This document shows, one piece after another, positions 1-64,000 of a DNA stretch of 64,000 bases. Origin of the DNA: Moniliella sp. 'wahieum' (lineage: Eukaryota); contig RSEE01000002.1 in NCBI GenBank assembly GCA_003971905.1, positions 310,001 to 374,000 of the forward strand, written 5' to 3'. The notes under the pieces are model-generated. The model had not been told where the DNA came from. It saw nothing but the letters and a program-made list of their open reading frames with translations, and made no database searches. The first letter of the stretch is position 1. Every line of letters begins with the position of its first letter. Both the position numbers and the translations under genes were made by a program.

Positions 1-691
1 GGACGCGCCATCCCCCTCCATCTCACGCCGACTATATGCGCCGCCCTCGCCACACGTGCCAATGTCTGTGAATTGACTGCCTCCTAGATCCTACCCCAGG
101 TTTCAATCCCATCACGCCGGTCCGCTGGCCGCATCAGAAGTGACACTAGTGACATGTGAGCGACATGATGCATGAGTCGCCGTTCGTTTAGTACGTTCAT
201 CAACAGCAAAAAACCTCCCACCTCACATACTCGCCGAGATAAAGCAGCATAACGTCAATTAATACTTGACAGAACTCACTTTCTCCACTTCAGTCTTCAG
301 GGCACCTTCAAGCTTCAGAACACTAGGCTGCTAATGAAGCCAGGGCACAACTGTAAAGCCATAGACAACCTGTGGCAACAAATGGACATGTGCATAGGCC
401 GCCATCGTGAGAGATCGGACACAGTGTCCCAGGGAGCAGAACTAGAGTCCTCAATCTAAGACGCAAAGCACACACGTCCGTCATGGAAGCCCCAAGGCCC
501 AAAGGTCCTAGAGTAAGGCGAACCTGTTCCGCATTCGGCATGGGATTGAGAAATCAGTTTTTTGAGAGGGAGAATGGTGAGAAGGGGATGGAAGATGGGA
601 TAGAGAGGGGACATGTCACCCGAGCAAAGAATCGACGAAGAACGGTCTCCGAGCCCAGTTGACCTCCACTCGCACAACGACTGGTAGACGT

Positions 692-1307
692 TTACTTCTT
701 GGCCTTCTCCTCGGCTTCCTTTTTAGCCTGGTGAGCGGCGCGGAAGCCAGCTGGCGGTGAGTGTTGCGGGCGTGGCGAAGAGTCTTGAAGGCCTCAAAGT
801 CCTTCTCCTCCTGGGTGATCGCGCGAGGCTTCTCGGCCACCGTGCCAGCCGGGATGGGGAACGCAGCCGCCACGTTCTCGACCTTGGGGGCCGAGGCAAG
901 ATCAGCGAGCTTGGCGCTCTTGCCCTTGGCCGGGATGACCACACGCTCACGGTACGCCTTGACACGCTCAATGTTGAGACGGAGACCCTCCTCCGAGCGG
1001 TTCTTGCGGCGGTGGTCCACCGAGATACCAATCACGCGAGCGAGCTTCTGGGGGATACCAGCGGCCTTGAGCTCCTCAAGAGTGAACCCACGGCCAGCAC
1101 GCAGTTTGCGGTTGTACTTGAGCGTTGGGCAGCGCACCACGGGGCGGAGCGAGTCAACAGGCTTGAGACCCGAGCGCGCCACCTTCTCAGCGCGCGCATT
1201 GCGCCTGCGCTTCTTGGCACCGGCTGGTCAAACCAGACGTTGACCCGGCGCTGCCAGTCCTTGCGGAAGTGGTTGTTGTGAAGGATGTTGTTGTGACGGA
1301 AACCCAT
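692..1307 (-). CDS. RPL13: 60S ribosomal protein L13 (eL13); frameshifted in this assembly
   Basis: MGFRHNNILHNNHFRKDWQRRVNVWFDQP, LRPVVRCPTLKYNRKLRAGRGFTLEELKAAGI, GISVDHRRKNRSEEGL; C-terminus AKKEAEEKAKK-TAA at 692-694; pieces lie in different frames. Confidence 0.97.
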
Positions 1308-1308
1308 C

Positions 1309-1482
1309 CTGCAAAATCGTCCACGGTCAGTTTCTGCGCGCATCCATCGTCCTCGCTCACAGAACGAGCGGGGCAAGAGCAGCACAACCGGCATGGACTG
1401 TGCTAGTCGCGGCGGATCCGAGACCGACTCTCACCCGCTCCCTGGCCCATCCCCTCACCTGACAACAAGATAGGATACGCAC
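1309..1482 (-). other. 5'UTR intron of RPL13
   Basis: Minus strand CAG|GTGCGT donor at 1482, AACTGAC branch point near 1326-1332, TTTTGCAG|G-ATG acceptor one base before the start codon; possible second donor CAG|GTGAGG at about 1458. Confidence 0.75.
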
Positions 1483-1677
1483 CTGGCTGGTAACGACCTC
1501 TTGGCTGGTGGTTTCCAAAATTGTGAACTGGCCCAGGAGAGCAAGCGACCGGCTCCGCTCTGAGCAGGACCGCCTGCTCGCCAGGCACTGCAGCAGTGCA
1601 AGTGCTTCTTCCTGTCATCAACGGCACGGGGGGACTGTGTAGCTTCCACTTTTTTCCGCCGCGCCGCAGCTTTTTGA

Positions 1678-1687
1678 TTAGGGTTAG
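1678..1687. promoter_or_regulatory. Telo-box (TTAGGGTTAG) upstream of RPL13
   Basis: TTAGGGTTAG next to T-tracts, about 200 bp upstream of the RPL13 intron donor. Confidence 0.45.
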
Positions 1688-2446
1688 AGGTCCCTCTCTG
1701 AATTCGTGTTTGGGTGCCTACTTCGTGCCACGGCTGTCATCGATCATCGTTCTCGCGTTCCAGCTGTGCTAGCCGTCATGATCCTCTCTATACGTTGTGG
1801 CCATCCCCAGGCTGGGCATGGCGGATACAAGGGCCGAAGCCGTTGGAGCGATGGCTGATGAGCGCGCTGAGGATGGCTGTGTGCGAGTGGTGTTACACCA
1901 TCTATGGCATGGCACGGAAGCTTGACGCTGAATCCATCTTGTGCCAAGAATCATGCGGGCGGGGCAATCGTGCGATAGTCTCCTTGTGTCATCCATGTCG
2001 TCCAATGGGCTCATCCAATGACAGACTGGGTGGAAGGACAACGCCGGCGGGAGGTGTGGGCTGAAAGAGGCTGGCAGCTCGGATGCGTATGATTACGTCA
2101 CCGGCTCCCATGCTGAGACTCTGCGACGTGAGAGAACGCCACAGAAGTACGATTTGAAATGTTAATGAGCGTGCGTGGGCGGGGCGACAGCAGACGACAT
2201 CTGGGGCGCAAGCCTCGTCGCCATTTCAATGTTCAATGTTCAACATTCAGTTCAACATTCACTGCGTGTCCCTTTGGGCGTGGGGCCGCAGGGGTGGTGC
2301 GCGTGAAAGAGAAGGAGCGCATGAAAACGGTCGCCTGGGGGCGGCAAGTTGAAAGACATCGAAGATCCCGTATTAATCAGTAGCGTCATCCGCCCCATCC
2401 CCTTCTCCTCCCCAACCCCTCAGCTACCCACCCCCATCTTCCCAAC

Positions 2447-3925
2447 ATGCCCTCGTTCCAAGACCTTCCGCTCGAGAAGGATGTTGTCGTCGTTGGCGCT
2501 GGCTTGTCGGGCGTCGATATGGGCTACCGCCTCCAGACCGAGACGCAGTCCGACTACCTCATCTCGAGGCTCGAGGCGATATTGGTGGCACCTGGGCCTT
2601 GCACCAATACCCGGGCATTCGCTCCGACTCGGACGTCTACACTCTTGGATTCCCCTTCAGTCCTTGGGACAGCGACACAGGCATTGCGCCTGGCGGCGAG
2701 ATTGTCAACTACATCCGCGGCGCCCGCCAAGAACTTTGGCATTGACAAGCGTGTCTACTTCCACACCACGCTTACCGAAGCTGCATGGAACTCCAAGACG
2801 TGCCGTTGGACGTTGACCCTCACCAGCGGAAGAAGAGACCAAAAAGATCTCGACCCGCTTCCTTGCATTTACTACTGGGTACTATGACTTCAAACAAGGA
2901 CTCAAGGCCGACATTCCAGGACTGAGCAACTTCAAGGGTACTTTGTGCACCCCCAGTTTTGGCCCGACGATCTGGACTACACCGGCAAGAAGTTTGTCGT
3001 GATTGGATCGGGGCGACGGCGGTGACGCTTTTGCCCAGCTTGGCACCCAAGGCAGAGCACATCACCATGGTCCAGCGTACGCCGACGTACATGCTCGCCT
3101 TCCCTCGCAAGACGTGGGAGGTGGTGCTGATTCGGCGCCTGTTCCCTCTTCCCATTGCGCATCGGATCATTCGGTTCTACAAAGCAATTCAGTCGTATGC
3201 TTTCTTTTACCTTTGCCAATTCTTCCCGCGTTTGTCACGCTACATTCTCCGTTTGCTCATTTCCTTCCAGCTGCCCAAGCATATTCCGCTCGACCCGCAC
3301 TTTAGCCCGCCGTACAACCCCTGGGACCAGCGCGTATGCCTCGTTCCCGATGGCGATCTGTTCAAGACGCTGCGCGACGGCAAGGCTTCGATCTTCACCG
3401 GCACCATCAAGACGTTTACTGAGGATTCTATCGTCATGGCGAATGGCGAGACAGCTAAGGCAGACATTGTGGTGACGGCAACAGGACTCAAAGTCCAAAT
3501 GTACGGCGGAGTGACACTCAAGGTTGACGGTGAAGTGGTAGATGTGGCCAAGCGGACGATGTACAACGGTACATTCCTTGAGGGTGTGCCCAACTCGAGT
3601 CTCTCGTTTGGTTACACCAATGCCTCTTGGACTTTGGGCGCAGATGTTTCGGCACTGTACGTGTGCAAGGCTCTCAAGTACATGGCCAAGAACACGTACG
3701 ATGCCTTTTACCCCCGCCTCAACCCCGCGGATGGGGTCAACCCGGCACCGATGCTCAACCTCAAGTCCAACTACATTCGCCAAGCAGAGAAGGATGCCCC
3801 ACGCAGGAGACAAGGGTCCCTGGCGCTCCAAGGCCTTCTGGCCGACAGACTACCTACGCGCCATTGCTAGTCCCTTTGGCAACTCGCTCGTTTTCCTCAA
3901 CTCGGAAAAGAAGACGATCGCATAG
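2447..3925 (+). CDS. Flavin-containing monooxygenase, EthA-type Baeyer-Villiger monooxygenase; no evident introns; frameshifted
   Basis: [11 protein letters not shown]ossmann motif; [25 protein letters not shown](S)GATAVTLLP (FxGxxxHxxxWP fingerprint plus second Rossmann motif); [49 protein letters not shown]. Confidence 0.93.
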
Positions 3926-4365
3926 GTTTCTTCTCTTCTGTGCCATGCTCTTTCTACACACAAATGCTCTTCTTGCTCTCTGCTATCTCTTGTCTTCTTT
4001 TAGTATACTATGCTAGTGTGTCCCTACTAGGCGTCCCAGCATATTCGTGATCTTCTCTTACAAGCCACCGGCCACCCCCGGTGGCTGCTATAATGCTCCT
4101 GCGCTCAGGCTCGTATTCAGGTCAATACGGTTACCACACAATGAGTTAGTGCGATGCGTCTTTAGCGTTGAAGAAATTAATTGTGATCAAAGAGAACCCC
4201 AAAAGGTGAGTTGCAGGTGATGCGCGTGATGATGGATGGTCGATGGTGGGGTTATCTTAGGACCGCACACCGAGCACCTCGGAAGGTTGGACAGCTGCTC
4301 TTATCATGCATCACAACTTGATTATCGATATTATCGCGTAGAAGCTTTAATAAAGCTTGATGTGC

Positions 4366-4430
4366 CTTGAAGCTTGAAGCTTGAAGCTAGCTTGGAGCTT
4401 GGATCAGAGCTTGGAGCTTAAAGCTTAGCC
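4366..4430. repeat. (TGAAGCT)n heptamer array and degenerate AGCT copies
   Basis: ttgaagcttgaagcttgaagctagcttggagcttgg... Confidence 0.85.
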
Positions 4431-5651
4431 CGTCCCTAGCAGAGGAAGTACTCAGCACGTCCAGTACTCAGTCACTAGGCACTAGTCACTCTGCTCCGCG
4501 GAACCCTCCTCGGCCATATAGAAGGCCCTACCGGCCATATAGCCTGTTCTCATCGATCTCATATCAGAGCCTCCTGTACCTCCCTCAGCACCGCCTCTTC
4601 CATTCTCCCCTTTCCCCTGCCCCAGGGGAATGGTACAATACCTCAGGACACGCAACTTTTTGTCAATTCCTATGACAAGCACATCACCAGCACTTCTTCG
4701 CCGGCTATCTCCCCCAAGTGTGGACGGCAGTTGGTCGCCCACGTCACGCGAGGACCTGCTGTCGCCGGGGCGCGATGGCGCGATGGCGCGATGGCAGGGC
4801 AATAAGGGTGCGACGGAGGCCGGAGCGGAGCTATAGGATCTGCGCGAATTGTGCGACCTGTGTGATCTGCGTGGTCTGTGCGAGAACCCTTCCAATTCAT
4901 AGTAGTCATCGATCATCGTCGGACACACCACGCCGCCATATGCACTTCACGAACGCTTGCATCAGCACTGTGCACTGTACCCCGCCGCTCCTCGCCAACG
5001 CGCCATCAGGCTCGCTCCACTGCAATACCCTGCGGCCTGCCAAGGCAGCTATGCCCGACATGTGTCCTTTCTGTGAGCCAGTGGACCTGTGGCACCCCCA
5101 CAAGCTTGCGCCAAGGCTGAGTACACTTAGTACTACACTTAGTACGTATAGGCAATTTAATTGAGGGCTTAAAACAAAAATACGAGTGCGCGCGTCGTCT
5201 TTGCCGGAATAACCTGATCTGTGTCAGACAAAAACACCGGAGTTCCGGCGAAACTGGCCCCACAAAAAAGTCAGGAACTCCCCAAAACGCCGATGTGGTC
5301 GGCCCGAGGTCAATTGACACAAAGCCCCAACGCCCGGATTCCCAGCAGTTGTGTAGGCTGGAGTAAATGTGGTCAAAGTTCTGACACAGCGGAGGTGCAT
5401 TCTTGAGGCAATAATGAGATGCATGATGTCCAGAAGAGCTCCTTTACAGTATTCACGTCGAACTCCTCTATATACATATTCGCCAGAACCCCTACACTTC
5501 AATTGTGGGGCACCAGCAAAAACACCCTGCATAGCTCAGCGGGATACATAGAGAATGCACAATGAAGGCTCCCGAGTCTCCGTTGTGGCTGAGTTGCTGG
5601 GTCCTTTTGGTAGGGGTTCAGAAGTCCATTCAACTCCGTATAATGACTTCC

Positions 5652-5665
5652 TATATAAAAAAAAA
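5652..5665 (+). promoter_or_regulatory. TATA box of the secreted-protein gene
   Basis: CTATATAAAAAAAAA about 85 bp upstream of ATG 5739. Confidence 0.6.
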
Positions 5666-5738
5666 GATCCTGCATGCCTCTCCTCTCCTCTCCACCTGCA
5701 TCGCCTCCTCCCGCTGCTTCAAGTCCCACCACACAAAC

Positions 5739-6475
5739 ATGAAGACCGCCTTCCTCGCATCGATGCTCGCCATCGCTCCCTACACCTTGGTATCCGCTGC
5801 TAGCGCGCGCTCTGCGCAACAGACCAAGACTTGGGGTCCTGCCGACCTGCTTCTACTCGACTCGACGGGTACGAAGAACCACTCTGTTTCTTTCAATGGC
5901 TACCGTGACTCGCTCGGCTACCAAGTTTTGACGGAGCAGGGGGCCAATGGCGGACCAACCCGCTTCGAAGAGTTTTACTTCCATGCGGACTACTACCACG
6001 ACGATGTTCGTGGCTCACTCCTGACTGGATTGGGTCACCTCGAAAGTGCGGAAACTCCCGGCCGTTGCATTACCGCGCGCACCGTCGATACGCAGGGAAG
6101 CACCACCCACTTTGATGCTGCTCCTTGCGCCACCTCTAGTTCCGACTCGAACTATGAAGCCCAGCAATTCCATATCAATGGGCACAAGATCGCAACCCCT
6201 TCCGGCAGCGCCAATAACGCTTACGGACTCAACGCCATTTCCTTCGAAGGCACGGCTCAGTACACCTACTCCTGGACCATTGATGAGGCATCAGGTACGT
6301 GTTGTGCTCTATTCTTCCTACGACATTTATATACGCCTGTTGTGTTGTATCCTCTGCTGACACCGTCAATCTTCTCGATGCCATGATGTAAATAGGCCAT
6401 AAGACCGTGCAGGCCGGCAAGAACGTTGACGGCGGCAATTCTACCCTGTACTTTGACACGGTGATTTATGCGTGA
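5739..6475 (+). CDS. Small secreted protein (about 210 aa), possibly ricin-B/beta-trefoil-like; one intron 6295-6395
   Basis: CAAAC-ATG start; signal peptide MKTAFLASMLAIAPYTLVSA; PGRCITA...FDAAPCA...QQFH; intron GTACGT..GCTGAC..AATAG splices in frame to GHKTVQAGKNVDGGNSTLYFDTVIYA-TGA. Confidence 0.8.
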
Positions 6476-6539
6476 GAGAAAAGCCCATCCCTTTGGCCTG
6501 GACCAGCCTGGATCTCTTCCCTCCGCGCAGCCCTCCGTC

Positions 6540-7010
6540 TCACTTAGTACTGACCACAGTACTACTGAATACTGAGTACCACTTGTTACATGTCACATGT
6601 CACATAGTAGGCAAGTGACTAGTGGCTGTTACATTGTTACATGTTACAGTTGAATAATAGCACTTGTTGACAATTACATGTCGACTGTTAGCCTGAGGTC
6701 TGAGGGCCTGACATGTTGACAAGTGACAGTATGACAGGTGGAATGCGTGTGACAGGTGACAGGTGACATGACTAGTGACTAGTGACTAGTGAAGCTAGTG
6801 ACCTAGTGACCTGTGACACTAGTGACATAGAACAAGTGACATGCATGACATGCATAACATCCCTCGCGCTACAAAATGACTATAGCTAGCAGCTATAGTC
6901 GAGTGGTGTATATTGGTTTACACACATAATATTGCTTTTTGTACTACAAGGTACTGAGGAATGAATTTTGAGTATTGAGTCTGTGGCCTGACTGAGTACT
7001 GAGTTCCTGA
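6540..7010. repeat. Low-complexity tract of TGA/TCA/TTA-spaced palindromes (CATG, CTAG, GTAC)
   Basis: TTA-CATG-TCA-CATG-TCA (6586-6602); TGA-(CTAG-TGA)x3 (6769-6792); TGA-GTAC-TGA (6993-7002). Confidence 0.8.
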
Positions 7011-8199
7011 GGACGTCGTATTGGGGACTGAGTCTGAGGCCGCAGGATCAAAGGTGGCATTGGTGCTTTTACGCACTGACACGGCTGTGGCACTCTGAGT
7101 GGCTGAGCAAATATCCACATCCCGCGCAGACAAGGGGATCATCAATGTGTATCACATACATATCATGCATCGTGTCATTAATCTGATACATCGCGGGTCT
7201 CGGACCTAGGTGGATCTCCCGAGGGCGCGCGAGGCGGTCTATACGTCGCCAACCAAATATATATTGGCCACCGCGGGTTTAGCTCGGGGCAACAGAAGGG
7301 TGAAGTCGAGATGTGAGAGTCGGGTTTAACGTTTAGAGTTAAAATCCAAGAGCTGAGACGTTGGGCGTTTTTAGAGCGACTTCTCGATGATTCAACAGCC
7401 TCAAAAGCCTGTTGTGTTTGTTGACCGTTGAGGACTTTGTGGCCTAGTGGAGCTCTGGGGACCTGAGGCCTTAGGGCCGCGGATGCCTTGAGGATGCGCT
7501 GTTAAGATGTTAAACCGCTCACCTTGCGGCCTCATCGACCATCGTTGAGCTGATGCGCGAGCTCGCCTACAAGTGTCGATGAGCCTTTTAGGCCTTACTT
7601 CATAAATCTTATACACCTTGGCCTTAGGCCTTACGGTCGCTCGACGGAGCGGAAAAGGAAGGGCCCAGAAGGCAAAGTGGAAAAACGAGTTGGATCGAGT
7701 AGACTACGGGCTTGCTGAGCAGGCTTTATGTTGGGACAAGGGAGAGGGAGAGACGACAAATGAAGAAGTAAAGAGAAGAAACCCAATGTGTACATCTAGA
7801 TTGGAGCAATAGCAGGGAAGGAAGCAGAAGACGTGAACAACCGAAAGGACATTATATATGCCGATCCAGGGCCCGTGCCAGGCCATGCACGCATCATATG
7901 CGTGTGGCCATGGGGGCAAGGCCCCGCGATCATCGATCACCCCCCATCAGGATAAAGACAAAGGGGGGCAGGGGGAGACAGAGCAAGCGAGAGGGGATGT
8001 GAGAGCACAGTTGGAGCGGGGGCGGCGGGCGAGAAGAGCAAGTCATTGTCGATAGAAGAAGGATCAACAGGCCAAAAACGGCAATGATAAATGGCACGCG
8101 CGCCAGAACTGTGGTATCGGGTGCGGACCGGAAACGAGTGCAGTGGGTGGGCAAGGGAGGAGGGAGGGGGCACAAAGCGCCACAAGACCGCGACGAGAA

Positions 8200-9993
8200 A
8201 ATCAAGGTCAAGGAAAGGAAATGAGCACGGCAGGCACATTGTGCTCCCTGTCGACCACCTCATGCCCACTTGGGCGTCATTGAGATGGGCGAGCCTTGCT
8301 GTGGGAACTTGAGCAGACCCTGGTTGTGGGACTGAGAGTGACCGGAGAGAGATAGACGGGGCAGGGGTGAGGACATTGGGGGTGAGTATGTCTGTCGAAG
8401 ACGTACGCGCAGAGAAAGAGCTTGCGGAGGAGTAGGACAGACGCGGGACCTCCCCTACGCTGGGCCCTGTGCTACTGCGTGAAGCCGAGGGGGGGTAGGC
8501 ACTGTGATATCCCCCAGCTGAGGAGGAGGAACGAGGAGTGTAGCCTGTCCCATTGGATGGCCGGGCGGGGGAGATGGAGGCACGGTGAGTGGAGACGCGA
8601 GACGTGCGTGTAGTGGCAGTGACCGGAGGTGCACCAATTGTTGAGGCACGGGATGAGCGGGGCGGGATCGAGAGGGGATCCTTCATCCCCGCGGCGTATC
8701 CGGGCACACTGTACGTCCGCACCGGTTCCAGCTGACGGGCTTGGGGAGAGCTGCCGGGGGCATATAAGCTGGGACCCCCAGGTTGCTGCTCGGGCGAGGT
8801 CACGACGGTATGGACTGGGGCCGAGAGTCTCCAGTCGGACCGGGACTGGGGCGGTCCACTAGCCTTGGGTAATTCCACGGCCCCACTCCCCACCGTTGAT
8901 GACGAACTGACCCGGGGTGAGCGCGGGGCAACGCAGGCAAGGTAGAGATAGTGTTCCAGGTTGGTGGAGGGGTTTTTCAGGGACTTGGAAAACGCTGCTA
9001 GCTCGTCGGCGTCAACATTGACGTTGTAGTTGAGAAAACCAAACAGTTCGCGCTCCATGTGGTTGATCTCTTCGAGAGAAAAGAGGCCCTGGCCCACAAT
9101 GGCCCAGCTCTTGTTGCTGTACGTGTCGTCACAGATCGACTTGCTGGCAAGCATCATGGCGCTAATGAAGAGCGGGTGACCACGGCTCCCACGTGCGGCG
9201 GGGAAGTGTTGTTTGAGGCGCTTGAGAAGATAGAGAGTTTGGAAAGTCACCTCCTCGGGTAGACGGGTGCGATAAAGCGCATAGGCCACGAATTGAGCCA
9301 ATTGAGGGGCAGCCTTTTGGGAGGCGCCTACCTTCGGTTCGGTTCCGTCTTGATTGGAGCTGGGGCAGCTAAACAGGAGGTTGACAACCCGTTCACACAA
9401 AAGGGAAATATCTGCAGCGGCGCCAGAAAGAGAGGGGGTCAGCGTCAGCGCAGCTCAGCCTGAGCGCTCGAGTCAAGCCAGGGAGAGAGAGGACGAGGGG
9501 GCAGTTGCCCCGAAGAGTCTCCGAGCAAGGCGAGTTTTAAGCCAGCGAGGATCGGGAGCACAGCACAACACATCTCTACAGTGCATTTCGTGCTTGATAG
9601 CAGAGCAGGAAAAAGAAGAAAGAGCACGCACCCCTGAATCCGTAGTAAGGATCGTAGTCACGCTTGCAATCAGACTTGCCTGCCGACGAGGCCTGGGCAA
9701 AGGTCGATGAGGATGATGGGCGAGTGGCCTTAGGAGCTCGCGAGGCCTTTTCCGACATGGCTGTTGGACGTGGAGAGGGGTGGAGACAGACATGGCGGAT
9801 GTATCGCGCCGATGGAAGAAGCTGCGAGCCATGGAGGCGGCGGTCCGGCTGTTGTGGCGGTGGCGGTGGCAGCAGCGGCGGCGGCCACGGTGGTCACACT
9901 GGCGCTGGAGCGTGCTGAAGTACTGGCTTGGCGGACCCGGCGGACGGTTGACGAGCCTCGTACAGCCCAGCCCGGTACAGAGGCAGTAGCCAT
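8200..9993 (-). CDS. Pcl/Pho80-family cyclin (Clg1-like); intron about 9412-9631; 3' end approximate
   Basis: DYDPYYGFR|DISLLCERVVNLLFSCP; LAQFVAYALYRTRLPEEVTFQTLYLLKRLK; LFISAMMLASKSICDDTYSNKSWAIVGQGLFSLEEINHMERELFGFLNYNVNV cyclin box; Ser/Pro-rich tail. Confidence 0.9.
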
Positions 9994-10479
9994 GTGAGTA
10001 AGTGAGGGGTGGGCGGCGTTGGTGACAGCGTGTGGATGGTGGGTGTGGAGTGGAGAAATGCGCGGGCGCAAGAGTTGGACTTCAGCGAGAGGGTGATGAT
10101 CGATGCACGTTGAACGCTCGTTGAACTGGTGCTAGTGCCAACGGTGGGCGAGTTACATGCATTACAGGGGTGCCGGCGAGTATACAGAGTTGAGACCTGT
10201 TGCGACCCTGTACTCAGACCAAGCCCAACTCAACCGAGTTACTGAGTTACTGAGTGCCACTTTTGCATGGGAGTACGCAGACTGAATATGGTTCAGCGGG
10301 CTGAGGCGCTGAGGGCGAGGGGCCTGCGGCTCATGCCTGAGGCCTGGGAGCATAGACACATTCGTCGGGCGCAGGCACCGGCGCCGCCATATGTATCACC
10401 GCAAGTTCATACGTTCAGGGTACGTTCAGAAAACACTGTCCTGCCGCTCTGTGGGTCATTTGGCGCTATTTGTAGCTCT

Positions 10480-10575
10480 CGAAGCTTGAAGCTTGAAGCT
10501 TGAGGCCTTGAAGCTTGAGCTTGAGGCCCGAGGCTTGAAGCTTGAAGAGCTTGAAGCTTGAAGCTCTTGAAGCTA
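10480..10575. repeat. (GAAGCTT)n heptamer array with GAGGCC variants
   Basis: gaagcttgaagcttgaagcttgaggccttgaagcttgagcttgaggcccgaggcttgaagcttgaagagcttgaagcttgaagc. Confidence 0.9.
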
Positions 10576-11254
10576 GGCGCTAGGCTTGCGGTCTCCAGCG
10601 CGGATCATCAATCATCGATGGGGATCATGCATTCTTGTGGGACGTCGCATGTGCTTGGTCCAACAACTTGCCCACCTGGCCACGCCGAAGCTAGGTGCCC
10701 ATCTCAGTTCTCAGTGCTCGCTCACAGCTCACAGATCACAACGGCGAGTTCACCTGAGCGATGTGGTCGGCACGCCCCAAAGGCGGTCCTCTTGTGCTCT
10801 GCTTTCATGGCCACGCTACCAACCGCTCACCGCCGAGGGAAGAGGGGGACGGCGCTGCTTGTTGTCATGAATGTCTCATTAATCATGCATCATGTATCAC
10901 CGACACACCAACAGTCGGCCAGGACCAGAGACAGCCATGCCCTGCTATACCCTGTGGACGGGCACATAGGATTCGTGCGTTTGTGCGCATGTGAGCGCTG
11001 AGCATGTGAGCACCGAAGTGGGGCGTTGGTGGCTTCCTTTTGGCTTGCAATTAGCACATTAGCTTTCCGCTCGGGAGCGTCCACACGTAGCTATTTGCCA
11101 GTTGCCGGTTACCGGTTACCGCGTATAGCCTGGTTTCTGCCTGTTCCTGCCCAACGAGGTACTGTGTGGCTGCTGGTTAGGCTACTGGGTTAAAGTGATT
11201 AGGGTTATTAATATTGCCGGTTAGGCCGAAGGGCTTTGGTAGCTTTGACCTAAG

Positions 11255-11295
11255 CCTTGGGCCTTGGGCCTTGGGCCTTGGGCCTTGGCCCTGAG
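11255..11295. repeat. (GGGCCTT)n heptamer array
   Basis: gccttgggccttgggccttgggccttgggccttggccc. Confidence 0.9.
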
Positions 11296-11535
11296 GCCGG
11301 ATTCTCCCGAGACGGGTGGCCTGAGTGCGCTCAGGCGCCCAGCCCAGTACAGGTCAAACTGGTCCTATCGACCTCTATAACTCTTGCGATAAAAAGCGGG
11401 GCGTGAGAAAATCAGGAGCGGGATCAGTCGATGATCATCCATCAGATCGTTCAACGGTTCAACGCCCAGAGGCCCTGGGGCCTGGCTTCAAGCTAGCTTC
11501 AAGCTTCAGAGCTTCAGGGCTTTTGTGGCTCCTAA

Positions 11536-11605
11536 TGATTAATGACTAGCTTGACTAGCTAGTGTTGAACGTTAAACGTTGAACGTGTTCAACGTTGAAC
11601 GTTGA
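11536..11605. repeat. Heptamer array with TTAA, CTAG and ACGT spacers
   Basis: tgattaatgactag...tgaacgttaaacgttgaacgtgttcaacgttgaacgttga. Confidence 0.85.
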
Positions 11606-11862
11606 CTACCTTGACTGGGACTACCATGGCGACCCTCTTTGGATTGCCTTTTTTGCCCTGGACTACGTCATATGTTGCACGTTTTTGTCCCTGAGTTTCT
11701 CAGCTCCACCCTATTATCGGCCTTACTGGTTACCGGTTACCATACTTTGCGTGAGAAATGTGTTTCCCTCTCCTGTTCTCTCGACAGCCTCATCGAGTAT
11801 CGACATCCATCTTGCAGCGTTGAGGTTCAACTATTACGTGTTCAACTTGAATTGTTCGGCGT

Positions 11863-11885
11863 TCAAGCTTCAAGCTTCAAGCTTC
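11863..11885. repeat. (TCAAGCT)n array, reverse orientation of the 10480 array
   Basis: tcaagcttcaagcttcaagcttc. Confidence 0.85.
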
Positions 11886-12249
11886 CGATGATATGCTGTG
11901 AGATCTGTGAGAGGGTTGCAGTGATAGGGTTCCCCTGTAGGGGCCCTCGCTTTTTTATAGTTTCTTTGTCTTAGCCTTAAGCTCTGCCAACGACATGGCT
12001 ATAGTATAGCTGCAGACAGACTCATTCTGCGCGCAGCCCCTCCCCCGTTCTCTTTGTTCCGGTTCGCTTCTCTTGCTCCTGTCTGTCACGGGCCTAACTA
12101 TAGCGATGCTGGCCATGGGTAATGGGGACGATAGTCCAGAGCTAAGGAGAGCTAGACCTATGGTCGTGATAGGCTCCGGGCTCGGAGGCCAGTGGAAGCT
12201 CGTGGAAGGTCCGGGACGCACTGCCCCCATATGCACTGTGTGTATCGGA

Positions 12250-13800
12250 CCACGTGTCACTGAGATGATCGATGATGGCCGATATGGGCTCTTCTGGACC
12301 ACGGTGGCGCTCAACACTGTCCCTACTTGCTACAGCACGCGGAGATCCTATGGATCAGCTGCAAAGCAGCCTTCTGACATAAAGGTATGAAGGCAACGTG
12401 GTGAGCCACACAATTCTTCAAGCAACGTGTCTGAAGGGAAGGAGACAGGAGAGAGAGATGAGGAAGATGGTGCGGCAGGGGGTGTGCTACCAGAGGAACT
12501 CTTCCGTCCGCTTATACGCGAGCGTCATGGATCAACTTGAGTGCCGCAACGGGCAGAGAAATTCCTGTGGCCCTATACTCACCAGCACCACTGAGAGGCT
12601 CAGTATCATGCTCACCGGTTCTGGAAGGACTCGTGGCTAACCACATTGCTTTTCTTCTCGCACGTCCTAAGCTGATTTCTCGCGTGTTTCCTCCCTACTA
12701 GTCGCACTCTGTGGTCCAACAAGCTGCAGTCCATATAGTCAAGCACACAAAGGTTCGGACTGATGGAGCAGCTCAGCAACAGAGCCTCTCTCAATGCATA
12801 TCACAGGTTTCTCCCGTTTTCAACTCCACAAAAAACATATGTAAGACGAGTAAAGAACATACCAACACACTCCCTTAGTTTGAGGCATATAGCCTTTGTT
12901 GTGTGACTCTTGTGTACGAGACCAGAGAGCTAGCAGTTCATGGTGCATTGCATTGCACGTGAGCTACAGAGGCTAAAGAGAATATTCCTGCCCTCCAGGA
13001 AGGAATGTTGGAAGGAATCCACCGGAAGGAAGACCCGGGCATGGGCTACGGGCGCCACCTCACCAGCGTGGTACCCCCATGACTGCCACACATTCGCACT
13101 GATTCTGTCCCATTTTGTGCTTTCCTCTCAATCACCACTCTTCTGCCATTATAACCCAGCGGGAGTCTATGGAGGAAATCACCCTCACATGTGCATTTTT
13201 TGCTGCTCCCCCTCGATGATACGATCCAAGCCACAGGCCTAAGCTAGAGTTGAACATGCATATCTCCAAGCGTTCTTGCAGAAGAAGTGGTGTTGCCCAA
13301 GGGGCCACGGAGCTGATGTACCTGCTTGTGGATGAGAGAGGACGGGGGCATCCACATATCTCGAGTACGGCATTATCCGTTCCCTTGCTGAAACATCCGC
13401 ATTCCTCGCGGCAAGCACTGGGTTGATGTCAAGAGACGCACAGCGTCACCTTCATCCGCCCGCCCTTACCGGAGCTTGACGAGAAAGATCACCACCCCGC
13501 AGCCAAGAGCCGTGAGCTCGCTGGCCAGCAGGCTCGGATTGTTGGTCTCCCCCAGCAGCTCCGTGCCCTGTGCCGTTCCTCGCGCCGCAAGTGCAACCGT
13601 GGTCTCATGTTGTTTTGCTGTTGAGCACATCTTTTGTCCTTTGCACCCGCATCCACATGTTGTGAAGTGGAAGGAACACGGAAAAAGCGAGATGCTCGGG
13701 ATGAAGAATTTGGAAATAGGAGCGAGATCGTCAGGGCCAAACTATGACACGCTACATCCGTTTGTTTGGAAGCAAAATGTCGGGCGCCATAGAGTCCTGA
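12250..13800 (+). pseudogene. Possible decayed gene or transposon remnant, unidentified
   Basis: Protein-like plus-strand stretches interrupted by in-frame TGA, e.g. EGKETGERDEEDGAAGGVLPEELFRPLIRERHGST*VPQRAEKFLWPYTHQHH*EAQYHAHRFWKDSW; no recognisable domain. Confidence 0.25.
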
Positions 13801-14599
13801 GGCCTGGCCTCTGATCTGCTGGCGGCCCCACGAGGTTCCTAATTGGGTTTGACACCAACAAGCAGGACATGCTGGATGAGCGAACCGGTTAGTGTAAGGC
13901 GCCTTTTTTGTCCCAGCCTTTACGCGCGTATGAAGGGAGTGTTCGGGGTCAAACAGGTGATATCACCGGCACTTGCTATGGCATGCAGGTCAGGGCAGGT
14001 CAATATGGTCCTCCATCTGCATCAGATCTCAGAGGATCTGAGATGAGCGTCACGCGCGTCACGTATTATTGTACGGCATGCTGGCAAGGGCGTGAAGTTT
14101 GAAGGCCAGGTTCTCGGCCTTGAGCTTGAAACCTGTTGAGCAATTTGGGCCGTCAATCGTGCTTCTACGGCTCGGGAAGCAGTCTGGGGAAATCCTCCCT
14201 GGTAGATGTGTTAGGTGCGGTGCGAGCGCTGGCCCCACTGCGCGTGTAGCTATTCGTGGTTCCGGCAGGCATGACGGTGTCGTGCCGGTCCGACTTGGAG
14301 GCGAGCTGATAGCAAGAGACATCGTGTGGACGCCGGCCTGGGGCGAAATACCATGCACATGGTGTGGCGGAACGGCGCGCGGCGGCGGAACGGGGGGTGC
14401 GGCGCAACGGCCGCACGGGGGCAGTGGCCTGCGCGACACCCGCCGTCCCAGGTGGCGGCAGATGCGCCTGACGGAGCAGGCGGACGGGCGCCCAGGCTGT
14501 CTCGTCACGGGCTGGACGCAGCCACAGTGCCTCTCCCCACCATCGCCACCCGACCCCCCACCTCCCCTTCTTCCTCGCTCCCCCCATCATTGCTTCACC

Positions 14600-15335
14600 A
14601 TGTCTGGTGTCATGCCCGCCCAGTTTTTGCGAGAGTACAAGTTGGTCGTCGTCGGAGGCGGCGGTGTGGGCAAGAGTGCGCTGACGATTCAGTTCATCCA
14701 GTCCCACTTTGTTGACGAGTACGACCCCCCATCGAGGACTCCTACCGCAAGCAGTGTGTGATTGACGACGAGGTGGCCCTCCTCGACGTGCTTGATACGG
14801 CCGGGCAAGAAGAGTACTCGGCCATGCGGGAACAGTACATGCGCACCGGAGAGGGCTTCCTTCTGGTCTACTCTATCACCAGCCGCAATTCGTTTGACGA
14901 GATCTCGCTCTTTCACCAGCAGATTCTCCGTGTCAAGGACAAGGACCGCTTCCCTGTCGTTGTTGTTGCCAACAAATGTGACTTGGAGTACGAGCGGCAA
15001 GTCGGATCGCATGAAGGCCGCGAGTTGGCCAAGGTATTTGGTTGCCGCTTTACCGAAACGAGCGCTAAGCAACGCATCAACGTGGACGAGGCCTTCTACA
15101 ATCTTGTTCGCGAGATCCGCCGCTTCAACCGCGAGCAAGGCGCGGGCCATGCCGGACTGTCTGCCGCGGCGGGCACTGGGTATGGCGCTGGCTCGGGCGC
15201 TGGCGCGGGTACCGGCGCCGGGGCAGGGGCTGGCGGACCAACCCAGTCGGGGGCCGGGATAGCTGGAGGGATGCAGCACATGCACACTGACGATGGCCAG
15301 CACAGCTCTGGCTGCTGCGGGGGGTCATCCTTTAA
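14600..15335 (+). CDS. RAS1: Ras GTPase (Ras1 type), intronless; frameshifts near 14725 and 15320
   Basis: [35 protein letters not shown](T)[46 protein letters not shown]; Gly/Ala-rich linker; GCCGG then GTC ATC CTT TAA (VIL*), the expected CAAX remnant. Confidence 0.97.
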
Positions 15336-15857
15336 CCTCAGGCATGGCTTGTGTACTTAGCTGCACCCTGGCTCTGCCCCTTGCATCTCCCTGCGGTTTG
15401 TCTATCTCGTCCAAAAGACTGTCGTGCTTACTCGGGAAGCCTTTCAACCCTTCTGAGCACATGGCCCCAACCTCTCCTCTCGCAGGGATGACTGGCTCCC
15501 GCGCCTCGCCTGTATACCACCCCTCCTTGCGCTCCTGAAGCTTGGCTCATTGTACCTGTTTTTCTCTTCATGGCACCCCTCGTCCGGAAGCTAGTTTATT
15601 GTTCTGCTGGCCCTCTAGACCATCCTGTTCTTCTCATCTTTCCTTTTTTGTTCACCTTTTGTCTGTTCGGGAATGGAACCCCCTGCCAATTGCCGGTCTC
15701 GAGTGCTGTCCATCCTTACCTAGTGAAGCCGAGTGAAGATGATGTTCGAGGGGCGTGATTCGTGATTAGCCTTCGCCTAGTATGGTTTTGCACCTGTATC
15801 GAGTATCATCGAGCCAAGCCAGAAACGAAGCGGACATCCCATACGCATAATTGCCCT

Positions 15858-15907
15858 CTAGCTTGAAGCTTGAACTTGCAGCTTGGAAGCTTGAAGCTTG
15901 AAGCTTG
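15858..15907. repeat. (TGAAGCT)n array upstream of EMC3
   Basis: ctagcttgaagcttgaacttgcagcttggaagcttgaagcttgaagcttg. Confidence 0.85.
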
Positions 15908-16047
15908 GTCGTGTTTCCCAGTAAGACGGCTGCTTATATAATCCACCCCGCATCCTCCGCCCTCCACGCCGACGCTTGGTGGGCCCAGCTTGATTTGTAG
16001 CCAATCCTCCTCGACCACCGCAGCTGCATCCCTACCCGCCATCCAAC

Positions 16048-16984
16048 ATGGCCGGCTCCCCTGTTCCTGTGGGTGTGCGGAGCAGGACTTTTCCTTGACT
16101 CGTCCATTCGGACTGGGTTCTCATCCCCATTACCATCGTCATGGTCCTGGTGGGCGTGTTGCGGAGCAATGTGCTGCAACTGCTACAGAGCGCACCCAAG
16201 CGCGGCCAGTTGTCCAAGATCCGCGAGCAACGGGTCCTGATCCGCTCCCAGGCCCTTCAATCCAACCTTTTCTACCTACCCCCTGACGTCTTTCTAGCCC
16301 GTCGCCAGGCCCTTCTCGACTCTTTTACCAATGGCGACTACCTTCCTTCCTCGGACGAGGGCAAGACGGACGAGCCCAAGAACCCCATGGAAGCCGCCAA
16401 CATGGACGGCATGATGGGCATGCTCAAAAACAACATGGTTATGATGGTACCTCAGACAGTAATCATGGGTGGATCAACTTTTTCTTCAACGGCTTTGTAT
16501 TGAGTATGCTTCACTCCCTCAGTGCCCGTCGTAGACTACGACTGACCCTCCCCCTCAAGCTAGGTTGCCTTTCCCGCTCACATTACGCTTTAAGCCTATG
16601 ATGCAGCGTGGTATTGATACACCCGATATGGACGTCGCTTGGGTCTCGAGCTTGTCGTGGTACTTCCTTAACCTGTTTGGCTTAACTGCGGTTTACCGCC
16701 TAGTCCTCGGGGACGATGCAGCTATGGCCGAGGGAGCTCGGGATATGGCCTCCATGGGTGCCATGTCGGCCGGGGCAGGTGGGATGCCAGCAATGCCTGG
16801 TGCCGCTGGCCCGGACGCTGCCAAGCTGCAAGCAGGAGAAAAGGACAATCTTTCCATCGCTGCCGCCCCGACGCTAGCAGCGTTGGGAGCGATGGCGCGT
16901 GCGCCTTCGCTTGGAGAACCGCGACCACGTGCTTGGGCAGGTGATGGGATTGAGGATCGGGTGCTGGCACTGTATGAGGACTAG
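16048..16984 (+). CDS. EMC3: ER membrane protein complex subunit 3; intron 16504-16563
   Basis: LDSSIR(D)[94 protein letters not shown]. Confidence 0.95.
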
Positions 16985-17081
16985 TAGTTAGTCCAACGGC
17001 ACTTGTAACAATTCCATCTACGTGACAAAGGGGCAATGGGAGCACAAGGTAGCTTGCATTTTTGGAGAAGACGGGGTGGAC

Positions 17082-17666
17082 TTAAACCAAGTGCTTTCCG
17101 CTTGTCTCGGGCGTCGTTGCCTTCTGCGTCCGGGCCAAAAGATCGTTCGCCGAGTCCTTAGCAAAGGAGCTGGCCTTAGCCGCTGCCTGCTTTGTCACAT
17201 CTTCAGCTTCTTGAACTGCATCCACTGCCTTGACAGTCCCTGTCGTTGTCGCGCCCGCGACAGTGGGGAAGGCCGCGTCTACTATGGGCTTGGCCACCGG
17301 TGCCGCACCGGGTGCTTCCTTCAGGGGTGGCCACGATTGGGACCGAAGGCACCAGCCTCACCCCGGGCAGAGCAGTCGGTTAAAGCTGCGCTCACAATCG
17401 GTCCAGCTTTGCCCAATACCAAAGCCGGTGCCAATCCAGACGGGCCACGCGCGACCTGGCGACCAAGCAGGTCAGTACCTCAATCAGCCTGAGGGGAACA
17501 CTCGATGTGGAGAGGGGGGCATACGTTTGAAGAACACAACTGACGCAAGAACGCCGGCTGAGAAGGAGAGGCCAGTGGAGACAAGTGCATTGCTTAGACA
17601 GACATCGGCCTTGTAGCGCACAATGTCCTCGGACGGAATGGTCGGGGGAACCTCAACGCCGGACAT
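17082..17666 (-). CDS. MIC10: MICOS subunit Mic10 with C-terminal extension; intron 17456-17524
   Basis: PSEDIVRYKADVCLSNALVSTGLSFSAGVLASVVFFK|RRAWPVWIGTGFGIGQSWTDCERSFN (KRR between the two TM segments, GxGxGxG motif); GTATGC..ACTGAC..CAG intron. Confidence 0.92.
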
Positions 17667-17956
17667 ACTTGAGCTTGAGCCGGAGGTGGTGGGGAATGAT
17701 GAGCGCCAAGCGATGATGAGCCTACCTGGCTGGCTTCAGAGCTTCAGCTAGCCCTGGGCTGTACTTCCAGCGCTCAAGCTTGAGATCAAGCGTCAGTACT
17801 CCGTTGCGCTTCCGGCCATTCCCGATGACCTAATAGGTCGTAGGTGCACTCTGGCCTAACCCAGGTCTTCACGCGCTTCGTTTTGAAAGCCAACACACTA
17901 AGACCGTCCTTCTTCCGCATGGCATTTTCACTCAGTTGCATCGGGAAAAGCAAAAA

Positions 17957-18049
17957 TGACGAGAGTGGGATTCGAACCCACGCCCGGAGGACTGCGGTTA
18001 GGGTTTACAAACACCTTAACACAGCGCTTGACCACTTCGCTATCTCGCC
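17957..18049 (-). tRNA. tRNA-Leu(AAG) with 16-nt intron (17998-18013)
   Basis: GGCGAGA/TCTCGTC acceptor stem; CTGTG-TT-AAG-G[intron]C-CGCAG anticodon arm; GTGGG-TTCGAAT-CCCAC T-arm; TTTTT terminator directly downstream. Confidence 0.9.
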
Positions 18050-19092
18050 TTACGTCCATAAACAGAATCATTGGCATCAGTAGCGCCAGCAGGACGACAT
18101 CCTTACCGAAGCTCTCATACGAAAGGAGGATGTGTAGAATTGAACTGACCACCCGGCCTTCTTTCTTCATCATCCTCTGATGAGTATAAGCGTTCCTGCC
18201 TCGGGTATGGTCTGTAAGTGACCATCACCATCTTCAGTCGCCTCGCACGAACCCAATGCATTCTTATTGGGCTCACAGGGAGAAGAGGATTGGGGACGAC
18301 CACACTATTATGATACACTACACCCTCTCTCCACATGGTCCCGGGTTAGTTGACTTCTATTGTAACTTAAGGGGACCTGAGTCCGAACCGCCTCTCACTT
18401 CTGTCAGCGACGGCCAGGGCCGTGCCCGTGCGACCGCCCCCTCGATTATATTCACGCTACCAACAACTGGATGGCCGGTATTTGGGCTGGTCAACCAGTT
18501 TACTACGTTCATATCTCAGTCTTACAGTTTCGGCATAGATAGCAACAGCAGCGTTGCTGGATGCGAGAGAGAAGCAAGAGTCGAATGTATGTAGCAAGGG
18601 CGTGCGCTCAGCTATGGCAGCGGCCAAGGCTGGTAGATGCCCACCAATGAATCGCTCCCCGCCCTGTCTACTGCCCCGCTGAGCCAGGGCTGGCAGGGAT
18701 TGCCTTTTCCAGGATTCTGAGCGCGCGCCCTCTCGGTCACACTTGGTTCTGGTGAGAACCACCACACGCCCTCGTCAAGCCGCTGACAAAAGCAACTTGT
18801 GCGGAGCTTGGGCCTTCGGTCTTTGTTGGGATCGATCCACGTGGCGCATCGGGTGCCCTCACACCAGTTTCCATACCCGTCACGCTCGCTGTCCTTGCCT
18901 TCATGGCGCCTGGGGATGAGTGACAGAAATCATTGGCTCGCAGTGAACAAGCGGGTGCTCGGTCATGGTCATGGCTCTGTGGTGATCGTGCATGCAACAC
19001 ATAAGGTACGAGGTAAGCCATACCACACCAGGGGGAGAGGGGGGGTATCATCGTCACGATGTGTCGCGCTCACCAGGTCATGGTCTTGGCAA

Positions 19093-19935
19093 TTACGATT
19101 GCGTCTGGATCGCATTCACTAGCCTAGAACAACCCGGTCAGTGCTTGGCGCAGTGGGGTGAAGGGGCGAGAGGGGCGTACCAGTCCATCCCTCTTCGATT
19201 CCGGTTCCCTCGGTTGCGACAGTTGGCACAATCGTCCAACTGCGGTCACGTAACGTGTGGAGCGCCAGAGCATCCGAGACCTCCGCCGGAGAGGCAGCCC
19301 CGAGAGATCTTGCTTGTTGGCGAGGACAAGAAGCTTGGCGCTGCGTAACTCGTCCGCTTCCAGGAGCGAGTGAAGTTCCCGCTTGGTGATCCCCATGCGG
19401 GCCCGATCTGCCGAGTCCACCACATACACAATGGCTTTAGTCTGATCACTGAAGCAGTGCCAGTAGCTCCTACCTAGGTGTCAATGGGCGCCCACGGAGG
19501 AGGGAGCGGGAGCGGACGGGAGCGTACCTGGTGGAAGCTTGGCCTCCTACGTCCCATATTAAGAGATGAAGTGACTTGTACTGCACCTCCTCGACATTAA
19601 AGCTCACCGCTGGAAGGAGCATGGTAAGGGAGGGGCATCAGTTCAAGGAACGCGGTTGGGGGGGCACACGAGCTTACTTGGTACGACGTGGACATAGGTG
19701 TTGAGTTTGAGCCTGTACAGGATGGTCGTCTTTCCTGCGCTGTGTGGGAAGGGGAGAAGATGATGATTAGTGGGTCATGCCGAGCACTCAGACCTGCTCA
19801 GACTGAGCACTGAGCCGGGCGGGACAGGGGGACCCACCTATCCAAACCTAGCATCATGATCTTGAGCTCTTCCTGGCGCGCCCAGAACATGAGGCTTGTC
19901 ATCCACGTCGACAGCGAGGAAAAAGTGACACCCAT
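19093..19935 (-). CDS. Arf-like small GTPase (Arl1-like, divergent); introns 19740-19837, 19610-19677, 19470-19527 and about 19124-19180
   Basis: MGVTFSSL (Gly2); KIMMLGLDSAGKTTILYRL; PTVSFNVEEVQYK; WDVGGQASTRSYW; AIVYVVDSADRARM; LLVLANKQDL; ends W|LVNAIQTQS*. Confidence 0.9.
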
Positions 19936-20300
19936 CGTGCGGCGGCAGCGGAGAAGGGACGCGGGAGGGCGGGCAGACGAGGCAGCAGAGGGCGGCGTGG
20001 GCAGCGAGTGAGACTGATGCTAGCGATGGCCGACAAAAGCATCGTTTGGCGCGAAACCGGACCGGGGCAGGGCGCGGGGGATGATTAATGATTCCACTCT
20101 GATCGATGATCTCAGACGCCCCCCTCAGGCCTCAGGCCTCAGGCACGGAGCGTGGACGTCCCTACAATTTCAATTCCAGCGGTCGCGTGATCGGTGCAAT
20201 GGGCGTGCGGCACGCCGCTGCGCCTCGACCAGTGCACCAACACAACAAACATGCCCGCCACTCGCGCCCCACCCCGCTTCTCTCCCCGGCTGGACCGACC

Positions 20301-21083
20301 ATGTCAAGCCCCAGCTTCCTCTCTCCAACCGCCGAAGCCAGCGGAACAGCAGCCGCAGAGCAGCGCAACAGGCAAAACCGGCGCAAACCCCGGGCATCGT
20401 CGACGGTCTACACCTCCTTTAGCCCCAAGCAAATCGCCGGATTCAAAGAAGCCTTTGCCCTGATCGACACCGACTCGGACGGCCTCATCTCCACTTCCGA
20501 CGTGGGCACCATGCTTTCAAATCTTGGTACGTGAATTTGTGGGGTAGTGGGCCGATCTGACACAAATGCAGGTATGGACGCGTCCCCGGCCGCAGTGGGG
20601 CGGTACATGACGACGGGGTTGACCAGCACGCAGTCCTCCGGACAGCAGACGATCAACTTTACTCAATTCCTGACCATGTTTGGGGAACACCTGTCCTCTC
20701 TTGATGAAGCATCGGAACTGATGGATGCCTTTTCGTGCTTTGATGAACATGACGAGGGCTTGAGTGATGCAGCCGAGCTGCGCTATTGGCTCAAGGAGGT
20801 TGGTGATCGCATGACGGATGAGGAGGTACGTCCGGCTTGTTCCCACTTATTTTCTTCTTTTTCAAACAGGAACCATAGCGCGGCTAACTTGTTCCTGGTG
20901 GCATGCTATTTCCAGATTGACCGATTGCTGAGCGCGCCTTTCATGGACCGCGCAGGACGCAAGTTTGACTACACGGCCTGTACGTTGTGCTTTCGTTGGC
21001 CTGGGCTGCCTGTATTCGAGAAACTAACGTCTTGCGCAGTCGTTGAGGCAGTTAAGATGTCAGAGCCGGCCGAATTGGAGTAG
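20301..21083 (+). CDS. Myosin regulatory light chain (EF-hand); introns about 20527-20571, 20826-20915 and 20980-21039
   Basis: RKPRASSTVYTSFSPKQIAGFKEAFALIDTDSDGLI; INFTQFLTMFGEHL; LMDAFSCFDE; ELRYWLKEVGDRMTDEE|IDRLL; KFDY. Confidence 0.93.
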
Positions 21084-22044
21084 ACTGGTATGCACTGTGC
21101 GCTTTGGTTGTAGCCATCAGGCCTCTCAGGCCGACCTTACAATGTACATTACGCCTGTTTGATCAGTTTCGCATGCAAACGGGAGGTTACGAGACAGCTG
21201 AGACCTACAGAGGCCTGGAACGCAGGACGGGAGCGGTGAAAGAGGGAAGTTGAAGTGCCGGGCTTTGGCAAGTATCGCGGCAGGACGGAAGCATGCTCTG
21301 CCCATTCGCGGAGATGTGGCTCCCCACCATACAACGTGGATCGGGAGGCGGAGGCGCGCGGATAACATCTGGGGGCGGGGGTAGCGATCAAGCTAGACTA
21401 CCTTCGGACACCCTGCTCTCATCTCTTCTCTCACTTCCCCCTCGGCTTTTCTTACACCAGAGTGCCTTCACCGGCACCTATTTTCCTTCCACCAGTCGCG
21501 TGTACATCGACGACACCAACGGGACCTATCCGGGCCAGATCGTGGACCTAGGGCTTGGTGGTGTTGTTGGCGGGCTACTTTTCTCTGCGGAGTGACGGCC
21601 AGATGAGCAAAGGGACCCAGGACGGTTGCACCGCATCCAGCTCTGTGCTCCCTCGGGTGGGCGGGGGTGGAATCCAGTTCGATTGTGGTAGGGGGGGACT
21701 CGAACAGGGATACCAAGTGTTGGGTGTTGAACTCGTGATGAGTAGAAGTGAAAAAGGGAATAGGCCGCAGTTGACCACTGATGCGAGAGGAACCTAATGG
21801 GACAGGCATGGTGCACCTCACGTCTCATGCTTCCTCAGGCCTATACTCTAGCTGAGAGTGCGAATAGATATCTACGACCGACTGGTTTACCATGCCATCC
21901 CCTCCGCCCTCTCCCCTCCACACCGTTATTCCACAGCAATACAGAAACAGGATGGGTTCAACAAACGCTCAATACACAAGACAAACCAAACCGAATATGA
22001 AAACTCGAAGGTCTCAAGGTGGGGGTACGCCCACGGGGGGGATC

Positions 22045-25000
22045 CTAGGCCAAATGGTACCGTTTACTCGGTGGGTCGGCGCGCTCGGGGGCCCAGTCCA
22101 TGCTCCGCTTGGTTCCGGCCAACTTACTCCGTGCTGCTGGCTTCAGGCCGGTTCATATCTTTGACCATGGGCGGGGGAGGAAGGCTGACGAGGGAGTGGA
22201 TGTCGGATGAAGCGGACTGCGCTTGTCTTCTGTCAAGCGCAGGTCTCCATCGTCGGCAAACTCCTCCAGCGCATAGTCCACTTGGTACCGTAATTTCTTG
22301 GGCGTCTTGCTAGTGGGGCATAAGGACGGATCTGCTGCTCCAACTCTTGCTGGGCATGCGTACGGAAGGATTCGATCCGGTCCGCCAATTGGTCCAGGGA
22401 AAGGTGCGTGGCCCGGCTGTATTCCTCAATGGCACTCGTGCGGGCCTGGGCAAAGGCGGTACCGACCTGGCTTTGGGTATGGGCGAAGCGTGAACTTGCC
22501 CCCGCCCCCTCCGAAGCTGCTTCGGCCAAGGCACGCGACGTCGACGCACCTTCCAGCAACAGCTTGCCCACCGCCCTTGCGCCGACGACAATACACCCTC
22601 CCAATTTGCCGCATCGTCCGAGCCGACTTGTGCCTGACGCTCCAGTTCTTCCTCGCAGTTTGAGTGAGTGTGTCGAGGTGCTTCTTGGTGTCCAGACTTT
22701 CCGTTTTAAAGGAAGAATAGACTTCCTTGTGCTGCGTCTTGAGCTTCGTCTGGGTCTCGCCGACTTGCGTCCAGAACGTACCTGCATTTTCACGAAGCGA
22801 GGGACCGCCTCCTTTTCGACCCGCGCCTGTTTCTCCTCGGCCGCCTCACAGCGAGTCAGCCGTGCAGCACTAGCTTCCACCAATTGGTTCAGTTGGCCCA
22901 TAATCTGGCCAACTTCCGCAGCAAAGGCGGTATGCTCCTGTTCGCGGACCTTGTGCCGCTCCTCCCGGCTGGTAAGCAGAGCCGCCGAAAGCTCCTGTAG
23001 TCTGGCTCCAAGCGAAGTAAGGTGGTCTTGTCCCATCGTGATGAGCGTGCCAGCGGCCTCTGCTTGTCCCGCAACGGCCTTTTGCAGTTCTGTACGGTGC
23101 TGCTTGAAGCTTTGCGTCGCCTCGGCCACCCGTTCTTGCAAGAGTTGAAAGAGCGAGTGACGTTGAGCACTGGCCTTGGCCGCCATGCTCTTCACCGGGC
23201 CATCTGCTCCTCATACAATGCACCCACATCTTGTTCTCCCTGGGTATGGTGCTCGGTGATACGGGCAACAAAGTTCGCATAGGTCTTGTGCTGCTCGTCG
23301 ACAAGGTTGTCAAACTCGGTCTTGTCACCCCTAGCTGGTCCGCAAATGCGCGCGAAGCTTCTGCTGAGCTGGCGCTGAGTTGGGTGGCGCGCATCTCAAT
23401 CTCCTCACTGAGCTGGGTGAGTTGGGACAGGCGAAGCGGCAGCGCCTGTTCGTACTCTTGGATTTTGGTCATGATCTCCTTCTCAATCATTGCAGTCGCT
23501 CAATCTTGGCCCGCAATCCTGTATTTTCTTCGATGCACTTGGCCAGGTCACGCTGGAGCCCCGAGGCCGAGGCATAGAGTTGTCTTGCCTTGTGTGTGAG
23601 GGAGGCGACCTTGGCCTCCTTGGACGCCAACGCTTCTTCCCTCGCCTGCAGCAACGCCTTGAGTTCTGCATTCTCGCTTTTGACGCATCAAACTCGGCTT
23701 GGCGCTTGCGGTCACGCTGGGTGTACTGTTCCACCTGTTCCTCCCACGAGGCAGCCTTGGCCTGTGCCACTTCATTTTCCCGTACCAACTCGTCACGCGC
23801 ACGCGTTACTGACTCTAGTTCGGACTGGACACGGGCCCAATGGTCCTCGCTGACAAAGTGGCCTTCCTTTAACAAGTTGGCCTGCAGGTCCCCCCACAGC
23901 TCGCGGCACTTGTGCTCCATCTCGTGCAACAGTCCAGGTCGGGAGCCTTGCTGTTCATCTCGGGCCGGTTCTTGATCGACTTGGCTCGCAGTGCATAGTC
24001 CAATGTCGACAGCGTCTCCTCCATGCTCTCCCGCGCTTGCGACACTGTTGCCACGATGCACGTCTTGGTTCCGCCCCCGAGCGAGTCTTGCAGCAAGCGT
24101 GTCAAGTTGGATTCGCTAGGAAACGGTAGAATGGAGTTAGATGCGGCTATGCTCGGGGGGAAGGTACGTACCGATACGGAACATGGGCGCTGCCCTCGAC
24201 CAGTGCATTGATCACCCGGCCCAGGGTAAGGAGACTTTTGTTGATCATTCCAGCTTCCCGGGCGCCCTTTTCCTTGGCTCCAGAGCGCTCAATACTTTCC
24301 GACCCACAGGTCAACAAGGTTGAGTTTGCCCACACGGTATTCGTCCGCATTCTCTTCTGTGCGCGAGTAGACGGTTAGAGTGCAAATGCTATGAGAGCGG
24401 GAAGATGTGTCGTTGCAGTTGGTTGCAGCCACCTGGCGCTTTTTGCTGCCGAGGCGAAGGAACTTGAGCCCATCCTCGGCCGAGTTGATGGGCAGCTCGT
24501 TGAGACCGCGCACGGTCGCACCGTCTTGCCTTTATCTTCGCAGATTTTGAGCGCGTTGCGGGTGGGGGTGGCGGGCGAGAGCAGATCGCGTAACTCTTCG
24601 TTGTACAGTTCGAGGAAGGTCATGCGTACTCGCAGCTCTTGATCTGACATCTCTTGATGGAAAAGACGGTCGAGGGTGCGTGGAATGATGCCGGCCTCGA
24701 TGTGGAAGGTCGAGTCGGTACCGAGCTTGCCCTCCATGGTGTGGGTTTTCCGGTACCAGTTGGCCATAGGCAAAGATGGTACATTTGTACCCACTCAGCA
24801 CGTCTTTGAGGATGGGCGAGACAACGTCTTGGTAGATGATGCTCTGCGGACACGGTCAGCTCGGAACCAAGGCAGAACAGGAGAGGAGACGCCAAGACAT
24901 ACCTGGTCCGCATCGGGGCCGAACACGCCATCAAACGTGTATGTCTTTTCTCTTCCAGCCGGCGCAATAACCGGCGCGAGGTCTTCCTGAGCGGTCGAAG

Positions 25001-25372
25001 CGGATGCCGGCTGGGCAAGAGCGACCTGGATCTGCGCCCGCGTGGGCCTGAGGTCGAGACGACGGGATGGGCCACCTCGGGCTCATTGGGTGCCCTGCCG
25101 CGCACACGCACGTACACGCGCACATCCTCGCCCTCGCGCTTCTTCTCGCCGGCCATGGCGCTGGGGGGCGTGGGGGGCGGGAGAGGCTGCTGCGAGAGAG
25201 GGGGGAGGGGCTGGGGGCGAGGGAGGAGGCACGGCGGGTGGCCCGGCGGCGGCGGCGGAGAGCGCGCGAGGCGGAGACGGTGCGGGTGCGGCGGGCAGAG
25301 GCTGGGGGGCGGGCGGGCCATGGCGGAGGCGCGGGCGGCGGCGGGGCGCCCGTTCTCGCGCAGGGGCGGCAT
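22045..25372 (-). CDS. Kinesin-5 (BimC/Eg5 family); introns near 24844-24903 and 24117-24171; heavily frameshifted
   Basis: [22 protein letters not shown](T)[107 protein letters not shown]; BimC-box-like PT.KTPKK near 22300. Confidence 0.95.
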
Positions 25373-25737
25373 GGTGTGGGCGGCGGCGGCGGGCACAGCA
25401 AGCGACTTGGAGGGACAGCCGACGCAGACGAGAAAGCCTTCGAGGCAAGGCAGCCGGGGAAGCAGCCAACACGCGCTGCGCTGTTGTTTTCTGCGCGCCG
25501 CGTCCCGCCGCGCCCCAGCGCACGTGACCACCGCCAGCCACGCAGGCACGATGTTTGCAGGGGATGGTGAGGCATGATGCATGATGCATGGTGATCGATG
25601 ATCCCCGCAGCGGCCGCGTCTGTGTGCCAAAAACCAAACTTTCATCCACGCATCCGACGGCAGTCCACTGGCCGCACTTGGCCTGATGATTAATTGGCCC
25701 ACCCGACGCCCTCCTTGTTGGGCTGCGCTGCAAAAAG

Positions 25738-25833
25738 TGGTCAATATGAGGCTTGAACTCATGACCTTGGCATCACCAACACTCCCAGCAGGACATATTA
25801 GTACCACGCTCTGACCAACTGAGCTAATCGACC
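25738..25833 (-). tRNA. tRNA-Ile(AAT) with about 22-nt intron
   Basis: GGTCGAT-TA-GCTCAGTTGGTCAGAGC-G-TGGTA-CT-AAT-A[tgtcctgctgggagtgttggtg]A-TGCCA-AGGTC-ATGAG-TTCAAGC-CTCAT-ATTGACC-A, followed by CTTTTT. Confidence 0.93.
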
Positions 25834-25997
25834 GCTTGTTTCAGGCCAGTCGCACAGATGAGCCGCTGCGCACCGGAGCGCAAACGTATGTGTCTGCTGT
25901 CCGTAGCCTACATTGCCTCCTGTGCCCCCACTGGGCCAACAACGCAGTACAAGAGAGGAGAATAACAGCGGCGGAGCGAGTCGGGACATGGTATCTA

Positions 25998-28888
25998 TCA
26001 TTTCCAGCATTCTCCAAACGAACGGGACGGGGGACGGGGGACGGGGACGGGGACGGGGGACGGGGCGCCGCGGCTGTGCCTCAGCGCGGAGGGGGTGAGC
26101 AGGATGGTCGATCCAGGGCAGCGAGGGTACGTGGTATACTTGAGCACTTCGCCCAGGAGATAAATGCGGCGACGATGAAAGTTGGCCAGCGCGCGGGCCG
26201 CGTTGGAGCGCACCTTGTCTTCCTGTTGCACTGCGGCTTCCAACAGCGGCACCGTTGCATCCCACGTGTGCTTGTGGGGACATGATGCGAGCGCGGGACA
26301 GGCGCCGGCATTGGCACCCCCGCTCGGCCAGCGCGCATGCACAGCGGGCAAGAAGGCTTCGTGTGCCAACAAATCTTTTTGCACTTGGAGCAGGCGAGCG
26401 CGAAGGTGGGTTGTTGTTCGGACACGGGTCGCACCGCTCCTCCCGGGGGGGTTGCGGTGCGACCCACAGTGCCACTTGCAGTGGCGCCTCCCTTTTGAGC
26501 GCGAGCCGGACCGAGGTAGCCAGGTGTTCTCGTGAGCCGGCAAAGCGCTCACGAGAGACGAGGTGGATTTGTTGGAACGCAAGGAGGAGATGGAGCGGAC
26601 ACTGCTCTGCCTCGCCACACTCGAGGTAGGTGTTGTGGAAGGCGTCTCAATCCGCTCCTCCTCGTCCGACGGAATCGATGTTAGGGACTGGGAATACGCA
26701 GCAGCCCGTGGGGGGGGACCCCAGCCATACTCCTCTGATCCCACCGCTGGCGGAAGTGGGGCCGGGTGCACCGGGCCGCCCAGTACAGACAGGCGCGAAC
26801 CCACTCGTCCGCCAGCACCGACGTTCCCGCCGCAAACGCCCATACTGCCCCTGACGGAAGATGCAGCGTCCAGCCTGCCTTGCCCTGCGGGGGTACCAAG
26901 TCCCCCAACGGTCCAGTCCAAGGATCGGGCCTATTTCGCTCGCTGGCAGTAGGCGCAACACGAGCCCGGGTATGGGCAAGCGGCACTTCACCCATGAGCA
27001 CGGCATGGGAGCGCCAGTCACCGCACCAACAGGAGCTGTGGTGTTGGGCAAGGTGATGACACCTAGGCGGTAGAAGCGGAGGTACCCATCCTCGATGAGC
27101 GCAAACGTTTCCGCCCACGAACGCAGATCCCGGTCTTGACCCGTTTGCCCATCGCGCCCTGCACTTGCTTACGCAACAGCAGCCCGAGATCGGTGTCGCA
27201 GTCTCAGGCGTCCCCGATGAAAGCACTTCGGTGTCGGCGATTGAACTGGATTGGGACACACGGGAGGGGAGAGGGCGAAACAGAAAGAGCAGGCGAACGG
27301 GACCTGGATCGGCGGGAAGGAGCGAGCCGTGGACTGGAAGGGGGAGAGTTAGTTCGATAGGAAGGAAGGAGCTGGTGCTTGCCCCCAGGAGCGAAGGAGG
27401 GTGCTTGCCCTCTTTGGGGCGTCACTGCTTTCAACCGCAGGGAGTCGGATCTGGTGGGCCTTGACGCCGGTATACATGTCCTTCAGAAGGGTTTCCATAT
27501 CGTTCCCCCACGCCTTCTCACGCTCTTCGGTATCAGTCTTTTCATCGATAGACAGAGGTAACAGCCCAGGGATCATCAAAGGACCAGTTCCGAAAGACAT
27601 GCTGAGCCGATTCAGAGCACGTGCCGCACGACGAGGGGCTTGCATGTGGGCGGCTCCGCTGCTCGGGGCGGGGGGAGGTCGGGGAGACGGATCGGACGAG
27701 GCCGATTCTACCTCCATCCCAATCGAAGATTCCTGGCGTGGCGGTGGCTCCGATTCCTCCTCCAAGTCCGCCTTGTGCTGGGCGATCCAAGTGGCAGCGG
27801 GCGCAACCCCATCAGACGCAAGAGCACGCATCGTGTTTACCACATACTCGGAACGGGTCATATTTCGTCCGTTGAGATCAGCGACGTGCAAGTCGGTGTT
27901 GAGCAAGACAAGTGAGTAGGCAAGAGAGTGCACGGCGGCAGGGGAGAGAAAAAGGAGAGTGCGCTGGCTGGTGGGCAGGCATTCCCAGTACCGTTGGGAA
28001 AGGCAGCGAGCAAACGGTCAACCTCTTGCGTCTCAGCCTTGAGGTACAGATGGTCACACAATCGTCGGAAAGCAGCGTCGATCCGAAGATGATGCAAGTC
28101 CAGGCGAGCAAAATATGCGGTCCTGGTGGCTTCAGCATCGGGATGGTCCGATCCGAGCCAGGCGGCGACCTTGCTGCGCGGGAGAAAGGTAGCGTCGCCG
28201 GCCCAGATGCGGCGGGCCAAGATCTCGCCACTGGCATGGTTGGATGGCTCAGCTGGGGAAGGAACGGTGGGGGGGGAGAGGGAGAGGGGGGGGTCGGAGA
28301 GGGGTTGATTGGATGGAGCGGACGAGTCGAGGAAGGACTGGTCCAGGGAGAGAGAAGGCAAGACAGGGGGACATCGGGGATGGATAGTGGCTCGGGTGGG
28401 GGAGGAGTGGCTGCGCGGCGCGAAGGAGGGGCGAGCTGCATCCAAGTGAAGAGCCGGCCCCCGGGCTTCTTGACGCGGGTGCGGGAGGAGCCAGGGGGTG
28501 GTTGCTCGGTGGGGGCGGGGAGGGTGCGGCCAGGGACATGCGCGAGGGCGTGATCGAGGCTGTGGGGGAGGCGGCAGAGGCGGGGCGCGGGGAGGCGCGG
28601 GGGGCATCGGCGTGCGTGCGCGTGCGCGTGTGGTGTGCGTGTGTGGCGGCGGGGACGGAGAGGAGATGGGGGTGGCGGGAGAAGGAGCGGCGGGCGAGGG
28701 CGCGAGGGGGGCGAGGGGGCGCGGCGGGCGAGGCGGGGCATGTGCGGTGTGCTCAGGCACGTGGGTTGCATGTGTTGGTGCTGCCGGAGCGGCGCCACAC
28801 ACACTGCGCCTGGGCGGAGGATCGCCAACCCTAGGCGGCGCGCTGGTCGCATCATTTGTGCGCCGCTGGGCGAATGCAATGCGTCCAT
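25998..28888 (-). CDS. Sec7-domain Arf GEF with probable PH domain (Syt1-like); ends approximate
   Basis: KVAAWLGS...TAYFARLDLHHLRIDAAFRRLCDHLYLKAETQEVDRLLAAF; VHSLAYSLVLLNTDLHVADL..NMTRSEYVVNT; METLLKDMYTGVK; PH-like DGYLRFYRLG..GEVPLAHTRA; Pro-rich N-terminus. Confidence 0.88.
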
Positions 28889-29989
28889 CCCATGTCCACA
28901 GCGCCCATCACCATCCACACCCTCAGCAGCGCCTCAGCCTCCGGCCCGACGCCTTCCCGCCCGACAGCGGCCATCGCAGGCCATCCGGCCATCGCCCGGG
29001 GTCCCTGCGACCGGGTGGGATATGTGACGTGGGATCCCCTGGCCTCCCCGCCCGTCTGGCTCGGTTTTGCGTGGGGCACGTCAAATGTCACACGGCCATG
29101 TCACATGACAGCTGCGGCTCCTTCGACGCGTGACGGTTGGACGTTGATCTATCGTTGACCATGCACCCATGTCGATGACTAGATGACTATGGTGTGCTTG
29201 GCAGTGGGATGGCCGCGATGGTTAGAGGGACACGGTGGACAGACCGGCTGGCAGTGTTTGGATTGGGGGGCCTGCCGCTGCGGTGCCGTTGTGGTTTGTT
29301 GGGAGCAGAATGAAGGCGGTGGCAGGCACAGGAATGAGTCAGGAGGGAAAAGGAGGGGGGGCGCTGGGTAGAGGAGTTGCGCTGAGGTGCAAGAAGTTCC
29401 GATGAGATAGAAACCACAAAGTGTTAACATGTAATCGCGAGAAACCGTCATGTGTAACACAAGTACTAAATCGCGGTATATTGTAGCAAGCAGAGAAAAC
29501 AACAGACTCAATCATTGCCTCTGGGCTCGAGGCCTGAGGGATTGACGGGGAGAGATCAGATCACCGGCCTCACCGCCCCGAATTGTGAGGGATGTCGATG
29601 AGCTCATGCATCATGAACGCTGCGCCGCAGATCCGATGAGGTCGGTGAGGCCGAGGCCGGTGAGGCTGGTTACGCGTTACGCCAGGATATAGTTTGTATG
29701 TGCCTAATGGTGATGCCCGTGTTCTTGTGGAGCTTGGCGAGCTTCTGGCGATAGATATCGATGGACGTGACTGGCATGGAAAGAGTTTCCTAACAAGATT
29801 AGCATTCTGGAGGCATGCACCATGCACATCATGCCATCATGGCGAACTTCCTCTCCTTTCACCGGGGGTGCGGGGACGGCTTGAATCTGACTATATAGAG
29901 TGCGACTTGGGGAGAGCCTTCGGGGATCATATAGTCCTACGGGATGAGCTGTTGCAAAATAGCCTTCTCAGGCAAGGTAAGAAACATGT

Positions 29990-30180
29990 TGAAGCTAGTG
30001 AAGACGTTGAAGCTTGAGTTTGAAGCTTGACGCTTGAGCTTGACGCTTGAGCGCCTTGAGCCTGAAGCTTCAAGCTTGAAGCTCGAAGCTTGAAGCTTGA
30101 ACGCAACAAAGTTGTTAACTACTACAATCGCCAAGCAACGTGAACGCGTGAACATCGTGAACCGCCATGATGCATGAACA
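29990..30180. repeat. AGCT/ACGT/TGCA heptamer arrays
   Basis: ttgaagcttgagtttgaagcttgacgcttgagcttgacgcttga...gaagcttcaagcttgaagctcgaagcttgaagcttgaac; tgatgcatga at 30168-30177. Confidence 0.85.
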
Positions 30181-30715
30181 TCTCTATAGCACTCCCCCGC
30201 AATACACTAATGGCCGCAAAAACCTTGTGGGGGGAGCCAAAAATGCACAAGTCATGGCCACCGCATAGACAGAGATTTCATTAGTTTTCTATGTTGCGCA
30301 CAGTCCTAGATGGGTCTATTCTATTGCCGAATTCTTGTGTGGCGCTGCAAGCTCCCTCTTCCTTTCCCATCTATGAACATCCGTTTTTTTCTGCAACACT
30401 GCCTACGCTCTCTACCGCGTCAAATGTGGGAACGAGACACTATTATTTGTGAACATGCGGCCCGCGAGAGGCGGAGCACACCGGAAACAGGCGCAAGAGC
30501 CGGGATGCTAGTAGTAGTTTTACCGAACGAACAAGTAGGAGTCAGTGAAAGGAGGGTAAGGTGCCAGAAGTTGGAGACAGCAGGGACACTAGGTGGGATG
30601 AACGCAGATAAGACCAAAAGAACGAGACTTCTTTTAGAATCCCAGGGGGGAGAGGGGGGGAGGCTTCCGGCCAAGGCCATCATATCATCCCACAAGTACA
30701 TCCGAACGGATATAT

Positions 30716-33700
30716 TTACTCGTCGTTGCCCTCGGAACTGTGCTCTTCCGAGCCCTCGTTGATTGTGTCCAGGCCTTCTGGTTCCGCCAGCTCCGCCAGG
30801 TCGTACGAGTGCTCCAGCTCGTCCAGATCCGCCTCCTCAACGTGGGGGGCTCCCTTCAATAAAGCCGCCTGGTTGTCTTCGAGTTCACCTTCGTCCGAGT
30901 GCTGAGAGCTCGAGTCGTTTCCGAATTCAATTTTTGTCCTCAGGCTCATCTTGGATGCATCGGGTGTGGAGCCAGAGACGTCAGGGTTGTCCTCGCTTTC
31001 GGATATGGCTTCATGACCCTTAGCCTCATCGTGCACAGACTTGGTCTCCTCAGTTGTCTTGGACTTTGGCTTGGATTCCAACAAGGGAGAGGTTGCTCGG
31101 TCGAAACAGAAGACTTAGCTTGATGGGCATCTGGCTCCGAGGTCTCTGTCTCAGAGTTGGCATCGGAATTAGACGACTTCTCTGCGTCTGGCAGTGTAAC
31201 GCCCACTGTTTTGAACGCGTCCGCAAGGTCTTGAGTCTGGTCTGCTTTGGTACCCTCCTTCTCTTCTCCGTCTCCTCTTCCTCCTCCTTCTCATCTTCCT
31301 CTTCCTCTTCATCCTCTTCACCCTCCTCCTCTCATCCTCGTCATCCTCGTCATGTTCTTGCGAGCCTGTCTCCGACTCGCGAGGAAATCGCTGTACTCGC
31401 CATCTTGGTCATCGTCCACGTCCACGCCCTCGTCATCGTCTTCATCCTCGTCTTCATTCGAGGCTTTCGTCGCGGCGAGACGAGCCATCATCTCCGGCCG
31501 GGGCTGATTAGAGAAGGCCGAGACCGGTGCCGAAGGCGATGCGACGGTGGATGGTTGGGGACCAAACAAGTTCATGGGGGGCTTGGAGATGTTTCCAAGC
31601 CCAAGCCCGGCTTGGCAAATTGGCTGAACCCGCTCGAGGAAGCTGTGGCGAACGCCGAGTTGGATCGGGACGGGGCAGCAAAGGCAGATGTGGGAGCGCT
31701 ACCGAAGGCCGATGGAGCACCAAACTTCGCTTCTCGCCCGCCGGACCAAAGGAGAACGCGGATGCTGCCTTGGCAGGGCCAGCATTGGGGGTTGCAAACG
31801 CACCAAAGCTAGAAGGAGCCCCGAATTTGGCTTCACCGCTAGGGGGCGCGAAAGAGAATGCGGATGCGGGCTTGGCGGAGCCAGCGGTGGGGTTGGCAAA
31901 CGCGCTGAAACTCGACGAAGCCGAACTGGGTTCCTTACTTTTGTTTGCCCCGCGGAGGCCCACTTGCTCCCCTGCGACGCAGAGCCCTTGCTTGTGCAAA
32001 AGAAAATGGCGAAGAGGTATGTGCGAAAGCCCCAAAGCCCAATGACGATTTGCTTGCCGGTTTGGTATCGGCATCCTTAAGCCCGTCCTTATCCTTAGGC
32101 TCCTCCTTAGGCTCCTCCTTAGGCTCTTCCTTAGGCTCCTCCTTAGGCTCTTCCTTAGGCTCTTCCTTAGGCTCCTCCTTAGGCTCCTCCTTAGGCTCCT
32201 CCGCAGGCTCCTTCTTAGGCTCCTCCTTGGGTTCCTCCTTGGGCTCCTCCTTGGGTTCCTTGGGTTCCTCCTTGGGTTCCTCCTTGGGCTCCTCCTTGGG
32301 TTCCTCCTTGGGTTCCTCCTTGGGTTCCTCCTTGGGCTCCTTGGGCTCTTCCTATTGAGTTTCTTCAAGCTCGTCCATAGACGCCTTATTCGCCTCATCC
32401 TGGGGCTCATCCTTTGACTTGCTCTCAGACTCGTCCTTGGGCTCTTCTTCAAACTCGTCCCAGGTTCTTCCTTGGACTTGTCGTCTGACTTGTCCTCCGA
32501 CTTGCCCTCCCACTCGTCCTGAGGTTCTTGCTCAGTCTTGCCCTTTGACTTGTCCTGAGCTTCTTCAGTCTCGTCATTTGACTGGTCTTTCAACTCGTCA
32601 TTGTCCTTGGTCACTTCCGCACGGGGCTGGTCATCGCCAGGCGGGCCCTCGAACTCGTCACCAGATTCGTCCGTGGGCTCGGTAGGCACTTCCGACATGG
32701 CTGCCTCAGACTCTCTGGACGACGTCTCAGGCGCCCGCTCGTTGGGCTGGGGTGCCGTGGGTGGGCCAGAGGTAACGAAACTGCTGGGGCTTTCGTCTCA
32801 GGTGCGGGCTTAGAGACGGTGGGGGTGGGGAGGCAGAGCTTTCTTGGGATTGATCGCCTTTGGCCTCCTCGGGATTCGGAGAAGACTCTTTTGCCACCGC
32901 GACTCTTAGGCGCATTCTTCGTCGCAGGCATGGCCCCCATTCTTAGCACCGAATACATCGGACGTTGGGACCTGTCCAGCCCATGGGTTGTTCTTCAGCA
33001 CTCGGGTGGGCTCACGCAAGTCCTTCGCCCAGCTCATTCGCGTCACCTTCCTTTCGGAATCGGGCTCAGAGATTTCTGGAGCCTCGTGGTCCGGCTTTTC
33101 CATGGGGGGACGGGGCCGGGCTAACAGAGGATTGAAGATGCGATGGGTGTGTTCGCCTCAGGTTGGAAGCAACGGCGAACGGGAAGAAGGCAGCCTTGGG
33201 AGTCGTCTCCTTGGGTTCCTTGGGCTTTGCCTCAAGAGCACCTCCCTCCTTTGGCGCATTGCTCGGCGGAGGGAAGGAGAAGAGTGGTGCGGGAGCAGAA
33301 GAGACGTCGTTGGTCTTGGCAGGAGCCTTGGCCTCCTTCGTCGTAGAGGGAAGCGCCTCCTTTGACACAAATGAGAACGCCGAACCTGCTGTTCCCAAGC
33401 TAGAAGCTGGGGACACAGGGGCCGGGAGAAGATGCCTTTTCCGGTTTCGCCCCAAAGGTGAACCCAAGTTTGGGAGTCTGTACGGCAGCATTCAGCGCAA
33501 ACGCCGGGGTAGATGCGCCAAATGAGGGGAATGTTGGCTTTGAATCGGCCATCGCAGTCTGCTCAGGGGAGGATTGTACAGCCACAGTGGGCGCATTCAC
33601 GCGCGCAAGGGGCGGCGCGAAAGGCGCTGGAGGCGGGAAAGGTAGCGCCGTTTGTCCCTCCGAAAGCTGGAATCTCTTCGGGAGCTCAGGCTCGCTATCC

Positions 33701-36700
33701 TCAGGTTCTGAACTACTCTTCCTGGGCGGTGGTGACTTGAGCCCGGGGAAGAGCAACTTCCCTGATGTAGACTTTGAGGGCTCCTTCTGCTCCTTAGGCG
33801 CTGCCGGCGCGTAGTGGCAAAGGGCAGCGAGAACAGAGGCTTTGGTGCAGGTTTGAAGCTTGGGGGGGCAGGCGCTTTCTCCTCTTCAGTAGAAGAAGGG
33901 GGTTTCGATGATGTATCCCTCTGTGCTGGGGGAACAAAAGAAGACCCGGTGGTTCCGCTGGCTGGAAAAGCGAAGCCAAATCCCCCTGTCTTAGGAGGAG
34001 GAGGTGCGGGAGCTGCTTTAAACATAGTAGGCTCGCTAGACGCAGGTGTGGCGGGGATAAAGCAGGCTTGCCTGCAGCGGGGAAAGAAAACCCACTAGAA
34101 GGCCCAGTGGTCGCCAATGGACTACTGGTGGCAGGAGCGATAGATGGAGGCAATGGTGCAGGGGCTGGGGGAGCTACGCGGAAGGCCGGTGCTGACTCCT
34201 GCCCAGCCACTTGCTTCAGAGGGGATGGGGCGAGCGGAGTGGTCTTTGGGAACAGGCGAGTGGGTTGGGGGAAGAGATCGGTCGCTTTTCTCTGCGTTGC
34301 CGTCGCTGGCGCTGTTGTGGGGGTCCGAGGGCCAAGGACGATGGGAGTCCCCGGAGTGAAAATGGTAGGAGACCCAGGCGGAAGATTAGACTCGGGGATG
34401 GGCTCCGTACGCCGAGTAAGAAGTGGAGCGGAACGGGCCTGATCAAAGGCGCTAGCCAAGGCGGGGCCCGTGCGCGTGTGGCTCAGTGCCTGTTTGGCCG
34501 TGCTGGGGGCTGGACGGGATGAGGAGACGAAGGGAGTGGATGAGGGCACGTGCGGCCGACGTGTTGGACGCGACCATGCGAGCGCTGAGTTCCAATTGGT
34601 CCAAAGTGAGCAACGTGACGCGCGACTGGGACGCTAGGTTGCGCATCGTTCGAAAGATAGCGTCGAGGGGTGGGGTCTTCAGGGGCTGCGTGGGCCGTGA
34701 GATTTGAACCCGCAAAGAGACCAGGTAGTCTTCCAACTCACTTGTCCGTCGTTGCACCTCAGCTGTCTTCTTCCGCAATTGGGCCTGAGTTTCCGCCTGC
34801 TCTGGTCCAATCTGCCTGACACGAACCTGGGCAGCGTAGTGGGGGTCCTTCTGGGCTCGAACGAAGCGCGCGGCCTCAGCCTTCTTGGCCTCCAACTTGA
34901 CCGCCCTACTGCGCAATGTCCCCACCCGACTGTTTTCCATTGAGCAACCCTTTTCCAGCGATTCAACTTGGACACGGAGTTCGTCAATCACTGAGTTGAG
35001 TTGCTGGGCGTCGCCCAACGCCCACGGGTGAGAGAGGCCGGCAAGAGTCTTGCCTCCAGTCCGGCGCGTCATGCCAGCAACCTGTTCATCATGTTCCTGG
35101 GCCTGCTCGTTGAGCTGTACAGAAAAAGTTAGTTCATGATCAAGAAGTCAACATGCAACGAAACATACCATCGCCAAGTCTTTCTCGAGAGACTGGTAGA
35201 CATCATAAAACGCAGTTTGGAGTTCCTTCGTAATGATCGCAGGGTCTGGCCCTGCCGGTTTGGGAGGCGAGGGAGGACGTGAGGGCGCAGGAGATGGTGC
35301 GGATCCAGGGGCACCAATAGACGGGAGCTTATCATGGGAAGGAGCTGCATCTTGAGCTGGAGCCAGGGAGGAGGGATACCAGCTTTGGGCGTAGGTTTAG
35401 ACGCACCATCTGCAATGGGCGTAGAGGTAGATGGTTTAGCCTTCTGCTCGGAGGCGGCTAGCGATCCGCCAAATAAGCTGGGCTTGGTCTCCGTCTTTTT
35501 GCCAAAACTGAAGCTGGGCTGGGTCTCCGCAGGAGTACTAGCTTGTTTCCCGAAGAGGGCAGGGGGAGACTGGCCGAAGGAAATTGTTGGGGGTTTGGGT
35601 GGTTGTGATGCCAGGGGGGTTGACTTGCAGTGGCGCCCCCTCCAAAGAGACCCAAAGGAGGCTTTTCCGCGGCAGGTGGGAGGGCTTCGGACTAGGCGGC
35701 AAAGGGGCCGGAGGAACGGCCTTGGACTCCGTAGCTGGGGGTGGTGCCGGAGCCGGAGCAGGAGCCGGAGGTGGAGCCAGGGCCGGGCCGGGGCCTTAGG
35801 AGAGGGAGGTTTTGGTGTCGGATTGGGGTTAGCTTTGAGCGCGTCTCCAAGTCCGCCAAAGCTAAAGGACGAAGGAGCTTCACCCACCTCCTTGGAAAGT
35901 CCAGCAGAGGAAGGTTGCTTTGGCGACTTGGGAGTTGTCGTAGGGGCGCCTTCAGGCTTACTAAAGCCAAGGCGATGGAGCTGCATCGTTCTTCTCCTCT
36001 GGTTTCTTTCCAAAGATACTGGCTTGATTCCCAAACACGGGGGCTGGTGGCTTGGTAAGTGGTCCGCCTGCACCAAAGATATTGGACGATGAAGTGTTCT
36101 TGGCCAGCGCACCGAACCCTCCCTGGTTGGAACCGGTCAAGCTGGCAAACCCGCCCGTTGAAGGTGCCGCAAACGCTGACTTGCCTGATCTGGTTGTGCA
36201 GCGCCCGACGTTTGACCAAAGCCCGTGCTGCGCTTGGCTGCGTCACCAAATCCGCTAAAAGCAGTTGGGGCCTGGGGAGCTTGACCAAACGCTGACGACT
36301 GGCCAAATGCACTGGTTTGTCCGAAGGCTGATGGCTTGCCAAACGCGCTCGACTGGCCAAACGCGCTGGGTTGGCCAAACCCGCTCGGCTTGCCAAAAGC
36401 GCTGGGTTGGCCAAACCCGCTCGGCTGACCAAACCCACTCGGTTGGCCAAACGCGCTGGGCTTAGCAAGTGCACTCCCAGGCGGGGCCGCAGGGAGTGGT
36501 TGTCGTCCCAAAACCAAACCCAGCTGAAGGGGCCGAGGGAGTGGCGTGAGCGCCAAATCCGATCGAAGGTTGTGGTGTAGCCGGCGCAGCGCTCGAGGGA
36601 GCTCCCGGGGCAAGCGAAGACGATCGTCGGGGTTAGCTGCCGCAACGTGGGGGTAAGGAGTGCCGTCGACAGAGATGATGTGGTACTGGAGCAGGATACC

Positions 36701-37811
36701 GTCGTCGGTGTAGACGAGCAAGATGGGCATGGGCGGGAACTTGTCTTTGCCCTCTTCTCCCTTCGCTTCGGCATTCGGATCATCGGTGCGGTCTTCAGCG
36801 CTAAGATCAAGTGCCAAACCAACGGGTTGGGTATCCACGCTCGAATCGGTAGTCGACACGGGGAGTAGGCCGTGCGGTTTCTTGAAGTTCTAGGTAAGCC
36901 ACCCACCCACGTCGGCACCTGGGTTCCCCTCTCCAGGTTGAGCACCGAGGGCGCCAATGTCCGTGCTCGCCACATTGCCAACGAAGAGGAGATGCTTGAT
37001 CCCTCCCCAGTGGCGAAGTGCCGCAGCTAGGCGGAAGGAGCGCTCTCCCCGGCAAAGTTCATGGCGGGGTCAACGGGGACTTTGACGTGCGTAAGGTTCT
37101 TAGTCGCTTGATCCCGAAGCAAAATGTAAACCTGCTCTTCCCCATCTTCGGCTTCGGGTAGTGGGGCATAGGTGACAACAAGACATGGTTCTCCAACCAG
37201 CGCACATCAACTGCCGCTCCACGCCGGAGGGGGAGGTAACTCTGCGGCCATCTTGCCTTGTGGGTATACTGCAGGACCTTTCCATCGGCCATACCAAGCG
37301 CAACTTGCTTTCCAACGTGAGACCAGCACGCAGCGCTGACCCTGGGCAAGAAGACTGGGGAGCCATCCAATGGAAGGAAGTAGGCATCCCCGGCGATTGA
37401 TGCGGCCGAGGCGTAAATACCGACAGCTAGTTCGGGGTGGGCACCAGGATTGGCCAGGAGTTCGATGAGGGTGGCACCCGGCAGGAGAGGAAATGATGGA
37501 GGAGGGGGAGCTCTCACCCACCGCAGTAGGGGGAAGAAGGGCCACACGGCCGTCGGCGAGACCGAGCAAGAGCTTGCCGTCCTGAGTCCAGTCGACAAAC
37601 ACGGCATTTGCTCCGAGCGGCGAGAGAGCCATGGGCATACGGAGTGGGGGCAGTGCGGTTGAGTGATGGGCGGCGACAGCAGCTCGCGCGCGGGCAGCGA
37701 GTGCACCGCCCATCCGTCGGCAGATGGCGACGGCGACGCGTGCTGGGCGGTGGAGAGGAGGAAGCGGGCGAGGACAAGGCGAGGTCGCCAGCAGGCGACC
37801 GGCTGAGCCAT
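30716..37811 (-). CDS. Nup159/Nup214-like FG nucleoporin (propeller - FG - coiled coil - FG/acidic tail); intron 35115-35168; many frameshifts
   Basis: Propeller-like VSAACWSHVGKQVALGMADGKVLQYT, DVRWLENHV, PVGLALDLS, PPMPILLVYTDDGILLQY; PSAFGQ/PSGFGQ repeats; coiled coil KLEAKKAEAARFVRAQKDPHYAAQVRVRQIGPEQAETQAQLRK..ELEDYL..PPLDAIFRTMRNL; acidic end EEHSSEGNDE*. Confidence 0.85.
32094..32352 (-). repeat. 12-bp coding minisatellite, about 20 units encoding PKEE
   Basis: Plus strand (ggctcctcctta)n grading into (ggttcctccttg)n; minus strand CCT/CCC AAG GAG GAG. Confidence 0.92.
36270..36465 (-). repeat. 18-bp FG repeats ([PS]S[AG]FG[QK]), about 10 units
   Basis: KPSAFGQPSGFGQPSGFGQPSAFGKPSGFGQPSAFGQSSAFGKPSAFGQTSAFGQSSAFGQ. 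Confidence 0.92.
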
Positions 37812-38076
37812 CGGGGACGCGGAGGGGAGGGCTGAGGCGCAGGTTGACGCCTGCAGAGCTCGCTCACTGGAGTGCGTCCAACTGGCCTTCGCCGGCCTCC
37901 ATCGTTGCGGGTGGTGGTGGTGGAAAAACGACGGACAGACAAGCGAGCATCAGGCGGAACGGCCGAGCAGATGCTTACGTACGCGCCCGAAACTCCCGCT
38001 TCCCAGCTGCGCAGGGCCGTGCGCCGAAACTTTCACACCCACTGCGTCTCTTGGCCCGCTGCCTCCCTCCACCAGC

Positions 38077-39357
38077 ATGAGCCCGCGCCCCCTCGCCGCC
38101 TTTCTCAAGCAGCAGAAGCAGGCCTTCCTCGGCCTCCCGGCCTCCCCCGCAAGCTCACCCTCGTCAGCGGCAACGAGTCCGGTGACCTGACTCGCTCGTG
38201 TGCGCTCTGAGCGTGGGCTACGCTCTTCACGCCTACCCTATCCTGCAGACGCGCGCCCGCGACCTACCGCTTCGGCCCGAAAACATCCTTGCCCTCCGTG
38301 CGGGCGGGGTGGACGTGCGGGACGTAATTAACCTGGACGACGTTGAAGCGACACTTCCCAAGCTCTCAAGCGCGGCAGTGGAGATCGTATTGGTGGACCA
38401 CAACCGTCTGACGAGCAGCCTGAGCCAATTCGATCCCAAGGTGATTGCCCTGCTGGACCAGTGCGTGCACCTCTCTTCGCGCTACCGAACTTGATCTAAC
38501 TTCATGTACTCAAATGTAGCCATGTGGACGAGGGATTATATCTTTCTGCATCCCCAAGGACCATTCTTCCCCCTGAGGAGTGTGGGTCATGCTCCTCCCT
38601 CGTCACCCGGGCCTTCCAGCGCGGATGGCTTGCACCACTGGTGGATGGGAAGCCACAAGAGCTAAACTGCGAGGTGGCGCGCTTGCTTCTCTCGGCCAAT
38701 CTGATTGACACACATAATCTCGATCCGACTATCGGCAAGGCGCACGCTGTGGACCATGAGGCGGCCTCGCTCCTGTCTTCCCTCGCTCAAGTTCCCCTTG
38801 GTGTGTCCTCGTCGGCAATTTCGGCCCTCAGCTTGAAACAAGACCCAACAAACAGTGAACGCAGCGCAGCTGTACAACGCCCTATCTGAGGCCAAAAATG
38901 ATGTTTCTGGTTTGGACACTCTCCAGCTGCTCACCCGAGACTACAAGCAGTACACCTGGGACGGCCCAGATGGGAGCAAATGGGAGGTGGGGCTGGGAAC
39001 AGTGCCAGAACCGCTCGAAAATTGGTTAAGCCGCGAGGGCCTAGCAAGTTTATTTCGGGGTGCAAAGAGTTTTCCCAAGAGCACCATCTCGATCTCTTAG
39101 GCGTCCTCACTTCTTTTGAGAAGGAGGGTACGTTCCAGAGGCAAGTCGTGGTCTACTCTCCGGGGGAGAAGGGCACGTTTGACCAATTTGTCGCGACGGC
39201 TGAGCAAGATTCGAGGGAGTCTCTCGACCTGGTCCCGCTCGAATGTAAGGACCTGGCGGGAAATTTCTTCGTTTGGCAACAACGCCAGACTCGCTCGACT
39301 CGCAAGCAGGTTGCCCCCGCGTTTTCCAAGGTGGTATCCAAGGTCCATCCGGCCTAG
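38077..39357 (+). CDS. PPX1: Exopolyphosphatase (DHH/DHHA2, Ppx1/prune family); intron about 38461-38519
   Basis: LVSGNESGDL(DS); LPLRPEN; VLVDHN; LLDH|HVDEG; CGSCSSLV; NLIDT; QLLTRDYKQY; WQQRQTRSTRKQVAP. Confidence 0.93.
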
Positions 39358-39575
39358 TAGTTTTTTTGCCTTTTAATTGTTGCACAAGTGCCTGCCACAA
39401 GCTACTGCTGTTTCGTTCCAGTTAGATGGCTCATCGTTAGTTGACTGGTTGTGTGTGGGCTCTACCAGTGCCCTTGTCGAGCCAGAGTGTAAAGGCGCCT
39501 CAGCTATCATATGACGTCGATCGTCCCCATATTCGCTTGGATTGCTTCCGTCGCATGCGTCACGCGCATCAGAGG

Positions 39576-41556
39576 ATGGATGCGGTACGCGTAACCGGCA
39601 CGATATATCGCGATAGACCATCCAGTCGGGCTGAAACATTGCAATTTGATTGCAGATGCGCTTAGCTTCGCGTCGCGCTCTGAGCAACGCTTGACCCACC
39701 TCCCACCGTTCCTCCCCCCAGCTGCTCGGAATGACCGAAGGAAAACAGTTCTTCAACGGCAGCCAGGCCCTGCTGGACCATATCCAGCAAGCCTTTCGTG
39801 AGCCTGGGATTCTTCTTTCCCAGGCGGGGACGCTGCGCGTGAGGCTCATTTCTCCTCCCCGCGTGTGATCCGGAACTGTTTGGCCTGGCCCATGCCGCCG
39901 GCGCGCCCGCTGCGCCAATCAAAGTGTGGGCGGAAGAGCTTCTCGTGACGGGCATCTGGACACCGGAGGCAGACCCAAGCGCGGACAAGATCATTTACGC
40001 CTTAAGTCTAGACCTCTTCACCCTGCCGGCCTACCGGTCTGGCGTGGTGTATGTGTCGAAGCTGGATACGACCGGATATGCCCCCCCCTCGTTGGCGCCA
40101 GACCTAAGAGAGGCACGAGTCAAGTTTGGGGGAGGAAGCGCACGACAATTGCAAAGTTACTCACCGAGAGCGTGCTTTCCTACTTTGTCCAGCTGGGACA
40201 TTGGCGACTCCCTTCTACGGCGGCAGACGAAGAGGAGAGATACGCGGTGGACCATGTCTCACTCCATGTACTTGCCCGCGCACAACACGCGTACCTCTTC
40301 CCCTGGTCCAACAAGGGAGAAGGAAAACATATTCTCACAGACAAGCAACTGATTCGGTGGTGGCGCTCGGTCCTCACTTGCGTGCTCTCTTCTGCCAATG
40401 AAGACCAACCTTCGTCTCAGAGCACTTCTTCCGCCAAGGCTCCCTGGACCCAGCTTTCTATCTCATCCCCGGATTTTCCAGTTAGAATCGACCGAGGTAC
40501 TCCCTTTGCCGTCCACGAGAGTGTGGAAGTACGGCGAGCCGTACACGCACGTCTGGCCAAAGGAAGGGGGGAACTTCCTCCCGCTTTACCACCCGGGCGT
40601 CCCTTCGACCTCCTCCCCCCCAACCGGAAGGGTGTGCGTCCATCTCAAGTTGGGACCAAGTATCTAGGGACAGGAGAAGAAGCGACGGAGCTAAGCATTG
40701 CCGCCCTCGTTCCGTCGTTTGACGATGATCCCAAAGGTCGTTTCCTTGCCGAGCTGGTGGAAGAGGCTTACGATCAAGGGCGGGGCATCAAGGTTGGGCA
40801 CAAACGAAAGACGTCCTTGGATTCTGGACCTCAAGCTAAAAAGGTCAAGCCGGAACAGAGCGAGTCGGGGGTAGGGGTGCCTGAACCTCCCCGAGACGGA
40901 CTCAGATCTGCTCCGGATCAAGAACAAGAGCCTGACAAAACCCCCAGCGCGACTGGCCTTGCGCCTACTGCAGTCCTGACACCACCCAAAAAGACTTTTG
41001 GAAAGAGCGGGCGCAGTTGGACAAGGTGTCCCCGGCCGAATTCTGGGAACGGATGGGGTTTCGGCAAGAGTGCAACTGGGCACGGCGGTGGGCGTGTTTG
41101 TGGTCCTAGTCCAGCGCACTGGTGGGACGTCGGCACCCCCTGTTGCTTCTATTTCGCAGGCTAGCGAGACAGAGCCCGCCCCACCCCTGCCACGGAAAGC
41201 TGGCGCACGGTTCTGGGAGCATTGCCGGGCAAAACACTGCATGAGCTGGTCATCCGCCTCCTGTTGCTCGATAAGAACGATTGGTCTACCGCGGCCTCGG
41301 CGACGGAACTGACACACAAGTGGATGCAGACGCTGACGAATATGGAGCGGCGGAAAGGCGAGGTACCTCGGTCGGGGTCTGATGGTGCAGCGCCCGAAAG
41401 TCCTCAGACCTATGTTTTGCTCCGCATTGCTCCACCCCCGGCGGAGGGGTGGAGCAAGCTAAAGTACGTGCGCAGCAGATCGAAGCAGAGCGCCAAGCAT
41501 ACGTGCCGCCCAAGCCAAGGGCACTGACGGTCAAGCGCAAGAAGCGTACTACCTAA
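39576..41556 (+). CDS. RTT109: Histone H3K56 acetyltransferase Rtt109; probable short first exon and intron about 39585-39655
   Basis: VYVSKLDTTGY; LHVLARAQHAYLFPWS..KHILTDKQLIRWWRSVL; VPSFDDDPKGRFL; EFWERMGFRQEC; basic end ALTVKRKKRTT*. Confidence 0.9.
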
Positions 41557-41759
41557 ACTGGAGAAGGGGAATAGAAATGTATAACTGCCAGAACAGGCGT
41601 AATACCAAGACTGATAAGGCCTTCCTACGTTGGCACGTTGAGCGCGCCAGAGTGAGTATCCAGCTGGCCCACGATCAAGTCCAACGCAAAGAAGTGCAAA
41701 ATGATAGTCAAAGAGGCCTAAGGCATCTGCTGAAACCGTCAGTGAAGACACAGGGGTGT

Positions 41760-44041
41760 TAGTTACCTTGCCGCACGTCGAACTTCAACTGTTGATCCAT
41801 AACTTAATCGTGCCGAACTTTCTTCGATGCTACGCAGATGTCAGCCACATGAGTGCGGAATGGTGCAAGCAGTTGAGGGGAAACGTACTTATCTCCACCT
41901 CAAATTCTTCCTCCTCACGGGTATGTTTGAGCGTGGCAGTGTCGGTAGTTGAGCCCTTGTCGGTGCTAGATCCATCTTCATAAGCACGTTGGGTAGAAGG
42001 GGAAGAGGGGGAGCCAATGCTCGAGCCGTGATCCTTTTCATCTTTTTGTAAAGCAGCGTCATCCGTACCCTGTCGTCCGTGCGTCTGTGCCGAACCCTTT
42101 TCAAATTGGCCAGTGAGAACATGCTTCACGTCCCCAACATCCTTCCAGGTGTTCGCCTCCTGCACATTTCCCGAATCTGTAGGCGTACCCTTTTCCCTCC
42201 CGAAAAGATGTATCGGTTTGGGGTGAGTTGGTAACCTCGCTTTCTTTGGACGTATCCTCCTCCTCTGGCTCATCCGCTTCGTCTTCCCCGACAAGGAAAT
42301 TGTAGCGAGTGATGAACCTCGGGCCTTCGTCCACCGAAACCATCAGTGGGCCATCGACATGCTTCTGATGCACCATGACCATCTCTTTCAATAGCAGTTC
42401 AGAAGTGAACACATGATCCTGCAAGCACATGGTCAGTATCACGTATCCATGTAGCGATGCCGAGCATGCACCGAGGGGAGACGACGTACCTCATTCAACT
42501 GCAGGTCTAACAAGGGGAATGTCAACAAAAGTTCGATCTGCTCCTGGAGGTAGTCGGCCAACCATTCCCGTATCCGTTGGAAAAATACCAACATGGACTG
42601 GCCCAAGAGCACCTCATAATCCGCCACCAGCACTAGCGCTTGCACTGGCTGCTCGTCCACCCCCAAGACAGTGACCAGGGGTGGAGGTTCTTCCCCCACC
42701 TCTTTCTCCGACAGGATGGCAAACGTGCACGCCCCGAATGTCAACTGAATGCTTGGTTCCAGCCTGTCCTCCTTGTTTGCCAAATCCATCCCAGGGGCAG
42801 GCTGATCCTGCTCCACGGGAGGATCACCCACATTTGGGCTCTCCTCTGTATCCGCAAGCGAGTGATGGGCAGAAGCTTCCTCCCCCGAAGGGGCAAACGC
42901 GCCGGGGTTCTCCTCTGCCTCCGTAAGGGGGATGCCTGCTTTAGAGGTTGCAACAGGCGATTTGGCGTCCACTGGACCTTGCGACCCAACTGGCGAATCG
43001 GCGCCCTCTGTATCCCCACTCCCAATAAGTAACCCAACGCCCTCGGTATCCTTATCCTTAGGGACAGAATCAGAGGTGACTTCCTGGGCAGACGAGGGTG
43101 GAACGCGCTCAAAATCAGCCTCGTGCTCGGAAGGGGCCTCCGCATCTGAGCCAGTAGGAGCAGGACGAAGGCCGGGACTAGTGTCCTGCGCGGGGCTTGT
43201 GTTGGTACCGACGTCGGTCTCGTTCACTGGCTTGGCTTTCGGAGGCAGCTGATCCACTCGTGGCGATGCAGGTTCCAATTCCGTACATTGTTCTGGAACC
43301 AAACTAGCCCTTTCTACCGAACCAACTTCGGGGGCAGTAACTGGCACAGCCGCGGAAATATCTCCTGACTCCTTCGTCGGCCAAACCTCCTGGGACAGGA
43401 CGTCATCTTGGGCCGCATCTTGCGCCGGCCCCGGCCCCTGCGTGTTGCCTGACAGATCTGCTCCTGCCTCAGCGGTGTTCTCCCGTGGGGAGGCATGGTG
43501 CATGTAAGGTGGGTGCTGGCTTGACAGTGGTTCGGCAGGTGGTTGTGGGCCGGGCAACGCCACCGATGGTCCAGCAGTCTCTTGAGGGGCAACGAACGCG
43601 GCCGCTTCAGGAGACGTGGGGTGGTCTGCGGGTTTCATGCGGGGGAACGGCGAGCTCGAGTTGCGGGTGGAACGGGGACTGCATAGGAAGGACGGATGCT
43701 CCTGGGACACGGTCCGCTGCCTCCCCAGTTGGGTGCTGGCCTAAATCGATTAAGTGCGCCTCGGCGTGCATGGGGGAAAGGGGCGCAGGGGGTTCGGGAT
43801 CGGCGCGCGTCTCAAGCTCGGATTCGAGGACGACGTCGAAAGGGGAGCCCGGCGCGGTGGAGTGCGGTTCCTCTGCCATGGGTTCAAGGTCAAAGTCGAC
43901 AGGCATGGGCTCGCTGGGCGGGAGCATCTCGTAGTCCACGTCGGCGGGATCAGCGGGATCCGCCCCACTGGCGGGGGCATCGTCCATAACGGCGTCCCAA
44001 GCGTCGACATAGGGCGAGGGCATGTCCATGTCGGCATCCAT
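41760..44041 (-). CDS. Acidic, largely disordered protein with DUF2420/Rmr1-like domain; introns 42419-42489 and about 41830-41888; 3' end approximate
   Basis: LVFFQRIREWL..ELLLTFPLLDLQLNE|DHVFTSELLLKEMVMVH..PLMVSVDEGPRFITRYNFL flanked by long D/E/P/S-rich regions; start MDADMDMP. Confidence 0.7.
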
Positions 44042-44563
44042 CGCAGCGGTCAACTTGGGGGAGACGAGTAAGGGCGAGTTGCTGGTAGCACTTGGTTGGG
44101 CAGAACCAAAGCCTGGGTCGCCCCTCTGGTTTAAAGCTTAATCGGCAGCCGGATAATCGATAACCCTTAATCAGCTTAAGCAGACCCAGCAGGCCGCCGC
44201 AGCGCCCAGCACCAAACGCCCCAAGCAGCCCCAGGAGGCCCAGGTCCAGGGTTGTGAGGCGGAATGCGCCGACTGTGGCCCAGTGCCTCCTAGCAAAGGC
44301 GCTGTGCTGCGTGGCAGTTCTGGGCGAGCAATTAAGTTGTCGCCCAAAGCATTCTTAGCTTTCTTCCCTGACCTCAGGCTGAGGCCTCACCTTTGGCTTA
44401 TCGCCCAAGACTCTCTCCAGACCTCCCTTCCCCCCCGTTCGGCCGTGTAACGCTTCTGGCTGGACTCCCCAAAGATCCCCGTTTCCCCTAATTGACTGAT
44501 CGTCGATCTTGTGTCGATAGGCACCACAATACGAATAAGTCAAAGGTCCTCGACGATCCTAAC

Positions 44564-46404
44564 ATGTCGCATCAATTGACTAGAGCCCCCGCTCGGGCCG
44601 CTTCGGTTCCCCCACCTCCAACCACGGCGTCCGGTGAAGAGTGGGATGCGTGGTACCGATCCCACTGGACACAACGCCTCGTCCGTGAAGAAGAGCTCGC
44701 TGCGGCGGCGGCGGAAGACGCCCGTGCGGATCGTGCCACGCTCCGTCGTATACTGGAACAGCAGATGGCCCAGCAGGAGCAACTGAAGGAGGTGTTGTCA
44801 CATCTAGCGGCTATTGCGGATCGCCAATCTGCCGCCGAACGCGAGCTGGCTAAACACTCCACAAACACGGACCGCCGCACGGTTGCCGAGGCAGGCAAGG
44901 TGGCGGCCGAGTCGCTTCGGTTCTTCGACGCTACGTCGGCGTGGGAGCTGCCCGAGTGGCTCACGTCGGTGGAAACCAACGCGCGCTGGGCTCTTGAGAT
45001 GGTCTGGCCTGTGACGGGCGAGCACCCGGACTTCCATCGCATCTGTATCCAAGCAGCAATGGCCCGCACTTCGGGAGATGTGCGGGAGTCGATTGAGGAG
45101 AATCTGACGAAAAGATTGGCCAGCGGCGCGGGCAGGCCTATTGGCACGGTATCCACCTCAGGCCGGTCTAGCCTTGCTCAAGGAGACCATTCGCGAGGGT
45201 ACCATCCGGTATGGTGGTACGGACTTGTGCGGGCCATTCAGCTGGCCAAACGTGATATGGCGGTTCTGCGGAAATATACACGGGGTGAAGCGCACCTGGA
45301 GAGGGACCTGATCAAGAAGCTTGCGGATCGTTTCCCTAAACATGGTCCCACGGCTGGGATTTACTACGCAGCAACTTGCGACCGTACCCAGGAGCAGGCG
45401 CTAGAGCACCTCCTCGAGCGAGCGACGTACTACGCCAGCGTGGACGAGCCTCCAAAGTGGGTAGGCAAGCTGCCAGAACACACGGATGGTACTCTCGCAG
45501 CAACACGCAGTACTCTTCCTCTCGCCCGATCAGAGAAGACCCAGACTACTGATACGCCCGGATCAGCCGGCCTCTTGGCGGCGATTGCCGAGCCTACGGA
45601 GATCACGCACGCAGACCAACTCAGCGTCACCGAGCCCCCTCTTAAGGTCCGCAAGGACTTCCGCGGGCCGGCCAAATGGGACGAGGATCCCCTCAGCCTC
45701 CCCGCATGGATCTTCGAATTCGAAGAACTGTTGGAAGCTTACGACATTGACCCTGCCTCCAAGGCCAGTGGTTCGCTCGCGAAAGAGTTCATCGTCGGCC
45801 CCTACCTGGAGACCGCTAGACTCGCCACGCTGCCCCCCATGCGAACTGCTGGATTAACTTTAAGCTAGGGCTCCTCCGCTCCGTCGATCCTCGCAACGCG
45901 CTTGACGATCACCTGGCCAAGGTTCGGGGCGGCCACTACTACCAGAACCTTGTACCACGTGAGCTGCCGAATCGTGTTCGCGCGGACTACGCCCTCTTGG
46001 GTGCTGCCGGTGTCTATGACATACAGAAGAATGCCATTGCGAGCGTCAACATTCTCCTTGGCACTGCTCTGCAAGAGTAGCGGACGCTCATTGCCCCTGG
46101 GATACCTGGGTCGCCAAGCTGAACAGCGGCATTCGCGCAGCGGTCCGGATGAATCAAGCGTGGGTCAACCGCTCCAAAGCGTCCATGGCTGCCCGCCTGG
46201 CCCCGCCGGCGGGTACAGTACCATCTCCCGCCCTGTTGACGCCTGCAGCAACGGTTGCCAGCAGTTTGTCAAAACGCAGGCCAAGAAGAGAGACTGGTCG
46301 AACGCATTCGCCGCGAAGCTTTTGCAGCCTTACAGTCTCAGCAGTCGCACGCCACCGGCGGCCCTAACCCGAGCGTAACGAGTGATCCTCAGGATTTTAT
46401 TTGA
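44564..46404 (+). CDS. Retrotransposon Gag-like protein: coiled coil plus two capsid-like modules; no pol or LTR seen; frameshifted
   Basis: Coiled coil RLVREEELAAAAAEDARADRATLRRILEQQMAQQEQLKEVLSHLAAIADRQ; module 1 LRFFDATSAWELPEWLTSVE..CIQAAMARTSGDVRESI; module 2 KDFRGPAKWDEDPLSLPAWIFEFEELLEAYDID..(shift)CWINFKLGLLRSV; reconstructed end SDPQDFI-TGA. Confidence 0.55.
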
Positions 46405-46919
46405 AGCCGGTCAGTGCTGGCCAGAAAAGGTCAATCCGCCCTCAAATGAATCTCTTCCTCTCGTCCCATTGTTCCAGCATATAGTTCTTCTTCTAGTCCT
46501 TGCCTATTAACGCAGGCTAGTGTCGAGCAGCGCGCATGCGTTTCCATGGAAGACTACCCGGGGTTGATGCACAAAACATGAAAACCCCCTACCCGCAGTT
46601 GACAACGAGGGCATCTCAATGAGTATTAAGCGGGGATGTGAGGCTTTGGATGCGTAGGAGAGAGCAACGACAGAAAAAAGTATACAGGTAGGACCACCTG
46701 ACGGAGATGCAAAAAAAGGAGAGAAGATACTTTTTGGATAGATATAAAAGATCAAATCGATCAAAGGACCATGGAAACGCTGGGTCATGTCCTTTCCGAT
46801 TCGGAAACCAATTAATACAAGCAATCAAACTACCACCCACGACACAACACCTGTGCATTATGGGCACAGATCTCGACGTCAGCAGCAAAGCGGAAGCAAG
46901 CAAAGATTTTGAGCACGTC

Positions 46920-48786
46920 TCAGCGCATTTGTTTCATGCTTCCTGTGCCAGGCACTCCCCGCTCTACTGGGGCCGTATGCTGTGCCTGATCGTGCAGCCA
47001 AGTAGACACATCGGCCGAGGGGGGACGGTACCGGCGGCCGTAGCCGCTTCCCTCACCATCGGGGCGGGAACGGCGTCGGGCCAAGGCCACTGTTTCTCCC
47101 TGTGACTCCACTGCACCAATCGAGCTGGGTGCGGATCGGCGCGGGGTCTCCTCGGCATGCACAGTGGACGGTACGTAGGGGTCGTACTCATCAGGGACGC
47201 AGGATGCCATGCGCCGCTTGTGGGAAGGCGAACGGACCGCTTCTCCATACAAGGGATCGGTGGCCTCATAGGGATCAGTACCGAGGTCCGCCAGGTTGGA
47301 CAATGTGGGGCTTGGGGCTAGGGCCGAGTTCGTCGTCCGTGCCTGCGCCTGTGTAGGATTCTGTTCCAGCGATGCCGGCTTGGCGGGGAAGCAAGATGGG
47401 GGCGAGATGGTGCGGACCAAAGGCCCCAACTCGTCCGAGGTCCTGGTGGCTGCATCCGTCGCCGTCGGTTGCTGGGCTGCCGAGGATCGGGGGACGGATT
47501 GGGGAAAAGGGTCCGGCTCTTCCTCGTTGCGGACCTTGCTGTACTTCCCCAACCAGCCGTAGGCGTACGACGTACCGTCTTGGTCGGTCGGCCCAGGGGG
47601 AGGGAGAGCCCCAGCCTCCAACGGTACAGTGCGACGAACTGGGCTCCTTGGTCGCGGTCCAGCCGGCCCAACCCGCGCCCGGTTCGATCCGCGGGAGCCC
47701 ATGGATCTTCTGTGCGTCTTCTTGACTGAGGTGATGGTGGCGCCAGATCGGGTCCGGACCAGGTCCCCCCCCCGAACGGTGGAAGTGGACTTCATACGCA
47801 CCGGTGTGTCTTGCCTCCGAGAAGCAAACTCCTGCATGGATATCCTTTCTCGCGGGCGGGTGAATGCGCCAGGGCGAGGGCGGGGGCCCTGGGCACGGCC
47901 TTGCCTCGGGGGGCGCTGGGGGGATGCAGGACGGTGACGGTACATTCCACCCTTTCAGGGAAACAGTACGTACCAGTGGCACATCCTCCTCCCATTCACG
48001 GCGGTGCTCTGGTTTTAGGGGAACCGAGCGGGAAGAAGGAGTGCTCAAGGTATATGGTTGGCTGTCCAGTTTTGGCGGCGGAATCGGGGGTAGGTCTGCG
48101 TACCCTCCCATGTCGGGCTGTGGTGCATATGAAGGTATGGGGCCGGGATATGGGTCAGGAACGGATCATCCTGTGGTACGGGGGAAGGTAGGCTGGCTCA
48201 GCCAATTCAGAGGGGTGGGCTTGCCTAGTAGCAAAGGCAAAGGACGTCAAGCGCTTTGGCATCTTTCTTGACGGGAGAGGGGGCGGTTTCTTGGGTAACC
48301 ATTTCCAGCTCCTCCTCCTCGCTGGGTACAGGGCCACTCCAGCGCTCGGCGGCAATGAAGGGATCGATGGCAGCGCGGTTGCTGAAGGGGTCGTCAGCCC
48401 TTTGGCCCAAGGAGCCAAACACGGCAGCGGCCGAATAAGGATATGTTGGATCTTGATCAGTGAGCATGGGTCGTTGGGTGGATCCCTGACCCCGATGACC
48501 ACATAGAACGGTGTTCTTTTCAGCCTGGGACGGAGTTGTTGTATGGTGGGAGACCCCGGGCTGCGGCGGCAGAGGTAGATGAGGCCAGCCATGAGGGCGA
48601 CCCAGCCCATGGCGCCAAGCAAAGAAAAAGCGGGGTGGTGAAGAGGATGTGGCCATCGGAGACGATGCCCTCTGGGAAGTCTCCTGGGTTGGCTGACCCG
48701 AGGTCGGTGACCACTTCGGGGCCTTCAGGGACCTGGGAAGGAACGCCTGGGGGGTTGTGTGACGAAGGACACTGTTGGAGGGGCAT
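46920..48786 (-). CDS. Hypothetical single-pass membrane protein with long Pro/Ser/Arg-rich tail; boundaries approximate
   Basis: Hydrophobic segment ILFTTPLFLCL/GAMGWVALMAGLIYLC followed by RR; long open frames 47275-48111 and 46920-47945 with disordered composition. Confidence 0.5.
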
Positions 48787-49438
48787 GGGGAGAAGGGATG
48801 GAGGTGGTGGGAAGAGGAGGAGGGTTGCGTGCGGGAGGCGCTTGCCAAGTTGGATGCGGCAGCCGTGGAGGAGGGGTATCTTCTGGTATGTGCTGGTTGG
48901 ATGGGGCTGTATGGCTGCCACTTGGCGCCGGGGGTAGACCAGACTCAACGGAAGACCCTTGGGGGCTACGTGCTACGTGCTAAGTACTAAGTGGGCATAC
49001 AGGGAGGACAGCGGACGAGGCAAGGTGGGTGGGTAGATCCTGCGTGGCGGTGAGCAGGCCATCTTGACAGGCCTGACAGCTCCAGCCAGGGAAATGATCC
49101 GTCGAGTGCGCTGTCAACTTCTATCCCCATCAACCGCCGATCGCACTGGGGCAGTGTTCGGCTGGGCTGCCCCAGCGATGGATGCTCGGGGTCAACTGGA
49201 ACAGGACGGCTGCGCGGCAAGCAGCTCTTTCCTGTTGCGCCAATGGGGGGGGGGGATGGATCCCTGTCACACACGCTGCCCATGGGATCTGGGATGTGCG
49301 CTGGTGGCGACGGAAGCCGAGTGGCTAGTAAGTAGTAACTACGGACTAGCAACCAGCACGCAGCTGTCGCGGGGCTGGCACCTGTAACTTCCTCCCGGCA
49401 GGCCCCATGCGGCGGCGCTTGGAGGGGCGCCGCTGGCA

Positions 49439-49516
49439 TGCTGACATCAGCAGCGCAGAGTGGCTGACATCAGCACAGGCGATAAGCCAGCTGAGCCCCC
49501 CGCGCTGACCTCAGCG
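49439..49516. promoter_or_regulatory. Three extended CRE/MARE-like palindromes upstream of PAN1
   Basis: TGCTGACATCAGCA (49439-49452), GGCTGACATCAGCA (49462-49475), CGCTGACCTCAGCG (49503-49516). Confidence 0.45.
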
Positions 49517-49717
49517 GTGACTGCGCCTGACACGCAGGCGGCACACTCGTGGAGTGCTGCGCGCTTACCTCAGCCGGGCGGCGGAGCACAGCGGCGCAGT
49601 GTCCGCCTGCGCCGCCCTGCGCTGCCCGCTCCGCTTGGCGGGCGCCGCCGCCCCCCCCCAGCGCCCACGCTCTCCCGGCGCTTCGACCTGCTCTCCACCG
49701 CCTTCGCCCTGCCCGCC

Positions 49718-52700
49718 ATGTACCGTCCGGGCCAGATCCCCCCCCAGATGACTGGGTATGTGCCGCCCCAGGCGACCGGCATGCCCATGTACCCGCAGCA
49801 GCCCCCGTCCCCCAGCGCTATGGCCCCCAGCTCGGCGTCCCCATGGCCTCCCGCCCCATGCTTGCGCCCCAGGCCACCGGCATGGGCATGCCCGCCATGG
49901 GCATGATGATGCCCCAGCCCACCGGCATGATGCCCCAGCCCGGCATGATGCCCCAGCCCACCGGCATGGTGCCCCAGGGCCTCATGCCCCAGGCAACCGG
50001 CATGATGCCCAGGGCCTCATGCCCCAGCCCACCGCTATGATGCCTCAGCCCACCGGCCTCATGCCCATGGCCACCGGCATGATGGGCATGCAGCCCGCCA
50101 TTGTCGACCCGCGTCTGAGGCTGATGAGCAGCCAGTTCCTCCCGGGACCCTCATGGCCGGTGCCGGCCCCGGCGGCGTGGGCGGGCTCGGGGTCGGATGG
50201 AACCCGGCAGCCCAGCAGCCCGCTGCATTCCAAAGCCAGTTTGCCCAGTATGCTCCCCTGGCCCCGGTCACCAACCTGGCCCCCTCCGAGTGCCCCCCGG
50301 CAGGCTGGGCTGCAGTGGACGTTGACGCCGGAGGAACGTGCGTCGTACGATCGCATCTTCAAGGCCTGGGATCGCAACAAGACTGGCTACCTGGACGGCG
50401 GGGTCGCCCGAAGTGTTGGGGCAGAGTGGATTGCCCGACGAGGTCATGACGCATCTGGCACTGGCTTGGCTGACCAGGACAACCGCGGCAAGCTCAACCG
50501 CAGTGAATTCCACATTGCCATGGGTCTGATCTACCGTGCCCTCAATGGCGTTCCTCCCCCCGATACACTTCCTCAAGAGCTGCGTACCCAGTCCCAGCGA
50601 GACTTGGATGATTCGGTAGACTTTATGCGTGACTTGCTCAAACGCAACAACCAAAAGTCCAACCCACAGCGAGGCACCCCAACTGCCCCGACCCGTGCGC
50701 CTGTCACCTCTTTGGCTGACAAAACGATGAACACGGTAAAGGAAGCACCCGAGGAGGACCCGCTCGCCGACCTGAACGCTATGAAAGCCGCGCTGGAGCA
50801 GTCGCGCAAGGCACTGGCTGCGTCCGAGACCGCGCCGGAGGCGAAAGAGGATGCTCAGCTCAAGCAAGAGATGGATGCGCTGCGCCACGACATTCGCCGA
50901 GTTCAGCAGGACATTGAGTACTTTACTCGTCGCGGGGGCAACTCAGACCAAGCGAAGGAGGCGCGCCGTCGGGCCGAACGAGAGCTGTTGGCCTTGACAA
51001 CCGAGCGCTTGCCTGCCCTTGAGCCCGCATGGCCCAGCGCGACGCCCCAGGTGGAGTACCGGACTCGTCTCCTGAGGCCGGGTGGAAGGGCTCGTTTGAG
51101 CGGCAACCTGAACGATCTACTTCAGCCTCGACCATCTCCCCTTCCCGGACGCCTGCGCCTTCGGCCCCGGCGCCTCCTGCAGCTGCGCCCGCGCCGCCCC
51201 CCCAGCCCCAGCCCCCGCCCCAGCGGCGTCGACAACCACCTCTGCCCGCGGTGGATGGCAGGCGCAGGCGAATCAGCCCCCTCCCAACCTGGACGCGGCA
51301 GGCCGAGCTGCATGGTTAAAGGAGCAGGCGCAAAAGAGGGTGCAAGACCGGATGCGGGCACTTGGCCTTCTAGCCCCAGTGACGGAGACTGAACCTCCTG
51401 CCGCTGCCAGCGGAGCGGAAGAGGGCCTTGCGGCGCGTATGGAGCAGGATGCCCAGGAGGATGCCCGCCGCGCGCAGGAGGCGGACGCGCGCGCCGCCGC
51501 GCGTTCGGCTCGATGGGACGAAACTCAACGCTCGCGCGAAGCCGAAAAGAAAGCGCGATGGGAACGCCTGGCCCAGATGGAGAAGGAGGAGAAGGAAGCC
51601 GCGGCGAAAATGGCCTCGCCTAAGCCCCACAAGAGCAAGCCTGCACCCGCTGCGCCTGCGCCTACGCCTGTGGCTGCGCCCACACCTGTCGCGCCCACCG
51701 TGCCGTGCCGGCTCCTGCCCCACGGGCTCAATCGGCCCTCCCGCCCCCGCAACGCAAAATGCCCGGACGCAAGGCGGCCCCACCCCCGCCTCCTAAGCGC
51801 CATGCGGCTCCCACCCAAGCTAATGCGCCCATCAGCCCGCCTCCTCCTGTTGCTCCCCAGCCCCAGCTCCAGCTCCAGCTCCAGCCCCAGCCCCCCAGCC
51901 GCGGTTTCGGCCCCAGCTCCAGCCCCAGCCCAGCGCATGCCTCGCCGCCCCCGTCGGCCTCATCTCTCGCGCCCTCGGAGGCATCGGCTGTGCCCACTGC
52001 CATGACCCTCCCGCCTGCCACGCCAGGAGGAACCAACCCTTTCTTCCGGAACCAACCCGTTTCCCCTTCTGCCGCTGCCGTTCCCACCCCCGCTCCCGCT
52101 CCCGCTCCCCCCCTGCCCCTACTTTGGACAGTCCCACGGCGAAGAAGACCAACCCTTTCTTCCGTTCCAACCTCCCACCCCCACAGCGTGCTACTCCGCC
52201 CGTGGCATCGCCTGTACCGGCCCCGTCGCCTGCTCCGGCGCCTGCGGCGATCGTTCCGCCTGCTCCGCGTGTCCCAGTGGACGACGACGACGATATGGGG
52301 CGACCACTCGGAGGAGGACGAGGAGGATGGGGATGGCGCGGGCGCTGGGCACACGTGCCGGACGAGCTAACCTGGCTCAGGCCCTGTTTGGGGGATGGTG
52401 CCCCAGCGGGATGCTACTCCCCCAGCTGCACCTGCTGCGCCTCTGCGCCTGCTGCTCCGGCTGCTCCTGCGCCCCCTGCCCCGCCTGCCCCCCCGCACCG
52501 GCCGCACCGGTTCAAGCCTCCTAGTGGCCCTGTGGACCGCAACGCACTGCTCTCCCAGATCCAGGGCGGGGCACGACTGAAACATGCGACCACCAAGGAC
52601 CGCTCGGGACCGGCGAGCACAGGCAAGGTCTTAGGTTCCGCCTCGCCCCCGCCTCAGCCCGCGGTGGTTTTGCAACGGATGCCAGAGCCCGAGCCGGAGC

Positions 52701-53375
52701 CCGAGCTGGCGCCAGCCCCTACACCTGTGCCAGCGCCAGCGCCTGCACCTGCGGCTGCCCCTGCCCCTGCCGTGGTGGAACCCATTGCGTCACCCGCCAC
52801 AACAGGGGAGAACAACCCGTACCGTCAATCGGTCGCATGGCAGTCCACCTTGGCTGCCGACTCGTTCGCTGCGCCGGGTGCGTTCCCAGAGGAGCCGGAT
52901 GTGGTTCAGAGTGGCAGTGACGATGGGTTTGTTGTCGTTCCTCCCGAGACGGATGCTGCGACGGTCAAGGCGCTGCAGAGCACATTGCAAACCAAACACC
53001 GCGCGCTGTACAGCTACGCGGCCAGCGGGAGGAGGACCTGGCCTTGACGGAAGGTGACGTGGTCACGCTCACCGCGCCCCCCGAGGGGGAAGGGGACGAA
53101 GGGTGGTCCTATGGCGTCAGGGCCGACGGCGCGGGCGGCTGGTTCCCGGCGGCGTATGTGGAGAGATTGGGGCAACGCAGGTAGCCAAGGCGCTGTATGC
53201 GTACACCCCGGCCCCCGCTGACCCAGCCGAGGCCGATGCCGAAGCGGAGCTGGAGGAAGGCATGGTCCTCTTGGCGCTGCCGAGTCAAGAAGGGGCAGAG
53301 TGGATCGATGTGCTGGACCCGAGGATGCCGGTCCGGGTCCGCCGCGCGCCTGCTGCGTTCCTTCAGCTAGAATAG
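49718..53375 (+). CDS. PAN1: Pan1/intersectin-like endocytic scaffold: QxTG repeats, EH domain, coiled coil, Pro-rich region, WH2, two SH3
   Basis: PQ[PAM]TG repeats; WTLTPEERASYDRIFKAWD..LADQDNRGKLNRSEFHIAMGLIYRALNG; NPFF twice; WH2 DRNALLSQIQGGARLKHATTKDRS; HRALYSY..EGWSYG..GWFPAAYV; AKALYAY..EWI..PAAFLQ. Confidence 0.9.
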
Positions 53376-53777
53376 TCGGGTTCGACTCGGTTGCCAGGCA
53401 CCGCTATGTCTAGTCTGTCACCTCATTCTTTCTTTGCTCTTTTTCTTCTTGGCCCGCATGGTACCCGCATTGCGAACTTAAGCCGAACGATGAACGTTTT
53501 ATCATTTCCTCTTCATGACGTTCGGAGCGTCCTCCAATTGGAACATGGCAACAGGAATACATACTAGCAGACAGGAACAGAGACCATTTTGAGACAACGA
53601 CAGGACAGGTAGGTAGGTATGAGTACGGAATGTGGGAGCGCCGAACGAGGGATATGGCGCGGGCGTGAATTGTCGTGGGGCAAGCATGCACTGATAGTCT
53701 GTCGGGGAGATAGTGGAGACGGGGGGTTGTGTACAGAGTTATATGGAGGTGGTCGATGAGCAGGGTATGGGCCCTGC

Positions 53778-56700
53778 CTAGTTGCTCGAGACGGAGTGAC
53801 CAAACGAGTTGTCCGAAGAGGCGGAGCTTGGCACACTGGCTATCGTCTCCCCTCTGGGATCCACATCAATTCCAGACTCGGAGCTGGTGGAGGCGGAGGG
53901 GGTGAGTTGCTTGTAGGAGGATTTGGCCTTGACTCGCATGCGCTGTACTTCAGCCTTGGCGGCCACCAAGGCAGCTTGCTTGCGCACCTTGTTCCGCACC
54001 TTCAGGCGCTTGCTGATTTTCCTAGGACGATGCCGAAGGATGCCTTTAATGATAGTACTGCGCTGGCTCCACGCAGCACGGACGACGGCTACAATCATGT
54101 CAGTGGCCGGACCTCAACTCAGAGCAAAGGACGAACCTCTCTTAAACGCATTCATCACGTCCTCCAGTGTGCCCGTGGTCTGTCTCAGCTCCAGGGGGGG
54201 CGTCTCAATGACCGAGTCATAGAGATTAACCAGCCGGTGGTCCCCACGGTATGACAGGCAGATGAGCGCCTTGGGAATGCGGACATACACAAACGTTCGA
54301 TTGTGTGCTGCCCGCTGGCGCATGACCGATGCAATGCGCATCGTGGCCGGGTCCAGATCACCCATACGATTGAAGTCTTGCAGCGACTTGCCGTTTCTGC
54401 GTCCCAGCTCGGGGAACGACGAGCTGGGAGAGTCAGTGCGCTCACTGCTACCAGTGTGCTGCCGGACAGATTGGCGCCTAGGGCTTGACCCATCCGGCCC
54501 TGGACTCGAATCCGTCGTCCTTCGGATCCCTGAAAACTTGAAGAATCCCGGGTGAGTAGAGTCATGGTCCGCGCGGGACTGTAACTCCGTGTCACGTTGG
54601 CTCCCAACACCAAGGAAGAAAGGAACGTGTCCCCCGTTGGGACGCTTTTCATCCAGCCGATCCGTTTTTTTGTGCCGCGCCGAGGCAAAGATGTATTCAG
54701 CAATCTCCCTCCCGATCGGCATCTCCAATTGGATATTGACCGGGTGAATATCCACTTCAAACCGATCCACAATGCTGATCCCGCCAACGGGGGCTAGCAC
54801 TTGCCAAATGGCGTCGATGAACCGTTCGTTCTTGGCCATGTGATGATCATTGGCACCCTTGTACTTGCTAAATATCATGGGGAAGATCGCATCCGGTCGT
54901 ACATCCCGTGCCTCCACGTCACGGATGGAGAGAGCATTGGCGATAGAGCTGTCGGTCTTGCTAACCCAAGTGAAACTGGAGTTTTGGATGCGGAGTTCTA
55001 CCAGATGTTCCGCTTCTTGCTCCGTCCGACGGAAGGCGAGGCGGGACTTGGCCGCGCTGCGAAGCATGGTCCAAACAATCTCCTCGGCATTGGCCTCGAG
55101 ACGCAACGCACGCTTTTTGTCCGAGTCCTGTCCCGCTTGCTGGTCTTGAGCGGTTTTGATGGCACTCATGAAGAGGGATAAATCCTCAATCAGGTCTAGT
55201 AGATGAGACATGCACTCGCTCGCATGAAACCGGCCTTCCTGGCCCAATAAGCTGTAGGTGGCAGCGTAGTCCTCGCAAACGTGGGAGGCGGCCCAAATCT
55301 TTTCCTGTAGTGAGGATACAATGCGGGTTAAGTTGTGCGAATCAGTAAAATCAAACACCAACAGCAAGGTTTTGAGCCGCTCTTGGCGCTGCTTGTAAGC
55401 GGGATCACTGTACAAGATCAAAGTGGTTGCTTTGTAAAGCGCTTCAAGCTGGTCTGCATCGGCAACAACCTTAAGCGGAGGGGCGGTTACCCGGACCAAA
55501 TCCATCTGGTGCAGCAGGTGCTCTTGATCTTTGGGGACGCGGGCCGGTGTCATATGTGTCAGTCTATCCTGGTTGGCCAGACGAAGAGAATTGAAGTGGT
55601 CGTACTGCACCATGGGCGCAAAATGAGAATAAGCTGGTGAAAGCCTTTCCAAATGACCGGCTGATTCTCCTGATCGAATGGGTCAAGGAGTGCCTCCATT
55701 GGCAGCGCATGATGCGCATCAGCCTTAGCAGCCCACAGCTTGACGCTGTCTGCCATGAAAAAAGTGCGGTTGAGAACGCGCGAATTAAGCTCATTGCCTA
55801 CCGCCAAGGGATCGTGAACGGTAAAGGCGGTCAGGTGCAAACGTACAGCCGTAAGCACGACGGGTGAAGCGTTGCCCAAATCTTCGCTGCGGAGAATGAT
55901 TTGAGGACGCAAAATGGTGCACACGGTATTTCTGCGTACCTCAAATTCGGGAGTAATGCCACGGTACGGGTTGGCGACCAAAATCGACTCAGGCAAGGAG
56001 GTGCCCTTCACATCCGTCGTGGACGCTGTAAGAGAATCAGATAGACGAATTGTGTCTTCCAAAAGTGCACGAAGCATTTCTACGCAATTCCCTGAAGGGG
56101 TGCTGGGACCGAATTTTGCCCCATATGCAAGTCCTGGATGGACTTGAGGGCAGCAGCGCGAAGAAAGTAAGCTTGAGCTCGTCGCATACGGTTGGAAACG
56201 TAGTATCGAAGGAGGATGTTCCTTGTGCTCTCCGTCCAAAACAAAACTGGGCAATGCACCACATAGCGATGGAAAAGCGATTCCAATGCCCATGCAGCTC
56301 GTTCAACTTGTGTCGTTGAGTCGTATTCTCGTCTAGCACATACGCCGGGGCGGTGCACACCTCCTCTGAGTGGGCCTTGCCTTAGCGTGCACTTCGCCCT
56401 CCAGATTTTCTTGCCATTGCTTAAGTGCTTGCTGGCGTTGAAGTTTTGCCCCCCGTACCGTCAGTTTGTACGGGAACAAGCTCAGCAAAGTCATGAATGA
56501 TACGGATGGATCGGTCGCGTTGAGTTGTTTTCGGTTCCTTGCGCAGTTCAGAAATCCGCTGGTTTAGCAAATCGTGCTGAACATCGTCTGGGCCTAGGGT
56601 CAGGTATGATTAATGATTGTCAGGAACGTTGTACATGAGGCTGATTCAGAAAGAAAACGTACTTTGACATTGACCCATGAGACACCTGTGCGTCACCTCG

Positions 56701-59700
56701 TGGCCAAATTTGCTTTCGCCGTAGGCTCCCAAATGGGCATGACGTCCCGCCTCCTCGGCAGCGGCAAAGGTGCCTTCCTTCGTGGCGCGTTCTTCGTCCG
56801 CGTGTATCTGGAGTTCAATATCTCTTCGCGTGGGGGTGCGGCGGACGTAGTTGAACGCGGGCCACTCGAGGATCTTCTCGCTACGGGCCCGAGTGGACCG
56901 CTGCTCGCGATCCCAGCCGATACGTGAGCCCAGCTCCACATAGTCCCGCATATCCCACCACCCACTTGACTCGCCATGCGACTCATCTGGACCCGCGAGC
57001 AAGAATACCTCCGCTGCCGATTCGTCCACATCAACGGTTTTCTCCCCCGGCATGGCAGCCCAATAGGCAGCCCGACTGAGGTCGAGGATCTTGGCGGCAC
57101 AAACCCGCATCTCCCCCTTACGGCAATCCACCTCGATAGCGCTGATGGGTTTGCGAAACACGGTTTGGGTCTTACCCGTTGCGTTCTTGATGAACGTTTC
57201 CTGCTGCCGCTGGTGTATATCGACATTGAACGCTCCGACGTGAGCCTTAAGGCCCAAGAACACGTTTGCACCCCGTTTGTGTCGTTCCGCATCATGTTGG
57301 AGGTAGATATGGGAGAAGGACATGGGAGCCAGGTCGATGCGGTACTTTATGGTTGCGCAGTGCTGACCAAACTTGGGTGAAGGGGAAGGAAGAGATTCGA
57401 ATAAAGGCCCGCAACGGATGGGCAAATCGAGAGCACTGTTAAATAGGGCAACCCAGGCAAAGAAATGAGACGAAACCAGAGGCGTGACGTGCAGACTGTT
57501 GCTAGTTGTCCCATCTCCCGCTGAATCAGCGTGGGAGCGAGCCGAGAGTGAGAAATGGACGTGGTGATGCCGCCATCCCGCATAGGAGTCACCCCGCTCC
57601 GCTACAGGGAGTGTGTCCAAATACTCTGGGGTACGTGGAATAACCCTCCAGTGAGGTATGGCGTTGAAGAAGCGGCAGTTTCGGTAGAAAGGGAGGGGAG
57701 ACGTACACTTGGGGACACTTACACAATCTGCCCCACTGCAAGTCCGTTCCAAAACAAACCCACATCCCCAAACAACGTTGCCTTTGAGCGACCACACAAT
57801 CTTCTGCAGCGGTAACGGAGGCAAATCGATGGGATGTGGCCCCCAAGGGGAGGTAAGGCTCCGTCAATATCGACCGAGTCCGGTCCACTAGCTGAGAAAT
57901 CCGTGAGCGAAACCAATCCACACGTGACAGGGTTAGGAAGGGCATTCAAATCGGGGATAGCCAAGTCGTAGCGTCCCGAGAATATCTGAATTACCTCGCG
58001 CTCCGGGATGTGCGGAGGAGCAAACCGGACCCGCACGCCGTCGGACCAGCTTTTAACCCAGCCGGCTCCGTGGCCGCGAAAGGTATAAGGGTCACGGCTT
58101 CCCTTCTACACGACGCAGATGAAGTTAGTTCAGACCCATCCAGGCGTGTGGACAACCAACATACCAGGAAAAGTTGCACCCCCGAGGGTTTATCCACCAG
58201 AAATTCAAAGCTTCCGTGAAGAATAAGGGGGATCTTATCCCAGTATCCGATTTTCGGGCTAGGGTCGCGTGGGGGCGAGGTGAATCCGTCAAATGCCTTA
58301 GTGACCTCGGCAATAGCAGGAGACATCGAGTGCCCCCAAGCCAACTGGAGGGGGGCAGCAGACCGAATGCGGACCAAGGGATGGCCAAATATCTTGGTTG
58401 GCATGGCGACCTTGGGGATTTGCAGGACATAATCGGTCCCACAGGCAGCGGTGCTGTCAGCATGGACGAGCCCAGCGGGGACGTGATAAATAGATCGCAC
58501 ATCACCCATCTGCTCGGCGATGCACAAGTCGGTTGCAAGATGGAAAGCGGAAGGGGAGTCTATTGGTCCACTCGGAGGCCGGGCGGGGTCGAATGGTTGA
58601 ACCATGCCAGGAAAGACGTGCACCAAGGGCAAAGGGTAGTCGCGCAAAGTGCACATCCACTCGTCCATCTCCCACTCTAGGTGCATAGGAATAAAAATGG
58701 AGAAGGTGAGTTCTTCTGGAATAGGATCGCCAAAGGAATCGATGTAGTCGCGGGCTGACTGCTTTGTGGCCGCATACGTGTAAGGTTGGGACACGCGCAC
58801 GTCGACATGCGTCATGGTCGAGCGAAAGAGAGGGGACCATAGGTGCATTTCCCGAAGATACCGCCAGGGACGTTGACATTTAGTGTCCCCCCCATCCCAG
58901 TTGGCCACACTGTGTCCCACGGGGTAGATTCCCCGCAGCTTAGCTCGCACATGCTCCTCTCTCTGTCGTACCTCAATTTGGCGTTGTTGGCGACCGAGAT
59001 CCACTCTTTCGAGTCGTACTCTTGTAGTGCATGACGCGCAGCCTCAATTGTGGCAGCGATGTTGTCCTGGAAGTTTGAGGTTCTCCTCTGATTCATCGAG
59101 CGTTCCACGCCCCGGGGTGGGTCGTTCCGAAATAGAAGAGCGGCAGGACGTTGCCTGCGCACTCTTTCGTGTCTGAACGAAGTAAATTGCGGTTGAGTGG
59201 CGGCAGGGCTTCCTGGGCGCAAGGGTGAGGTAGCCTGAGAGTGATGATGATTGGGCCCAGCAGAAGCCGAAGCAGGCTTAGTTCGAGCAGAGTCGGTCTG
59301 GTTTGTGAACGGGCGCTGGATAGAGTAAAGCGCTTGTACCTTTTGTTGAAATGCAACTTCTCGCTCAACACGGCGATGGGCCTCGTCCGCCCCGATGCGC
59401 TGGAACATGCGCAGATATGAGTCCATCATGCTGTCCTCCATTCCCACCACGAGAGTGCGCAGCCGCAAACGGATAGGCGGCAGCCGGAGTGGTTTCATCT
59501 CGCTGGGGGCAACCGCATAGTCCAACTGGCCCAATAAGGCTTCATGGACCAACTGTTTGGTCGCCTTCACTCCTACCGATGTGGCCAAGACCACGTCGTG
59601 GAAACGAAACTGGAATGGAACGCACAAACGAGCATGCTTTCCCGTCACAAGGAACGAGGGCCAATGCTTTACTTCCTCCACCATACGTGTGTTGCCATTA

Positions 59701-62700
59701 GACTCGTTCGAATCGGTGAATGGGCCTGATGGGGGTGAATTGATCTTGGTCTGGCCAAAACGCATGGTGGACCAATCCACTTCAATCGCCCCGTCATCCC
59801 AGCGAACCACTTCGCCCATTCCAGCTCATCCAGTTGTTTCCACAGCCCCATCTTGTTCTGGAGCACAGCCCCGGCCAAATGACGAAACTGAAGCTGGAAC
59901 GGGGAAAGGCGAGACGCCCCATCCTCCCCAAGCTAAGAGGGAATGACAGCCTCTGTTGTGCTGAAATATCAGCGACGCCAAAGAAGACCTGGAGTCCAGT
60001 AGGCAGGCGGATTGGCACGTCGAGTCTCCCAAAGGAAATGTCAATGGAGATGGAGGGCCTTGCCTGGAAACCTGCTTCATCCAATGGGTCAGGCGCAGAT
60101 GTTGACTGGGAATGCGGGGTACGTCTCCACTGGGTGATGTGGCTCAGATTGAGCCTCCTCGCAGATAGAGGGTGAAGTGGAGGCCCCAGGTGAGGGTTCT
60201 CTTCCTCTTTTCCACGCCCCATACCCTTCGCAGCGCGCAAATGCCATAAATAGTACATAGGTGTTGGCCAGCTCCACCACAATTGTGGTACAGGCCGGGG
60301 AACGGGAACGCAGGTTAATATCACCTCCTTGCGCGTACGAGGAGGAAGGTCGAGATTGAGGATGCTTGAGGGGACGTGAAGAAGCAGATGCGGGGGATGC
60401 TCAGTCTCGGCATCTGGGACAGAAGTGTTGGGGTGGGAAGTCTCCTTTTCAGACGAGGGGTCGATGGCCTGGACAGCAAGTCATACATTGTTGAGCGGAT
60501 AAGGAGCGCTTCGCCATGCTGTGCTTGGCAATAGGCTGCATCTAGCGCATCGGGCTCCAAGTTCAATTGAGACCGGCATTGTGTTGTGGCAATCCATGTG
60601 TCACTGCATGGGGGATCCGCGAACGGCAGCCAGCGAGCCCAATCGCCGCGGGGAAAACAGTATACGATACCGGTGACAGGAGTGGCAAGGGGCGGGAGGG
60701 GTGGGAACGAAGGCAGAATTGGTAGGCCGCTGGCCCAGTGGAGTGGAGATCTGCAATCCTGAAGTTAGTACAGCCCAAACAAGAGGAACAATAGCGTACC
60801 ATCGCGATGGGCTGATGACCTTGGCGGTCTCGGTGCACTCGATTGGCTCTGAGGTGAAGTGTGAGGAAGATCAGAATGAGGACGTCGTTTAGGGTCCAGT
60901 GCCGCACATCTCCCATCGAAATCCAAGAGAACATGTTGACATAGAATCGATGGGAATGAGCGGGCTCTTGATATGGTCTTGGACTGTCCCCAAGATAGGG
61001 GGGTTCGCCGGCCCTAGAAAAAGGGGAGAGGGAAATAGCCGCATGGAGGCATGAGCTTGGCGCATCCGCTTCATCATAAGCCCCGTAGCAGCCGCAATAT
61101 CCTCCAAGGCAAGCCAAGTGGATTGGGTGTCAAGTGTGAGCCTCATCGCCCGAATAGTCCCAATGAGAGTACCCTGGGTATGAACATGAGTCGCAGATTG
61201 TTGGGACTCGTCCAGTCGACGTGATAGTCATGTCGCCCTCGAGCAAGCTCTCGAAAACGTCGAGAATCGTCGCATGGCCCTTTGGGTGCTCCACACGAGT
61301 GAACAAAGAGAAACGCCGGAAGAAAGCAGGCTTTGGGATTGGAGGATTTCGCCCTGCGGGGAAGGTGCTGGATACCTGCACGAAGATCTGATGCCTGTGC
61401 AATAAGGCATGTCTGATTGGGCCCATTGACCATTCCCTTCACTTCCAGTACGGACATTTCCGCCTGGTATGCATACCCCAATTGCGAGACACGGTCAACT
61501 AAAAGCCACGAGATCGCGGTGCGGGCTTTGTCTTGGAAGGCGGGCGCTCTGATTTAGAGGTACCCGTAGCAAGTCAGTAAGGAGAATGGTATACTGGTCC
61601 GTCGATTGATCCACAGGAAGAGCCCAGAAACCATGAATCTTGTCAATTTTAACTTCTGTCTGGAGCATGGGCGAGTTGCCGTCGCCCGGGGCACAGACCC
61701 GGCACCTTGCCTTAAAACGTTGAACTGTCCCCAGAGGCTCGCCCTCAAAGGTAACCCCTGAAGGGGCAAATGGGGAAAAGACGGAGGTCAACGCGCTCAA
61801 AAGACCAAAACGCATTCAAATCAATGATTCGGGCTTTTTTCTGTGGTGGTGCATTGTTTGATTCAGCTTGCGCGCCCACCGAATAGTCGGCCTCGTTTTT
61901 TCTCCAGAAACTCCGATGGCGTGACATGGACGCTTACGGGGCCAACATCCAAAGACAACAGAGATCCGTCATGAGCCCCTCCTGCGACGGTTTGACGGAA
62001 GCGAGAGTGTACAGCAAACGAATTGCATCGGTTTGGATACTGGACTGGTGCACAAGCCGTAGCCAGGCCGAAGCACGGGATGCCCTGGTGGAAGGATCAG
62101 GCGCAGTCGGTTATCTTTAACGGGGGCAGATGAGGTTCTCGTCTTCCGTTCCGCGGACGTTTTGGCCAACCTGAGTAGCGAAAGCAGGCATTGACGTCAG
62201 CTACCAGCACTGGGAGGACAGCATCTACCCCTATCGTGTGCAAAAACGCTTCAACCGGGCCCAAGGAGAATGAAAAGTGTTCCTCTTGCTTCAAATCATC
62301 TGATCTTCCCTTCCCTCTCCAGGGGCGGATCAAACCCGAAGCTCAATATTGGTTTGTCGGGAAGTATGGCTCCTTCTCACGGTGGCAAATCGAATGGTGG
62401 TGCAAAGCCCGTTTGAAATGAGATCATGCCCTTTCCAGGACAATGAACGACGGATCGAGCTCCTGGCGCGTCCGGGAGAGAAGCTGGATCCACCTCTTCC
62501 GTACCACTCCAGGAGTCACAGGTATCCTTCCATGATTGCGCAGTGGGTAATGACCAAAGGTGGGCCGACTGGGCAGTGAAGAAGGTATGTCGTGGATAAG
62601 GGATAGAGGAGGGGACGACATAGACTTGTGCATCCGCCCATGATACTCGCGCCATCAACTTCATCCGCAACGAAACCGACGTGGCATTTATCAAAGACTG

Positions 62701-63391
62701 TCCAGCTCATTGGGCATGAAGGTGGGCAGGCTGTTGTCCGCGTCAACAGATGTCCGAGGGCGTGGGGAGGCAAGGGGGTGGCGGCTTGAACCCGAGCGGG
62801 CAGCCCAACTGAAGTGAACGAGGCGCACACGCAGCACACGTTCGATGGTACGGACTCGACATCAGAATTCCTGCATGGTGGGAGGGATTCCATCGGATGA
62901 AAAGGCGGGACATCTCTAGGTCAATGAAGGCGGCGAGTAGGGGCAAGAATACCCTCTGGAAAAGGACGGCGACAACAAAGCGGACAAAGGAAATGGACAC
63001 GGCAAAGAAGCGCGCCAACCGAAAGTTGAAGCAGCACGACCACATGCGGTAAGAAGCGCACGTGGAAGGAGAAGATGCGTTGCAACACGTTGGGGCCACT
63101 CGGGGATGGCGCGGGGCGAGGCTGCTGCACTGGAGGGGACAGAGACGAACGCGAGCTGGGGATCGCTGACGACGAGGGTGATAAGGGCGTAACACGAGTC
63201 TGCGCGCAAACCATTCCAGCGAAGCGATAGGTGCGCGATGGAGGCGCGGACGTCGCGTGTGTTGTGAGCACTGCCGCGCAAGACGAGGAGGCTGCGTTCG
63301 ACAAGGGCCCACACAGCAGGTAGGATGCCACTGCAGCCAAGGCTACGCCGGCAGCAGCAACACCCCAGCCATGGAAGCGACAGGGCAGCAT
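53778..63391 (-). CDS. FMP27: Fmp27/Hobbit (BLTP2) bridge-like lipid transfer protein; introns about 54089-54136 and 58106-58163; many frameshifts
   Basis: N-terminal hydrophobic anchor; DELTFSIFIPMHLEW..LRDYPLPL; IPKVAMPTK; FTSPPRDPSPKIGYWDKIPLILHG; SPKFGQHCATIKY; LGLKA..FNVDIHQRQQE; LILYSDP; LAPVGGISIVDRFEVDIHP; MRQRAAHNRTFVYVRIP..CLSYRG. Confidence 0.93.
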
Positions 63392-63662
63392 GCTTGCCCT
63401 GTCAGGGGAGGGGGGGGCACAGCCGACGAGGCGGGGGGGTGTGCCGATGTGGTGGAAGCGAACCGACGGGTGGTGGGGAGTGTCTGGTTGCGACATGGCC
63501 TGAGGAGGCCCAAGCGTCGGTGATTAGCTGGCATGCAGCCGGCATGTGGCCAGGTTGGACAGCACTGGCCTCGGCCGTAGGCGGAGGGCCTCAGCGTGCC
63601 CGAGCGTCGTTGCAAGTTTCAATCGGCATGCAGGTTCCCGATTTATATTTCACCTCTCCAGT

Positions 63663-63679
63663 TCAACGTTCAACGTTCA
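63663..63679. repeat. (TCAACGT)n array in the FMP27 upstream region
   Basis: tcaacgttcaacgttca. Confidence 0.75.
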
Positions 63680-64000
63680 ATATTCATCTTTCAGGCAATG
63701 CTCATGACGTAACCCCCCAGCCGCACCCTGCTGTTATTTCTGTGGTCCTGCCCCCCCCCAAGCATGTGGCCACTGCTTCTGCCGGGCCTCCTTTCGGTAA
63801 TACTTGCGCCTCTCAACCCATCCGCATGTCCAGCGTATACCAGCTCTTTGGAGGCGCCATCACGGCAGATTATGGTGCCCCGGATTGACGCGAGGGACCT
63901 GCGTCAAGTGCCCGAACACACAAGAGGTCTATCTCACAGCCCACATGAAATGGCGCAACTAATATACGCGGTGCTGGACGTTGTGTGCTATACAGTCCTC

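What the first reader, a model, noticed from the sequence alone, without database searches (positions are those of the whole stretch)
44564..46404. Stand-alone Gag-like gene with an apparent tandem duplication of the capsid module: candidate domesticated fungal capsid (Arc/PEG10-like)
Seen: an intronless ORF of about 600 codons after repairing a few single-base indels like those in every neighbouring gene. It sits head-to-head with the Rmr1-like gene, about 520 bp apart. It encodes an N-terminal coiled coil and two segments that resemble each other and the start of the retrotransposon Gag capsid. Module 1 is 'RFFDATSAWELPEWLTSVE...AYWHG...ALLKETIREG...AKRDMAVL' and module 2 is 'DFRGPAKWDEDPLSLPAWIFEFEELL...CWINFKLGL...ALDDHLAKVRGG...VRADYALL'; parts of both were read across frames. 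I see no CCHC knuckle, protease, RT, integrase, PBS or LTR pair. Known: LTR-retrotransposon Gag normally has one capsid region, and lone coiled-coil plus capsid genes in animals (Arc, PNMA) are domesticated and form particles. Inference: this is either a co-opted double-capsid protein (particle-forming or a restriction factor against retroelements) or a gag-only non-autonomous element.
Basis: partly seen in the sequence, partly recalled or inferred. Interest (0 to 1): 0.75.

Follow-up and report, generated by a model that had tools for sequence, protein, structure and literature searches.

The report
Fused two-capsid retrotransposon gene in fungus
A fungal gene joins the coat-protein parts of two different, now broken jumping-gene families into one reading frame, and the host probably keeps it, as it keeps several similar lone coat genes, perhaps to jam related jumping genes.

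Summary
The gene is real (about 600 codons, six frame pieces, no stop; six frame offsets, two contradicted by an independent short-read contig). It is not a tandem duplication. Module 1 comes from gag lineage A, with its leader still upstream. Module 2 is 82-83% identical in DNA to an LTR-flanked gypsy-type relic on contig C10. The modules are only remote homologues (HH probability 35%). Models of module-2 relatives match Arc/PNMA2/Ty3/copia capsids (top 15 of 15 rows). No LTR pair or pol was found at the window locus. The genome holds a set of such pol-less gags: five pairs shared by both haplotypes show pN/pS 0.16-0.39 after insertion (52 synonymous/46 nonsynonymous), against 30/80 in dead copies (p=2e-4). 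The window gene has no second haplotype, so its retention is inferred: terminal-branch pN/pS 0.30, no stops. Best reading (0.6): a host-kept chimeric gag, most likely a DRT2-like capsid-poisoning factor. Main rival (0.3): a not-yet-decayed recombinant relic. Expression and particles are untested. The scan had already noted the C10 relative.

The parts
44371..44563 (+). Remnant of the leader (possibly the LTR 3' part) of retroelement lineage A, running up to the gag ATG; lies in the 523-bp gap shared with the divergent neighbour gene
   Evidence: About 80% identity to copies on C50 and C2:993k, alignment score 215 vs shuffle 26-28; weaker match to the leader of the A gag on C57
44564..44881 (+). 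N-terminus of lineage-A gag: Pro-rich start, a W-rich motif shared with C57/C67, then a charged, probably coiled-coil helix
   Evidence: Translation; alignment with C57/C67. The coiled coil is judged by eye, not predicted by a tool
44882..45472 (+). Capsid module 1 (lineage A), with two mutually compensating frame offsets near 45108 and 45226
   Evidence: 33-37% aa identity to C57/C67. The module-2-clade profile scores the 45108 piece 10.7 bits, 0 of 500 shuffles as high, but not the C-terminal piece (252 of 500). HH probability 35%, E 4e-4, 92 columns. Not folded
45473..45646 (+). Inter-module linker holding the in-frame A-to-B junction at about 45505-45525
   Evidence: DNA similarity to lineage B begins here, at about the position where C10's second copy begins
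45647..46175 (+). Capsid module 2 (lineage B), two-lobed CA; frame offsets near 45837 and 46077
   Evidence: 82-86% DNA and 72-73% aa identity to the C10 modules; capsid-fold matches of the C10 and C6 models
46176..46404 (+). Pro/Ala linker and basic tail without CCHC; offsets at 46270 and 46288; stop
   Evidence: Matches the C10 tail at 77% DNA, dN/dS 0.58, CI 0.32-1.16; short-read contig covers 46108-46364
46408..46460 (+). Last remnant of lineage-B sequence after gag; integrase remnant, polypurine tract and 3' LTR are missing
   Evidence: Score 48 vs shuffle 26.6 +/- 2.7; LTR-B against the window scores at shuffle level
42101..44041 (-). Divergent host neighbour (Rmr1-like by recall), frame-broken like other genes of this assembly; the lower coordinate is approximate
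   Evidence: DUF2420, E 0.014, below cut-off

Best explanation
A host-retained chimeric gag gene. SHOWN: the 5' half of a lineage-A gag (leader, coiled coil, capsid) is joined in frame, inside a linker, to the capsid and basic tail of a lineage-B gypsy-type gag, and the LTR pair and pol are gone. INFERRED: the join arose by template switching between co-packaged RNAs or by deletion between nested elements, and the frame offsets are long-read errors. INFERRED from sister genes: the host keeps the frame by purifying selection and transcribes it from the old leader region. HYPOTHESIS for function (about 0.35 overall, the larger share of this reading): the protein co-assembles with Gag of related elements and, because two capsids are tethered and cannot be cleaved apart, spoils the particle lattice, as p22/DRT2 do, possibly against two lineages at once. 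The remaining share is a particle-forming or RNA-binding host role.
For: No stop in 598 codons nor in 272 codons aligned to C10 at dS 0.35; dN/dS 0.40, CI 0.27-0.58. Window terminal branch among three B copies: 19.5 syn/18.5 nonsyn, pS 0.18, pN/pS 0.30. Dead copies of a sister lineage at similar distance (pS 0.17-0.24) give 0.72-0.87 with 3 stop-bearing codons per pair. Neutral drift of 0.08 substitutions per site would leave the frame stop-free in 1% of simulations, of 0.05 in 6%. No copy of the gene above 86% identity. All 5 of 5 open gag pairs tested at loci shared by both haplotypes are under post-insertion constraint: A 0.25, C 0.16, E 0.25, F 0.39, G 0.39. Pooled 52/46 vs 30/80 in three dead gag pairs, p=2e-4; the neighbouring integrase remnant gives 0.94 and a B remnant 0.89. 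A second two-capsid B gene on C10 is open over 545 codons although its LTRs are 84% identical. Host genes carry as many frame offsets: 11 in 2.1 kb between two haplotypes. Fold.
Against: The window locus has no second haplotype, so selection after insertion is not shown for this gene, and its branch includes time as a mobile element. Even dead non-allelic copies give pN/pS 0.50-0.58 when distant. Four of six frame offsets are unverified, and the first two compensate each other, so they could be real. The four listed substitutions in the short-read contig all change residues in the Pro/Ala tail (depth 3, weak). No intact element with a related Gag, the expected target, was found (best candidates only), whereas Drt2m is 91.5% identical to its target and barely cross-restricts (PMC13709905, passages). 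At 0.02 substitutions per site, a stop-free frame is expected in 32% of simulations. One of the three dead control pairs (C87/C86) may not be allelic.
Confidence: 0.6

Rival explanations
1. A functionless recombinant relic: pieces of two LTR elements fused by deletion or template switching fairly recently; the low dN/dS is inherited from the mobile phase and the frame has not yet decayed, or is already broken at some offsets.
For: Lineage-B LTRs were mobile until fairly recently (solo copies up to 98.6% identical at unlinked sites). B fragments also follow another gag on C92/C16, where they are dead (ratio 0.89), so such joins occur without selection. Six offsets, four unverified. No allele test possible.
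Against: No near-identical parent of either half. Both LTRs and pol are lost while the whole frame stays open. The junction falls in a linker, in frame, and leaves two whole capsids. Dead copies of similar age carry stops.
Confidence: 0.3
2. A mobile gag-only non-autonomous LTR element (TR-GAG-like) that is copied by helper elements.
For: Relatives lack protease and RT: C10 has LTR-gag-integrase remnant-LTR, and on C110/C174 an integrase remnant follows gag within about 0.4 kb (integrase recognised by recalled motifs, no Pfam hit).
Against: No LTR pair at this locus; the A-B chimera was seen once.
Confidence: 0.05
3. An assembly mis-join between an A-type and a B-type locus in an error-rich long-read assembly.
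For: No read across the junction was available; the one contig covers only 46108-46364.
Against: Both halves are unique at DNA level (nearest 80-86%), so no repeat could seed a mis-join; the junction is in frame and at a linker, and host genes flank it.
Confidence: 0.03

Closest known systems
DRT2 of Saccharomyces cerevisiae and Ty1 p22/p18 (PMC13709905; passages read)
   Same: gag frame kept under purifying selection while the rest of the element decayed; fixed host locus; capsid fold (Drt2 CA-CTD appears in both fold lists, Z 5.4 and 5.8).
   Different: DRT2 is a Ty1/copia fragment with one CA-CTD, over 90% identical to a live target, and proven by knock-out. This gene has two whole capsids from two lineages, at least one gypsy-type, with no live target found and no functional test.
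Co-opted fungal gag genes Crtg12-14 (Wang and Han 2021, PMC8321522; passages read; supplements not opened)
   Same: Lone gag-derived genes in fungi under purifying selection.
   Different: Those are ancient, single-copy, copia- or Bel-Pao-derived and syntenic across families. These are young, lineage-restricted (no outside homologue found), numerous in one genome, and here chimeric.
Arc/dArc, PNMA2, PEG10 (domesticated Ty3/gypsy capsids; features recalled, structures hit)
   Same: Coiled coil followed by a two-lobed capsid; best full-length fold matches are dArc1 (Z 7.8, rmsd 8.1, 152 aligned) and PNMA2 (Z 6.9, rmsd 3.9, 151 aligned).
   Different: One capsid per chain, animal, particles shown; none of that is tested here. 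Z values below 8 are middling.
TR-GAG non-autonomous LTR elements (search listing only; definition recalled)
   Same: gag without pol.
   Different: They keep both LTRs and move; this locus has no LTR pair and no near-identical copy.

Membership tests
LTR-retrotransposon Gag (module 2) | Two-lobed CA fold | tested here: met
   Tested on relatives. C10 module model (pLDDT 55): the only chains aligned over 140 or more residues are PNMA2, dArc1 and copia capsids. C6 model (pLDDT 81): rows 1-15 of 50 are all retroelement or retroviral capsids. Foldseek gave no E <= 0.001.
LTR-retrotransposon Gag (module 2) | Derived from an LTR element | tested here: met
   C10 relative lies between 81-84% identical direct repeats with TG..CA ends and a purine tract. 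That LTR has many solo copies; 4-bp target duplications are visible at 5 distinct sites among 18 loci.
LTR-retrotransposon Gag (module 1) | CA fold or homology to capsid | tested here: inconclusive
   Not folded. HH probability 35%, E 4e-4 against the module-2 clade; earlier, thinner profiles gave 0.3-5%. Of 8 A pieces, 3 beat at least 498 of 500 shuffles, 2 were marginal, 3 were not significant.
Autonomous Ty3/gypsy element | LTR pair and pol at the locus | tested here: not met
   tblastn with long frames of five young-element loci found nothing in window 36001-56000, but that search also missed the old integrase remnants of relatives.
Domesticated gag | Loss of LTRs and pol, single copy | tested here: met
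   leader remnant retained.
Domesticated gag | Purifying selection at the orthologous site after insertion | tested here: inconclusive
   Met for 5 of 5 sister pairs. No allele of this locus in the assembly. Branch ratio 0.30 cannot separate the mobile and fixed phases.
Domesticated gag | Intact frame | tested here: inconclusive
   No stops; 2 of 6 offsets contradicted by a short-read contig, 4 unverified.
Domesticated gag | Transcription | not testable with these tools
   No run on record as RNA was available.
DRT2/p22-type restriction factor | Cognate element with near-identical CA interface | tested here: inconclusive
   None found in best-candidate protein searches or in 16 stretches around integrase hits, out of 148 rve matches.
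DRT2/p22-type restriction factor | Lowers retrotransposition, co-fractionates with particles | not testable with these tools
   Bench test.
Arc/PEG10-type particle-forming protein | Self-assembly into RNA-containing particles | not testable with these tools
   Bench test.
TR-GAG | gag between two LTRs, several near-identical copies | tested here: not met

The most novel reading that the evidence does not exclude
This fungus keeps a battery of at least eight captured gag loci as an anti-retrotransposon library, and has twice produced double-capsid proteins (A+B here, B+B on C10). The window gene would be a natural bispecific, uncleavable capsid poison, or a scaffold for particles with two capsid types in one chain.
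Probability: 0.25. Interest if true: 0.8.

Novelty: new variant of a known kind. Interest (0 to 1): 0.57.

Why it matters
Domesticated gag genes are documented only sparsely in fungi (three events in PMC8321522, plus DRT2). A genome with many young, constrained gag captures next to dead siblings is a natural test of how often capsid-based defence against retrotransposons arises. A chain with two capsids of different lineages was not found in two literature searches. It would bear on how capsid specificity can be combined and on tethered-capsid inhibitors.

Tried and rejected
Outside homologues: none at the thresholds for the C10 module with tail, the window frame, the C92 gag or alignment A4; these blanks are weak evidence. 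Pfam: no gag, protease or integrase family in any piece. PDB by sequence: nothing. Foldseek: no E <= 0.001; Arc was rank 1 at E 0.24 for the C6 model. Sequencing runs: no RNA holder listed; one run with a share of 0.06; it covers 257 bp of 19 kb, and the uncovered flanks are no evidence. Synteny: C8/C23 hold about 70% paralogues of two downstream window genes but different neighbours, so they are not an empty site. A sigma-70 scan is meaningless for a fungus. Tandem duplication was rejected. Dropped from the pooled dead control: 8 of the 10 dead-dead pairs, which are not allelic (ratios 0.50-0.87). Dropped from the pooled open pairs: the gag C N-terminus (8 syn/12 nonsyn, 0.56) and 31 invariant codons of gag G. 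No complex prediction was run, since no binding is claimed.

Full report
Setting. The window is G000:C2:310001-374000 of a 69.5-Mb, 223-contig assembly. It is fungal by gene content: Rtt109-type HAT_KAT11 and Pan1-type EH/DUF1720 hits flank the finding. The assembly is indel-rich and holds many regions twice at 90-94% identity with host-gene dS 0.08-0.11. I treat these as two haplotypes. It also holds many LTR elements: 148 integrase-core matches.

The frame. From ATG 44564, six in-frame pieces total 598 codons with no stop. Against the unbroken C10 relative, the 3' half has four single-base gaps (45837, 46077, 46270, 46288) and no stop in 272 codons. A 262-bp short-read contig (depth 3) has one more base at each of the last two. 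Two further offsets near 45108 and 45226 are inferred from protein similarity to C57/C67; they cancel each other. A host gene compared between haplotypes shows 11 frame-breaking gaps in 2.1 kb, so six offsets in 1.84 kb is the error level of this assembly. Four remain unverified.

Not a duplication but a fusion. The two modules share no DNA repeat and give BLASTP E 0.06. Window 45525-46391 is 82-83% identical to contig C10. There a 545-aa frame lies between two direct repeats 81-84% alike, with TG..CA ends, a purine tract and a degenerate integrase end before the 3' repeat (integrase recognised by recalled motifs only). That search returned 43 matches, most to the repeat, and several are solo LTRs with 4-bp target duplications. 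Integrase last before the purine tract indicates gypsy order (established knowledge). Module 1 matches a different gag on C57/C67 at 33-37% aa, and the 200 bp before the ATG match that lineage's leader. The switch from A to B falls in a linker at about 45505-45525, near where C10's own second capsid copy begins. After the stop, B similarity ends at 46460; no LTR follows.

Fold. No outside homologue or Pfam family was found, so I built alignments from relatives inside the genome (C6, C7/C40, C92/C16, later C110/C174, C17/C62, C202). The C10 module model had pLDDT 55; the only chains aligned over most of it were PNMA2 (Z 6.1, rmsd 3.8, 147 residues), dArc1 (5.8, 4.3, 156) and two copia capsids, though an unrelated ATPase fragment ranked first. 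The C6 model had pLDDT 81; the first 15 rows were all retroelement or retroviral capsids, best Z 7.8. Z below 8 is middling and Foldseek found nothing at E <= 0.001, but with the LTR context the capsid call for module 2 is sound. Module 1 was not folded. It aligns in register with the clade at HH probability 35%, E 4e-4, and its middle piece beats 500 of 500 shuffles while its C-terminal piece does not. It is a probable, remote capsid.

Is it kept by the host? Low dN/dS between separate insertions proves little: distant dead copies give 0.50-0.58. The clean test is a pair at one locus in both haplotypes. Five pol-less open gags have such pairs, with shared flanks: A 17 syn/15 nonsyn (0.25), C 13/7 (0.16), E 9/7 (0.25), F 7/9 (0.39), G 6/8 (0.39). 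Shifted frames give 0.71-5.1. Three host genes give 0-0.12. The integrase remnant beside gag A gives 0.94 and a dead B piece beside gag C 0.89. Three dead gag pairs give 30/80; Fisher p = 2e-4 against 52/46. So this fungus does keep lone gags after insertion, less tightly than housekeeping genes.

The window gene itself has no partner haplotype. Indirect evidence: its branch among three B copies has pS 0.18 and pN/pS 0.30, whereas dead copies at pS 0.17-0.24 show 0.72-0.87 and stops. A neutral frame of this length stays stop-free in 32%, 6% and 1% of runs at 0.02, 0.05 and 0.08 substitutions per site. Its age is not measured: nothing nearer than 86% exists, yet B LTRs moved fairly recently (up to 98.6% between unlinked copies). 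The four listed differences in the short-read contig are all nonsynonymous, in the loosely constrained tail. I put retention at 0.6.

Mechanism. Shown: anatomy and origin. Inferred: fusion by template switching or nested deletion; B pieces also follow a C gag on C92/C16 (dead there) and a B capsid on C10, so such joins recur. Hypothesis: a chain of coiled coil, capsid A, capsid B and basic tail, with no protease of its own, enters assembling particles and spoils the lattice, as described for p22 and Drt2 (PMC13709905, passages). Against this, Drt2 works on a target over 90% identical and is subfamily-specific (same passages), and I found no intact element with a related Gag (not exhaustive). 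The factor may have outlived its targets, or have another role such as particle formation.

Known systems. Wang and Han (PMC8321522, passages) report three ancient single-copy fungal gag co-options, none gypsy. Searches for 'tandem capsid' with gag and retrotransposon returned one paper, on a totivirus-derived array (PMC13756089, passages); 'two capsid domains' with gag returned none; 'chimeric gag' occurred in none of the 15 listed papers. The library lacks most subscription papers. A fission-yeast genome preprint (passages) added nothing. No supplements were opened.

Verdict. A real chimeric two-capsid gag, wrongly read as a duplication, probably domesticated, one of a set of retained gags in this genome. 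New variant of a known kind; interest 0.57.

Noticed in passing
L017/L018 (C57/C67), L011/L111 (C92/C16), L108/L109 (C7/C40), L140/L138 (C110/C174), L139/L141 (C17/C62), L107 (C6), L142 (C202), L007 (C10): A genome-wide set of pol-less gag-like frames; five haplotype pairs under purifying selection after insertion, next to stop-ridden siblings on C87, C38, C86, C78, C74 and C18.
   Followed up: yes
L007:6426-8063 (C10): Second double-capsid gene (B+B, first copy lacking the last helices), open over 545 codons between LTRs 84% alike; the linker before copy 2 resembles another B variant, so it may be a recombinant, not an in-place duplication.
   Followed up: partly
L140:5900-6900 and L138:3200-3900: Gag F is followed within about 0.4 kb by a degenerate integrase core with no protease or RT between, like the gag-plus-integrase elements noted elsewhere in this genome.
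   Followed up: partly
window 46984-48754 and 53952-55840; L050, L051: Two window genes have about 70% identical paralogues that are adjacent on C8/C23, without Pan1 between them: trace of an old duplicated block.
   Followed up: partly
L009:5016-5194 (C50); L017:6186-6412 (C57): Haplotype-specific insertions: 178 bp on C50, starting like the LTR of a young intact element, right after the A leader; and a 226-bp high-copy repeat on C57 absent from C67.
   Followed up: no
L044:3829-4049 and 6334-6565 (C72): Two B LTRs in inverted orientation around an integrase remnant.
   Followed up: no
window 38000-47000: No second-haplotype copy of the Rtt109 to gag stretch was found, although many other regions are present twice: collapsed, homozygous or hemizygous.
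   Followed up: partly
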